Assembly: GCA_033763455.1 (NCBI GenBank) | Contig: JANRKO010000048.1 | Span: 1 to 55,607, forward strand | Length of the DNA stretch: 55,607 nt | Source: Polyangiaceae bacterium | Lineage (GTDB): Bacteria > Myxococcota_A > Polyangia > Polyangiales > Polyangiaceae | Direction: 5' to 3' | Shown: positions 1 to 55,607 of the stretch, in pieces | Numbering within the stretch: the stretch's first letter is position 1 | How the letters are laid out: each line of letters begins with the position of its first letter | The notes under the pieces: generated by a model | The model's database searches: none | Told to the model about the DNA's origin: nothing | The model's input: the letters and a program-made list of their open reading frames with translations, nothing else | Program-made: the position numbers and the translations under genes

Positions 1-73
1 GACTTTGCAGAGCCGAACTGCCCCGGCTCTGAACTCCGGCGTGAACACTCGCCGTTTCCTTCGTTGATGTTTC

Positions 74-1561
74 TTGACCATGGATCACTCCTGGCGCATT
101 CTCGCGCTTTCTTGGGTGTCCACCAACTCGGGGGATCTTCAGTTGGGCTTCTACTCCCTAATGGCGAGACTCACCAGCCGCAGCTGGGCTCTCCTGGGCA
201 TGATCTTACTTGTCACGAATCATACTTTTCTGTGTCGCGTGGCAAACCCCGTTGCGCACATGCCTGTCGCCGCACTTTTCACTTGGGGATGCGCGCTGCT
301 TTTGGCGTGGGAGGAAACGGGTACTCCGTGGCGCATAGCCCTCGCAGGGTTCCTCTTTGGAGCTATCCCTGCAGTGCGGTACCCGGACTCCGTGCTGTTG
401 GTGGGTCCTTTTGTGTACTTGCTGCGCTCCAACCGCTGGGGTTTAAGCGAATGGCCCGTACGGCGCATCGCACTCTCTAGCTTCCTGGTTCCGGTTGCGT
501 TGCTCCTACTCCGGAATCAGGTGGGGTTCGGGGCCTTCTGGCGCACGGGGTACTCGATTTCTGGAGAACAATCGGCCCTGATTGGGCCTTGGTTCTGGAC
601 GCACCTGGTTCAGTATTCGCGGCTGCTGCTGACGAACGGCCTCGGTCCGGTTTTCGTCGCCGGCGTGATGGGAATGCTTTTCATGCTGGACACCAGGCCA
701 GTTGCTCCCTTTGGTGCCCTCGCCCTGCCAGCTGCCACGGCGCAAGTTCTGGTCTACGCCGCCTACTACTGGGCGCCGCCCGAGACCCCCGAAGACACCA
801 TGCGATTCATCATGCCAACCTTTCCCCTTTACTTTGCGGCCGCTGGGTGGCTGCTATGGCGAAGTGTTCAAGCTCTGAATCAGCGCATAGGCGTTCTTGT
901 GATTGCTGTAGCCGTGGCGCTCCAAGCATCATGGCAAGGTCTCAATGGACTCCATCAGTTCCGGCTAATCTCCTACCAAACTGGGATCAACCGAGTGATC
1001 GAGGAGGCCGTACGCAAATATGTGCCAGCGCAGTCGTTGGTGTTGGCGCATCCGACCATCGAGGCGACGCTAGAATACTTCTGGAACTGGAAGCTCGTTG
1101 AGCCAGGGGCATTTCTGCCAGCGCTTGATGAGCCCATGGTGCCCGAGGGGGTGACTGTTCCCTTCGAGCCGGGGCGCGACCGCTCACGGCTTCGACGCTT
1201 CCTCGAAGTTCCCGTTGCGAAACGAGGAAGTATGCTCGCGAAGGAGCTGAGGAAATGGAGCGGGCGCGACGAACTCTATGTGATTTCGCAGGGAAATCTG
1301 CGGCTTAAGGTAGAGGAGGCATTTGCTCCGATCCAGTGCTCACAGGTTGCGTCCATTCCCCTTCCTCCGGTTCCGTGGTGGCCGCGCAGCGAGGGGCACC
1401 TCGGTGCCGCGCTAGATGCCGCCCAGCCAGCTCAGTCTGAGGGAAGCTGGGATCAAGAGCTGCGCGCGGGCGCGCCCCCGGGCCTAATCCCAACGATCTT
1501 CCTGGACTTTCTGAATGTTCGAAATCCGCTACCGATTTATCGCTGCGCGCTTCCGAAGTGA
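74..1561 (+). CDS. Multi-pass membrane protein, probable GT-C (ArnT/PMT-like) glycosyltransferase; 5' end uncertain
   Basis: Many hydrophobic helices followed by a soluble C-terminal domain; RYPD, RNQ..FG and RFIMPTFP motifs typical of GT-C proteins; stop overlaps the GT2 start (GTGA). Confidence 0.6.
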   Translation: MTMDHSWRILALSWVSTNSGDLQLGFYSLMARLTSRSWALLGMILLVTNHTFLCRVANPVAHMPVAALFTWGCALLLAWEETGTPWRIALAGFLFGAIPAVRYPDSVLLVGPFVYLLRSNRWGLSEWPVRRIALSSFLVPVALLLLRNQVGFGAFWRTGYSISGEQSALIGPWFWTHLVQYSRLLLTNGLGPVFVAGVMGMLFMLDTRPVAPFGALALPAATAQVLVYAAYYWAPPETPEDTMRFIMPTFPLYFAAAGWLLWRSVQALNQRIGVLVIAVAVALQASWQGLNGLHQFRLISYQTGINRVIEEAVRKYVPAQSLVLAHPTIEATLEYFWNWKLVEPGAFLPALDEPMVPEGVTVPFEPGRDRSRLRRFLEVPVAKRGSMLAKELRKWSGRDELYVISQGNLRLKVEEAFAPIQCSQVASIPLPPVPWWPRSEGHLGAALDAAQPAQSEGSWDQELRAGAPPGLIPTIFLDFLNVRNPLPIYRCALPK

Positions 1562-2313
1562 CTCCCCGATTTGCTATGCAGACCCTCTCGGTAATCGTTC
1601 CGGTCTATAACGAAGGTCCGCTCCTCAAAGAGTTGCTCCCGTTCCTGATGCGTTCGCCTTGCCCTATCAACCGCGAATGGATATTTGTCGACGACGGTTC
1701 ATCGGACGGGAGCCTAGAGATACTTCGAAACGGTGCTGAGGCGTACGGGTATAAGCTCCTGATGCAGCCGACAAGAAGCGGAAAAGGCGCCGCTGTTATT
1801 CGTGCCATCCAGGAGGCGTCGGGTGATTTTATTGTCATCCAGGATGCCGATCGCGAGTACGACCCCGCCGATATCCCAATGCTGCTGGGGCCGCTCCTAG
1901 AGGGAAAAGCGGATGTAGTTTACGGGAGCCGTTTCAAGAAAGACGGCAACCAGGTCCACCGAACCTATCACTATCTCATAAACCGAGCACTAACGACCGC
2001 AAGTAACCTGCTTTCAGGATGCTACCTCACTGACATGGAGACCTGTTACAAAGTCTTTCGCGCGGATCTGCTGAAGTCAATGAGGCTGGAGTCTCCGCAT
2101 TTTGGCATCGAAGTGGAGCTAACGGCGAAGGTGGCCAAGGTTCGGGCTAGAGTCTACGAGTTTCCGATCTCTTACTATCCTCGCACCCGCCTCCAGGGTA
2201 AAAAGATTGGCTGGAGGGACGGTGTTGCGGCCCTCGGGCACCTGGTGCGCTACAACCTGCTGACTACAGTCGAAGAGTCCTTTACCCACGTCGATGAACG
2301 GTACCGTGGTTGA
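1558..2313 (+). CDS. GT2 family glycosyltransferase (polyprenol-phosphate sugar synthase/DPM1-like)
   Basis: LSVIVPVYNE, FVDDGSSDGS, GKGAAV, IQDADREYDP, DVVYGSRF, TDMETCYK and FGIEVELT motifs. Alternative start ATG at 1576. Confidence 0.93.
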   Translation: MTPRFAMQTLSVIVPVYNEGPLLKELLPFLMRSPCPINREWIFVDDGSSDGSLEILRNGAEAYGYKLLMQPTRSGKGAAVIRAIQEASGDFIVIQDADREYDPADIPMLLGPLLEGKADVVYGSRFKKDGNQVHRTYHYLINRALTTASNLLSGCYLTDMETCYKVFRADLLKSMRLESPHFGIEVELTAKVAKVRARVYEFPISYYPRTRLQGKKIGWRDGVAALGHLVRYNLLTTVEESFTHVDERYRG

Positions 2314-2490
2314 AAGTCACCCTTCTCGCGGCGGCATTCTGTTACGCTCTCCACCCCAAACGTCGATTAAGCCAGCACAATCCATCCAAGCAACCACCAC
2401 CCGCGGCGTGAACCTAGCCGCAGCCTCCCTGCGCCTTCTGGCCGCCTAGCTCGCCCACTGAGCAGGCCCCTTGCGGGCTAGTTACCCCAC

Positions 2491-3897
2491 GTGCTACCGG
2501 GCGCCATGGCGAGGGCGGTTAATATCAATGGGGCATGGTCTGTGGGGGTCAGGCAATTTGGGCGTACGGCGCGGCTCTCAAGGACACTGCTGGCTCTCTG
2601 CGGATTTGTTTCAACGAGCTGTGGCAGCAGCAGCATTGACCCATCACCGTCCGTGACCCCGCCGAGCAAGCCCGCGCCACCGGTCGCTCCTGCCGCCAGC
2701 TCGCAACCGACAAGCACCGCTACGCCTATGCCGATGCCCATGCCGATGCCTGCGGTGACCAGCCCGGCGGTCACGCCAGTCCAAGCGTTTGTGAACGGGG
2801 CACCGCCGTGCGTGCGCCTCCCCAAAAGCACAACCTTAGACCTTGAAGCGGGTTGCGCTGGTGGTGCGTGCGTCGGAATGACGATGGCTGAAGTCAAATC
2901 AGTGCTGGGCGAACCCACAAATTGTGATGCCTTCTCGACGTCGGTGTCTTGTCAGTGGGCAGTGGGAGTAACCCTTCAGTTTGCCGATATCAACCAAGAC
3001 AAGTTGCCCGATGTAGGGGCTGAGTCGGAGTACTTGTCCGTCGACCGACCGTTCAACGGGGCAACCGGAACAGGGCTCGGATTGGGCGTGAGCATGCGGT
3101 GCTTCGCGGAGACCTACGGCGACCCCGTGAATTTGAGCCTGAGCAGGAGCTTTGTGTCCGCAAGTTTTGGTGGCAATAGGAATTTCCTTGGACGATTTTC
3201 TGTCTACGACTTCTCTGGCAACGGAGAGAACCCGGACGGGCGCGCCGATTCCATCACGGTGTTTCAGGGATCCGTACCCCCTGTGAAGTCCTGTCGTATT
3301 GCGGCGCCGAATTGCCCCGCTGAGCGCCCGAAGTGCACCCTAACAGAGGGCTTGAATGGCTTCGAAGCGTCTTGCAAGCCAAGCCTCGGAAACAAGGCGG
3401 AAGGGGAAGCTTGCACTCAACCAACTAACGAGACAGGCATCGATGATTGCGCACCAGGGCTTCACTGCTCAAGCGAGACCGCTCCCCTCCCGATGCGGTG
3501 CCGGCGGTACTGCGAAGTAGGGGGACCAGGCTGCGGTGTCGGGGAGGCCTGCGTCTCCATCTTCGGCAGCCCGGTTGGAAGATGCCTGACAACGTGCACC
3601 GTTTTCGGAGCACCTTGCCCGGAGGGATTGAGTTGCGCGGGAACCCACCTGAACAACGCCTCGATTTGCGTTGCCGCTGGACCCAAAGCGCTCGGTGAGT
3701 CCTGCGGCACGTGCCAGCAGCCAAGTCAGCCATGCACCGTGGCCAGCAACGACCAGTGCCAAGTAGATCTCCAATGTATCCAGCCCCCAGGTGGATCGTT
3801 CGTGTGCAGCCAGGTTTGTGACCCCACGCACCCATGCAGGGTTGGGACTTGCTTCCCCCTTGAAAGCGGCGCGACTTACGGGTTTTGCAAGCCTTAG
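2491..3897 (+). CDS. Cys-rich myxobacterial-type lipoprotein; start uncertain
   Basis: Lipobox-like VSTSC, Pro-rich linker with (PM)n, VGMTMAEVKSVLGEP motif, C-terminal Cys-rich repeats. Confidence 0.7.
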   Translation: MLPGAMARAVNINGAWSVGVRQFGRTARLSRTLLALCGFVSTSCGSSSIDPSPSVTPPSKPAPPVAPAASSQPTSTATPMPMPMPMPAVTSPAVTPVQAFVNGAPPCVRLPKSTTLDLEAGCAGGACVGMTMAEVKSVLGEPTNCDAFSTSVSCQWAVGVTLQFADINQDKLPDVGAESEYLSVDRPFNGATGTGLGLGVSMRCFAETYGDPVNLSLSRSFVSASFGGNRNFLGRFSVYDFSGNGENPDGRADSITVFQGSVPPVKSCRIAAPNCPAERPKCTLTEGLNGFEASCKPSLGNKAEGEACTQPTNETGIDDCAPGLHCSSETAPLPMRCRRYCEVGGPGCGVGEACVSIFGSPVGRCLTTCTVFGAPCPEGLSCAGTHLNNASICVAAGPKALGESCGTCQQPSQPCTVASNDQCQVDLQCIQPPGGSFVCSQVCDPTHPCRVGTCFPLESGATYGFCKP

Positions 3898-4020
3898 GGC
3901 TTTCGGGATACGTGCCTGCGGCTCTCCTCTTGGACGAACACAGCCATCACATGTTAACTCCAACCGAGTCGAAAGCTCATTGACTGTCGTGGTGCATAAG
4001 ATGCATAAAAGGAGAATCTG

Positions 4021-5496
4021 ATGGGGTGGTCATTTCGCCGGTCTGTGAAGATGGGGCCACTACGCTTAAATGTTTCCACTCGGGGAGTTGGGGTTTCGGC
4101 AGGCGTCCGTGGGGCTCGTGTGAACTTCGGGCCACGTGGCACCTATGTGACTGTCGGGCGCGGCGGCTTCCAGTACCGAACGAAGGTCGACGGGCCCGGG
4201 CGGCCCCTTGCGCCCAAGTCCGTCGTAACAATTCCAGTTCGTAGTGACGAGGCCAAGCACGAAGGCGCGATAGCAACCGCATCGGCCTCCGACCTCGCAC
4301 TTTCCTCCCCCGATGAGTTTCTCAAGGAAATCCAGGCCCGACTTCGCAAACCAAACCTCTTTGCGTGGTTCCTGGTAGCCGGTGTACTGACTGCGTTGTT
4401 CTCGGGGGCCCCGCTGGGCGTGGGCATACTTGTAGCCGCCGCGGCTGTCCCCATTTTCATTTGGGATCGCGAACGTCGCTCAGCACGTATCATCTATGAC
4501 GTTGACCAAACTGAAGTCGTGGAGCGGCTCGCACTCGCGAACGAAGTTGGCCGCTCCCTCGGTTCCACCGCGCGGCTCTGGCACATCTCTCACTCGGTTG
4601 CGACGACTGATCAGAAGAAGAATGCGGGGGCATCCAATCTAATACGGCGAACTCGAATCCGTTCGGTTCCAGGCTCACTACCGCGTGTAAAACTGAACGT
4701 GGAACCCTACTGTGTGCCAGCCGGGCCTCAGAAGGTAGTGATGCTGCCCGATCGACTCCTGGTGTGGGACGGTCGGACACTTGCAGGCGTTCCTTACGAG
4801 CACCTAGTAGTGAGCTCCGCAGCGACGAGGTTCATCGAAGAGGAGGGGCTACCCTCGGATTCTCGCCGAGTCGGCACAACTTGGCGCTATGTGAACAAGC
4901 AGGGCGGCCCAGATTTGCGTTTCAAAGGCAACGCAGAATTGCCCGTGATGGAGTACGGCGAACTCAATATCGAGTCCTCGAACGGTCTGAACCTTGTCTT
5001 TCAAACGTCGAACGCCCAAGCCGCTCATGCCGCCAGTTCGGCGCTTTCCGCGTTGGGCCAAAAAGCATTTTCCGATGCGCCAGCACACTTGGCTCACATC
5101 GAGGCACGGCCTGAGCACGCTGTTCCTATCCCCATGCACGCCCCCTCCCCTAGAGATGAGCAGGTGGAGCTCGCCGGTAGCGTCCTTACCTTAATGCGTT
5201 ACGTTGCGGCGGCAGATCGCCGAACGGATAGCGGGGAAGTCGCCTTTGCTCACGCGACGACGGCACAACTGCTTCCTCCCGGCCATCCCGAGCTTCAGCG
5301 CCTAGCCGACTCCTTCCGCACATGCGCCATCGATGAGGCCTCCGTCAGCGCCGCACTAGCAGCAGTGGGTGCAACGAGCGAAGAATACCGTCGCTGGTTC
5401 CTCGATATCGCTGAAAGAATGACCCTAGCGGACGGCAAGGCCACCCCAAAGGAGCGCGAACGCGTGGCGGAGCTCAGGCGCACTTTGGGGGTCTGA
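4021..5496 (+). CDS. DUF4236 domain + TM hairpin + C-terminal TerB-like domain protein
   Basis: N-terminal MGWSFRRSVKMGPLRLNVSTRGVGVSAG is DUF4236-like; C-terminal VAAADRRTDSGE and MTLADGKATPKE are the paired TerB motifs; AAGGAG RBS. Confidence 0.8.
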   Translation: MGWSFRRSVKMGPLRLNVSTRGVGVSAGVRGARVNFGPRGTYVTVGRGGFQYRTKVDGPGRPLAPKSVVTIPVRSDEAKHEGAIATASASDLALSSPDEFLKEIQARLRKPNLFAWFLVAGVLTALFSGAPLGVGILVAAAAVPIFIWDRERRSARIIYDVDQTEVVERLALANEVGRSLGSTARLWHISHSVATTDQKKNAGASNLIRRTRIRSVPGSLPRVKLNVEPYCVPAGPQKVVMLPDRLLVWDGRTLAGVPYEHLVVSSAATRFIEEEGLPSDSRRVGTTWRYVNKQGGPDLRFKGNAELPVMEYGELNIESSNGLNLVFQTSNAQAAHAASSALSALGQKAFSDAPAHLAHIEARPEHAVPIPMHAPSPRDEQVELAGSVLTLMRYVAAADRRTDSGEVAFAHATTAQLLPPGHPELQRLADSFRTCAIDEASVSAALAAVGATSEEYRRWFLDIAERMTLADGKATPKERERVAELRRTLGV

Positions 5497-5674
5497 ATGC
5501 TGCAAGGCCTGGTTACTTCGCGTTCGCCGACGCCTGGCGTCGAGTGCACGTTGCCTCCGCTTTCGTTGCAGGGGCACAGCTGATCACAACGTCCGAGGGG
5601 CATGTCATTGTCCCGGTCCCCCCACGAACCTCCAAGTCTAACTGTAAAGCTGGGGGTATAACGGTTCCCTTTGA

Positions 5675-6250
5675 GGGGGCGCAGTGGCCGCCATTCAGCG
5701 CTCAGATTCTGCCCTTCGACTCAACGTGCACTTCCACGTGCTCGCTCTCGACGGCGTGTACCTGCGAGCGCCTGAAAAGGAAAAGCTCGTCTTCCACTCT
5801 CTGCCGACCCCGACCCGTGCGGAGGTCGCAGACATAGCGACGCGTACGCGCGCTCGCCTGGAGCGCATCTTCGATAAGCACGGCCGTTTTCTCGACTCGC
5901 ATCCGCACAGCGTCGCTGAACCGCACCCATTGGAGCAAGAAGAGCCCGGCCTTTCTGCCTGCTACGCCGCTGCGGCTCAAGGTGTTGCTGTCTCAGGCGA
6001 GCGTGTGGGCCAGCCGGCCCTCCGCATCGTTATTGCGCAGCCCTCGCCGCCACAGGCTACCTCTAATACATCGCCTCCCGGTGAGCCCACAGCTGAAGTC
6101 GGCGGCATCAGCATCTTTGCTAAACAGCGCGTCGACGGTCGCAACCGCCGCCAACTCGAGCGGCTTTGCCGCTACATCACCCACCTCCCGTGGCCCAAGA
6201 CCGCCTGGAAAAGCGCTCCGATGCCCGCTTCGAGGCACGTAGTTCAAGGT
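5675..6250 (+). pseudogene. IS91-family (HUH/Y2 rolling-circle) transposase fragment
   Basis: GAVAAIQRSDSALRLNVHFHVLALDGVY (HUH) and LERLCRYI motifs; N-terminal Zn domain absent; frameshift near 6185, after which homology (PVAQDRLE...FK) ends near 6250. Confidence 0.85.
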
Positions 6251-6392
6251 ATTTCAGGACGACTGCCCGCTCATCCATCGCCAAACCCTAACATCTGAAG
6301 ACCCAAGCGCACGCTCTGCGCAGAGGGCTTGCGACAATCAATGTCCGCCGCATCGACTTTCCGTGCAGCAGCGTTCCTCATCGCCTCACCAC

Positions 6393-7589
6393 CTACAATT
6401 CGCTCTCGGTGTTCGTCGTGATCGCCTCTTTGAAGGCGCCCTTCACATTGTCGAAGATTCGGAGCGCGGGATGGGCTTTGGGCATGACCTCCTGCCCGCA
6501 CGCAACCGCGATGGGGGCGGGAATCGCGGGGAATAGGCACATCGTTTGGAGTCCCGAGTGGGCCGAGCAAATGGACGCGAGTGCGCCTCGGTATGCCGTC
6601 CGGAACGCCAGCAGGTCTTCCCGTCGACGCAGCAACTCGACGCTTGGCTCAGCGCCGCGAGGAACGATCTCGTAGAGGGCGAAGCGATTGTCGACCTCCA
6701 GCGGCAGGGAGGCGAGATCAATCCGCCCACTGATTGAAAGCACTAGGCCAACGCAGTCAGGTGCGGTCCCGGCGCGGAGCGTACGCAGTTCAAAGTCGAC
6801 GATCGGTCCGTCTTCGTACCATCGCCAACCGCGAACGGGGTCGCGCTGCCGCTGAAACAGGTCGACGTTGACCTTGTTGCCCAGCTCTCGACCAAGACAG
6901 ACGAGGACTGGAATGGGCGCGAGCGCCAGCACGGAGTAGTGCTGAACGCGCTTGCTCTCGAGCTCGGCTCGGAGAGCTGGACGGAGTTCGCGCCGGATTT
7001 GGTCGCGGGCGAGGTCGAAGAAGGAGGCGCTCTCGCGCTGGATCGAGGTGAGATCGACAAGTACACCGGGGAGGCGTGCGGGGTAGCGCGGACGGAGCGC
7101 GGCTTCGATGTCCGTGCCCGGAATATCGACGGACTGACCACCGATCGTCCCGCGAACCTGCACGACAGTTGTTCGTTGCTCAGGCCCGAGTGCTGTCAGC
7201 GCGTAGATCCGTTCCTCGTGCTCGAGCTTGTGCTCTTTCAGAAGCTCAACGGAGTAGCTGCTCCTGTCGGCGTTGTCGATCAGGTGATGGCAGTCACCGC
7301 AAAGCAGCATGAGGTTTTCGAACGAGTTGATGTCCGTTGGTCGAGGTCCGCCGCCTCGCGGACCAGCGACCTTGAACGCGACGATGTGCGCAGCCTCTGC
7401 GAAATTGCCTGGTGTTCCGGTCACCGGGTGTTGGAGCAGGTCGCGGTTGCAGCCACGAAACTCGCATCGCCCGGCACTCGAAGCCACGAGGCGCATGCGC
7501 ACGAGGTCAGAAATGCCACGAACTTCCTCGATCGGGGAGCCGCTGTTGGGCTGGGCTTTGGTGGTTGCCCTGGGGCGGGGTTTTGGCAT
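6393..7589 (-). CDS. cap5: CBASS effector: HNH endonuclease-SAVED (Cap5-type)
   Basis: GRCEFRGC...AHI...GPRG...NLMLLCGDCHHLID (HNH) followed by SAVED motifs LAPIPVLVCLG, LFQRQR..GWRW, LSISG and LFPAIPAPIAVACG; last gene of the CD-NTase operon. Confidence 0.9.
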   Translation of the reverse strand: MPKPRPRATTKAQPNSGSPIEEVRGISDLVRMRLVASSAGRCEFRGCNRDLLQHPVTGTPGNFAEAAHIVAFKVAGPRGGGPRPTDINSFENLMLLCGDCHHLIDNADRSSYSVELLKEHKLEHEERIYALTALGPEQRTTVVQVRGTIGGQSVDIPGTDIEAALRPRYPARLPGVLVDLTSIQRESASFFDLARDQIRRELRPALRAELESKRVQHYSVLALAPIPVLVCLGRELGNKVNVDLFQRQRDPVRGWRWYEDGPIVDFELRTLRAGTAPDCVGLVLSISGRIDLASLPLEVDNRFALYEIVPRGAEPSVELLRRREDLLAFRTAYRGALASICSAHSGLQTMCLFPAIPAPIAVACGQEVMPKAHPALRIFDNVKGAFKEAITTNTESEL

Positions 7590-7604
7590 GTCTGCTCGAA
7601 GGGT

Positions 7605-8489
7605 TTAGGTCAGCGGGCGTTCCTCGATGAGCGGCGACGGTTCGAGCTGAGTCAACGCTTCGCGCAACGCTGACGCTGAAAACGGTTCGTTGGCCGCGAA
7701 CGCGGCAGCGACGGCAGCTTCAGCACCTCGCTCGACTAGATCGGAGTAGCTGAACGGCGGCTGGCGCTCAGTCGCATCGACGAGTGCGTCGATGTCGGTG
7801 GGCCCGTGTGGCACCTCTTGGAGCATCTGCTCGAAGAGCGCGCGTCGCGCGGCCGCGTCCGGGCGATTGAACCGGATGAGCTGCGCACGACGAATGAGCG
7901 CGGGATCGAGCGCCTGCACGCGGTTCGTGATGAGGATAACCGCGATCTTGGCGTCGTCGCGCGAGAGCCGGTCGATTTCCTTGATGAGGACGTTGAGTCC
8001 CGCGCGGTCTTCGTGGTGTGCCTGCGACTGGGCGCGGCTCGCGCCCAGGTCGTCGCCTTCGTCCAGGACGAGCAGGCCGCGGTGCTTGCCCACTTTGACG
8101 CGCGCTTCGTTGAACGCTGCGGTGATGCGCTCGGAGAGTTGGCCCACGAGCCCGCCGCCGCGGATGTCGGACGGTGTCTCCACCGTGACGACTTGCTTGT
8201 CTATCGCATTCGCGAGGACCGTCCCAACGGCGCGAGCAAGCTCCGTCTTACCGCAGCCGACCTCACCGCCCAAGATCACGAACGGCGCCCGGTCGTGCAA
8301 GCGTTCTGCAAGCGGCAAGCCCTTCGCGTGGTGCTGCTTCAACCACGTCGAAAGGCGCTCCGGCTCGAACACTCTGAGCAGGTAGTTCAGTAGCGCGGTC
8401 TTCTCGCCGTCGATTCCCACCAAGCGATCATACTTCGCTTGGAAAGCCGGCGACGGATGCTTGGTTTCGTGGAGTTGGATGGTGGTCAT
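7605..8489 (-). CDS. cap6: TRIP13/Pch2-like AAA+ ATPase (CBASS type III)
   Basis: Walker A GEVGCGKT, Walker B LLVLDEGD, QAHHEDRAGLNVLI, ITNR...LDPALIRR; ATGA overlap with the HORMA gene. Confidence 0.92.
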   Translation of the reverse strand: MTTIQLHETKHPSPAFQAKYDRLVGIDGEKTALLNYLLRVFEPERLSTWLKQHHAKGLPLAERLHDRAPFVILGGEVGCGKTELARAVGTVLANAIDKQVVTVETPSDIRGGGLVGQLSERITAAFNEARVKVGKHRGLLVLDEGDDLGASRAQSQAHHEDRAGLNVLIKEIDRLSRDDAKIAVILITNRVQALDPALIRRAQLIRFNRPDAAARRALFEQMLQEVPHGPTDIDALVDATERQPPFSYSDLVERGAEAAVAAAFAANEPFSASALREALTQLEPSPLIEERPLT

Positions 8490-8965
8490 GGCCATGTCCC
8501 GAGCTTGCTGCGCACCAAGCCGTAGCCGTTGCTCGAGAACGCGCGCTGTTCGCTCTCCGGGGCTTCCAATTTCTTGCCGGTAAAGTGCCAGCCCCGACGT
8601 TCAAGCTCGGCCTGGACATATTGGGGGCGGGGCAGCTTCGTGCTCGCAAAGAGCTGCACTGGGGTGCCAGCAGCGAGCCCGTACACATCGATCCCTCCAG
8701 ATGCGGAATCCTGATGGATGGATCCGTCGGCGCTGATCGTGTAACGCAAACCGAAGCTGCGCCCGGCGAGCTGAAGCTCGAAGAACTCAAGCTGTCCCTC
8801 CACCTGCAGGTAGGTGAGGTCGTCGACCCATTTCCGTGCTCGCTCAGCCGTGACCAGCCCCGCGACGACGAATGCGTTCAAGTTGGCGGCAACTTTCTGC
8901 ATGACCACGCGCACGCGCGCCTCGGTCATGGTGTTGGTCTGTGTGGCAGTTGCGGTGTAAGTCAT
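8486..8965 (-). CDS. cap7: Bacterial HORMA-domain protein (HORMA1-like)
   Basis: Thr-rich N-terminus (TYTATATQTNT), AR..M.KVAA.L, LRYT and C-terminal AFSSNGYGLVR resemble E. coli MS115-1 Cap7 as recalled; lies between the CD-NTase and TRIP13 with 4-nt overlaps. Confidence 0.88.
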   Translation of the reverse strand: MTYTATATQTNTMTEARVRVVMQKVAANLNAFVVAGLVTAERARKWVDDLTYLQVEGQLEFFELQLAGRSFGLRYTISADGSIHQDSASGGIDVYGLAAGTPVQLFASTKLPRPQYVQAELERRGWHFTGKKLEAPESEQRAFSSNGYGLVRSKLGTWP

Positions 8966-9969
8966 GGCTTTGCGTCAGAGTGATGGCGGACGGGGGTGCC
9001 GAAAACGCCAACCAGGCATTCCAGGCCGTCATTTTCTCGGCCGTCGTTGAAGGCGGCGATGGCTTCGTACATGGCGTCACGCCCCTCCTCGAGCCAATCG
9101 GCGAACTCGTCGCACATCAGGCCCGACCACTTGTCGACCACGTTGTTGGTCGCGTTGACCGGGTCCTGAACGAGCCAGGTCGCGGTCCCGACGGGCTTGG
9201 TCGCAGCAAACGAGACGGCCGCGCGCTGGCGCACCACCCGCGCCAGAAATCCGAACCAGTCGGCGATCGTCTCACCGTAGGTTGCCTGGACGCCGCGGAT
9301 GTCGAACGCGTGCGCAGCGAGCAGGTTCATGAGGAAGCTGGGCACGCTCGTGAGGACGCGCGCATCGTCCTCGCGGAAGCACCGCCACCATTTCAGGAGA
9401 CGCTGCATTTCATTGAACTTGACACGCCCGGCTACGGCGTTGCTTTTCTCGGTGCGCGACTTCGTGAAGTCGACGTGCTGTTGCACCGACGTCTCACGCC
9501 GCTCGCCGTCCGTGCGTACGAGGATCTGCCGCTCGGGGTCTGACGTACCGAACATCGGCACCAGATCGAAGTGGACCTTGTCCGAGAACTTCAGCTTCAC
9601 CGAGCTCTTGCTCATCTCGCGCTCGGTGTCGGGGTACGACGCCTGCGCGTAGCGCTCGAAATAGGGCAACAGCACCGAAAGCTGCTCTTCTTCCTTGTTC
9701 TTCGGTGAAACGACGAACGGCAGATCCACGTCCTGTCCCTCGACCTCGGCGTGGCCGCGCATGTGACGGCGGAGCCCGGAGCGGGTAGCGAACGAACCCG
9801 AATTCGGCGTCGAACGGATCGTGAGCCCATCCGCCTCGGCCTGACCGCGAATGGCACTCCGAATCTTCTTGGCCCGCGTCTTGATCTCGTCGCGGCCGTC
9901 CGGATCGGGGGCGATCCAGTCGACGAAGTTTGAGAGCCGTCCATGAAGAGTAAGGATGAGGGCCGGCAT
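8962..9969 (-). CDS. cdnC: CBASS CD-NTase (CdnC-like)
   Basis: SGSF...DVD...DLVP nucleotidyltransferase core; ETSVQQHVDF, RLLKWW, SFLMNL, DPVNATNNV and VFG match E. coli CdnC-type motifs. Start taken at ATG 9969. Confidence 0.88.
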   Translation of the reverse strand: MPALILTLHGRLSNFVDWIAPDPDGRDEIKTRAKKIRSAIRGQAEADGLTIRSTPNSGSFATRSGLRRHMRGHAEVEGQDVDLPFVVSPKNKEEEQLSVLLPYFERYAQASYPDTEREMSKSSVKLKFSDKVHFDLVPMFGTSDPERQILVRTDGERRETSVQQHVDFTKSRTEKSNAVAGRVKFNEMQRLLKWWRCFREDDARVLTSVPSFLMNLLAAHAFDIRGVQATYGETIADWFGFLARVVRQRAAVSFAATKPVGTATWLVQDPVNATNNVVDKWSGLMCDEFADWLEEGRDAMYEAIAAFNDGRENDGLECLVGVFGTPVRHHSDAKP

Positions 9970-10018
9970 GTACGTGTCTACAAGTAAGGAGGCGAGGTCG
10001 AAATCAGCGCGTTGCCGT

Positions 10019-10047
10019 ACCGTAAGGATCGCCAACGGAGTCGTCAA
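10019..10047 (-). promoter_or_regulatory. Putative sigma70 promoter of the CBASS operon
   Basis: Minus strand reads TTGACG-N17-TACGGT, 49 bp upstream of the CD-NTase ATG. Confidence 0.55.
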
Positions 10048-10053
10048 GTCCGG

Positions 10054-10086
10054 TATAGCGATTGTTTGCCACCCGAGATCGCTGTA
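10054..10086. promoter_or_regulatory. Inverted repeat, candidate operator for the CapH-like repressor
   Basis: TATAGCGAT-N15-ATCGCTGTA (one mismatch) between the CBASS -35 box and the HTH gene start. Confidence 0.4.
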
Positions 10087-10097
10087 GGCTTAGCCCA

Positions 10098-10571
10098 ATG
10101 AAGACGGACGATCGAGGCCCGGCCCTCGTCGCGATTGGTGGCCGGATCAAACAACGACGCAGAGAGCTCCGCATTACGCAGGAAGCTCTGGCGGAAAAGG
10201 CAGGACTCTCGAAGAGCTTCGTAAGTGAAATCGAAGGAGGGCAGGCATCAGCGGCGGGCCTGATGTACCTGAAACTCGCGAAGGCGTTGGAGGTGTCTGT
10301 CGAGTGGCTCCTGACTGGTGAGACACCAGAGCGGCCAATCGTGAGGCCGAGCGACGTGGAGATCCCGGCTTTCGTCGCCGACGTCGCTGAGGAGCAGGGT
10401 TGGTCGTATGGTGACACGCTCGACGTTGCGGCGGCGCTGGAGACCTATGTCGCGCGACGAACTAGGGGGCGCCGCGTGCAACCAGGCCGTGATGAATTGA
10501 TCGCCCTAGCCGAGGCTCTCCGACGCCTGCAGCCTACCACCCATACCCACGAGACAAGAAAGAAGCGTTAG
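10098..10571 (+). CDS. capH: XRE HTH regulator divergent from CBASS (CapH-like)
   Basis: IKQRRRELRITQEALAEKAGLSKSFVSEIEGG...LAKALEVSVEWLLTG; immediately followed by an HExxH peptidase remnant. Confidence 0.75.
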   Translation: MKTDDRGPALVAIGGRIKQRRRELRITQEALAEKAGLSKSFVSEIEGGQASAAGLMYLKLAKALEVSVEWLLTGETPERPIVRPSDVEIPAFVADVAEEQGWSYGDTLDVAAALETYVARRTRGRRVQPGRDELIALAEALRRLQPTTHTHETRKKR

Positions 10572-11040
10572 GTGAAGCGGGGCGGGGACGACATCGATCG
10601 AGATCCGGAGGTTGGGCGGATTGCTCAGGTGCTCGGCATTTCGGGCTCGGGCTTGAGCAAGAAACTTGTGCGCGTCCGCCGTCCATCGTGTCACGGCCCA
10701 CATGGACCGCTTCGAGATCGAGCCGCCAGCTTGGCGGACGTACACGCGGTCGTGCTGGATCTGACCAGGGCAAAAGTCGAGCTCGTTAAGGACGACGACG
10801 ACCTTGAGAGGTTCTCCAAGAAATACGCGAAGAAGCAGGCGGCGTGTTCAGCTCGCTTTCGAATTCGCGTGGAACACCGAAGCGCTTGTGTTTCGCGACG
10901 ACGATACCGATCCGCGACGTCCCAGCTACACCGCGCTGGTCGACTCCGCGCGGTGAACGGGAGGATCGAGCCTGGTTCGGGGAACGACACGAGCCCGCCC
11001 ACCTACTCATCCCGGATCCGTCGGGCGACGAAGTCGCTAG
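10572..11040 (+). pseudogene. capP: ImmA/IrrE-family metallopeptidase (CapP-like), multiply frameshifted and truncated
   Basis: Joining frames gives ...EFAWNTEALVFR...YTALVDS/RGEREDRAWFGERHEPAHLL (HExxH); begins directly after the HTH stop. The breaks may be sequencing errors. Confidence 0.65.
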
Positions 11041-11337
11041 TTTTGCCCCCTCCCGCCAAGACCGCCCTGCCCCCAATTTTTTGAATTAAAAATATTCGTT
11101 CAAAAAAAACTAAAGGTCAAGATGCCTTTCCTGCGGGAAACATGCCCGATTTGAGCGATATTGGGTATTAAATTTAAATGCCGAATATATTCACCAGAAA
11201 TTGCGAAAGCCCTACGCCTCTTCGCATGGTGCGTGGAGGCGTGAACCCTCTTTCGCAAGGCTCTGCCGGCTCCCGCCTATCTCACCGAGCGATCAGGTCA
11301 CCAGCACGCATGGGTTCCGGAGCCAAGCCCTCACGGC

Positions 11338-11366
11338 GCGCAGGGAGCCCCAGCGTCTCCCTGCGC
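11338..11366 (-). terminator. GC-rich hairpin downstream of the duplicated lipoprotein fragment
   Basis: GCGCAGGGAG-N9-CTCCCTGCGC, 22 bp past the stop; no U-tract. Confidence 0.35.
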
Positions 11367-11388
11367 TCGTGATCCCAAGAGTGTTCGC

Positions 11389-12093
11389 CTACTGGCAAGT
11401 CCCCGCGCTGCAGACCGTGCCGCCACCGGCGACGCAATCTTCAGCGAATGAGCATGTCCCAGCGTTAGCCGGCGCACAGCTGATCACCACACTGGATGCC
11501 TCCTGCGGGCAGCTGCCGCAGCTCAGCTCATTGCCTTGCGCGTCGTAATCGCAACCAGCCAACGGCGCCGCGCCCAACTGACAAGGATCGCCAACGGTGC
11601 CAAGCGTGAAGCTGCCGTCGGCTGCTGTTTCAGTGAACAATGCGCTATCAACAATGCTTCCGTCGGGGCATTCCGCTGCGTAGCCATCGCAAATCGTGAA
11701 TACTGAGTTGTTTCTGTATCCTCGACCTGCGTGCAACTTTTCACAGCATCGTCACCGTCGATACTCTCAGTCCACGTGAAGGAATTACTGCCCACGTAGT
11801 TAGCCTGATGAGTTACTGAAATGTAAATGTTCACGCCATGAACCGTAAGGTTCACGTCCGGCTGATCGAACGGGATCACAGTGGGGGTGGAGGAAATGGG
11901 ATGATCGATCCCTTTGGCAACCAAAGGTGAAGGCGTGAGGGGGATACTCAGAGCCGCTTCGCAAGTGCCCTCGTTGCAGATGTTTGGAGAGGTGCAGTCG
12001 ACGTCGTCCAAGCACTGTGTGCCAACTGCCGGGGGGCAAACGATATCCTCACCACCCCGGCCAACGGCGCAGATGCCGCAGGGCTGCTCTACG
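11389..12093 (-). pseudogene. 5'-truncated, frameshifted paralog of the Cys-rich lipoprotein gene at 18393-19823
   Basis: Colinear with 18393-19098, with differences mostly at third codon positions; 1-bp deletion near 11711 (gttgtttctg vs gttgttttctg). Confidence 0.9.
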
Positions 12094-13420
12094 AGGGTTG
12101 GCCGCGACGCGTATGCTTCCGTCCTCCGGCGGCGGCTGCGTCGGCGCTGCCAAGGAAGGGCAACTGTCCTACACGGGCCTCACCCTGCACCACGACGAAG
12201 GCTTCCTGTTTCGCCCGCGTGATCGCGTTGTACGCGAGGCGCCGCTTGTGTTCATCGTTGCCGCTCACCTCATAGGGCCAGAGCACAATGACCCGGTCGA
12301 ACTCGCGGTTCTTCGCCTGGTGAATCGTCAGCGCCACGAGACGACGCTCCTCTCGGTTCGAGAAGACGCGCCCCTGGTGAACGACTTCCTTCACGACTGC
12401 GCGAAGCTCGGCCGCGCTGAACTCGGTGCGACCAAAGAGACGGCGCTGGCGCGAAAGCCACGAATGCACTCTCGCGGAGCGCCCCTTGCTAGCAAGCGTC
12501 AGATCCTCAATGCGAACGTGCGCATCGTCCGCGTCTGGCAGTGCAATTTCACGGCAGGTCTCGGTGATCTGGTCGTCTGGTATTGACTCCCAGTGGAGCT
12601 TGAACGGCCCGACCTTCCACTTCTGTCCGAGCGGCGGCTCGCTCCGCACGCGCTCGACGAGCTGCCTCACGAACTGCGAGCGAGTGGCGCGAACGGGGGT
12701 GATGACGGCGACGGTCCCGAGCTTGAGCCACTTGGAGATCTTAGCGGCGACCTCGTACGCACCGAGTCCCCACGCCGAGACCCCCTTCAACCCGAAGCCC
12801 CCGGACACGGTGACGGCCTGCCCGCTTCGCAGAGCGGATGCTGCCGCGAGCAGCCCCGCGTTATTCGTGCGGTGCGTCGTCTCGAGCACGGTCCGAGCTC
12901 CCTGCTCGCGGGCCCACTCCACGCTCGGACAGGAGGCCTCGCCGTCGAGGTCCTGGAACGGGTCTCCCGCAGCGATGCACTCGCACCGCATGGCTAGCCC
13001 GCGCAGAAGGCGAAGCTGGCTGTCCTTGCTGTCCTGTAGTTCGTCGACGATGACAATAGGGAACGACACCGCGACCCACTTCTGCACGGAGGGTTCCTCG
13101 AGCAGGCGCCCAGCCAGAGCGCATCGCGCGTCGAACTCGGAAGGCAGGTCCCCCGGCGCAAGTACACGCGCAAGCGAACGCCATCGCGTGATCACGCGCG
13201 ACGCGAAGCTGTCGATCGTGACCGACTCGAAGCGGCCCTTCAGCCCCACGACCCCGTGGAGCCGCTCGCGAACTCGGCGACGACTGCCGTGCATCTTCGT
13301 GAGCGCGAGGATGCGCTGATGTTCACCGAGGGGCGTGGCCGCAAGACGCTGACCGAGGCGCTCGACGACCATCGTGGTCTTGCCCGTGCCCGCGCCGCCC
13401 TCGATGAACTCTACGCTCAC
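12089..13420 (-). CDS. gajB: Minimal UvrD-like SF1 helicase (GajB-like)
   Basis: GGAGTGKT, TIDSF, IVDELQD, GDPFQDL, TIHQAKNREFD and YNAITRAK motifs; 443 aa; 4-nt overlap with the upstream OLD nuclease. Confidence 0.8.
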   Translation of the reverse strand: MSVEFIEGGAGTGKTTMVVERLGQRLAATPLGEHQRILALTKMHGSRRRVRERLHGVVGLKGRFESVTIDSFASRVITRWRSLARVLAPGDLPSEFDARCALAGRLLEEPSVQKWVAVSFPIVIVDELQDSKDSQLRLLRGLAMRCECIAAGDPFQDLDGEASCPSVEWAREQGARTVLETTHRTNNAGLLAAASALRSGQAVTVSGGFGLKGVSAWGLGAYEVAAKISKWLKLGTVAVITPVRATRSQFVRQLVERVRSEPPLGQKWKVGPFKLHWESIPDDQITETCREIALPDADDAHVRIEDLTLASKGRSARVHSWLSRQRRLFGRTEFSAAELRAVVKEVVHQGRVFSNREERRLVALTIHQAKNREFDRVIVLWPYEVSGNDEHKRRLAYNAITRAKQEAFVVVQGEARVGQLPFLGSADAAAAGGRKHTRRGQPS

Positions 13421-15255
13421 GGCTCAATCCGCAGGACGGTGGTGGCGGCCGTCGACTTCTCCTCGTCCTTCACGAGCCCCGTGCAGCCTGCGTGAGAGCC
13501 GAGGGCGGCCCGTGTGATGGCGTTGAGGACGAGACGAGCGCGCTCTCGGCACGCCTCGCTGTCGCGGATGACGCCTGCGATTTCCTCGTAGGCGAGATAG
13601 TCGGTCTTCGCCCGGCCCGGGCCATCCTTGGTCTTGAACTTCGCTAGCACGTCGGCGACCGATGATGCGCTCCAGTTGAGGCGCTCGTTGAGCGGCGGGA
13701 GCACAGCGGCTTCATCGGCGCTCAGAATCCACATCACCGCGTCCTCGATCTCCCAGCCCTCGCGCCAGGTGAGGACCGTCTTCGGGGCGTTGGTCGCTTT
13801 CAATAACCCGGCCAGCTTCTTCTGCCCTTCACTGTCGCCATCGACCATCGGCACGACGCCACGATGAAGCCGACGAAGCTCCTCGTACGTCTCCTGCACG
13901 GCCGAGGAGTGCGTGGGTACGACACCGACGACTGCACCGAATGGCGTGGCTTCGTCGGGCGTCGCACCGAACGCGTGCTCCCCGGTCTCCACAACATCGG
14001 ACAGCAGGCGAAGCCACTCGTGGTCGCCGCGCCCTTCGGGTACGAGCACCCGGTGGTGCATCAGCGCGTCGACGATGCGTGATCGATCGTCGAGGTACAG
14101 TTTGCGCTCAACAGATGTTGCGGTCGGTGCAAGCGACTTCGCCAGCATGGGCGTCGCGCTCAGCGCGCCACCCGCGCGGTCGATAACCAGCGTCGACGTC
14201 GCGGGGTAGAATGCAGCTACACGCGGCGCGTGGCTCGTGCAGATCGTCTGCTCCGAGATGGCGACGGCCTGAGCCACCAGCTTCCGTTGCAGGCCCGGAG
14301 GCACATGCAGCTCGGGTTCCTCTAGGGCGAGGATGAACGGCAACCCCTTCTTGCGACGCTCGCGCCCGATCTCAAGCAGGAGCACGAAGGTCTGCAGCGA
14401 GAGAATGCCGGTTCCATGCCGGCTTGCAGGTAGCACCGCCCCGCCCGAGGGGGCGTAGTGCGGCACGAGACCTCGAAGCAGCGCCTCGGAGTCGGTAGCC
14501 GTGAGGCGGAGCTTGAGCTGCGGAGCATCGGCGAGCAGTTGGCGGAACTGCTCGTTCATCCGTTCGACAAGCGGCTTCAGCAGCGCATCGTCCTCAAGTG
14601 GGTTCGTCGGAGCGCGAAGTCGATCGCGTTCGGCGAGCAACGTCTGCGCTGGGATGCCTCCCAGCGTCGCGACGGCACGCCGGAACAGCTCCGACGCGAA
14701 GGAGACCGTCGCCTCCCAGGTGCGACGCACGGGTAGCACGAAGAAGCCGATCTCGTTGAGGAGTCGGTTCGGAAACTGGTTGACGGCGTCCTCGTCGAAC
14801 GGGTCCACCGCGTCGTCGTCGTCGTGGAAGTAGCGAAGCTGCTCGACCTTCAGGTCCTCGTGGTCGAATCGCGCCGCGAGGCCGATCTGCACGCACAGAG
14901 TTGCGGCGTGGGCCGACTGTTGCGGCTCGACCGTATTCGTCTTCGCGTTCCACCACTTCGGCACGCCCCGCCCGTCGCGGAACCACTCGTGGTGGTCATC
15001 GGGTTCCTCGGTGGAGAAGCCGCCAATGGTTGCGACGAGACGGAATCGCGTCGCCTCGGCGGGCGCGCTCCCGAAGAAATCATGCTCGGTCAGCTCGCGC
15101 ACCAGCTGCGTGCGGCCGAACGTGAGGGAGAGCGCATCGAGGATCGTGCTTTTGCCCGAGCCGTTCGGTCCGACGAGTGCGGCGTGCTGGCTGAAGACGA
15201 CGCGGGCCTTGCGAACACCACGAAAGCCCTCGATGTCGAGCGCAAGTACTCTCAT
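13417..15255 (-). CDS. gajA: OLD-family ABC-ATPase/TOPRIM nuclease (GajA-like)
   Basis: IEGFRG, GPNGSGKST, LEEPELHVPP, TSHAP; TOPRIM motifs VPEG..D, VDGDSEG and EIED. ATG at 15255 preceded by AAAGAGG. Confidence 0.83.
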   Translation of the reverse strand: MRVLALDIEGFRGVRKARVVFSQHAALVGPNGSGKSTILDALSLTFGRTQLVRELTEHDFFGSAPAEATRFRLVATIGGFSTEEPDDHHEWFRDGRGVPKWWNAKTNTVEPQQSAHAATLCVQIGLAARFDHEDLKVEQLRYFHDDDDAVDPFDEDAVNQFPNRLLNEIGFFVLPVRRTWEATVSFASELFRRAVATLGGIPAQTLLAERDRLRAPTNPLEDDALLKPLVERMNEQFRQLLADAPQLKLRLTATDSEALLRGLVPHYAPSGGAVLPASRHGTGILSLQTFVLLLEIGRERRKKGLPFILALEEPELHVPPGLQRKLVAQAVAISEQTICTSHAPRVAAFYPATSTLVIDRAGGALSATPMLAKSLAPTATSVERKLYLDDRSRIVDALMHHRVLVPEGRGDHEWLRLLSDVVETGEHAFGATPDEATPFGAVVGVVPTHSSAVQETYEELRRLHRGVVPMVDGDSEGQKKLAGLLKATNAPKTVLTWREGWEIEDAVMWILSADEAAVLPPLNERLNWSASSVADVLAKFKTKDGPGRAKTDYLAYEEIAGVIRDSEACRERARLVLNAITRAALGSHAGCTGLVKDEEKSTAATTVLRIEP

Positions 15256-15776
15256 GCGACTGCCTCTTTTCGGAACTGGTAGTTCGCGATGAACGAGGAC
15301 GACGTGGTGGCGTCCCCTCGGGCCACGCGGTTCGACAGCAAGCACGATGCAAAGAGCGCTTGCTCGAAGAGTCGCGGCGAGTACGCCCGCAGGTCTGGCT
15401 GGAGAACCGCGCGAAACGCCTCCAGCCGTTCCATGTTAAGGGGCATGAGAGGTTGACGGGCGAAGAGGGCACGGACGAGGCGCGCCGCGCGTTCACGGAG
15501 AATGTTGTTCTCGGGCGCGGCATTTACCGCGAGAAATCTGTGTGTGGGCCCCCTTACCCGTATGTTTGCCAGGTCCGCTGCATCCCCCTGGCCGACCGAC
15601 CGCGGGGCAGCCTGTCGCTGAGGCGAAGACGGATGGCTCCAGAGAACATCCAGGCGAGGCCTATCGAGAACCTCTCCGTCCGGAAGCGGCATTCCAACTT
15701 CGACAGCCGGCCCGAAGCCAAGCTTGCTCCCCATCGTTACTACGTGCTCGTATTGTTCGTTCGTGGCATTTCGCAT
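15252..15776 (-). CDS. Hypothetical protein coupled to gajA, possibly a degenerate PD-(D/E)XK-like protein
   Basis: ATGA overlap with gajA; G.KLGF...EV...RLDVLW resembles the start of a restriction-endonuclease fold, but no clear (D/E)xK follows. Confidence 0.45.
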   Translation of the reverse strand: MRNATNEQYEHVVTMGSKLGFGPAVEVGMPLPDGEVLDRPRLDVLWSHPSSPQRQAAPRSVGQGDAADLANIRVRGPTHRFLAVNAAPENNILRERAARLVRALFARQPLMPLNMERLEAFRAVLQPDLRAYSPRLFEQALFASCLLSNRVARGDATTSSSFIANYQFRKEAVA

Positions 15777-16233
15777 TGGATGAAGAAGTTACCCAGCGGT
15801 CGGAGGGTTGGGTTGGGAACGACTTTTACCAAGCCGCGCCGAGAACATGGAGCGAAATATTGGTGGACTGTGACAGACAGTGTCACTTGTTCATCTGTTC
15901 AGGACTGTGATACGGGGCTGGCCTTGAGGCTTCGGGCCTGGCGGGTCGAGGCGTCCTCCTCTAGAGGCCTGCCGACCACAACCGGCAAACACCGCCTCAT
16001 GATCCCTCGCGTTCTCAAGCCAAAAGCGGCTCACTACAGTACTATCAGAAGCGGCACACTGCGGAACCTGGTCGCGCTAGAGCACACCCGGTGCGTTCGT
16101 AGCGCAACGGAACGCGGCGCAATAGGTTGCTCTGGGACGCGGTCCAAGGCAACAGCTGGGCAACACCTTTACCGAACCGCACTTGCCAACCGTGGGGTCT
16201 TGGGGCGCCCTCGACCTTGTTCAAAGTGGAACG

Positions 16234-16713
16234 TCACCGATTCTGGAAAGTGAGGACAGCTTCACTAATCCAAGCGCCGTCGTAGCTTCTGCCCGAAATT
16301 CTTCGCCAATGATTCGCGATGTTTGTTCCGGGAGTTGCCACGCGGTCGCAGACTCGAATGGCAAACCCGCGAGCAAGCTGACCGATTTGCTGGCCCGCTG
16401 GTTCTTGTCGAACCACTGCAACATCGTACGGTCCGGTGTATGTGACGATGGCATCTTCGCAGGTCTGAACTGCTGGTGCAGGAAGTGCAGCTTCCACCGG
16501 AGCCGGCTGCTCCACGATTTCGCTGGCCGCCGCGGAACCCTGTGGCTTCATCTCCCCTTCCCTAAACGCCGCCATCAGCCCGAGCACACTCAGCGCCGCC
16601 ATAGCCAAAAAGGATACACCTGCGATCACAGCCAGCCATGTTGGTGAGCTTCGGTAGTCAGCGTCTGAGTTCGCGTCATCATCGAGCTCAACCCGCTTGC
16701 TTTCCTCGGACAT
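16234..16713 (-). CDS. Single-TM protein with C-terminal SH3b-like domain
   Basis: One TM helix, Pro/Ala linker, then AVVRQEP..QIGQLARG..IRV...WRRI...GAWIS...L pattern. Confidence 0.6.
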   Translation of the reverse strand: MSEESKRVELDDDANSDADYRSSPTWLAVIAGVSFLAMAALSVLGLMAAFREGEMKPQGSAAASEIVEQPAPVEAALPAPAVQTCEDAIVTYTGPYDVAVVRQEPAGQQIGQLARGFAIRVCDRVATPGTNIANHWRRISGRSYDGAWISEAVLTFQNR

Positions 16714-16737
16714 GGGCTTCTATTCTCGGCGGTTGTC

Positions 16738-18102
16738 GTGGGAGAAGCAACAACCGAGTTCACAACCTATTGTCCTGCGTGCGGGCAGGCCCTGGCGCTC
16801 TCGGCTACTAAGCTGTCGCCCTACATTCGATGTCCGAGATGCAGCCAGAAGCTGACAACGGCCGAGCTCGTCGGGCACTCCGTTCCAGTGCCACCCGTGC
16901 CGGCGTCTGCGCCCCCTTTGTTGAACACAAATCCCGAACCGGCAGCGAGCGGTACTGGCGCCATCGCAGAACCCATCGAAGAAGTCGCGCTGTCGCCCTC
17001 GCTCGCGCAATCGTTCGACCCTCTCGGTCGCGTTTCCGGGTTCGGACGAAGGGTCTTGACCGCCTGCGAGAGGCTCGATCAACTCTTGACTGGCAAGCGC
17101 GTCTGGGTGCTTTCGATTGCGGCGCTGACTTCGGGCGTCGTGGCGCCGTTTCTCGATTCGATGCCAGGGGACGATTCACGCCTACTGGGCCCATTTACGG
17201 CGGTCGCTACGGTTGTTTTCCTCTTTCTGTGCTGGTTGTTTGCATTTGCGTTTGCCGGTAGCCTGCGGAACGAGGATGGGGGATGGCAAGGCGGCCTCGT
17301 GCTTGTGCGCGTTCGCGCCGCCTTTGTGGACTTGTGCGCAAGGTTCACCGAATTTCACGAATCCACCGGCCGTCAGAGGTGGCTAATCTTGTCTTGGGTA
17401 ACACTGTTAGGTGGTGTGGCGGTGTTAGGCGCCTCGAAGGGATTGGCTCTGGCTTTCATGGCGCTATCAGAGATCGGGGTGCACTCGACGCTGGGCGGTA
17501 GCGCAGCCCAGCTGGCGGAGTTTGGATGGCCCCTGGTGGTTTTGGGGGGTCTCACCTGGTTGCTCTCGAAACTAGGGCAACGAAGCACTCACGCGGCCTC
17601 GGAGGCGGAGTTACGCGTGTCGACCGACGCAGCGCGCCGTCTTGGGGCTATCATCAACTTGGACGGGCGTGCACGCGACTTTGGAGAGGTTACGCTCGTG
17701 CACGAAGTACTTACCGCGCTCAGCAAATGGAAGACAAGGAGATGGTCCTCAGAAAAGGAATACCAGGATTCACTGGAGAGGCACCTCGAACGGGCGATCC
17801 CTCAGCTCCAGTTAGAGCGTGAAGTAAAAATGGGAGCAACGCGTCGCGATGGTAAGGCCGACTTTGTTGTTGCGAATGCGATTATCCTTGAACTGAAACG
17901 AGGCTTTCGAAAGAAGTCGGAACTCGATCGAATGGTGGGGCAAATGAGAGGCTATGCGAGGCGGTGGCCGGAAAGACCGGCGATCTTGGTGGTGTTCGAA
18001 GCCTCCGTCGACGACGTCTTGAGCGGCCCCGTTACCCCAGAACTTGAGCAACTCCACGCTCACCAGCCGATGCTAACCGTACGTATGCCGACGCCTAAGT
18101 GA
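16738..18102 (+). CDS. Zn-ribbon + about 4 TM + C-terminal PD-(D/E)XK (GxxExxY-like) nuclease domain protein
   Basis: CPACG...CPRCS; four hydrophobic segments; SEKEYQDSL...EREV...KADFVV...IILELK...GQMRGYA. Confidence 0.78.
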   Translation: MGEATTEFTTYCPACGQALALSATKLSPYIRCPRCSQKLTTAELVGHSVPVPPVPASAPPLLNTNPEPAASGTGAIAEPIEEVALSPSLAQSFDPLGRVSGFGRRVLTACERLDQLLTGKRVWVLSIAALTSGVVAPFLDSMPGDDSRLLGPFTAVATVVFLFLCWLFAFAFAGSLRNEDGGWQGGLVLVRVRAAFVDLCARFTEFHESTGRQRWLILSWVTLLGGVAVLGASKGLALAFMALSEIGVHSTLGGSAAQLAEFGWPLVVLGGLTWLLSKLGQRSTHAASEAELRVSTDAARRLGAIINLDGRARDFGEVTLVHEVLTALSKWKTRRWSSEKEYQDSLERHLERAIPQLQLEREVKMGATRRDGKADFVVANAIILELKRGFRKKSELDRMVGQMRGYARRWPERPAILVVFEASVDDVLSGPVTPELEQLHAHQPMLTVRMPTPK

Positions 18103-18342
18103 CCAAACGCCGCAGTCGACTGTCGCCCAATTTTCTGCCGTGTTGCTACGACTACGGAAAACATCCACGGCCTCGTGGCAATGCATGGCCTCATAACAGG
18201 CCTTTTTCTCCTCGGGATCACCAGCACCAGAGCCTAAGAGCTTTGTCATTTGGCTCAATGTGGTGTGCTAGCCGGAGCACCCCGAAGTTTGTCCCGACAC
18301 ATCCTGTACCGGAAACGCCGTAAGCTTCTTTTACTTCAGCTA

Positions 18343-18376
18343 ACGAGCGAAGAAAGAAGGCTCTCTCCTCGCTCGT
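18343..18376 (-). terminator. Hairpin downstream of the lipoprotein gene
   Basis: ACGAGCGA...TCGCTCGT stem with a purine/pyrimidine-rich extension, 16 bp from the stop. Confidence 0.4.
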
Positions 18377-18392
18377 GGCTACGCGTTAAATC

Positions 18393-19823
18393 CTACTGAC
18401 AAGTCCCCGCGCTACAAACCGTGCCGCCACTGGCGACGCAATCTTCAGCGAATGAGCACGCCCCAGCGTTAGCCGGCGCACAGCTGATCGCCACGCTGGA
18501 TGCCTCCTGCGCGCAGTTGCCACAGCTCAGCTCATTGCCTTGGGCATCGTAATCACAGCCAGCCAACGGCGCTGCGCCCAACTGGCAAGGATCGCCTACT
18601 GTACCAAGCGTGAAGCTCCCGTCGGCTGCCGTTTCGGTAAACAACGCACTGTCGACAATGCTCCCGTTAGGGCATTCCGCCGCGTAGCCGTCGCAAATCG
18701 TGAATACTGAGTTGTTTTCTGTATCCTCGACCTGCGTGCAGCTTTCCACCGCATTGTCACTGTCGATATTCTCCGTCCAAGTAAAAGAATTGCTGCCAGC
18801 GTAGTTAGCCTGATGAGTTACCGAAATGTAAATATTCACGCCATGAACCGTGAGGTTCACGTCCGGCTGATCGAACGGGATCACGGTGGGGGTGGAGGAA
18901 ACAGGATGGTCGATCCCTTTGGCCACCAGAGGTGAAGGCGTGAGGGGGATACTCAGAGCCGCTTCGCAAGTGCCCTCGTTGCAGATGTTTGGAGAGGTGC
19001 AATCGACGTCGTCCAAGCACTGCGTGCCAACTGCCGGCGAGCAAACGATATCTTCGCCGCCCCGGCCAACGGCGCAGACGCCACAGGACAGCTCTACGTC
19101 GTGCTCGTCATAGTCACACCCCAGCAAATCAGCACCCGAACCGCACAAATTCGTGCCTGCTGTGGCCACCGAATAGCTTCCATCGGGTGCCAGCTGAACG
19201 AAAAGGATCGCGTCGGGAATTGCTGTGTTGTCCTCACACGTCGTAGCAAACCCAGTGCACGTGAGAAACGTATAGCCCGTTTCAGCGTCATCAACCTCAG
19301 TGCAGGACTCCATATCGCCGTCACCGTCGACATCGGCGGACCACGTCCAGGTCTCGTCGCCAGTGTCGCCCGCGCCCTCTACGGTCGAAATGTTGATGAT
19401 GGTCGTGTTGTTAACGACAACCGTTACGTTCGTGACGGGAGCCGCAGCAACAGCCGAAACGGGCTTCGTTGTGGCAGTCTTTCCCGTCATCGCGAGGATC
19501 TTTTTGGGTTTGCCCGTGCCTCCTGCACCACCGGTGCCAGGAGAGCCACCCGTCGTCAGCGCACCGCCGGAGCTTGTTGCCCCACCCGCGCTGGAGGTTC
19601 CGCCGGCGGCAGGCACACCGCCTGTGCTCGACATTCCGCCAGCGCTATGAGCACCGCCAACGGTCGAGGTGCCACCTGTGCTTGGCGCGCCGCCGGTAGT
19701 TGTTGTGCCACCCGCGCTTTGTGTGCCGCCGGTGCCCGGCGTTGCGGGCGGGGATGAACTGCCTGATGAACATGCAAAAACGACCAGTACGAATAGTGAT
19801 GACAGTAAGAGCTTCGAATACAT
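18393..19823 (-). CDS. Cys-rich lipoprotein with Gly/Thr/Ser linker and two tandem Cys/Asp-rich domains
   Basis: MYSKLLLSSLFVLVVFAC lipobox with AAGAGGAAG RBS; (T/A)GG linker; two roughly 95-aa repeats TW..D.D.D...ESCT.V.D.E...GCDYD...ELSCG.C. Confidence 0.85.
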   Translation of the reverse strand: MYSKLLLSSLFVLVVFACSSGSSSPPATPGTGGTQSAGGTTTTGGAPSTGGTSTVGGAHSAGGMSSTGGVPAAGGTSSAGGATSSGGALTTGGSPGTGGAGGTGKPKKILAMTGKTATTKPVSAVAAAPVTNVTVVVNNTTIINISTVEGAGDTGDETWTWSADVDGDGDMESCTEVDDAETGYTFLTCTGFATTCEDNTAIPDAILFVQLAPDGSYSVATAGTNLCGSGADLLGCDYDEHDVELSCGVCAVGRGGEDIVCSPAVGTQCLDDVDCTSPNICNEGTCEAALSIPLTPSPLVAKGIDHPVSSTPTVIPFDQPDVNLTVHGVNIYISVTHQANYAGSNSFTWTENIDSDNAVESCTQVEDTENNSVFTICDGYAAECPNGSIVDSALFTETAADGSFTLGTVGDPCQLGAAPLAGCDYDAQGNELSCGNCAQEASSVAISCAPANAGACSFAEDCVASGGTVCSAGTCQ

Positions 19824-20132
19824 TTTTGGCTTCCTCTTAGATTCTTGAATCGACGCGACACTTAGTTCTTCGCCCGTCCTGTGCTGGGTCGGGCTCCACC
19901 GCGTGGAGAAAATCCGCACCTGGCTCCGCTCGCACGTGTTCGCACATGCGACATTCCGCATGACCGCGAGCAACACCGTGCAGCTGGGTGGCACCATGAC
20001 CGCGCAAGCGCTCGGACCAGTTCAAGCGGATATCTGCACCACTAAACTGGCGGGATCGTCCCGAGCCACCCAGCCGTGCGGCTTCGATGGCGCTGATAAT
20101 TCGCTGGGGCCTGAGCATTTTCGGAATCTTAC

Positions 20133-20175
20133 ACGTACCCAGAGTACGTTTCAATAGCACGTACTATCAGTTCAT
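20133..20175. promoter_or_regulatory. Tandem operator-like palindromes upstream of the XRE gene
   Basis: Perfect ACGTAC-N5-GTACGT (20133-20149) and degenerate ACGTAC-N5-GTTCAT (20159-20175). Confidence 0.5.
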
Positions 20176-20210
20176 CGCTAGCCGGCCTTTTCGCGGCTTT
20201 TCTGGCGAGG

Positions 20211-20567
20211 ATGAACCCCGCCGAGAAAAGGGTGGCAGCCAAAATCGGCACCGCCATACGCGCCCAGCGCACCCAGCGCCGCTGGTCCCAAGCCCTGCTT
20301 GCCGAGCACATAGGGACCAGTGTGGAACTCGTGTCATTCCTGGAACGGGGTGAACGGATGCCCTCGGTCGCAACACTGATCCGACTTGCCTCGGCCTTAG
20401 AGGTACCGATCGCTACGCTTTTCGGGGAACAGGAACATCTCGTCGAAAAACGTGACCCCGCCGTTGCGTTGCTTCAAGCCTTACCAGAGTCAGCTCGGCC
20501 ACTCGTTATCGGCATGCTCCGCGGGGCGCTCGCGGTTTACCGAACGAAGAAGAAGGGGTCGCCTTAG
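20211..20567 (+). CDS. XRE-family HTH transcriptional regulator
   Basis: IRAQRTQRRWSQALLAEHIGTSVELVSFLERGERMPSVATLIRLASALEVPIATLF. Confidence 0.9.
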   Translation: MNPAEKRVAAKIGTAIRAQRTQRRWSQALLAEHIGTSVELVSFLERGERMPSVATLIRLASALEVPIATLFGEQEHLVEKRDPAVALLQALPESARPLVIGMLRGALAVYRTKKKGSP

Positions 20568-20841
20568 GTCAAGGCTACCGGCTAGGCCCTATGGGCCGCT
20601 ATCCGAGGGGCCCTCCGCAGATCCGACCTGACCACAAGGCCGTATTCGCGAGTAGTTAGGATTCACGCAACTGGCAACGGCTCATAGCTACGCAATTCCG
20701 ATCGCGCGTGGCCCGGAGCGAGGGGGAGCCAGCCCCGTGAACTGGTGGCTTGACGCTCTGGCAACGACATGTAAACGTCCTGGGTTTGCAGGCAATCTGG
20801 CACCGATTAGGCAGGCGACCTGCACTTGCACAGGGTGAATC

Positions 20842-21957
20842 ATGCGCTGGAATCTCGTTGGTGCGTTGCTGCTAGTCGCCAGCACAAGTTCAGGCTGTGG
20901 AACAGCCGCAGCAGTAAGGCCAGAGCTCGTATCTGGCGCCAGCGGCCCGCTGGTTGCACGACCTAGCGCGCAGCTGCTTGACGATGGGCTGAGCCCATTC
21001 GTCGTGGGTTGGGAGGCGTCACAGCTAGCGGATTTCCAGGCACAACTCTCTCTCGGGCAAATCGTAATCGTCCACTTCGACCGTGGCTTGTTGGTGCCGC
21101 TTAAGAGGTGCTCGACCGAGGGTACCTATTTCCATCAGAACGTTGCTGTCCAGACAGGAGTGACGTCGGACCGCGACCGTTCGAGCGTCGGAGCGGGGGC
21201 CTTAGGTTTTGGAACACAGGTTGCCAGCGAGCGCACAATCGCCTTCAAGTATGCAATATCGGGCAAGCTGGGCACCAATCGCGAGTTTGTGCGACGCTCA
21301 GAGTTGAGAGGCTACTACTGCGATGGGGCGACTCACTTTGTGAAGGGCGCGATGACCGGTGCATTCGAACGCAACGGTACGGCCCAGGGGTCCCTCGGTG
21401 CGACGGGCGACGTGGCTCCCCTGCACGTTGCCGGAGAAAGTCGGAGCGAACGGAACGAGAGTGCCCAAGGAGGGATCCTGTCTGCTTGCCTGCAACGTCA
21501 AAACTCGGCGCTGGTTGGCTACGGCAACATGGATCCGAGTGCCAGTGATGGGTGCAATTCACTCATTCGGCTGGAGCTTCAGCCAATCGACCCTTCCGTA
21601 ACTGCCACCGTCAGCCTTGTTGGGTTCCGCGTGAGCGACGATTTGGACGCTTTTAGCCTCCCTGACATGAAGTTCCGCTTTGAAACGGACAGAGGCAGGA
21701 CAATCCCAACTGAAACATTTCCAGATCAATCAACGTGGCAGGGTTCCATCCCCGTAGGGGCGTTCGAAGTTGTTGAACACACATTCCTGACCGTCCAGGC
21801 AATCGATGATGACGATCTTGAGGATGACGCAGTGGGGGTGGCCCGACTGAACTCGCTTGAGCTATCCAGGGGCGGCTCGATCGAAAAACTGCTGCTCGCA
21901 GATGGACAACAAGTTGGTGAAGTCACTTTCCAGATCGATCTGCAATATGGGCCCTAG
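20842..21957 (+). CDS. Lipoprotein with putative MACPF-like domain and C-terminal Ca2+-binding C2 domain
   Basis: Signal peptide ending SSGC; GATHF-x6-GA, later QGG and LIRLELQPI (MACPF-like); C2 pattern DLDAFSLPD...TETFPDQSTW...LTVQAIDDDDLEDDAVG. Confidence 0.6.
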   Translation: MRWNLVGALLLVASTSSGCGTAAAVRPELVSGASGPLVARPSAQLLDDGLSPFVVGWEASQLADFQAQLSLGQIVIVHFDRGLLVPLKRCSTEGTYFHQNVAVQTGVTSDRDRSSVGAGALGFGTQVASERTIAFKYAISGKLGTNREFVRRSELRGYYCDGATHFVKGAMTGAFERNGTAQGSLGATGDVAPLHVAGESRSERNESAQGGILSACLQRQNSALVGYGNMDPSASDGCNSLIRLELQPIDPSVTATVSLVGFRVSDDLDAFSLPDMKFRFETDRGRTIPTETFPDQSTWQGSIPVGAFEVVEHTFLTVQAIDDDDLEDDAVGVARLNSLELSRGGSIEKLLLADGQQVGEVTFQIDLQYGP

Positions 21958-21989
21958 CATCGTATTACCCAAGCCAGCGGAAGGAACTT

Positions 21990-22457
21990 ATGACTGAGTC
22001 AGCAAGTATGAAGTTGTTCCCGGACGAACGGATCTTGCTTGAAGCCAATTCCGGGTTACTCAAGCTAACTACTCATCGAGTACGTTTTGAACATCAAAGA
22101 TCCGGAGATTCGGTGGTGATCGGGATCACACTCGACGCGGTGGCCTCATGCGGGCTTGTAACTACCACCTACCCGATCTTGCTGCTCCTCGCTCTACTCG
22201 CAGCGATAGGCGGACTTGCGAGCTCCAGCCACGACTCCGGCGCCATGCTCTGGCTTTTCCTTGCCGCTTGCTTACTGGTGCTGGCCTATTTCCTATCGAG
22301 AAAAGTAGTGCTCCGGATATCGTCCGCCGGCGACGACATCATTGTCGGAGTGCAACGGGTTGGGAGGGCTCCGCTCCTGGAGTTCATCGACGCGTTGGAG
22401 CAGGCAAAGGTCCAGCGGCTGGAGAACTCGGCGGCTGCGCGACGCCAGGCAACCTAG
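21990..22457 (+). CDS. Small 2-TM membrane protein (PH-like beta core interrupted by a TM hairpin)
   Basis: DERILLE...LKLTTHRV...ITLDAV beta pattern and two TM helices; GAAGGA RBS; 32 bp after the previous gene. Confidence 0.7.
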   Translation: MTESASMKLFPDERILLEANSGLLKLTTHRVRFEHQRSGDSVVIGITLDAVASCGLVTTTYPILLLLALLAAIGGLASSSHDSGAMLWLFLAACLLVLAYFLSRKVVLRISSAGDDIIVGVQRVGRAPLLEFIDALEQAKVQRLENSAAARRQAT

Positions 22458-22622
22458 TGCTTGCACACATGCGCCTCGACGGCGCCAAGCGATCCCGCAA
22501 GGCACCACCTACGTCCCCCCCAGCTTCAAGCCACAACAGACGTGCACGGGAACAGCCCTTGCGCCGCAAACATCGCAATGCTTGTGGCGTAAGGGCTGTG
22601 ACCAGCCTCCTACGGCTTCAAG

Positions 22623-22952
22623 TTACCACCAGCGCCTAAACTTCCCGTTATAGCGCCGATAGCGTTCGACACGCGGATCCCAAGATGAGATTTGTCTGAG
22701 GAACAACGACGCGCCGACACCGATCGCCGCTGCGAACCCCAGGCTTATCATGTGGCCCGCAGTATTCGGCCGGACGGGCACCTGCGTCCGCGGTGGAGGT
22801 TGCGGCACACGGCTTGCCGTAGCTGGGGTCCACGTGGGGGCAGCAAGCTCGTCCCCTCCCGAGGGTGTATCCAAGCTCCGAGCAAGCGCGACCCAGTAGT
22901 CGGCCTCGTTGGGTAATGCTTCTGCTGGCTTTGATTTGATCATGGTGGTCAT
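22623..22952 (-). CDS. Hypothetical single-TM protein with basic/aromatic C-terminus
   Basis: ATG 22952 with AAGGAAG RBS; hydrophobic segment followed by WDPRVERYRRYNGKFRRWW. Confidence 0.55.
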   Translation of the reverse strand: MTTMIKSKPAEALPNEADYWVALARSLDTPSGGDELAAPTWTPATASRVPQPPPRTQVPVRPNTAGHMISLGFAAAIGVGASLFLRQISSWDPRVERYRRYNGKFRRWW

Positions 22953-23096
22953 TCCAATTTCTTCCTTTCTGTTTGCAAGACTCCTGAATCCAGGAGGGAA
23001 CACGGGTGAGGGCATCAAGCGGCGGCCTAAATCTCAGGGGCGCGACCAAGGGCGTCCGCAGATCCGAACGAGCCGAATGCGCAGACCAGGGGCCAC

Positions 23097-23409
23097 CTAC
23101 GCAGGCTCCCTATCGTGACAAATAGGGGCCGCTGAGGGTTTGCTGATGAACGCCTCAAGCTGCGTTTCGGTAACTCGTATCGAGTTAGCCACCCTCGCGT
23201 GCCCAAGCTCACCTCGCTGGCAAAGTGCGTAGACGGTCGCCGTGGACACGCGCAACCGGGCGGCCACCTCGCGTACTGTAAGCAATCTCCCCCTTGCAGC
23301 CTGCAGCACGGGTGCAGCAAACGGGTGGCTAATCCCTGCTAAACCCTGGAGCCTTTGGACTCGGACGCTAGCCCCAACCTGAGCGTTTCCGGCAACTTGC
23401 AACTCTTTA
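23097..23409 (-). CDS. Excisionase-like HTH_17 domain (orphaned C-terminal tail, copy A)
   Basis: LLTVREVAARLRVSTATVYALCQRGELGHARVANSIRV; frame stays open through the att repeat; homologous to 33523-33823. Confidence 0.75.
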
Positions 23410-23483
23410 CTAACCCCTGCTGATGGGTAGGTGCTTCCTCCGAAGCCGAAGGTCAGTGGTTCGAATCCACTCGGGCGCGCTGA
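23410..23483 (+). repeat. att direct repeat 1, containing the 3' half of tRNA-Arg(CCG) at 23438-23480
   Basis: 72/74 identical to 33824-33897; CTCCGAA loop, GCCGA, AGGTC, T-arm AGTGG-TTCGAAT-CCACT, acceptor strand CGGGCGC-G; no D-arm or 5' half. Confidence 0.9.
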
Positions 23484-23501
23484 AAAATCACGGCGGGGCT
23501 G

Positions 23502-24203
23502 CTACAGGGGGAGCTCCGTGCACGCCCTACCCCGCTCTGCCAGCCATCGCTTCCGCCGCTCGTAGTCCGGCATTGCTCGCTCCACCCGTGCCCAGAACTT
23601 AGGAGTGTGATGCGCCTCCAGCATATGCACTAGCTCGTGCACGACGACGTATTCGATGATCGGAGGCGGCAGAAGTACGGCACGCCAATGGAAGAACAGA
23701 CGCCCACCTTTGCCGCACGAGCCCCAGCGGTAGCCTAGGTCCTGCACGTTCACCGCCGTAGGTTCTACGCCGACGCGACGCTGGAAGCGCCCAACCCGAT
23801 TCTCCAGCCATGGCTGCCCGCGCTCAGAATACCAGCGGACCATGTGGGCGCCACCCTCCTTGGCGGCCGAACGGAGCATCTTGAACCGGCCGCGCTCTAG
23901 CTTTACCGGCACCTCTTGCGCGTCAACGAGGACGAGCCGGTAGCTGCGGCCGAGGTAAGAGAAACCTTCGCCGCTAACGAATTGTCTCTTCGGTGCCGCA
24001 GGCCCGAGGGCGTCTTTCTCGGCGAGCTTTGTATAAATCCAGAAGCGCTTCTCCCGGACAAACTTTTCCATCACGCGAATCGAGCAGCTCTCGGGTGCCG
24101 AGAGGAGCAGTTCGCCGCCGCGGTCGACGGTTATCTGCACTGACTGCCTGCGCGCACTACGACGCACCTCGAAGCTCAAATCCCCAACTGTGAGCTGGTT
24201 CAC
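23502..24203 (-). CDS. M48/YgjP (DUF45) metallopeptidase associated with type I R-M
   Basis: RWGSC, YVVVHELVH...HHTPKFW; GTGA overlap with hsdR. Confidence 0.92.
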   Translation of the reverse strand: MNQLTVGDLSFEVRRSARRQSVQITVDRGGELLLSAPESCSIRVMEKFVREKRFWIYTKLAEKDALGPAAPKRQFVSGEGFSYLGRSYRLVLVDAQEVPVKLERGRFKMLRSAAKEGGAHMVRWYSERGQPWLENRVGRFQRRVGVEPTAVNVQDLGYRWGSCGKGGRLFFHWRAVLLPPPIIEYVVVHELVHMLEAHHTPKFWARVERAMPDYERRKRWLAERGRACTELPL

Positions 24204-27200
24204 GTACCCCTCGTCAGCCGCTCGTGATTCGCCTTGGCGAGGTCCATCAACCGATCAGCCACAGCATCGGCGTTGTCAAAGTCGACAACGTTGTTGTCGT
24301 CGAGAAACATAAAGAGTTTGCCGCGCAGCTCTTCTTGCCTGGTGGCGCTCTTCCAGAATCCAACGTTGCTGACCTCATCACGGATGAGGCGGTCAACCAT
24401 GTCAAGGGTCAGGCTCGCCAGCCATTGCTGGTCTTTCTGGCCCACCGGCGAGGTCTTGCCGCGCTCTTGTTTCAGGATGTCGAAGAACGGGGAGTGGATC
24501 TGCGGATCGAGCCCGGGGACGCCTTCGTCTAGCGTGCGACCCTTCTTTACCTCCTCAACGAACGCCTGGAGCGCGAGCGCGAGTTGCTCCCAGCTGTCGC
24601 CAAACTTGCTCAAGATCTCTTCGAGCCGCTCGGAGAGCTTCTGGTAATGCACCGGATCTTCATCGAGCTTCTTCTTGATGTGGTGCCGGATAGCGTGTTC
24701 CATCTCGGACGCTTTTGCGCGGTTCGAAACTTGGCGGCCGACTTGTTCGGCGAACTTGGCATCCGTGATGGCAATGGGGGGGATGCGCGGATCGATACCG
24801 AGCGAGATGATGTGCTCATCGATGAGCGCCTGCACCTTGCGGCCGACACTCTTGTCGAGCTGGGGCAGACCCTCACGGTAGCGGTTTCGTGCTCGCGCGT
24901 AGATCTCTCCGAGTCGTTCGGCATCGCGCACGAACGGCAGGGCTTCAGGGCGAGGCAGCACGAGATCCAGTGTCGCGAGGAACTGCTTCAATTTCACGGT
25001 AAATTCGGCTCGGAGGCGCTCGTCGCGCAGCGCTTCGATGGCTGCCTCGGCATCACCCATTACCTCAATGCTGCGAGACTCGAATAAACTCATCACGCGC
25101 GTATGCCGGTCGCGGAGCTTCGGGATCTCGTCGGCAAGGCTTTGCAGCGCTCCTTCGATATCTTCGGCGGTATACGCGGTGAGGGCTTCCTTTAGGTGCT
25201 TAGCGATGCCGTAGTAATCCACGACAATGCCAGCCGTCTTCCCGTGGCCGGTTCGGTTCACCCGCGCGATGGCCTGAAGCAGCTCGGCCTCTCGGATGGG
25301 GCGGTCGAGGTACATCACACCTTCGATGGGCGCATCGAAGCCGGTGAGAAGCATCGATTTGACGATTAGAAACGCGAGCGGGTCGCACTTCTCGGGATCC
25401 TTGTGCTCAAACGGCCGCTTGAAGCGGGCGATGCGGCTCTCCATCTTGGTGGCATCGCTCCACTCGCTCCACTCGGGCGGATCGTTGTTGTCAGGCGAAA
25501 TAATGGCCGCAAATTCAAGCGCGCGAAGGCGGTCAAGTTGGCGTGCGGCACGAACAGCGGCACGCAGCTTCTTCGGTTTTCCGTAAAGCTCCAGATCGTC
25601 AAGCTTGCGTGTGTCCGCATCGAGGTTTTCGGCCTCGCTCACGCGTGTATCTCTCGCGGCGGTCAAGGCCGCCTGGTAGCGCACGGCGGCCCGCCTGCTG
25701 ATCGCGACGAGCTGCGCCTTCAGCCCATTGGGCAAGATATTCTCGACATAGTGGCGGAGCATGTCGCTCGCCTTGTCGGCGATAACCTCTTCGGCTTCGA
25801 GGATGGCATGGAGCGTGCCATGCTTGCGTTTGAGGGCCTCGCGCTCCTCCACGCTCATCTCCGGGAACATCTCCGCCAGCTCATCGTCGAGCCCGGCGGC
25901 GTTGGACACGGCGCCTTTCGCATAACGACCCTCGTAAAGAATCGGCACGGTGGCGCCATCGGCCTCCGACTCCTTGAGGGTGTAGCGGTCGATGAACTCG
26001 CCAAAGATGTCATGTGTGCGCTTCTTGTCACCCATGATGATCGGCGTGCCGGTGAAGCCAATGCGCGCGCAGTTCGGCAGCGCCTGAAGCAGTGCCGCGT
26101 GGAGCGCACTCCCGTGGCTGCGGTGCGCTTCGTCAACCATCACCAGGATCGCTTCGTCGTCGTTCAGAAGGCCAATATCGCGCAATTCGTCGTCGGGCCC
26201 GAGCTTCTCCAGATCGCGATCAACGTACTTCTGGATGGTCGCAAACACGATCTCGGGCCCAGGCTTCGCAAGAAGCTTCTTCACGTCGCGGATGCTCTTG
26301 CCAACGTTCACCGTCTCGCCGATGAGCCCTGCCGTCTCGGAGAGTTGCCGCTGCAGATCTTTGCGGTCGGTGACGATGACGGTCTTGAACTTCCGCAGCT
26401 CAGCCACCGAGCGCATTTTCCGCACTAGGAACACCATGGTGAGGCTCTTGCCCGAGCCCTGCGTGTGCCAGACGATCCCACCACGCCGGTCGTGCTCACC
26501 GTCTTGCTTCCTCGTTTTGCCGGTGCGCAACCGCTCGACGGCGTAGTGAACAGCGCGGAACTGCTGATAGCGACAAACCACCTTCACGGTGCGGCTGTTG
26601 ACCTGCTGGTAAATCGTGAAGTGGCGAATGATGTCGAGCAGGTGCTCCGGCCGCAGCATGCCCGCAATCAGCTTGTTTTGGCTGGAAAGTGTCGGTTTGT
26701 TCAGCTCGACCTGGACATCGGCAAGCGGGACGGGCGCGGTATCTTTCCACTCCAGGTAGTGCACCGCATCCGCCCCGATAGTGCCAACCCTAGCCTCGTC
26801 GTAGCTCGTCGCGATCACAAATTGGTTGGTGTAGAAAAGCCGCTCTGCGCCTTCGTTCTCATCGACCTCACCCGCGTCCTTGCGGGCGTTGTGGTAACGC
26901 CGAAGCTGGTCAATCGCGCTTGCCAGTGGCTCGGAGATAGTCGGGCTCTTGCACTCCACGACGACCAAGGGGATGCCATTGATGAACAGCGCGATATCGG
27001 GGCGTATCGAGCCCTTCGACATGCCACCATGGCAATCGACCTTGAACTGATTCACAGCCGTGAACATGTTCTGCTCGGGGTGGTTCCAGTCGATGAAGTG
27101 AACGGTCTTGTCGCGGCCTTGGTCCCAGCCGGGTAATCCCTCGACGGTGACACCATCGAGCAGGAGTTTCGTCGCTTCTTGGTTCGCCTCCATCAGGCGC

Positions 27201-27451
27201 GCGTGGCCGATGCGTTCGAGTGCGCCGATGGCTTGCGCAACGCGGGGGGCGTCAAGCCAGGGTTTGCCGTCGCGCAGGTTGATGCGCATGAGCGCCTGCG
27301 CGAGGTCGTCCTTAATGAGCACTTCGCGGAAGTTCTCGCGCCCCGTCACCGTGGGGTTATCGACACTGCCAATGACGATCTTCCAACCCATCGAAGCGAG
27401 CTGGTCGAGGAAGGGATTCTCGACGTAATCGAACTCGGGGCCGCCGCTCAT
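24200..27451 (-). CDS. hsdR: Type I restriction endonuclease subunit R
   Basis: RPDIALFINGIPLVVVECK, QLRRY, HTQGSGKS, DEAHRS, FTGTP, MLLTGFDAP and QAIARVNR motifs. Confidence 0.97.
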   Translation of the reverse strand: MSGGPEFDYVENPFLDQLASMGWKIVIGSVDNPTVTGRENFREVLIKDDLAQALMRINLRDGKPWLDAPRVAQAIGALERIGHARLMEANQEATKLLLDGVTVEGLPGWDQGRDKTVHFIDWNHPEQNMFTAVNQFKVDCHGGMSKGSIRPDIALFINGIPLVVVECKSPTISEPLASAIDQLRRYHNARKDAGEVDENEGAERLFYTNQFVIATSYDEARVGTIGADAVHYLEWKDTAPVPLADVQVELNKPTLSSQNKLIAGMLRPEHLLDIIRHFTIYQQVNSRTVKVVCRYQQFRAVHYAVERLRTGKTRKQDGEHDRRGGIVWHTQGSGKSLTMVFLVRKMRSVAELRKFKTVIVTDRKDLQRQLSETAGLIGETVNVGKSIRDVKKLLAKPGPEIVFATIQKYVDRDLEKLGPDDELRDIGLLNDDEAILVMVDEAHRSHGSALHAALLQALPNCARIGFTGTPIIMGDKKRTHDIFGEFIDRYTLKESEADGATVPILYEGRYAKGAVSNAAGLDDELAEMFPEMSVEEREALKRKHGTLHAILEAEEVIADKASDMLRHYVENILPNGLKAQLVAISRRAAVRYQAALTAARDTRVSEAENLDADTRKLDDLELYGKPKKLRAAVRAARQLDRLRALEFAAIISPDNNDPPEWSEWSDATKMESRIARFKRPFEHKDPEKCDPLAFLIVKSMLLTGFDAPIEGVMYLDRPIREAELLQAIARVNRTGHGKTAGIVVDYYGIAKHLKEALTAYTAEDIEGALQSLADEIPKLRDRHTRVMSLFESRSIEVMGDAEAAIEALRDERLRAEFTVKLKQFLATLDLVLPRPEALPFVRDAERLGEIYARARNRYREGLPQLDKSVGRKVQALIDEHIISLGIDPRIPPIAITDAKFAEQVGRQVSNRAKASEMEHAIRHHIKKKLDEDPVHYQKLSERLEEILSKFGDSWEQLALALQAFVEEVKKGRTLDEGVPGLDPQIHSPFFDILKQERGKTSPVGQKDQQWLASLTLDMVDRLIRDEVSNVGFWKSATRQEELRGKLFMFLDDNNVVDFDNADAVADRLMDLAKANHERLTRGT

Positions 27452-27702
27452 GGTGCGCCCCGGGTGCGTTGGTTTGCGACGTGGGCCTCGATCGGCCCTT
27501 TCGAGGCACTTTGGTTAGAGGCTTTGGTTAGAGCTTTGGTTAGAGCTTTGGTTAGCGTGGCGGCCGGGTGGCCGCTGCTCCAATGAACGGATTCTATGCG
27601 CGCGCTCATAGAGTTCGAGGGATAGAAAGTCCGCGAAATAATTGCCATTCCCTGCGACACAAGCCCTCTATGGCCGGGTTCTATGAACGGTCTATGGCTC
27701 AC
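27448..27702 (-). CDS. Short bridging ORF (84 aa), possible gene remnant
   Basis: 4-nt overlaps at both ends (GTGA, ATGA); contains a 12-bp tandem repeat. Confidence 0.35.
   Translation of the reverse strand: MSHRPFIEPGHRGLVSQGMAIISRTFYPSNSMSARIESVHWSSGHPAATLTKALTKALTKASNQSASKGPIEAHVANQRTRGAP
27509..27555. repeat. 12-bp tandem repeat GCTTTGGTTAGA, about 4 copies
   Basis: Units start at 27521, 27533 and 27545, with an offset copy at 27509. Confidence 0.9.
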
Positions 27703-28826
27703 GCCTCGTCCGGATCGTCTTGCTGCTTCTCGAAGGCCGACGCTTCCGTCAGGATCCAGCGACGGCCCGACTTCTGGAGTGTTCCGATCACGCGCACCCT
27801 GCGGCCCTCCTTGTGGGCCTGAATGGCGTCCGCGTAGGAGTTAGCATCAAGCTGCACCGAAACACGCCCTAATTCGCGCGCTTCTCCGTCTGTGGGCGCA
27901 ATCACAATCTCACCGTCAGCATCCCTTTCGCGCTTCTCGCGATCAAGGCGGGTGACGTAACCCACAACCTCAAACCCCTTGCTCTTCTCTTGGCTGCGCA
28001 TCGCCTCTGCGGCTACATCGAGACCAGCCAGAGCCTCCCCCGAAAAGCGAACCACCGAGACAACCCCCTCGGGGGCGCGCCGATTTCGCGCCCACGACAT
28101 TGAAAGTTCAAGCGACCCGGTGCCCCCGGGTGGTGCCATGGATGCAAGGGCCCCGAGAAGGTTCCCGCTGACTCCGTCCTTCTGTAGTTCGAGCAAGCCA
28201 TCGTACGCGCCGAGCGAGCGAACGCGGCGGACTCCGTCGAGCGCGCGAAGCAGGAGCTTCGTCACACGTCGACCGTAGGGCTCATCATCAAGCGAGAGCT
28301 GGCCCACCACCGGATCGACCGGTACAATAAATCGCGTAGTGAAGCTTCCACGCTGGGATTGGCCCTCGTGCACTGAGCTGAGCAGCTCCACGGCCTCTGT
28401 CCGGGACAGCCGAGGAAACCAAGCTTGCGCAGAGAGCACGCTGTGCGCAGCGGCAAGCAACAGAGTCTTCGTGCCCTGACGGAGCCGGAGCGAATCCTCC
28501 AGCGGAATCGTTCCTGTTGCAGTGGCTTCCGAATGAACCCGCAGCGCGAGCACGTCGCCTGCCGGCTGTAGCAGCGTGTCCAACAACTCCGTCGGCTTGA
28601 CCTTCTCAAGCTCCGCAAGAAGCCCAACCAGCTCCTCGACACGCCGAGCATAGTCCGCAAAATCGGTTCGCACGGGGACATCCAGCTCTACGCCATCTCG
28701 GCGATAAACGACCACGCCTTGTGCGTCCTGCCGATCATGCTCGACGTTCCAGCCCCGACTGCGGAGTTGCTCCTGCAGGGTCACCGGACTGAGCGACCGG
28801 GCGACTTCACGGAGATCGAGGTTCAC
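27699..28826 (-). CDS. Hypothetical protein, partner of the DUF4365 gene
   Basis: 375-aa ORF with 4-nt overlaps; N-terminal L..RGW...LDVP...DY.RR pattern and OB-like beta-rich C-terminus. Confidence 0.8.
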   Translation of the reverse strand: MNLDLREVARSLSPVTLQEQLRSRGWNVEHDRQDAQGVVVYRRDGVELDVPVRTDFADYARRVEELVGLLAELEKVKPTELLDTLLQPAGDVLALRVHSEATATGTIPLEDSLRLRQGTKTLLLAAAHSVLSAQAWFPRLSRTEAVELLSSVHEGQSQRGSFTTRFIVPVDPVVGQLSLDDEPYGRRVTKLLLRALDGVRRVRSLGAYDGLLELQKDGVSGNLLGALASMAPPGGTGSLELSMSWARNRRAPEGVVSVVRFSGEALAGLDVAAEAMRSQEKSKGFEVVGYVTRLDREKRERDADGEIVIAPTDGEARELGRVSVQLDANSYADAIQAHKEGRRVRVIGTLQKSGRRWILTEASAFEKQQDDPDEA

Positions 28827-29329
28827 GGCGTGGTTCCTTGGCTGACTTGTTCCATGATGCCACGCAGGGCCGAGGGAGAAAACACCTGTGCTCTTGGTAT
28901 CCGGACCGTTTTCGACTGGGCAGCCGGATCAAGGTCCATCTGTCCGGTCATAGTGACCCAGTATGCGCACCGACGGATCAACAGGTGGTTCACAGTATGC
29001 TCGATACTCTGACTGATGTCCGAGGGCAAAAGCAGCACAACAAGAAGGTGCGGCGCCGAAGCGGGAGCAACTAGGGCGTTGTAGTGGTCCGCTTCGAGCT
29101 GCCAAGAGATGAACTCGGGATGCTCGACGTCCGTGCGAGTGGTCGCCTTGAGCTGAATGTCGACCTTCGGCTTTGAAAGGTGCCCGCTGCCCACTGGCGA
29201 CGCCGCACCGACCGTCACGTCCACGCAGCCATGATCTTGGGTCCAAGCGCCGAGCGCAAACGAGCACTGCGCCACGACTGCGTGCAGATATGCTTTGCTG
29301 ATTTCTTCCTGTTGTTGTTCGGGCGTCAT
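28823..29329 (-). CDS. DUF4365 PD-(D/E)XK-like protein
   Basis: QEEISKAYL.AV, DHGCVD, DIQLKAT, YNAL, LLVVLLLP and AYWV motifs. Confidence 0.85.
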   Translation of the reverse strand: MTPEQQQEEISKAYLHAVVAQCSFALGAWTQDHGCVDVTVGAASPVGSGHLSKPKVDIQLKATTRTDVEHPEFISWQLEADHYNALVAPASAPHLLVVLLLPSDISQSIEHTVNHLLIRRCAYWVTMTGQMDLDPAAQSKTVRIPRAQVFSPSALRGIMEQVSQGTTP

Positions 29330-29448
29330 GGAGATTGCGAGATCGTGACGAGTGCTTCAGAGGCGATGAGGTGGTGTTCCATGGAGTTCTGCTTTGTCAA
29401 GCAGGGGGTTCTGCCTTCCGCGGGCGCCGGTGTGACGTGGCGGTTCAT
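29326..29448 (-). CDS. 40-aa bridging mini-ORF
   Basis: ATG overlaps the hsdS stop (ATGA) and its TGA overlaps the DUF4365 ATG. Confidence 0.3.
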   Translation of the reverse strand: MNRHVTPAPAEGRTPCLTKQNSMEHHLIASEALVTISQSP

Positions 29449-30738
29449 TCGGCGGCGGACTCCAGGAGTTTGGTGACGCGCACGCGTCCGGTGAGGAGGT
29501 CTTCCATGAGGCCGGATTTGAGGAGGCGAAGCTTGGCTAGGTGGACCGCCTCTTCGGCCACGCGAAGTCTGTGGGTTCGCGCAACCATGGAGATCCGGCG
29601 CTGTTCCTCTCCGCTCGGAACGGGGAGAACCAGCGATTGGAGAATCTCCGTGTTCAGGTTCACCATGGTCGACCCAACCGCCCGGGCCGCAACCTGCCGC
29701 TGAATGGTGTCGTGCCGATAGGAGGCGGCAAGCCATTCCGCGTCGAGCGCGTGCTCGGGTAACCGGGCGAGAAGGCAGCCCGTTCCGCAGATCCATTCCA
29801 ATTCACGCGTTCCGATCGGAGCGCACCGAGACAAGTCGCCTCGGCGTGCGAACACAAGGTCGTTCGACTTCATTCGATGGCGTGCGAGCCGGGAGGCGAC
29901 TCGCTCCGGTATTCGAGCCACGGACTTCGTCGACACGCCATCGTCTGAAATGTCTTGTGGCATCACGACTGGGACACCCACTGCGCTGTATTCATACGAG
30001 TGAAGCTGGGAGCCAAATGGACCGGTCTGAAGAAAGCCCCCGCAACGAGCAAGATGGCTCCCCAGACGCGTGGCCTCCCACTCCCTCGGAATTCGCCCCA
30101 GCGGCGAGTCCTTGAACTGCTCGGGATGGCGCTCGGGGTCGCGCAGCTCGCCGTTGTCGTCGATGCCGCGGGTGAGGAGGTCGTGGAGCAGGCCCTGCTT
30201 GACCTGCTTCAGCTTGGCGATGATCTGCTCGGTTTTGCGGATGGCGTCGTCGATGGTGTCGAGGATCGCGGCGATCTGGCGCTGCTCGGGGAGGGGTGGA
30301 TGGGCCAGTCGAAACGCTTCGAGTGCTGTTTTGCTAAGGTTTGGCTGCCCGGACCCCTGTACCGACGCCAGCATCTGCGGCGCCGCGCGCTTGAGAGCCC
30401 AGAAAAGCCACCTCGCGTCGGCCAGCGCAAGAGAGGGTTCGGTGGCGAGCACGGCTTGATTGGTCGTCGCCCGTATTCCCAACCATGAGACTTGCCCCGC
30501 CGTCGCCCCGTACATCGCAATTAGCGGGGTGTCGGGCGGCACCCAGCGCGCCGATGAATTCGAGAGGCCGGCGAGCGAAATTGTCTCTTCGCTCTCTTGA
30601 ATCTCATCAGCGTTTACTTCCCCAGATTTCACCCACGGGATTCCCCCGCCGAAGTTTGAAGCGAGCGCACGACTGGGCGTCCCTCCGGCGTAGCAATCGG
30701 CCAGTTCGTCCAGACGCAAAACACCCCAAGAAGCAGGC

Positions 30739-30749
<11 letters not shown>
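29445..30749 (-). CDS. hsdS: Type I R-M specificity subunit
   Basis: Two TRDs (GGTPSR...; [10 protein letters not shown]...) with conserved [13 protein letters not shown]...[10 protein letters not shown] and EEQRRI...[11 protein letters not shown] regions. Confidence 0.96.
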
Positions 30750-33150
<2,401 letters not shown>

Positions 33151-33522
33151 AAAGGACTTGCTTAGGGCTGGCGTGATCCGGGTTCTTCCCGGACCCAAGA
33201 ACGGAATTGTGACCGTAGACAATCGGCCGCGAGGCGTCGACGACAGAGAGCTGGAACGCCTCATTCTCGGCAAAATCTTCGCCAGGACGTTGAGTGTCCG
33301 CCTCAAGGCAGGATGCAGGCTTCCTTGGGTTCATGTCCCGCGCCTAACATGCGGCAACCGGGAGGACCGCCACACCTCGTCCTTCACGATTTCAGACCAC
33401 CAATCCCGGCTGCGAAGCCAATTGTAACTTGACAGGAACGAAACCACCGCGCTGCCCCTCGCGAGGCACACCGAGTCGCCGCGGGCGTAGCAGAGCTCGT
33501 ATTGTCCTCCGTTGAGGGTTCC

Positions 33523-34150
33523 TTAGGGTTCTCGCCCGTGAGCTACCGATACCCCTCGGATGAACCCCTCCAGCGCCCGTTCCGTGACCCGAATTGAGTT
33601 CCCCACGCGCGTGTGCTCCAGCTCCCCGCGCTGGCACATGGTGTAGACAGTGGCGGTGGACACACGCAAACGCTCCGCCACCTCTCGCACTGTCAGCAAA
33701 GGGTCGCTGAGCCCCTGTAACACCTGTGTAACAAACCGCGAGCTATTCTTGACTAAGGCCTGTGATGGTTGGATTCGGTTCTTCGCTCCAATCCGAGTAT
33801 TTCCAACACTTTGCAAACGCTTGCTAACCCCTGCTGATGGGTAGGTGCTTCCTCCGAAGCCGAAGGTGTGTGGTTCGAATCCACTCGGGCGCGCTGAGTT
33901 AACCGATGAGATCTCTTCAGGATTCACGTCGGGGGGCGAGAGGGTGATCGGGGTGCTTGCGGAGGCTTGCAGCAAGGATGCAGCAAACGGGTCGAATCCG
34001 GCATTTGGTGCCGCACGCTGCTCCTCAGACGTTTCGGGAGGGATGGGCTGCAGCTTGGGAGGGGGCGGTTCGAACTGCAGCCGATCAACCTCGCTTTGCA
34101 GGTATGCAGGCGCGAGGTGTCTGTAGACTTCCGTGGTGATGGTGCACCTG
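33523..34150 (-). pseudogene. Tyrosine-integrase C-terminal remnant fused in frame, through the att site, to an excisionase-like HTH (copy B)
   Basis: TITTEVYRHLAPAYLQSEVDRL (catalytic-Tyr region), then SARPSGFEPHTFGFGG (antisense tRNA half), then LLTVREVAERLRVSTATVY; the rest of int is missing. Confidence 0.75.
33824..33897 (+). repeat. att direct repeat 2 with tRNA-Arg(CCG) 3' half
   Basis: Matches 23410-23483 except CA to GT at the variable loop/T-stem boundary. Confidence 0.9.
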
Positions 34151-34212
34151 CTCCGCCGGAACCCCCCTATTCTCACCTCAACCGTTAGGCCCCTCGGCTG
34201 CGCGCAGCGCGC

Positions 34213-34599
34213 TTAGCGCCACTTCGGAAATACCACGTCGTCCCGCGTTTCCCATTGTTTGTCGGGCCCGGCGGAGCTTGTGGTTATCCCGTCGTGGCAA
34301 GTGAGGCGTATGGGTGTGCCCCACGGGTCCTCGGCGCTGGCACAGTGCGGTTCGTTACCCAGGTCCTTCATCACGATGTCTACCGAAGGGCATGATCTTT
34401 CGTGCCGCAAGTACCAACCTTGTGCCTGGCTCCTGATAGTCTGAAGACTGCGGAGGAGCCGTTCATCGTCCGAGCCCCAGCAGTCCGTTATCAGGCGGTA
34501 CCAGATCCACCAGGCCGCGATACAAGCCACGAACAGTAGCCCCACACCGATGCCTGCAATTAGGCCTTTTCCGTAACTGTGTTGCTTCCGTGCGGTCAT
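34213..34599 (-). CDS. GspG/pseudopilin-like domain protein
   Basis: N-terminal TM; DPWGTPI...SAGPDKQWETRDD motif; no canonical G/FTLIE prepilin site. Confidence 0.7.
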   Translation of the reverse strand: MTARKQHSYGKGLIAGIGVGLLFVACIAAWWIWYRLITDCWGSDDERLLRSLQTIRSQAQGWYLRHERSCPSVDIVMKDLGNEPHCASAEDPWGTPIRLTCHDGITTSSAGPDKQWETRDDVVFPKWR

Positions 34600-34811
34600 C
34601 GGCTTTCCATCTCGCCTTATAGAGCACTTAGCCGGGCCTTTGGGTCAACACGGGGAGACCATCCCAGCCCGAGCCACCTTAGACTCGATGCTTCGCCCGG
34701 GGGAGTTAGCGAGTGGCTGTCGGCTGATTAGCCGACGTGCCTCCACTGCGCAGTTGCTGTAGTGTGCGGCCTCAACAGAACGCCCGAATGACGGGCGCTT
34801 GGACGTGAGAC

Positions 34812-35816
34812 ATGAGTGAAAAGCCGGTTTCAGATCGCTACCTCAAGCATCTTTTCTGGGTGTCCTTTGCCCTATTTGTCACCGCCGCTTCGATCAACTT
34901 CGCGGCCATCGAAACCAGCCCTGCGCCACTTTTCGGGCCCGGCGTCCCTCCCGTAGCACTTGGGTACACGCGGAGCCTCTTGCTATTTGTGGCTCCGGTA
35001 GCGGCACTTGCAGGGTGGTTCGTGGTGCACAGGAAGGCATACGTTGCCTCGTTGAAGGCGTTCAAAGTTACGGCCCTTGTGATCTTTGTTATTTGGTCTT
35101 TGCTGGACATCTTCTTGGCAAACGCGTTCTTCGTGTTTCCGGTACCGGAGGCGACGCTGGGCTTAAATGTACCCGCGTTTACCTTCGGGCAGGGGTGGCT
35201 GTGTAACGTTCCGATAGAAGAGTTCGTCTTTTACGCAACAGGATCGGCGTTCATCCTGCTGCTTTACATTTTCATGGGCGAGGTGTGGTTTGCCAGCTAC
35301 GCCCGGAGTGACGAAGAGCGTCGCAAACATGGCCGCACTCTACCTAGGATCTGGCGCTTGAGTTGGGGCAACGTGGCGCTCGGCGTGGTACTGATTGCTG
35401 CTGCTTGGGGAGCAAAGCTTGCTTACAGCGAATTCCCGGAAGAATTCCCTGGATATGCAACATTTCTGATCACTCTGATCATTCTTCCGAGCATCGCCTT
35501 TCACCATACGATCGGTGATTTCATCAACATTCGCGCATTCTTAGTGGTGAGCCTATCGCTGACTTTGGTGAGCGTGCCCTGGGAAGTTACGCTCGCGCTA
35601 CCCTATGGGTTCTGGGGGTATCGTGAACAGCAGATGGTGGGCATTTTTCTGCGACCCTGGTCCAACCTTCCGATTGAGGCCAGCGCGCTATGGATAGCGG
35701 CTGCTTGGAATAATGTGATCTTGTTCGAAGTGGCGCGGGTTATCCAAGCATCTGAGCGGTCAACGTGGGAGCTGCTCGGCTTCGGGAAAGAGCCCACGGC
35801 ACGAGCACGCGCTTAA
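34812..35816 (+). CDS. Lycopene-cyclase-domain (CrtYc/d-like) membrane protein with two repeats
   Basis: Multi-TM; VPIEEFVFY and LPIEA motifs, each preceded by aromatic W/F loops. Confidence 0.65.
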   Translation: MSEKPVSDRYLKHLFWVSFALFVTAASINFAAIETSPAPLFGPGVPPVALGYTRSLLLFVAPVAALAGWFVVHRKAYVASLKAFKVTALVIFVIWSLLDIFLANAFFVFPVPEATLGLNVPAFTFGQGWLCNVPIEEFVFYATGSAFILLLYIFMGEVWFASYARSDEERRKHGRTLPRIWRLSWGNVALGVVLIAAAWGAKLAYSEFPEEFPGYATFLITLIILPSIAFHHTIGDFINIRAFLVVSLSLTLVSVPWEVTLALPYGFWGYREQQMVGIFLRPWSNLPIEASALWIAAAWNNVILFEVARVIQASERSTWELLGFGKEPTARARA

Positions 35817-38800
35817 GACTTGAATAGGCGCGGGAGCAAGAGCGACTGCGACGCTCCGAGGCCTAGTTCGCGCGAGAGCTCACTCACACGGGTTTGATGA
35901 AACGCGCGAGCTTCTCCTATAAGCCCCGCGGACTCGGCAAGTAGATAATGGGCGGAGGCTTGGTCGTACGGCATGGCCAACCTTTTCGCGATCGCGAGAC
36001 TCTTTTCCCAATGCGCGCGTGCTCCGCGGGTATTGCCACGCATGAGATCGCGCAGCCCCTCAACCAGTTGTGCGCTCGGCGCCGCAATGGGGCAGCCACG
36101 GGCAAAACGCAACAGGGCACGCGAGGCGTCACGAGCTTTCCCAGCAAGGGCGTCTCTCTTCTTGCCTTGCGATCGAAGACCAAGCGCCACGTAGGTGATC
36201 GCAATAGCGCAGTAGCCTTCGAATGCGTGAGGGGCTGCGAAGACGTGGGCTGGGTCAAAGAGCGCTAACCCTTCATCCGCCTCACGTTCCGCTTGGGCGG
36301 GCTCGCCGTGGTGGGCAAGCGCCAACGCCCTCATGCCGTGCTTTACTGCGACAGTGGCTGCGTCCGCCTGCGGAGGGAGCTCACGCACCAAGACCAAGGC
36401 ATCACCAGGCCTCCCGCACCTGAGGGCGACGGACGCTCCAAAACAAACACCCACCGAGTGGTTTCTCGCGTCGTCCGCTTCTTTGGCGACATCCCGCAAT
36501 AGCTTGTACTTGCGCCCCGCCTCGTCGAGCGCGCCAGTCAAGTACGCAAAATATGCTCGGAGGGCCAACGCGTAGCGCCACCCGGTACGCTCACCTGCGG
36601 TGTCGTACTGGAGCAATGCAGCATCGACCTCGGCCACACCCTGCGCGAAGTCACCTTCCGTCATCAGGTAACCAGCTCGATTATATCTGACTTCCGCCTC
36701 GACTAGTGGATCCTTGATGTCTATGGCCACTCTTAATGATGCTTCTGCATAACGCCTGGAAACACCACGCATCCCGAGCACACCAGTAACATACATCAAG
36801 AAGCTGTAGCCGCGCGCAAGCTCGGCCGAGCTCCCCACCCTTTCCGCATAGCTCAATGACCTAAGACCGGCGTAGAACAGAGTCCCGTTGTCTTGGATGT
36901 GAAACGACGCGGCGCCCAGCCAGTAGGCGGTGCGAGCAACTTCGCGAAAACGTTCCGTCAACTCGACATCCGCGCCAGGTTTTCGAATGGCCCCGCGCCG
37001 TGTCCAGACTAAGTAGTGCAGCGCCTGAGACACCGCCAAGCCGAACAAATGGAGGCCTTGGGTTATCCGTCCTTTGCGCAACGGAAAACCTTGAAGAACG
37101 AGCGCCCGCAGCAAATGCTGGCTCGCCTCCTTCATTCTCCCCAGGCCGTACCACGCTTGGCCGAGTTGGCGTTCCCAGCGCCCGCGCCGGCTCTCCATGG
37201 TGATGCTCGCGTCGCTCTGCGCTATTTCCAACGCTCGCTCAAGCGCTTCCCGCGCAGCCTGGAACATGCTGCCTTCGAGTGCCCTTTCGCCACAAAGCTC
37301 TAGGTACTCGCAAGCCTTCGCTGCGTCGTCAGCTCCTTCGAAATGATGCGCTAGCTGCGCAGGATCGACGCTCCCTTCTCTCAGAAACTGTGCTTCGAGC
37401 CAGGCCGCAGCGCGAGCGTGCAGCTTTTGGCGCTGCGAGAATGGCAGTTGCCCGTACGCAACGTCGCGACTGATGGCGTCGATGAACTCAAATGATTGAC
37501 CCTCAGCGCCGGAATGACGCAAAAGGCCGGTTTGAGTGATAGCTTCGAGCTCGGAGAGGATCCGCTCGAGCCCAGGCTCAAGGGGGTGCACGGCGTCCAG
37601 CCAGCGTGCGGAAAACTCGCGACCCAGAACGCTTGCGCTCTTGAGCGTGAGCTGCTGCGCCGTGCTTAGGCGATCGATACGCTCGGTGATGACCCCCTGC
37701 ACTGTGCTCGGCAGCGTCAGGTTGTTGAGGCTCGCCTCTCGCAACAAACAGCGGGCGTCGCGGACCTGGATCAAGCCTTGATCCAAAAGGGCAGTGGCTA
37801 ACTGCTCTGAAAAGAGCGGGTGGCCTTCCGCTTTGGCCCAGATCAAATCCAGAATCTTAGCGGGCAGAGCGTCGACCTCTAGGCGATTGCAGACAAGAAC
37901 CGATGTTTCGTCGCGCGTGAGTGGCCCCAAGCGCAGGTACTGGGCGGATGGATGGCTCAAGAGAGGCTGCTCATTCCTCAGGGCAACCTCCCCTGCAGAA
38001 CGCGTCACAGCCACTACAAGCACGTGGTGGAGGGCATCTAGCAATGCGACCGCTAGTTGACCCGAAGCTTTGTCGAGCCACTGCGCGTCTTCCAGGATCA
38101 GAAGGAGCGGGGTATTTTGAGTAAGATTCCCGATGAGCTGAACCAACAGCTGGCGCGTGGCGTCGACTCGGCCCTGCTGGCTCAACGCGCCTAACGTGTC
38201 GGCTTCTGTATCCGGATCCGCACGAAATTGCAGCACGGGAGCAAGCAGGGGGGCCATACTGGCATGCGCCTCGCCCACGGCCTGACGAATCCGATTAAGT
38301 TGCTCTTCGCCTGCGGCGCGGCCCCTGACACCGAGAAGACGACGAAGGAGCGGACGGACTGCTGCGTATGGGGCGGACGAATCCACGCTATCACCCCGCA
38401 CCATGAGGCACATCACGGGTGAGGCTTGCGCACGTTCACGTAGCTCACCGATGAGCGCGCTCTTCCCAATCCCCGGATCACCCTCAATGATGTAAATACC
38501 GCCGCGCTTGTTTTCCTCAAGTTGTTCAAAAGCGGCCGTGAGGGCCAGGCGTTGGGCTCGACGCCCAACCAATTGCCCGAGGCGCAAACGGTTCGTCGAA
38601 CTCATTTCCTGCCCAAATTCGGCTATGGGCTCAAATACCGCTACTGGTTCGCTTCTGCCTTTGACACGAACGGGGTCGGATGTCCGAAATTCCAGCTTGT
38701 GCCCGGCGGCACGTCGCGTGGGGCCGTCGCACAGAATGGTACCGTTTGCAGCTTGCATCAGGTGGGCGGCAAGATTCACGGTTTTGCCGATGAGCGCGTA

Positions 38801-39916
38801 ACTCGTACGTGAGGCGTTGCCGACGCCACCTACGAACACCGTGCCTGTGCTCACCCCCACCGCGGCACCGTAGCCTGCAGACAACAGCTCCTTAACGGCT
38901 TCTTCTGCGGCCCGCACTGCCCTGACGGCGTCGTCTTCGTATGTGTGCAGCGATAGCCCCCACCCGGCAACCATCACAGTTCCTTTGTCGTCGACCATGA
39001 ATTGGTTAATGCTGCCGCCAAAGCGATACACCGCGTTCTGCAGCATAAGCGCAGCTTTCTGCAGGGAATCGAGCATAGCAACGTGCACGGCATTCACGCC
39101 CAACACTTTGACAAAGAGGACCGTGACTCGCCGAAATTCAGCGAGCCACTGCGATTGCCCAGCGTCAATGCGTGCGCAGAGCGCCCTCGGCACGTATGCA
39201 CGGAGGGCCGCCTGAGCGCCGGGACTGACGGACTCGGGCGCCGCTGGCCCAGATGGTTCTATGCGGGCGCAATCAGTTAACCTGAAGCCTCCAGAATCCA
39301 TCCTACTAGCCAACACTTTCTCGCGCACACCTGACCAAACCTCCTCGGACAATAGGATATCGCCCGACTGGGCTTCGCGATGGAGGCGCGCGATCTGCTC
39401 TAGCGGCGCACCGGTAATCAGGAACTCCCAGCGCCGTTCCACACCACCAACGGTGAGGCCATGCGCCATGCCACAGCCCAGTGCAAGTTTCAGCTGCAGG
39501 GTTGTTCCAGGGGCCAATAGCCTTCCGTTGAGCTCGCGCTGGATCGCCATTGCCGCGCCCAGAGCTTGCCAAATCGCATCCGTTACCTCGCTTTCCGATG
39601 TGCGCGGCCAGATCGAGAGGATGGCATCACCAGCAAAATTAAGGCTTTCTCCCCCGAAATTCGAAATAATGTCCAAAAGCGGACCGAAGCAATGGTCCAG
39701 TGCGTCGCGGATGCGTTCTGCGCCCGCAATTCCCTCCGACTCAAGCTCTTCGGCGAGCCGACTAAAGCCCGAGATATCGGCGAACAACACAACTGCCGGA
39801 AAACTGTGTTCGCTTGGCGCGGTAGGAACTTGAGCTGCTCGCGACAGCCGACGGCGAACCAACGCTGGAACGTAGCTTGCTAGAACCTCAACCGAATTTG
39901 CTACTCTATCAGGCAC
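35813..39916 (-). CDS. Soluble adenylate cyclase (ADCY10-like): tandem class III cyclase + STAND ATPase + TPR-like helices
   Basis: FADISGFS, FAGDA, DDKG, VNLAAHLM; Walker A GDPGIGKS, LEDAQWLD, GHPLF, RIDRL. GTG at 39916 overlaps the upstream gene by 8 nt. Confidence 0.9.
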   Translation of the reverse strand: MPDRVANSVEVLASYVPALVRRRLSRAAQVPTAPSEHSFPAVVLFADISGFSRLAEELESEGIAGAERIRDALDHCFGPLLDIISNFGGESLNFAGDAILSIWPRTSESEVTDAIWQALGAAMAIQRELNGRLLAPGTTLQLKLALGCGMAHGLTVGGVERRWEFLITGAPLEQIARLHREAQSGDILLSEEVWSGVREKVLASRMDSGGFRLTDCARIEPSGPAAPESVSPGAQAALRAYVPRALCARIDAGQSQWLAEFRRVTVLFVKVLGVNAVHVAMLDSLQKAALMLQNAVYRFGGSINQFMVDDKGTVMVAGWGLSLHTYEDDAVRAVRAAEEAVKELLSAGYGAAVGVSTGTVFVGGVGNASRTSYALIGKTVNLAAHLMQAANGTILCDGPTRRAAGHKLEFRTSDPVRVKGRSEPVAVFEPIAEFGQEMSSTNRLRLGQLVGRRAQRLALTAAFEQLEENKRGGIYIIEGDPGIGKSALIGELRERAQASPVMCLMVRGDSVDSSAPYAAVRPLLRRLLGVRGRAAGEEQLNRIRQAVGEAHASMAPLLAPVLQFRADPDTEADTLGALSQQGRVDATRQLLVQLIGNLTQNTPLLLILEDAQWLDKASGQLAVALLDALHHVLVVAVTRSAGEVALRNEQPLLSHPSAQYLRLGPLTRDETSVLVCNRLEVDALPAKILDLIWAKAEGHPLFSEQLATALLDQGLIQVRDARCLLREASLNNLTLPSTVQGVITERIDRLSTAQQLTLKSASVLGREFSARWLDAVHPLEPGLERILSELEAITQTGLLRHSGAEGQSFEFIDAISRDVAYGQLPFSQRQKLHARAAAWLEAQFLREGSVDPAQLAHHFEGADDAAKACEYLELCGERALEGSMFQAAREALERALEIAQSDASITMESRRGRWERQLGQAWYGLGRMKEASQHLLRALVLQGFPLRKGRITQGLHLFGLAVSQALHYLVWTRRGAIRKPGADVELTERFREVARTAYWLGAASFHIQDNGTLFYAGLRSLSYAERVGSSAELARGYSFLMYVTGVLGMRGVSRRYAEASLRVAIDIKDPLVEAEVRYNRAGYLMTEGDFAQGVAEVDAALLQYDTAGERTGWRYALALRAYFAYLTGALDEAGRKYKLLRDVAKEADDARNHSVGVCFGASVALRCGRPGDALVLVRELPPQADAATVAVKHGMRALALAHHGEPAQAEREADEGLALFDPAHVFAAPHAFEGYCAIAITYVALGLRSQGKKRDALAGKARDASRALLRFARGCPIAAPSAQLVEGLRDLMRGNTRGARAHWEKSLAIAKRLAMPYDQASAHYLLAESAGLIGEARAFHQTRVSELSRELGLGASQSLLLPRLFKS

Positions 39917-41129
39917 GGTGCTGCTTCTGGCCCAGCAGGCCAACTAACCACTCCCACATGCGCACCCACCATGGCGGCTCCGCGGCCTCGATAGCCTTCC
40001 AGTTTTCTCTTAGCTTCGCCGGAATCGAGAAAGAAGGCCGCTTGCCGCCGCGGTCCGCTAGGAGCAGGGCCTGCACCAAATCTAAGCCAAATCGGCGCAC
40101 GAGCGATCGCACCTTTTCAGTGCCGTCACCCTCAAGGCCTCGTGCAACCAGCTCAGCAACGGCCACAACTTCTTTTTCGATAGCAGACAGCGCGGGCACT
40201 CCCAGCCGATTGGCCACGTCATTAGGTAGGAAGAAGCGCACCATACCTGCTGCAAAGAAGTCCATTGCGTCCCCCGGAATCGAGTTCTTGTACATCCCGA
40301 GGAGTGCGGCCATGAGGTTTCTGCCTTCGACGTTCTGGTCCTCCGGATCTTCCTTGGTTTGCCGCTTCTGGATGATTTCCGTGAGTTCCTTCGCTTCCTC
40401 AAAGCTTGCCGGAATAAGCGCGTCCTTTACTCCAAGGATCCTTCCGACCGCCATCCACGTCGCCAGATAGCTTTGACGTTCAGCGTTCGTTAGGCGGCAG
40501 CCCAACTTTTCGAGCCCGTCGAGCACCAAGTAGGAGAAGGTCATCAGTGTGCCCGCAAGATCCTCCTGGTTGATAGGAACCCCAAGCTTCTGCACGTCCC
40601 AAGGCTGCCTATCGGTGTCTGGCTTCTGCAACAAGTGGCGAATCGTGGCGTGCATGAGCCGGACTTTCTGCGCTGTGCGCACGCCCTTGCCATTCGGCCC
40701 AAGCCCACCAGGGCTCAAAACATCAATCACCATCTGCGTCGTTTCGCCCAAACGACGCGTGGGAGAACTACCCAGGTACCCGGTAGCCGCTAGCACTTTG
40801 ACCCCTTTGGTCGCCGCGTAAGAAGCTGGCAATGCATAGCAACCGAGGATCACCAAGATTTCAGGTCCGAACTTTTCGAACACATGTTGGCCGGGAAGGG
40901 TGGATTCTAACAGCTCGTCGAGCTTGAGTTCCGTTTTCTCGAAGTAGGCCCTGACCTCCGTGGGGAGTTCACTATCTGGCACTTGGTCATTTGCCACGCA
41001 GCTATCGAGCAGGGTCCGTACCGAACCGCTTTGAGCAAGGTTGGCGGCTAGGCGGGCGACCACCTCGTCCGCTAGTTCATCGCCCTGCATGCGGAAGGCG
41101 TTAAGGGCGGCTTCTGTCCAGCGAGTCAT
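39909..41129 (-). CDS. DUF2236 / MpaB-Lcp-family heme oxygenase-like protein
   Basis: GDELAD, RRLGET, KVRLMHATIRHLL, GVPINQEDLAGTL and W..VGRILGV motifs. Confidence 0.88.
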   Translation of the reverse strand: MTRWTEAALNAFRMQGDELADEVVARLAANLAQSGSVRTLLDSCVANDQVPDSELPTEVRAYFEKTELKLDELLESTLPGQHVFEKFGPEILVILGCYALPASYAATKGVKVLAATGYLGSSPTRRLGETTQMVIDVLSPGGLGPNGKGVRTAQKVRLMHATIRHLLQKPDTDRQPWDVQKLGVPINQEDLAGTLMTFSYLVLDGLEKLGCRLTNAERQSYLATWMAVGRILGVKDALIPASFEEAKELTEIIQKRQTKEDPEDQNVEGRNLMAALLGMYKNSIPGDAMDFFAAGMVRFFLPNDVANRLGVPALSAIEKEVVAVAELVARGLEGDGTEKVRSLVRRFGLDLVQALLLADRGGKRPSFSIPAKLRENWKAIEAAEPPWWVRMWEWLVGLLGQKQHRA

Positions 41130-41192
41130 GGGCGCACCTTACGTGCCCTATGCGCACAGTGCTAGGTTTTTTTGGGCTCCAAACCTCCAAAG

Positions 41193-41412
41193 CTAAGCTG
41201 CATCCGGCGGACCCAAGGACACGGGAAGCTCGTCATAGATTTCATCCCACGGTGCCTTGGAGGCAACAAAGATGTGACGCTGCGGGCGCACACCTGGGAA
41301 CGCCCCGTACCTTTCGGCACCGCGAACAGTGACAGTGGTACACCCGTGAAGGCGTGCCCGTCATTTCAAACGCCACCTCACCACACAAACAACTGCCGTT
41401 GATGACTGCCAT
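41193..41412 (-). pseudogene. GFA/CENP-V family gene with internal deletion
   Basis: N-terminal GSCLCGEV...HCHCSRCRK joined out of frame to the C-terminal HIFVASKAPWDEIYDELP; middle missing. Confidence 0.85.
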
Positions 41413-41560
41413 GGCAAGAACATACGCCAACTTGCGGCAGCTACGCAGCAGGAAAGCTCCAGCCGGTTTGGCCCTGAAACACTCGCCTTCGTGCTTGGTT
41501 CTTTTGGGCCCATTGAGACATCGGACTTGCCTTTGCCGGTCCGGATGCCAAAAGGGGCGG

Positions 41561-42277
41561 GTGACTGGAACTCCGTTCAACAACACCTCCCCTTGGGAGC
41601 ATTTGGAGAAGCTCGGATTCGACGCGAACAGCCTGAGTTCCAACCAGCGTGAGCAGTTAGAACTGTATGTGAAGCTTCTGTTGGAGGCCAACCAGAGCTT
41701 CAACTTGACCGCCGTGCGGAATCCCGAAGAAGCGTGGCGAAAACACATCTTGGAGAGCCTTCAACTGGCGGAGCTCGTACCAACCTGTGAACGCTTGATC
41801 GATGTTGGTTCTGGGGGAGGATTGCCGGGTATGGTGCTCGCCATCACCAAGCCTGGCGTAGCCGTAACGCTGCTTGAAGCCACAGCCAAGAAAGCCAACT
41901 TCCTAATGCAGACGGCACAGGCACTCGGCCTCCGCAACCTGCGAGTTGAGTGCCAGCGGGCTGAGCTCGCTGGCGCTCCAGGTGCGGCGTTGCGCGAAAC
42001 CTTCGACATCGCAACAGCCCGTGCCGTGGCACCACTACCGGTTCTGGTGGAGCTTGCGGCTCCATTTTTGAAAGTTGGAGGCAGCCTCATTGCCGTTAAA
42101 GGTGAAAAGGCAAACGAAGAGCTGCTCGCGGCCAAACGCGCACTCACGCTTCTCGGCCTGGAGCTCACACGCACAGAAGCTCAGCCCAACGCAACCGTGC
42201 TCTTTCTCCGCAAGCAAATGCCCACCGCCAACAAGTATCCCCGAGCGCCCGGCGAGCCAAAGCGCCGCCCACTGTGA
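41561..42277 (+). CDS. rsmG: 16S rRNA m7G527 methyltransferase
   Basis: NLTAV, HILESL, DVGSGGGLPG, LLEATAKKANFL, RAE, ARAVA and YPRAPG motifs. Confidence 0.96.
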   Translation: MTGTPFNNTSPWEHLEKLGFDANSLSSNQREQLELYVKLLLEANQSFNLTAVRNPEEAWRKHILESLQLAELVPTCERLIDVGSGGGLPGMVLAITKPGVAVTLLEATAKKANFLMQTAQALGLRNLRVECQRAELAGAPGAALRETFDIATARAVAPLPVLVELAAPFLKVGGSLIAVKGEKANEELLAAKRALTLLGLELTRTEAQPNATVLFLRKQMPTANKYPRAPGEPKRRPL

Positions 42278-42349
42278 GCCAATGGAAACGTAGTTCAGTC
42301 GGAAATAGGGTTGCTGGCCCCGGGGCTCAACTTCATGCTTTCTCTCACG

Positions 42350-43279
42350 ATGAATAAACGTGAACTTGTGTTCTCTGGGTTTGGGGCTGGGCTGCTTCTC
42401 ATCGGTTCAACGAGCTCAGCCTTTGCTTGCGGTGCTTGCGAATGCCCCACCCTTGCTTCATCCGAGTTGGTGAGCTTGATTCGCAGCGTACCGCTTAACC
42501 TGGATCTGGCCTTATTGGTGCACCCAGGCGAGCTGAGTCCGCCGCGCCTGGAGCGCGTTTCAGACCAGAGTGTGATAGCGACCGCCGAACTCGATGGGGC
42601 TTCCGCACGGCTCTGGCGGCTGAAGCCGTCCGCCGATCTAGCTTCGAATACAGAGTATCGGATCATGAGAAAGGATGGCGTCGTCGCGCAGTTCACCACG
42701 GGCACGTCGCGAGATGAGTCAGCGCCCACCTTGCAAGGTGTTAGCGCTTCTCCTGGCGGGAACGCGGCGCTGTGTTCTGCTTCCATAGGGGCCGGGCTCA
42801 CGCTGGTAGGCGTAGCCGACGGGGAAAGTAATGAGGTTTGGGTGGAGCTCGAATTGCAATTGCCCCACGGCCCCACCAATATTTTCTCGCCCTACGTTTA
42901 CGGGCAACCTTTGCGTGTCGGCCAAACTGCGATGGGCTGCTTTGGCACTAATGAGGTGGCTGGGCTCACGGATGCGCAATCCTTCCCCACCCGAGTTCGG
43001 GTGCACGATGCTGCCGGCCACACCAGCGAATGGCGAACGGTCTCCGTGAGCGTGGCTGCGGAAAAGCCCGAAGGCTGCGGTTCGAATGCTCCTGTGCTTG
43101 CGCAAGGTGGCGCTTCGGGGTCATCGACGGACGGCATCTCAACTCCGGATCCTTCAGAGGGCGACAATGCATCTTGTGCAGTGAACACGCTTGCGCGACA
43201 CAGCGACATTAGGTTCGGGGTTTGGGGGGCACTCAGTGCGGCACTGTGGGCACTGTTCGCGCGACGTGGGCGCAAATGA
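42350..43279 (+). CDS. Exported Ig-like protein with MYXO-CTERM-like tail (paralog of 48761-49684)
   Basis: Signal peptide then ACEC; L..NTEY...FTTG; C-terminal SCAV, TM helix, RRGRK. Confidence 0.75.
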   Translation: MNKRELVFSGFGAGLLLIGSTSSAFACGACECPTLASSELVSLIRSVPLNLDLALLVHPGELSPPRLERVSDQSVIATAELDGASARLWRLKPSADLASNTEYRIMRKDGVVAQFTTGTSRDESAPTLQGVSASPGGNAALCSASIGAGLTLVGVADGESNEVWVELELQLPHGPTNIFSPYVYGQPLRVGQTAMGCFGTNEVAGLTDAQSFPTRVRVHDAAGHTSEWRTVSVSVAAEKPEGCGSNAPVLAQGGASGSSTDGISTPDPSEGDNASCAVNTLARHSDIRFGVWGALSAALWALFARRGRK

Positions 43280-43338
43280 GCCCTGCCACTTCAAGAATAA
43301 AGGCATTAATGCGCGAACAACTCTATCTGACAGCGCAG

Positions 43339-43563
43339 TCAGACGGCCCAATTCACCATTGTAAGGCCACGGACCTTGGAGAAGTGGCGCTCATTGTTGA
43401 TCTTGCGCGAACGGCGCTTATCGGCACCAAAACGCAACTCAGCAACCGTGATTGCGCTGAGGCAGAGCTCTGATCTCTTGTGCTTGGCCAAGCGCACACC
43501 GACTTCGCCGACACCCCGCAAGGCGAAGCTGACCGTATCGGTATCGAGCATGAACAGATCCAT
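43339..43563 (-). pseudogene. vapC: VapC PIN-domain toxin with in-frame internal deletion
   Basis: FMLDTDTVS...LSAITVAELRFG fused directly to NNERHFSKVRGL..VNW; 74 aa versus about 130 typical; no antitoxin gene seen. Confidence 0.85.
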
Positions 43564-43611
43564 ACAGCGCAAGGCGCCTCGCAGCTACTCACGGCTACTG
43601 CGACTTTGGCC

Positions 43612-44670
43612 CTAACCATCCAACGCAGCTAGCAAAGCCCGCGTTTGCTCTGGAGTGCCGACGGTAATACGCAGCTTATCCGTCAACCCGGGCAAATTGA
43701 AGAAGCGCACCAGAACCCCGCGCGCTTTGAGTTGAGCGTAAAGCCCGGCGCCGTCCCCCGAAGGAGGGCGACCGAGCACGAAATTGGCCTGGCTCGAGAT
43801 CACGTCCCAGCCACGTGCGACAAGCTCAGCGGTAAGGCGAGTGCGCTCAGCTTTGACTTTCTCCCACGCACCTTTGGCGTAGCTCTGATCGCTGATGGCG
43901 GCCGTAGCAGCCAAGATGGAAAGCGCGTCGCAATTGTAGCTATCTTTCACCTTCATCATCTCCGAGATGATGGAAGGATCGGAAAGGCCGTAGCCAAAGC
44001 GCACTCCCGCCAGGGAATAGGATTTGGAAAGTGTGCGCGAAATGAGCACATTTTTGTGCACCGAAAGCAGCGAAAGCGCACTATGTTCCGCGAACTCAGC
44101 ATAGGCTTCATCTACCAACAGCAACCCGTCGAAGCGTGAAGCCAGATCGCTGAGAGCTTCAAGAGCGACGGGCGTTCCCGAAGGTGCGTTTGGGTGAGCC
44201 ACAAAGATGGCGCGTGCACCGGTCGCAAGCAGCGCGTTGACTGGCAGCTTCCAACCAGCCTCCCAAGGCACAGGCGCGACCGTCACATCTTGAAGGCCCG
44301 CAAGCACGGGATACAAAGAGTACGTCGGATCAGGATAGGCCAAGATATCCCCCGCATCCAAATACGTACGGATTGCGATATTGAGAATGTCGTCACTGCC
44401 GTTGCCTGCAATGATTTGATCTCGCTCAAGGCCATAGAGCTTCGCCGCTGCGTCGCGAAAAGCATTCGCTGCCGGATCCGGATAGCGCCGCAAATCATCT
44501 GGGCTTACGTTGGCAAAAACTTCAAGTACGCGCGGGCTCGGCGGATACGGGTTTTCGTTGGTATTGAGCTTAACCACAGATTCACCGCGTAGAGGTTGCT
44601 CACCGGGTGCGTAACCCGCCATGCTGCTAATGCGGTTTCGCGGCTTCGCGATCTTCAAGGGAGGAGCCAT
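43612..44670 (-). CDS. hisC: Histidinol-phosphate aminotransferase
   Basis: KLNTNENPYPPS, RYPD, GNGSDD, PNAPSG, DEAY, RTLSKSYSLAGVRFG and LRITVGT motifs. Confidence 0.96.
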   Translation of the reverse strand: MAPPLKIAKPRNRISSMAGYAPGEQPLRGESVVKLNTNENPYPPSPRVLEVFANVSPDDLRRYPDPAANAFRDAAAKLYGLERDQIIAGNGSDDILNIAIRTYLDAGDILAYPDPTYSLYPVLAGLQDVTVAPVPWEAGWKLPVNALLATGARAIFVAHPNAPSGTPVALEALSDLASRFDGLLLVDEAYAEFAEHSALSLLSVHKNVLISRTLSKSYSLAGVRFGYGLSDPSIISEMMKVKDSYNCDALSILAATAAISDQSYAKGAWEKVKAERTRLTAELVARGWDVISSQANFVLGRPPSGDGAGLYAQLKARGVLVRFFNLPGLTDKLRITVGTPEQTRALLAALDG

Positions 44671-45203
44671 AGGGGCGAGGAACCTAACGCGCGGCCCCCC
44701 ACGCGACAAGGGCGGCCCGCCCCTACCAACCTCGGCTGCCGAGGCCCGTGGCGGTCAGCGTCACACGCGTCAGCGCTTGCTCGGAGCTCTAGGCGCCCGT
44801 AGATGCCCCGACGGCGAAAAACCCCTCGGGGCCCACGAGCGCTGCCAGATCCAGAGGAGCCCGTAGCTTCCCTCCACGCACAACCGAGGCCCGGCGCTCA
44901 ATTGGGTTACGGAAACAGGCTAACACCGATAACTTCGGGTAGCGCCACCAACGAAGGCGAACCCAAGATCGATCCGAAAATCGCCGTGATACGGAGTGTC
45001 AGTGACAAAAACCGCTTCCCCTTTCGCACCCTTCCTATAGAGAAAATAGTCGGTAGGGCTGATGCCTGTCGATACGGTAACGAACCCGTCATAACCCGGG
45101 ATCTTTCGCATAGGGCAGGCGGCTTTAGTCCCCGTTTGGTCGGCCACCAGTGCAGCCCTGCACGGATGCAGCGGCCGTCCGGGCCTGCTTGAGCTACCTT
45201 AAC

Positions 45204-45866
45204 TTACGGCGCGCGCACAATCAGCGTTACCTGGACCTTTGCCGGGAAGCACTCAGCAGGCTTCGCCTTATCGCACCACATATCCCCACCAATCTGATGA
45301 AAGGCGTTATCCCACGTCCAATTATTGCCGACGCCCGAGCCGTAACTTCCGTCGAGTGAATGCTCCGTGTCTTTCACGGGCCAGCGCTCCGAATAGGTAC
45401 CTTCCCCCTTATCTGCGTAGATTGCCGGGCGAATGAAGCCATTTTGAGTGGGCACCGCCCCTTGGGTCCACGTAATGGTGTAATAGAGCGAGGCATCTTT
45501 CTTCGGCAGACCGACGACCTCCACGCGCATCTCAAATTGGCCGTCTGCATAAGGAACAGCCTCTAGCCAGTTTGTCGGAGCGGCAGGGTTCACGTACCCT
45601 TCCCGCGTGAGATCAAAGTAGCCATTTTCGTGCTCCACGTGGGTGATAACCGGAGTTTTAACTAGCACAAAATCTCTAGGGCCAAGCCCATCCACGTAAA
45701 AGGGCGAGCCCACCATCGGAGCTACCACTAGAGTGCTCGCGGGAGCCGGCGGCCCGCTAGGCGCAGTGGCATTCGGATCTGAAGAGCAGCCCAACAGCGC
45801 ACACCAGAGGTGGCCCGCCGCGACAAGTTGAATCGATATTCGATGCATAACCCGAGAGAATATCAT
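45204..45866 (-). CDS. Hypothetical lipoprotein
   Basis: LLGC lipobox, Pro linker, aromatic-rich beta domain. Confidence 0.7.
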   Translation of the reverse strand: MIFSRVMHRISIQLVAAGHLWCALLGCSSDPNATAPSGPPAPASTLVVAPMVGSPFYVDGLGPRDFVLVKTPVITHVEHENGYFDLTREGYVNPAAPTNWLEAVPYADGQFEMRVEVVGLPKKDASLYYTITWTQGAVPTQNGFIRPAIYADKGEGTYSERWPVKDTEHSLDGSYGSGVGNNWTWDNAFHQIGGDMWCDKAKPAECFPAKVQVTLIVRAP

Positions 45867-46018
45867 GACGCCGCCGATTCTAGCGCGTGCAGCTCAGGAA
45901 AACGACTCGGCGGATCGATGGTGGTGGGCAAGGCTCAACTGAGCCGCTACCGTAAGATCCACGCCCGACGCAACGTCATTCGCCATCACTGTAGCCCAAG
46001 CGCCTCATACCGATAAAC

Positions 46019-46915
46019 GTGCCTAATACCGATAAAAAGCCGCCCAGCGCAACCTTGACCAACCTGCTCTTGCTCATGCTGTGTGTGGTGTGGGGCAGCA
46101 CCTGGCTCGCCATTAAGCTGGGCCTGCGGGATGTGCCTCCGTTTACCGGCGCGGCTGCGCGTTTCGCGGTCGCTGGTGTTTGCATGGCATTCGTGGCGCA
46201 CATTTGGGCCAAGCGCGAAGGCGGCGGGCGGCCCCCACTACTGGTAATTCTGACGCACGGGCTTTTCCAATTCGCGCTCAATTTCGGGCTTGTTTACGTC
46301 GGTGAAACGGTGATCCCTTCGGGCCTTGTGGCCGTTTTGTGGGCTGTTTACCCAATATTCGTGTCCTTGGGCGGGCAATTCATCGCCAAGACGGAAACCA
46401 TCTCAGGGCTTAAATGGTTGGGGATTTTGGTTTCTTTTGGTGGCGTTGCCACGTTATTCGCAACCGATATTGCTGCAATTAAGGGGCCCGCCGTGCTGAT
46501 GGGGCTCTTGGTGTTGCTGGCGCCATTTTCGGTGAGCATCTCAACTTTGCTGATCAAAAAGTACGCAACGGGTGCCAGCTCGCTGATCTTGAACCGAGAC
46601 GCGATGTTGATCGGCGCGGTTGTTTTAGCTGCGACGGCTTTCACGGTAGAAGCGCCACATCAAGCTTCCTGGACGGCTCCCGCCATTCTCAGCATGCTCT
46701 ACCTTGCAATCTTCGGCACGGTGATCACCTTCGGTGCATACATGTGGCTTCTGCGCTACGTGCCCGCCTACCGCATGGCTCTGGTCAGCTTTGTGATACC
46801 CGTTGTGGCGCTTTTCCTGGGGGCGATGTTTGGGGATGAACCCATTGGGCCTCGCACGCTCCTTGGAACGGGCCTCGTGCTTGGAGGCCTGGGCCTCGCG
46901 AGTTACAGGAAGTAA
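46019..46915 (+). CDS. EamA/DMT family transporter
   Basis: VWGSTWLAIK.GL, about 10 TM helices, YLAIFGT and IPVVAL.LG motifs. Confidence 0.93.
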   Translation: MPNTDKKPPSATLTNLLLLMLCVVWGSTWLAIKLGLRDVPPFTGAAARFAVAGVCMAFVAHIWAKREGGGRPPLLVILTHGLFQFALNFGLVYVGETVIPSGLVAVLWAVYPIFVSLGGQFIAKTETISGLKWLGILVSFGGVATLFATDIAAIKGPAVLMGLLVLLAPFSVSISTLLIKKYATGASSLILNRDAMLIGAVVLAATAFTVEAPHQASWTAPAILSMLYLAIFGTVITFGAYMWLLRYVPAYRMALVSFVIPVVALFLGAMFGDEPIGPRTLLGTGLVLGGLGLASYRK

Positions 46916-48556
46916 CTACAGCCAGCTCAGCTTGATCAGAAAGCCATCCACGCTGGCGGGTAGCAACGTTTGTGTTTGGGTGATGAGCGCATCGGCAGTG
47001 TTGCCCACCGCGTAAATGTCGCCACTCGGTGCCACTGCCAAATCAGCGACGGCGAGGTCAGACAAATCCATGGCCCACAAGAGCTTACCCGCTGGGCTCA
47101 CACTGGCGAGCATGGTGCCAAGCCCGCTTAATGTGCCTTCCGCTTGGGTAACCCCACGCGTGATGGGGGCGCGATGCGAAGCCGCGAACACGAGGTTCCC
47201 GCTCGCGTCGACACTGCTCGCCAATACGCTATCGTTCGAGACGCTTCCGATCGGCAGAGACCACTTCAAGGTTCCAAGCAGAGGATCGTAGCCAGTGATC
47301 AAGATGTCCCGCAGGCCAACGGCAGTATCGGTTCCTCCCACCGTGAGCGTCCCGGAATATTCTGTTAAGGCGTACACCACTGCCCCTGCGGCGGAGTACT
47401 CCACCTTCTGCCCCATATCCGTGCCAAGGCCGCCGATAGACTTGGACCAACGGGCTTGGCCGTCGCTAGCAAACGCCGCGACAAACGCATCCGCGCCTCC
47501 GGCCGTAGTTATGGGTCCGAGACCGAAGTCGGTGGCGCCGTGCGTAACTCCTGTAAGAAAGTAGGAGTTGTCCGCGGTGCTGGAGCAGCCGTAATTCTCG
47601 TCGAACTCGGGGCCGCCGGTGCCACTCTGGAATAGCTTGCCCTGCGTGATAGCACTAAAATCCGAGGCAAACTGCACCTTACCAAAACCGAACGAGTTAT
47701 TAAGCGTTGTACCGTTGAACCTAAGCGACGTATTCACGTTCACCGGCACCCAGCCACCGGCGATGCACGGGCTGAGGATTTCGGTACCGCCGTTGATTTG
47801 CATGGCGGATTGCGCCACGCCCGCATTATCCATTCTCACCAAATACGCGTGTGCTTGCCCGGCAGCGAAGACAAGATTGCCCGCCGAGGTGTTCATTGTC
47901 TGGCTGAATTCTCCAGCGACCAGCACCCGGCTTCCCGTAACTGCGAGGTCCTGTGCACCGTTAATGCCCCCATTGGCCGCGACAAAACGCTGATGCCATT
48001 GGTAGACGTTGTCAGCGGAGTAGGCGACGATCAAACTTTCCGCACCGCCGGTACTCGTAACGACTGGCGAAAGTACGATGTCACGCTCGACGGCCCCAGC
48101 CACAATCGGGGTACCCGCGGCCGTCAAAGCCACGCTATTCATGAAATCGTCACTATATTGGCCGAACAGCCTTCCCCAAACCATCACAGGGAGCACCGGC
48201 CCGCCTGGCCCGCATCCACCTGTGCCCGCACAGCCACCGGCTCCGTTCATTCCTCCGCTAGGGGCTCCTGCCGCTCCGGCCGCGCCAAGTGCGCCACCGC
48301 TTGCAACAGCCCCACCGCTTGCGACAGCCCCGCCGCTTGCGACAGCCCCGCCAACGGACGCTGAGTTCCCCCCACTACCCGTCCCAGTGCTGCCAGCGGC
48401 CCCACCGGTCGCGGGCGTGGGCTGGCCATCAGGGGGATCGAGGAGATTGTACCCGATGCGTCCACAGGCACTCGCCAGAAGAGCCGAGACGATAAGGCCC
48501 CCCATTATTATTATTGGTAGAGCCCGCGTGCCAATCAGGAATAGCGGTCTAAACAT
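46916..48556 (-). CDS. Lipoprotein with Gly-rich linker and beta-propeller (SBBP-like) repeats
   Basis: ASAC-GRIGY; (GGAVAS)x3 encoded by an 18-bp repeat near 48294-48352; repeated DAFVAAF..DG...W.K.IGG blades. Confidence 0.8.
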   Translation of the reverse strand: MFRPLFLIGTRALPIIIMGGLIVSALLASACGRIGYNLLDPPDGQPTPATGGAAGSTGTGSGGNSASVGGAVASGGAVASGGAVASGGALGAAGAAGAPSGGMNGAGGCAGTGGCGPGGPVLPVMVWGRLFGQYSDDFMNSVALTAAGTPIVAGAVERDIVLSPVVTSTGGAESLIVAYSADNVYQWHQRFVAANGGINGAQDLAVTGSRVLVAGEFSQTMNTSAGNLVFAAGQAHAYLVRMDNAGVAQSAMQINGGTEILSPCIAGGWVPVNVNTSLRFNGTTLNNSFGFGKVQFASDFSAITQGKLFQSGTGGPEFDENYGCSSTADNSYFLTGVTHGATDFGLGPITTAGGADAFVAAFASDGQARWSKSIGGLGTDMGQKVEYSAAGAVVYALTEYSGTLTVGGTDTAVGLRDILITGYDPLLGTLKWSLPIGSVSNDSVLASSVDASGNLVFAASHRAPITRGVTQAEGTLSGLGTMLASVSPAGKLLWAMDLSDLAVADLAVAPSGDIYAVGNTADALITQTQTLLPASVDGFLIKLSWL

Positions 48557-48760
48557 TCACCCAAGAAAACGGCCATTCCGAGCGAAAGCTTAGAAGTCAC
48601 TAACCCGTTCGCGGGTGGGCCGAAACCGCCAAAGAACCTTACCGCACCTAGCTGGCTATTTGTTTAACGGCTAAACAGAGTGAGGTGCTGTACGGCAGTG
48701 TACAGGCAGCGCCCACAGGTGAAGCTCTTCAAGCCAGATGGCGTGTGCGGTAGGCCACGC

Positions 48761-49684
48761 TCACCCACGTGCATTCCGACGAACAGCAAAGGCGCTCAAC
48801 ATGGCCAAAATAGCCCAGGCCCACGTGGAGGGAGCTCGTGGTTTGCCAACGCCCATGCTGCACGCCAACCCATTCTGCGGGGGCTCACTGGGTCCGATGG
48901 GGGCTTGTGCGTCCTCGACGGCGCCGCCCGGAACTTCGGTGTTTACCTGACCACCATTGAAGGCATCGGCTGCCATTGGCACAGAAAGACTCTGCCACAC
49001 GCTCGCGTTTCCAGACGCGTCGTGTAGGCGCACTCGGGTGGACACCACTTGCCCGTGGGCGAGCGCCGGCAATTCACTGGTGCCGAAGCAACCCATCTTC
49101 GAATGGCCCAATGCCAGCAAACCTCCGGGATTGTAGGGGGCAAAAACGGTTCTAGCCGCGACGCCCACCTCTGCTTCGATCTCAACCCACATCGGCGCGT
49201 TTTCGCGCCCATCCGCTACACCCGACAGCGCAAGCTGTGCCCCTACAGATTCACCGCACATTTTGTCGTTACCTTCGCTAGGCAAAACAGTGACATTATC
49301 CAGCGTTGGCGAAGAATTGTCCCGGGTTTTCCCAGTCACAAATTGTGTTGTGGATCCATCAGCGCGTACGAGCCGATATTCCGTGTTAGGGGAGAGATCG
49401 GTAACGGTGCCAAGCCACCAGTAGGGCAAAATCTCCAAGCGTACCACGGTGGTCGCGATGATTGCGCCATCAGCAACCCGTTCCAACCGTGGCGCGATCA
49501 CCTCCCCGGGGAACGCGCGGAGGGGTAACTCGAGGTTAAGCGGTGCTCCGTGGCTCAACTCCAGCATGTTCCCCGGAATCTTTGCGCACTCGCAGGCTTC
49601 TGCGGGCGTTATCCAGCCAACAAACCCGATACTTATGAATAGACCTATAGTTACGCGATGTGCGAGGGCGTGAGGTTTTCGCAT
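48761..49684 (-). CDS. Exported Ig-like protein with MYXO-CTERM-like tail (paralog of 42350-43279)
   Basis: Shares ACEC, PLNL, PRLERV, NTEYR, MGCFGT and RVR.HDA.G blocks; ends ACSM, TM helix, RR. Confidence 0.75.
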   Translation of the reverse strand: MRKPHALAHRVTIGLFISIGFVGWITPAEACECAKIPGNMLELSHGAPLNLELPLRAFPGEVIAPRLERVADGAIIATTVVRLEILPYWWLGTVTDLSPNTEYRLVRADGSTTQFVTGKTRDNSSPTLDNVTVLPSEGNDKMCGESVGAQLALSGVADGRENAPMWVEIEAEVGVAARTVFAPYNPGGLLALGHSKMGCFGTSELPALAHGQVVSTRVRLHDASGNASVWQSLSVPMAADAFNGGQVNTEVPGGAVEDAQAPIGPSEPPQNGLACSMGVGKPRAPSTWAWAILAMLSAFAVRRNARG

Positions 49685-49959
49685 AGTGAGCACCGAAAGC
49701 AGCAAACGAGCCAAGGTGCACCGTAGTATGCTTTCGTGGGCAGAGGTGGGATAACTTATGCAAACGCAGCGTTTTCTCTCCCTCTGAACCGCCCATTTTG
49801 AGCCACTTTCGTCTCAAAGTGAGACACCGCGCACTCAGGAAGAAATTTTCCCCTCCGCGCGGCTTTCGATCGTCAGCGGCCGCTAACGTCACTTGTGTGG
49901 ATCAGAGCCGGTGCCCCTCAGACACCTCTTGTGACATTGCCCTCGGCGCTTGCACGAGC

Positions 49960-50838
49960 TCAGGTTAAGCGTTCGGCGACTCGTTCTCTCAAGCCAGGCG
50001 TGAGTTGCTCGATAGCACCTTCCGGCAGTGCCAGGAGCGACTTGGCTGCAGAGATCCGCGCCGAAATGGCATCAAGATCAACAGGCCCAAGGTAGAGGCC
50101 CTCACGCTTGGCGAGGTCGTTGGCGAGCACGATGAAGTTCGTGACACTTCGCGGCGCGGCTTCGTCCAATTGGTCAGAGCTGCGGATGGCTTCACTCACA
50201 ACCTCCGGCATTTCCCATTTAATTGCGAGGGCCAAGCCCGCCTGCCGATGAACTTCGTTGATCCACTCGATCCATTCATCAACGTTAAGCCAGTGCTGCG
50301 TGGCTTTACCCCGCAAGCGCCGTTCCGCATCAAGCAACAAACCAGCCACCACTGGCTTTCCAATGTCGTGAAGCAAGCCTCCCAGATACCCAGCTTCGGC
50401 GGCATCATCATCGATCGCGCCGAACGCAAGTAACTCGCGAGTAAGGAGCCCAACCGCAACAGAATGCTGCCACAAGGTCCGACAAGCTTGATTGATGGCA
50501 GGATCTTGGGATGCGAAAACTCTTTCCGCTGCGATCTGGAGCAGAAGCGTTCGCAATCTCAACGCTCCCAAACGCCCCACTGCTTGCAGGATGGACACTG
50601 CTGGCTGGGCCGCGGCAAGAGCGACGCTATTAACTAGGCGAATGCAGCGCAAGGCCACTACGGGGTCCGACTCCAACGTTCTGGCCACCTCAGCCATGTC
50701 GAACTCGGGCTTGCGCAGAGTAGCGAGGGCCTTCACCAACACAGTAGGGAAAGCAGCTGCGATCATTCGCTCATGGGTTATCTTGCGCAGCACGGCAGCC
50801 TGCAGATCTGCGCGCAGATCCGGACCTAGTGCAGCCAC
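49960..50838 (-). CDS. HDOD domain protein
   Basis: DP.....IRLVNS, AVGRLG, LWQHS, GLLHDIGK, H...G..LA.KW.MP motifs. Confidence 0.92.
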   Translation of the reverse strand: MAALGPDLRADLQAAVLRKITHERMIAAAFPTVLVKALATLRKPEFDMAEVARTLESDPVVALRCIRLVNSVALAAAQPAVSILQAVGRLGALRLRTLLLQIAAERVFASQDPAINQACRTLWQHSVAVGLLTRELLAFGAIDDDAAEAGYLGGLLHDIGKPVVAGLLLDAERRLRGKATQHWLNVDEWIEWINEVHRQAGLALAIKWEMPEVVSEAIRSSDQLDEAAPRSVTNFIVLANDLAKREGLYLGPVDLDAISARISAAKSLLALPEGAIEQLTPGLRERVAERLT

Positions 50839-51083
50839 TCTTGGTAACCTTCCACGCGTTTCACAATCGGCTGTCTTTTATCAGGCTTCCCGAGGAAAAC
50901 CAACAGCCCCGGGGGGACCGGCCATCGCGGCCCGCTCACGAAACCTAGCCACTGGCCGGAGCCAGGTAGGTGCAGGGAGTCACTGGCCCCTTCCGCTCAT
51001 CCCCGGGATTAACAGCCTTGGTGACGACGGCATTTGCGATAGTAATCTGCTTCGATCACCTCTTCCATCAAAGGCTCGGACTT

Positions 51084-51653
51084 ATGCCCATGTTCTTAAC
51101 CCCCAAACACGCTGCTCTAGTTTCCGCCCTCCTCATCGGAGGCGCCCTCGCCACTGAGGCAGCCCTGGCCAAGCCAGGCGCACCTGGGCCCCAAGCAGCT
51201 GCGGCCAAGAAGGACCACAAGGACCACAAGGACCACAAGGATAAGAGCAAGAATAAAGAGAAGGATAACGACAAAGACAAAGCTGAAGAGCGCATCGCAA
51301 AGATGCAGGAGCGGCGCTCGCAAGCATTGGAAGAAGCCGGGATCACGGGCCCACGCGCCAAGCAGGTCCTGGACGCAACGCATTCCGTCGACCAAGAGCG
51401 ACTCGACCTTATGAAAAAGGTCATGGAAAAGCGCCGTGCCCTACAAGCCCTGCTAGACGGCGGCAGCAAAGATGATGCGGCCTTTGCGCCGCTCATTGCG
51501 GCCCTCCGCACATTGGAGCGCAATGTGGCCGCGCTCCGCGATCGCGAGCTGGATGCAATGGCCAAGATCTTGAAGCCAAGCGAAATCGCCAAGCTGCTCA
51601 TCGCCCGCGGCTGGGGCGATCGCGGGCGGCGGGGGGAAGGTGCCGGGAACTAA
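51084..51653 (+). CDS. Spy/CpxP-like periplasmic helical protein with (KDH)3 repeat
   Basis: Signal peptide; AAGGACCAC x3 at 51210-51236; helical body ending ILKPSEIAKL (LTxxQ-like). Confidence 0.65.
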   Translation: MPMFLTPKHAALVSALLIGGALATEAALAKPGAPGPQAAAAKKDHKDHKDHKDKSKNKEKDNDKDKAEERIAKMQERRSQALEEAGITGPRAKQVLDATHSVDQERLDLMKKVMEKRRALQALLDGGSKDDAAFAPLIAALRTLERNVAALRDRELDAMAKILKPSEIAKLLIARGWGDRGRRGEGAGN

Positions 51654-52755
51654 GCAAAGCCTTCGGTTGCAATCTCAGGTTTTTTTCTCGAAGCCCGAGA
51701 AATGGTCTTTCGATTGCGTAATGAGCCGCAGAGGCAAGCACTACAACAAGAGGTAAGCCCACGCTAAGAACAAAAAGGGTGCTTTGGGCCGCAAACGGAA
51801 ACATGCGACGCACAGCTTCCAGAGCTGTAACGTGAGTGAGGTAGGCAGCGTAGCTAATGCGACCACCGAAGGTGATCCACCGCCGGCTGAGTAGCGGCGC
51901 CAGCCAATTTTCGGGCTGAAGTGCCACTGACCCGACCAACAGCGTGAGCAACACGCACAGTGAAAAGTACGGCGTATTGGGAAAAATGAGCGCTACCACC
52001 GCGCCCCCTAGTAAGAGCGGAGCCAAAGGCCGCCAGGTCAAGAAGCGCTCAAAGACGCGAAACGTACGCTCGCCGTCGAGCAATAGAGCGAGCAAAGATC
52101 CGAGGCCAATCGGCAACGCAAAACTTGTTACCACGCGCTGGTGCGCAGCAAGCCAAGGCAACGCCGCGAGGCCTCCGTGCTCCAACGCCCAATCCCCGCC
52201 AATGAGCACCAAGAGCACGAGCAATAAGAGCGCACGCGGGCGAACGAACGCTACGAGCAATGGCCAAAATACGTAGAATTGCTCTTCAACGCACAGCGAC
52301 CACGAAAATGCAAACGGAACGGCGTGCCTCACATCGTAATTCGCGAACCAATTGGCAGTGTAGGTTGCATGATAATACCAATTATCGAAAAGGTGTTCGC
52401 GCTCCGCGTGGTCCGCTGGAAGTATCCACGCGTAGCCGAGGAGGGTGAGCCCAAGCACAGTGTAGTAGAGCGGAAAGATTCGGAGTGCGCGCCGCCCCCA
52501 GAATAAACGCAAGCTCACCTTTCCCTGCGCGCGTTGTTCCCGAACTAGCAACGTGGTAATCAGAAAGCCACTCAAGGCGAAAAATAGATCTACCCCGACG
52601 GCCCCTTTGCCCCAAATGCCCGCGAGTGGTCGCGGCGTTGCGTGGTGCACAATCACCGGCAAGATCGCTAGGCAGCGCAAGCCATCCAACCCATCGAAAC
52701 GCTTGGTTTCCAGATACTGCAGGTGGGTCAGACTCACGGGGCGGTCCTCGCTCAC
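51598..52755 (-). CDS. Acyltransferase-3 (OafA-like)
   Basis: LDGLR, GVDLFFALSGFLIT, RRALRIFPLYY, WSLCVEEQFY, GRISY..YL.H and IERP motifs. Confidence 0.94.
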   Translation of the reverse strand: MSEDRPVSLTHLQYLETKRFDGLDGLRCLAILPVIVHHATPRPLAGIWGKGAVGVDLFFALSGFLITTLLVREQRAQGKVSLRLFWGRRALRIFPLYYTVLGLTLLGYAWILPADHAEREHLFDNWYYHATYTANWFANYDVRHAVPFAFSWSLCVEEQFYVFWPLLVAFVRPRALLLLVLLVLIGGDWALEHGGLAALPWLAAHQRVVTSFALPIGLGSLLALLLDGERTFRVFERFLTWRPLAPLLLGGAVVALIFPNTPYFSLCVLLTLLVGSVALQPENWLAPLLSRRWITFGGRISYAAYLTHVTALEAVRRMFPFAAQSTLFVLSVGLPLVVVLASAAHYAIERPFLGLREKNLRLQPKALLSSRHLPPAARDRPSRGR

Positions 52756-52786
52756 AGGGCGGGGTCAGGTCAAACTTGGGCAAAGC

Positions 52787-53245
52787 TCAATGAGCGAGCT
52801 GGGCTCGGTCTAGAAGAAAGTATTTTGGAGCGAGGTAAAATTCATTACCGTGCGCGTAGCGATAACCTATAGCCAGAGTTAACAACTGCTGCATCCCCCA
52901 AATGTCGGTGCTACGTGGGGCATCCCAAGGGTACACCGGAGCACCCAGCCACGCGCCGGACATAAGCGCCGCGTTGCCACCTGCTTCTTTATCAAATCCC
53001 AATGTGGCACCCAGCAGAAGGCCCGGTTCGCCCGCGGCGTAGATGACCGTGTCCTTGCCTTCACCGAGGCTAAAGGCTTGCCCAGTGGCAACGCTTAAGA
53101 TCGAATGCCCTCCTTTGGCCTCCCATCCCAACCTTGGGCCATCGCCAGCACGATACGCGAACACGGGCCCCAACCCCGCGTGGCAACCACTCACGCTGCC
53201 GGCCAGTAAGATGCCCATTGACGCTGAGTGCCTAAGAAAACGCAT
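52787..53245 (-). CDS. Hypothetical lipoprotein, beta-strand-rich
   Basis: VSGC lipobox; alternating Gly/hydrophobic strands. Confidence 0.6.
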   Translation of the reverse strand: MRFLRHSASMGILLAGSVSGCHAGLGPVFAYRAGDGPRLGWEAKGGHSILSVATGQAFSLGEGKDTVIYAAGEPGLLLGATLGFDKEAGGNAALMSGAWLGAPVYPWDAPRSTDIWGMQQLLTLAIGYRYAHGNEFYLAPKYFLLDRAQLAH

Positions 53246-53406
53246 GCTACAGATCCTAAAGGAGGTGCGGCCAGGCGTCTCCAGCCAAACTCGAACTACC
53301 TAAGTTCAGTACAGCACAGCGCCCTGTGGCCCATGCTGTTCCCGGTTTTTAACCCGGCTTTGGGGCTCGATTGCCCCCTTTCGGGCCCCCGACTAGCCTC
53401 CGCGCC

Positions 53407-54312
53407 ATGCCCACCATGGACGCCGTACTCCCGCTCACGCTACGCGACGTGGGCCGCGCCGAGATACTGCGGTGCTCTCTCGCGAAATTTTTTCCAGAGC
53501 TTGGCACCTTGTGGGTAGTGGTCCCGGACAAGCAGGTCGCCAAGATTGAGGATGCCCTCGCTCATCAACAGAGAGGGGCCGCGCCAGTACGCGTGGTACC
53601 GGAAACTGAGATAGTTCCTGAGTTCGCTCTCACTCCGGGACTTGGAGGTTGGTATCGCCAACAGCTTATCAAGCTGGCCATCTCTGAGCACGTGGGGACC
53701 CGCGCGTATCTTACGCTCGATGCCGACGTAATCGCCACCAGGCCATTCACCGTTGAAGAGGCGGCACCTGAAAAGGTGCCGTATTATGTGATCCCTGAAG
53801 ATCTTCATCCGCGCTGGTATCAGCGTTCGGAAGCTGTGTTGGGGATGAAAGCTGTGCGGCGCGGCGTGGTACACAACGTAACGCCCGCTATCTTGGTGCG
53901 CGACGCAGTATTCGAAATTCGGGACTACTTTGAGAAAAAGACCCTTACCTTAGGTGTGCGAGGCATTAAACAAGCCACCGCTCTAACCAGGGCGAAATTT
54001 TCAGGCAAAAATGGCTTTGCCCGCTGGCGTATTATGTTGGCGGCCGGAGCTCCCTGGACGGAATACGCGCTCTACTACACGTACCTGGAAGGCACCGGGC
54101 ACATCTCTCGCTACCACACAGAAGTGAACAGCGCCATTTACGATATTGAGCGCTCGTGCTGGTACAAAGACAAGGTAAACTTCGGCGAATGGGATCCGAA
54201 AGCCTGCTTTGAAGGGTCCGGGCCACCTTGGTTTGTTGTGGTGCAATCCAATACCGGGCTGGAGCCCACTCTGGTTTGGGACAAAGTTAGAAGTTATATT
54301 GCAACCGAGTAA
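53407..54312 (+). CDS. DUF6492-like protein (GT-A-like, DxD)
   Basis: GWYRQQLIKL, YLTLDADVI, TPAIL and WTEYALY motifs. Confidence 0.7.
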   Translation: MPTMDAVLPLTLRDVGRAEILRCSLAKFFPELGTLWVVVPDKQVAKIEDALAHQQRGAAPVRVVPETEIVPEFALTPGLGGWYRQQLIKLAISEHVGTRAYLTLDADVIATRPFTVEEAAPEKVPYYVIPEDLHPRWYQRSEAVLGMKAVRRGVVHNVTPAILVRDAVFEIRDYFEKKTLTLGVRGIKQATALTRAKFSGKNGFARWRIMLAAGAPWTEYALYYTYLEGTGHISRYHTEVNSAIYDIERSCWYKDKVNFGEWDPKACFEGSGPPWFVVVQSNTGLEPTLVWDKVRSYIATE

Positions 54313-54327
54313 CCGCAGCGGAAACCC

Positions 54328-55506
54328 ATGTGGGCACGTATTTCTGAGGTTTGGAAGAAAACCGAACTCGGTGCCCGCGAGCAAACGCTAACTATTTGGG
54401 TCTTCCTGCGCTGCCTCGGGCTCGTCTACCTAGTGGCCTTCTGGTCGCTTGGCACACAGGTGCTCGGTCTTGTGGGCGAAAATGGGCTTTTGCCAGCAGG
54501 TGCATTCTTGCGCAGAGTCGCCCAGAGTGCGGGGGCAAGCGCCTATTGGCAGGTGCCAACTCTGTGTTGGCTCAGCTCCAGCGACACCACGCTCATTCTG
54601 CTGTGTGTCGCGGGGGCCGCGTTCGCACTGGCGCTCATGGCGGGTGTGGTACCGCGCCTATGCCTGTTTGCTTGCTACGTCATGTACCTGTCGCTGGCCA
54701 GCGTCTGCCAGGATTTTCTCTGGTTCCAGTGGGATAGCTTGCTGCTGGAAGCGTCGTTTCTGAGTGTCTTTTTGGCACCTATGTGCGTGCGCCAAAGTCT
54801 CACCGCACTCCGGCCGCCGCCAGTCGTTGGGCTATACCTCCTGCGTTGGCTCATCTTTCGACTCATGTTGGCGTCAGCTGCTGTGAAGCTGACGAGTGGT
54901 GACCCAGCCTGGCGTGATCTTACTGCGCTCACGTTTCACTACGAAACACAGCCGTTGCCCAGTTGGACGGCTTGGTACGCGCACCTGTTGCCTCTCGGCT
55001 TTCAGAAAGCCTCCGCGCTCGGGATGTTTGCAATCGAAGGCCCGTGCGCGTTCTTGGTATTTGCACCCCGGCGGCTACGCATAGCGGGAGCTCTTGCCTT
55101 CATCTTTCTTCAGTTGCTCATTCTGGGGACCGGTAGCTACGGTTTTTTCAACCTGCTCACCATCGTGCTTTGTATCCCACTTTTCGATGATCGATGCTGG
55201 CCAAGGTGGCTACAGCAACGCGCCCAATCAAGTACGCAAAGCCAAGAAACGGTCGAGGGACCTTCATTCTCGGGACGCCGCCGGTTCGCTTCCCTCGGCG
55301 CTGCGTGCATCTTGGTTTGGCTCAGCTTGGTCCCGCTATGTGGCGCTCTTCACTGTTCGACCGAATGGCTCGGCCCCGCGGCACCTGCCGTGCAGGAGCT
55401 CGCTCCATTTCGCTTGATAAACCATTACGGCTTGTTCGCGGTGATGACCACCGAACGCCAGGAGCTAGTTAGTTCTCATCCAGAAACGGCAAGAGCTCGA
55501 AAATAA
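54328..55506 (+). CDS. Lipase maturation factor (LMF) family protein, C-terminally truncated
   Basis: GLVGENGLLP, FQWDSLLLE, FRLM...VKL, HYETQPLP and YGLFAVMTTER motifs; similarity stops near 55470. Confidence 0.9.
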   Translation: MWARISEVWKKTELGAREQTLTIWVFLRCLGLVYLVAFWSLGTQVLGLVGENGLLPAGAFLRRVAQSAGASAYWQVPTLCWLSSSDTTLILLCVAGAAFALALMAGVVPRLCLFACYVMYLSLASVCQDFLWFQWDSLLLEASFLSVFLAPMCVRQSLTALRPPPVVGLYLLRWLIFRLMLASAAVKLTSGDPAWRDLTALTFHYETQPLPSWTAWYAHLLPLGFQKASALGMFAIEGPCAFLVFAPRRLRIAGALAFIFLQLLILGTGSYGFFNLLTIVLCIPLFDDRCWPRWLQQRAQSSTQSQETVEGPSFSGRRRFASLGAACILVWLSLVPLCGALHCSTEWLGPAAPAVQELAPFRLINHYGLFAVMTTERQELVSSHPETARARK

Positions 55507-55607
55507 AGCTGTTCTTGATGGTTAATGATGGAAATAAAAGCATCGGAGTGCGTGTTTTCTCGGGGTTCCTCCAAGAACGCTCGAAAGAAACGGCACTCCG
55601 ATGCGAG

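Follow-up and report, generated by a model that had tools for sequence, protein, structure and literature searches.

Judged from its predicted structure, the 371-residue product of the gene studied here, in a window of 55,607 nucleotides (the whole stretch of DNA analysed), is probably, though far from certainly, a lipid-anchored β-barrel pore former, targeted by Ca2+ and a C2 domain and built like a miniature perforin. By sequence, it belongs to a large, hitherto unannotated family of myxobacterial proteins. A small N-terminal domain, whose listed structural matches were MACPF, CDC and gasdermin proteins, is shared across this family, and in the target it is followed by a C2-like β-sandwich.

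Gene, N-terminus and sequence signature

The features of the target and its two nearest neighbours are collected in Table 1, in which the codon of residue n begins at 20842+3(n-1), the basis for all conversions between residues and coordinates.

Table 1. Features of the target gene, its product and the adjoining genes.
Feature	Coordinates	Strand	Basis or remark
Upstream XRE-type HTH regulator, 118 aa	20211..20567	+	Pfam HTH_3, E 6.3e-14; tie to target unproven
Target gene, 371 codons and a stop; encodes a lipoprotein with minimal MACPF/CDC/gasdermin-like domain and C2-like domain	20842..21957	+	ORF list, AF2, Foldseek PDB
Signal peptide with lipobox-like SSGC end (Cys19)	20842..20898	+	Sequence
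Tether/linker, residues 20-50	20899..20991	+	Lower-confidence stretch of AF2 model
Conserved N-domain, residues ~51-250, family-defining module	20992..21591	+	phmmer coverage, Foldseek
Long β-hairpin 1, residues 96-145 (strands 96-120, 123-145)	21127..21276	+	DSSP of model
Signature C-x-G-A-T-H-F-x6-G-A-F, residues 160-175	21319..21366	+	Conservation, shuffle estimate, MACPF motif definition (PMC2954219)
Long β-hairpin 2, residues 165-210 (strands 165-191, 194-210)	21334..21471	+	DSSP of model
Gly210-Gly211 pair, end of fourth long strand	21469..21474	+	Conservation, DSSP
Strand 240-248 (LIRLELQPI; family consensus RLEL.PI), just before C-domain	21559..21585	+	DSSP, consensus
C2-like β-sandwich, residues 252-371	21595..21954	+	Foldseek; block-mean pLDDT 90-97 over residues 251-370
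Acidic loop 1, candidate, D266-D275 (family WDG..S.PDP.F)	21637..21666	+	Alignment A1
Acidic loop 3, candidate, D322-D329 (family D.D.L..D.IG)	21805..21828	+	Alignment A1
Downstream gene, 155 aa, PH-like N-terminus and two hydrophobic segments	21990..22457	+	33 nt from target, same strand; tie to target unproven

The ORF translation starts with MRWNLVGALLLVASTSSGC, a hydrophobic segment and then Cys19, and the signal peptide, with the lipobox Cys after it (LVASTSSG-C19), is, by sequence, that of a bacterial lipoprotein. A hydrophobic segment with [GAS]C within the first 60 residues was found in 186 of 234 family members (M start, motif present) under a loose criterion of our own setting, most of the failing members resembling truncated gene calls, and the +2 residue was Gly in 113 of these 186. 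The tether that follows was modelled with low confidence (means of 72, 50 and 57 for the 10-residue blocks over residues 21-50, and pLDDT below 50 at residues 37-45). Four cysteines are conserved in the family (C90, C160, C216 and C238; 117 sequences), which, together with the lipoprotein-type N-termini, would suit an exported protein. A scan of positions 20000-23100 for promoters and terminators gave counts no different from those of shuffles.

The MACPF motif has been described as Y/W-G-T/S-H-F/Y-X6-GG on strand 3, with a second conserved Gly pair later in the sequence (PMC2954219), and this second pair is documented for both MACPF and CDC proteins (PMC2954219, PMC7527733). A preliminary description of the DNA had pointed to an imperfect version of the motif, GATHFVKGAMTGA, which was indeed placed correctly at residues 162-174 (21325-21363); its candidate TMH1 segment, SSVGAGALGFGTQVASE, was located at residues 114-130, its GG at residues 210-211 and LIRLELQPI at residues 241-249. 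Compared with the strict motif, the G-A-T-H-F-x6-G-A of the target agrees at 4 of the 7 specified positions with exact spacing, and it begins the third long strand of the predicted structure. The solved Bth-MACPF too is reported to deviate from the consensus (PMC2954219).

Conservation was read from 117 relatives drawn from a phmmer search without motif-based selection, in which C160, H165 and G173 were invariant, and A163, T164, A174, F175, G211, C216 and C238 were kept in at least 90%. The loci of the broad alignment A4 had been collected with the pattern GATHFV[RK][GA]A, so the invariance of GATHFV there is by construction and A4 is no evidence for this motif. Both glycines of the G210-G211 pair were invariant in all eight C2-type sequences (alignment A1), and in the model the pair closes strand 194-210, corresponding to the second Gly pair of MACPF and CDC proteins. 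The reduced pattern TH[FY]-x6-G[GA] arose in 98 of 200,000 shuffles of the target protein, and the target was its sole carrier among the 515 stop-to-stop ORFs of at least 60 aa in the window; the signature thus appears to occur more than by chance.

A constant N-domain with variable partners

The AF2 model of the full-length target, built from 117 sequences (pLDDT 87.3, pTM 0.78), has a small head from which two greatly elongated β-hairpins extend, each with about 25 residues per strand, which together form a four-stranded sheet, and then a β-sandwich. The segments previously suggested as TMH1 and TMH2 are these two hairpins, and the suggested order of MACPF elements was recovered as well, with the signature opening the third long strand, GG ending the fourth and LIRLELQPI forming a strand (AF2/DSSP). 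Period-2 hydrophobicity was seen in both hairpins, near residues 114-134 and 181-199, in the C2-type alignment (A1) and in A4. AF2 yields the extended form only, and the tips fall below pLDDT 50 when the N-domain is modelled separately (residues 113-127 and 183-203).

An exhaustive phmmer search returned 963 representative relatives, which share residues ~50-250 with the target (most phmmer matches span ~5-260) and mostly carry Sel1 repeats; among the 150 matches listed, the C-terminal domain of the target is also present in only 7. Pfam recognized Sel1 in 42 and FGE-sulfatase in 2 of 78 relatives and, among 27 further members, DSBA/Thioredoxin_4 in one (P0140), FGE-sulfatase in two and Sel1 in two, so that the N-domain is constant across the relatives and the C-terminal partners are variable. 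The smaller alignment A3 as query gave 115 relatives, and culturable Polyangia with family members include Sorangium and Chondromyces. Family genes in Polyangia are currently labelled 'Sel1 repeat' or 'TPR'. A word-indexed homologue search returned the target and P0002 only, and the C-domain alone retrieved only the target, a scarcity that reflects the index rather than absence because phmmer found 963 relatives. A single-protein pattern search gave 599 matches with no relative among them, indicating that GTDB species representatives hold no close homologue. Among the openly accessible papers listed by literature searches, none connected this family, or any Polyangia genus, with MACPF, gasdermin or pore formation.

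The variety of partners (Sel1, FGE-sulfatase-like, DsbA-like) leaves room for a non-lytic role, in which the N-domain would be a lipoprotein scaffold or membrane anchor holding working domains at the producer's own envelope, its sheet being soluble or lying in the producer's outer membrane, and no target cell would be attacked. We regard this as unlikely, although it deserves serious attention. Domains like these partners often serve protein-protein or redox functions in the periplasm, several paralogues occur per genome (for example, four loci in assembly JACPVJ01), and the neighbours at 18 loci differ from one another and are for the most part of a housekeeping type (86 neighbour ORFs, among which Pfam found no recurring partner). 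Conserved residues also lie within hairpin 1, where the Sel1-type majority keeps a DE..AN motif, unusual for a membrane-spanning segment. A further point against pore formation is the charged run SDRDRSS in hairpin 1 of the target. Non-lytic MACPF proteins do exist, as the astrotactins illustrate. However, the two hairpins, whose tips are alternately hydrophobic, stick out from the head and nothing is predicted to cover them, and the best-conserved positions of the family are the signature and the Gly pair, which MACPF and CDC proteins use in sheet rearrangement. The fusion to C2, moreover, mirrors a known killer architecture. A pore-forming role is preferred here, and, if the family proved to be non-lytic, it would still be a new and large group of lipoproteins in which a fold like that of pore formers serves another purpose.

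Structural matches of the two domains

Against the PDB, the full model gave 134 Foldseek matches at E ≤ 1e-3. The best of them was the perforin pore 7pag (E 1.8e-10), followed by pleurotolysin, C9/MAC, pneumolysin and Trichoplax gasdermin pores, the perforin monomer 3nsj (E 1.7e-6) and C2 domains; with perforin as the best PDB match, the perforin-like layout put forward in the preliminary description is supported by structure prediction. When the N-domain was modelled separately (pLDDT 74.3) and compared with a library of 350,542 chains, the ~40 matches listed (ranks to 50) were all MACPF, CDC, CDCL or gasdermin structures. Soluble forms were among them (TgPLP1, prob 0.99; listeriolysin, TMq 0.41; stonustoxin, C8 and GNIP1Aa), together with gasdermin pores (6vfe, E 6.8e-4; 8sl0, E 1.4e-2) and the CDCL structure 8g33. 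The pore-former matches of the full model and the N-domain score low, with TM by query of 0.13-0.41 and rmsd of 8-40 Å; for the N-domain, TM stays below 0.5 throughout and three matches alone reach E ≤ 1e-3. In the ESM Atlas model, which comes from an independent predictor, the nearest non-family neighbours were a thiol-activated cytolysin cluster (TM 0.54), gasdermin D (0.47) and MACPF_SNTX clusters (0.47 and 0.46). On the predicted model, the fold alone cannot assign the N-domain to MACPF rather than gasdermin. As a side observation, Bact_GSDM is present in 13% of the members of one ESM Atlas feature neighbour (rank 17, score 0.84), which is a lead only.

Low TM-scores and large rmsd values would also be expected if the model were an artefact of β-rich prediction, with an N-domain fold unrelated to MACPF, CDC and gasdermin and a coincidental motif that satisfies the strict pattern at only 4 of 7 positions. 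A viral-structure control gave no meaningful relative, yet tail fibres and levivirus maturation proteins matched the same model at E 2e-4 to 2e-2; since unrelated viral β-proteins reach similar values, about 1e-4, such E-values by themselves say little about a model this long and β-rich, and the superfamily argument leans on how uniform the PDB list is rather than on scores. A sequence-profile link is also absent. No model or sequence of Pfam (0 families at E ≤ 1), NCBIfam, PADLOC or PDB phmmer matched the target, no MACPF, CDC or gasdermin Pfam match was found among 64 N-domains at E ≤ 10, and no MACPF match among the 78+27 relatives at E ≤ 1e-3. Likewise, the N-domain profile (A4) matched no PDB chain at E ≤ 10; the A2 profile matched Sel1/TPR chains only, which arise from the C-termini of the relatives and are uninformative for the N-domain. 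The caveat first attached to the MACPF claim, that of a short N-domain which could have another β-pore-forming fold, also stands: the N-domain is a minimal version of ~200 aa, unmatched by MACPF, CDC or gasdermin sequence models. Nevertheless, we consider such an artefact improbable, because the listed N-domain matches (ranks to 50) fall in one superfamily although the library includes many other β-rich proteins, the second predictor agrees, the motif is rare among the shuffles, and its spacing, its third-strand position and the Gly pair past the fourth strand are all concordant.

The C-terminal ~120 residues, which had been proposed to form a C2 domain, bore this out in the model by superposing on solved C2 domains with a target-normalised TM (TMt) of 0.63-0.76 and rmsd of 2.5-3.9 Å. 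The matches include 3jzy (TMt 0.76, rmsd 2.5 Å), 7a1r (0.73), 2nq3 (0.70), 1rlw (0.69) and the perforin C2 domain 4y1t (0.63, 3.1 Å), all with prob 1.00, and residues 252-371 are accordingly predicted to form a C2 sandwich. In the viral library, a Pithovirus phospholipase C row aligned over 135 columns at 3.6 Å, its C2 domain being assumed to be covered. The link by sequence is weak: the target had no Pfam C2 (PF00168) match, the relative P0088 fell short of the cut-off (E 7e-4, 20.2 bits vs 22), one of the eight C2-type members matched at E 0.058, and the A1 profile gave PDB rows at E~1 only, two of them C2 proteins. As for the Asp patterns in the preliminary description, D.F...D (D269-D275) and L.VQ..D.D...DD..G (L316-G332) were found as given, whereas 'T...D...W' was one residue out, the actual T292-F-P-D295-Q-S-T-W299 being T..D...W. 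D266-D275 is a candidate Ca2+-binding loop by the pattern of C2 domains rather than by geometry, and D322-D329, also a candidate, aligns with the DHDTFSSDDFIG stretch of the plant C2 protein 5yq3 in a non-significant profile alignment (E 0.95). Both acidic loops are kept in six of the eight C2-type members and jointly absent in two (P0008 and P0016; A1).

Genomic setting, proposed mechanism and known systems

A Gabija pair (GajA E 5.8e-43, GajB E 1.3e-21) flanks the target on one side and a type I R-M system, into which PDC-M02 is inserted, on the other; farther upstream there is a CBASS operon, and the upstream HTH also matches the PADLOC models HTH_VI, capH and control protein. For the downstream 155-aa gene, Pfam gave sub-threshold matches only, and its Atlas neighbours were bacterial clusters without names, in one of which 14% of the members have bPH_3; this gene was absent beside the relatives of the target at 80 related loci. 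When six window neighbours were compared with these loci by tblastn, an HTH was found in 2 and nothing else recurred, the compared loci not including the 7 closest relatives (P0003-P0008, P0016). Neither a protease adjoining the target (Pfam, window genes) nor a recognisable immunity gene for it was found. That the lipoprotein, under the upstream HTH and with the PH-like membrane protein, would perforate its own membrane from the periplasmic side upon infection as an anti-phage or abortive-infection effector is suggested by this setting, by the HTH matches and by the precedent of gasdermin-type pores working in bacterial defence (bioRxiv 10.64898/2026.10.05.756811), but it is very improbable, given that PADLOC found no match for the target or the downstream gene, that the target is predicted to be an exported, lipidated protein, unlike bacterial gasdermins, which work in the cytosol next to proteases, that no window neighbour except an HTH recurs, and that the 18 loci show no defence theme.

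Considering the preferred pore-forming reading, we propose the following model. Sec export and lipidation would bring the protein to the outer membrane, the cell surface or vesicles, and the C2 domain would engage the target bilayer via Ca2+ held by the Asp clusters. Protomers on the membrane would then join edge to edge through their four-stranded sheets, and the distal, alternately hydrophobic hairpin parts (~114-134 and ~181-199) would cross the membrane as a β-barrel to which each protomer contributes four strands, like the pores of MACPF, CDC and gasdermin proteins. Where C2 is replaced by Sel1 repeats or other modules, as in most relatives, these may be alternative targeting parts. Prey bacteria, competitors or eukaryotic grazers are candidate targets, and the 'toxin for predation, competition or defence' of the preliminary description is a role that we infer.

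A wider reading, which we offer tentatively, is that the ~200 aa module could be the smallest natural MACPF-type pore-forming domain, a true homologue with the perforin signature and glycine hinge at gasdermin size. It would define at least 963 clusters (50% identity) of lipid-anchored pore formers, so far Myxococcota-restricted and annotated 'Sel1/TPR repeat' or 'hypothetical', one clade being fused to a Ca2+-type C2. If this is true, the MACPF-C2 layout of perforin exists in bacteria, via independent invention or old shared ancestry, and Myxococcota carry a hitherto unrecognised arsenal of proteins whose targeting domains can be swapped.

If the module does form pores, the MACPF/CDC/gasdermin superfamily would gain a minimal member that is easy to express, with a MACPF-like signature at gasdermin size, and this would bear on how these three families relate, a question that the pyroptolysin preprint approaches from the gasdermin-CDC side (bioRxiv 10.64898/2026.10.05.756811). 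Hundreds of Polyangia 'Sel1 repeat' or 'TPR' genes would be reassigned to membrane attack with exchangeable targeting domains, which would be relevant to myxobacterial prey killing or grazer resistance. Furthermore, a bacterial MACPF-like protein with C2 would be a tractable model of perforin-style, Ca2+/C2-guided pore delivery.

Several known systems resemble the target in part. Bacterial gasdermins (8sl0; Pfam Bact_GSDM) are comparable in domain size to its N-domain, and they are reported to act inside the cell and to be released by a neighbouring protease (bioRxiv 10.64898/2026.10.05.756811). In contrast, the target has a signal peptide, a lipobox and a MACPF-type signature, and membership in this group was rejected on the signal peptide and lipobox, the lack of an adjoining protease and the lack of a Bact_GSDM or Gasdermin Pfam match. 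The CDCL toxins, as described in PMC7527733, have a conserved pore-forming core with poorly conserved C-terminal domains and the motif F/Y-F/Y-Xn-YGR. Like the target family, the CDCLs and MACPF toxins of Bacteroidota (PMC7527733, PMC11952106) form large bacterial families with a core joined to variable C-terminal domains, but they belong to a different phylum and the core of the target is much smaller; YGR is absent from its 371 residues, and CDCL membership was rejected.

Pyroptolysins are described as having a gasdermin-like N-domain and, after it, a CDC D4-like Ig domain in which a WP motif is conserved (bioRxiv 10.64898/2026.10.05.756811). They are close to the target in size (325-400 aa vs 371), in joining a small N-domain, putatively pore-forming in the target, to a C-terminal membrane-targeting β-sandwich, and in their environmental Gram-negative hosts and relatives mostly without conserved neighbours. 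Unlike them, the target is lipobox-anchored and its C-domain matches C2 rather than CDC domain 4. With no WP in residues 252-371, pyroptolysin membership was rejected as well on comparison with the published description. The text of the preprint does not mention Sel1, Myxococc-, lipoprotein or C2 domain.

Perforin-1, the vertebrate MACPF-EGF-C2 protein (7pag, 3nsj, 4y1t), differs from the target in its much larger MACPF domain (structure length 509-530, vs an N-domain of ~200 aa). Unlike perforin-1, the target is without an EGF module and without Pfam MACPF or C2 matches, has a lipoprotein anchor, and deviates from the signature at 3 of 7 specified positions. Their resemblance may reflect common ancestry or convergence. 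In both proteins, a pore-forming domain (putative in the target) is followed by a C2 sandwich in the same order, the T-H-F-x6-G spacing is the same, and a Gly pair comes later in the sequence.

Relatives, hosts and predicted export of the target protein

In this study, we concluded that the target lipoprotein is best read, with somewhat better than even confidence, as a beta-barrel pore former of the MACPF/CDC/gasdermin kind that is held by a lipid anchor and targeted by a C2 domain. No family in Pfam, NCBIfam or PADLOC was assigned to it, and phmmer against PDB sequences returned only noise (E > 1). A word-indexed homologue search gave a single distant relative (P0002), and close homologues were absent from the GTDB species representatives. 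At E ≤ 1e-3, exhaustive phmmer recovered 963 representative proteins, of which 152 are left at a cut-off of 1e-10 and 4, counting the query itself, at 1e-30. Among the 150 matches listed of the 963, nearly all span query residues ~5-260 only, and seven (P0003-P0008, P0016; 26-36% identity in alignment A1) align through the target C-terminus.

The shared N-domain had a Pfam match in none of 78 relatives scanned, whose downstream domains were Sel1 repeats (42), FGE-sulfatase (2), TPR only (1) or nothing (33). Twenty-seven further members carried Sel1 (2), FGE-sulfatase (2), a DsbA-like thioredoxin (1), a sub-threshold C2 (1, P0088) or none (21). Searching longer proteins with a profile yielded 217 matches, named, where names were given, 'sel1 repeat family protein', 'tetratricopeptide repeat protein', 'TPR repeat protein', 'uncharacterized protein' or 'hypothetical protein'. 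Given these names and the lack of Pfam matches, the N-domain is an unannotated module; in the literature outside most subscription journals, no description of the family was found. The N-domain is joined to the DsbA-like thioredoxin in P0140 and to FGE-sulfatase domains in P0128, P0146, P0013 and P0063. A thioredoxin-fold domain also occurs in the stonefish MACPF toxins that are Atlas neighbours of the target.

A scan for GATHFV[RK][GA]A found 121 stretches, 115 encoding relatives, the best 80 of which formed the related-locus set. In all of these the record title gives a lineage of Myxococcota or else an unresolved 'delta proteobacterium' (hosts: Polyangiaceae, Polyangia, Myxococcales, Labilithrix, Kofleriaceae, Sorangium, Chondromyces), and the family is multi-copy, since several assemblies hold three or four loci each. 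In loci L003 (5226-5759) and L004 (5227-5760), the family gene is immediately preceded by a 178-aa ORF that has no Pfam family, possibly a partner in that subgroup, or the loci may be merely orthologous. The partner domains (Sel1, FGE-sulfatase, DsbA-like) and the multi-copy, housekeeping-like distribution leave some room for use of the fold as a non-lytic scaffold, which we consider unlikely though worth serious attention.

At the target N-terminus (MRWNLVGALLLVASTSSGC), a hydrophobic segment runs up to a lipobox-like cysteine, Cys19. A loose lipoprotein test was passed by 186 of the 234 family proteins with an M start and the motif, with Gly right after Cys in 113 of these 186, and most failures resemble truncated gene calls. 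Four cysteines (C90, C160, C216, C238), invariant or near-invariant in 117 family sequences, would fit an exported, disulfide-bonded protein.

Predicted structure and sequence motifs

The AlphaFold2 model of the target, from 117 sequences, had pLDDT 87.3 and pTM 0.78. Helix 59-70 and two short strands are followed by hairpin 96-120/123-145 (25- and 23-residue strands), a short irregular stretch, hairpin 165-191/194-210, helix 213-219, a lower-confidence loop (221-240), strand 240-248 and an all-beta domain (252-370; block-mean pLDDT 90-97). Foldseek against 350,542 PDB chains gave 134 matches at E ≤ 1e-3, headed by lymphocyte perforin in its pore conformation (7pag, E 1.8e-10, 451 columns), followed by the pleurotolysin pore, C9 within the membrane attack complex, the pores of pneumolysin and of a Trichoplax gasdermin, and perforin in monomeric form (3nsj).

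When the N-domain (residues 46-255) was modelled alone, on the basis of 63 such segments taken from related loci, pLDDT was 74.3, with hairpin tips below 50. Three matches reached E ≤ 1e-3 (C9, the gasdermin D pore, the TgPLP1 MACPF domain), and all of the best ~40 rows listed (to rank 50, with similar chains merged) were MACPF, CDC, CDCL or gasdermin, with soluble forms including listeriolysin (query-normalised TM-score 0.41), stonustoxin, C8, GNIP1Aa and monomeric C9; query-normalised TM-scores were all ≤0.41 and rmsd values large. Outside the family, the structural neighbours of the ESM Atlas model, which comes from a different predictor, were gasdermin D, two clusters of MACPF_SNTX and one of thiol-activated cytolysin (TM 0.46-0.54). 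As a viral structure control, tail fibres and levivirus maturation proteins matched the full model at E 2e-4 to 2e-2, and Foldseek E-values alone are therefore unconvincing. The weight for the predicted likeness rests on how uniform the PDB list is and on its fit with the motifs; that the likeness is a prediction artefact appears improbable to us.

The preliminary description had proposed a MACPF-like core with a Ca2+-type C2 domain, and every motif it named was located in the target where it had been placed, save that its 'T...D...W' pattern is present with a spacing wrong by one residue. The MACPF motif, Y/W-G-T/S-H-F/Y-X6-GG, lies on strand 3, and a solved bacterial MACPF likewise departs from the strict form (PMC2954219); the target matches four of its seven specified positions. 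The reduced signature TH[FY]-x6-G[GA] arose in 98 of 200,000 shuffles of the target protein and is unique to it among 515 window ORFs. In the AlphaFold2 model, T164-H165-F166-x6-G173-A174 starts the third long strand and G210-G211 ends the fourth; both are among the best-conserved positions of 117 relatives selected independently of the motif. A second conserved Gly pair exists in MACPF proteins, both pairs being thought to confer flexibility (PMC2954219), and the same pair in CDCs is described as essential to the prepore-to-pore step (PMC7527733).

Hydrophobicity, averaged over alignment columns, shows a period-2 alternation near residues 114-134 and 181-199 in both the 8 C2-type and the 64 broad-family sequences, and about ten alternating residues per strand would be enough for spanning a bilayer. 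Hairpin 1 contains SDRDRSS in the query and a conserved DE..AN motif in the family majority, both less apt for a membrane hairpin.

The similarity of the modelled C-terminal fold to C2 is clear, with stand-alone C2 matches of the full model (ITCH, intersectin-2, cPLA2, E-Syt, perforin C2 4y1t) at target-normalised TM-scores of 0.63-0.76 and rmsd of 2.5-3.9 Å. Sequence support was weak: Pfam C2 was matched in one of eight C2-type members (E 0.058), and two of the PDB profile rows for the C2-type alignment were plant C2 proteins (E about 1). P0088 matched Pfam C2 at E 7e-4 and, weakly, the C2-type C-domain profile. The C2-type consensus contains WDG..S.PDP.F and D.D.L..D.IG, which we take to resemble the pair of loops with Asp residues found in Ca2+-binding C2 domains. 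Six of the eight members keep both motifs; P0008 and P0016 lack them jointly, as would be expected if the two act together. In a quick maximum-likelihood tree of 116 N-domains, from which P0006 was left out (N-part <150 aa), seven C2-type rows fall on one side of a branch with SH-aLRT 96, and the C2 fusion therefore marks one clade.

Genomic surroundings

The window is a defence island, with a complete CBASS operon carrying HORMA and TRIP13 regulators.

Features of the target and its surroundings
Feature	Position	Strand	Remarks
DUF4236 + TerB-domain protein	4021-5496	+	upstream of CBASS operon
CBASS operon	6393-10047	-	
HNH-SAVED endonuclease effector	6393-7589	-	E 3e-117
TRIP13	7605-8495	-	E 1.3e-89
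HORMA	8486-8965	-	
CBASS cyclase	8962-10047	-	PADLOC Cyclase E 3.2e-130
Gabija pair	12089-15345	-	
GajB-like UvrD helicase	12089-13420	-	E 1.3e-21
GajA-like ATPase	13417-15345	-	E 5.8e-43
Zinc-ribbon protein	16738-18102	+	454 aa
Cys-rich protein	18393-19997	-	534 aa; divergent from HTH gene
XRE-type HTH	20211-20567		adjoins target
Target ORF	20842..21957	+	371 aa
Segment SSVGAGALGFGTQVASE	residues 114-130		
Signature GATHFVKGAMTGA	residues 162-174 (21325-21363)	+	
GG	residues 210-211		
LIRLELQPI	residues 241-249		
Acidic stretches	D269-D275, D322-D329		
PH-like membrane protein	33 nt downstream of target		155 aa
HTH_17/'mad1'-like protein	23097-23402	-	PADLOC mad1 E 3.8e-8
Type I R-M block	23502-33306	-	includes PDC-M02A/B, YgjP-like peptidase
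YgjP-like metallopeptidase	23502-24203	-	abuts hsdR
hsdR	24200-27451	-	
PDC-M02B	27699-28826	-	candidate defence pair with PDC-M02A; between hsdR and hsdS
PDC-M02A/DUF4365	28823-29329	-	candidate defence pair with PDC-M02B
hsdS	29445-30797	-	
tRNA-Pro(CGG), ARAGORN	29582-29674	+	93 nt; within hsdS frame, opposite strand
hsdM	30739-33306	-	
HTH_17/'mad1'-like protein	33523-34176	-	PADLOC mad1 E 2.6e-8
Guanylate_cyc + AAA_16 ATPase fusion	35813-39943	-	1376 aa; PADLOC PycC E 4.9e-22

The cyclase-AAA_16 protein is possibly a signalling or defence NTPase. The two small DNA-binding proteins on either side of the R-M block may mark mobile-element borders, and the length and place of the tRNA call suggest a false positive. 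The 534-aa protein had no match in Pfam, NCBIfam or PADLOC; its N-terminus is lipobox-like, and it has a long linker rich in Gly, Thr and Ser and two Cys-rich halves that resemble each other. The 454-aa protein starts with a zinc ribbon, is hydrophobic in segments of its middle part and has weak C-terminal PD-(D/E)XK_3/GxxExxY-like matches (E 0.01 and 0.075). A TerB protein also adjoins the family member in related locus L038 (9016-9522). Relatives of the 155-aa PH-like protein belong to unnamed clusters of several phyla.

A role for the target as a defence effector seems very improbable: beside the 80 related loci no window neighbour recurred, an HTH in two excepted, and neighbours varied in 18 loci, so the island context is not functional evidence for the target.

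Comparison with known systems

Perforin and the recently described pyroptolysins, which combine a gasdermin-like domain with a CDC-type Ig domain (bioRxiv 10.64898/2026.10.05.756811), are the closest known layouts to the target. It shares its domain order with perforin, its best structural match, and a similar size and mostly solitary genes with the pyroptolysins. In contrast to both, the target combines a MACPF-like signature with a core of gasdermin size, C2 replaces domain 4, a lipoprotein anchor is present, and the family is, by record titles, restricted to Myxococcota.
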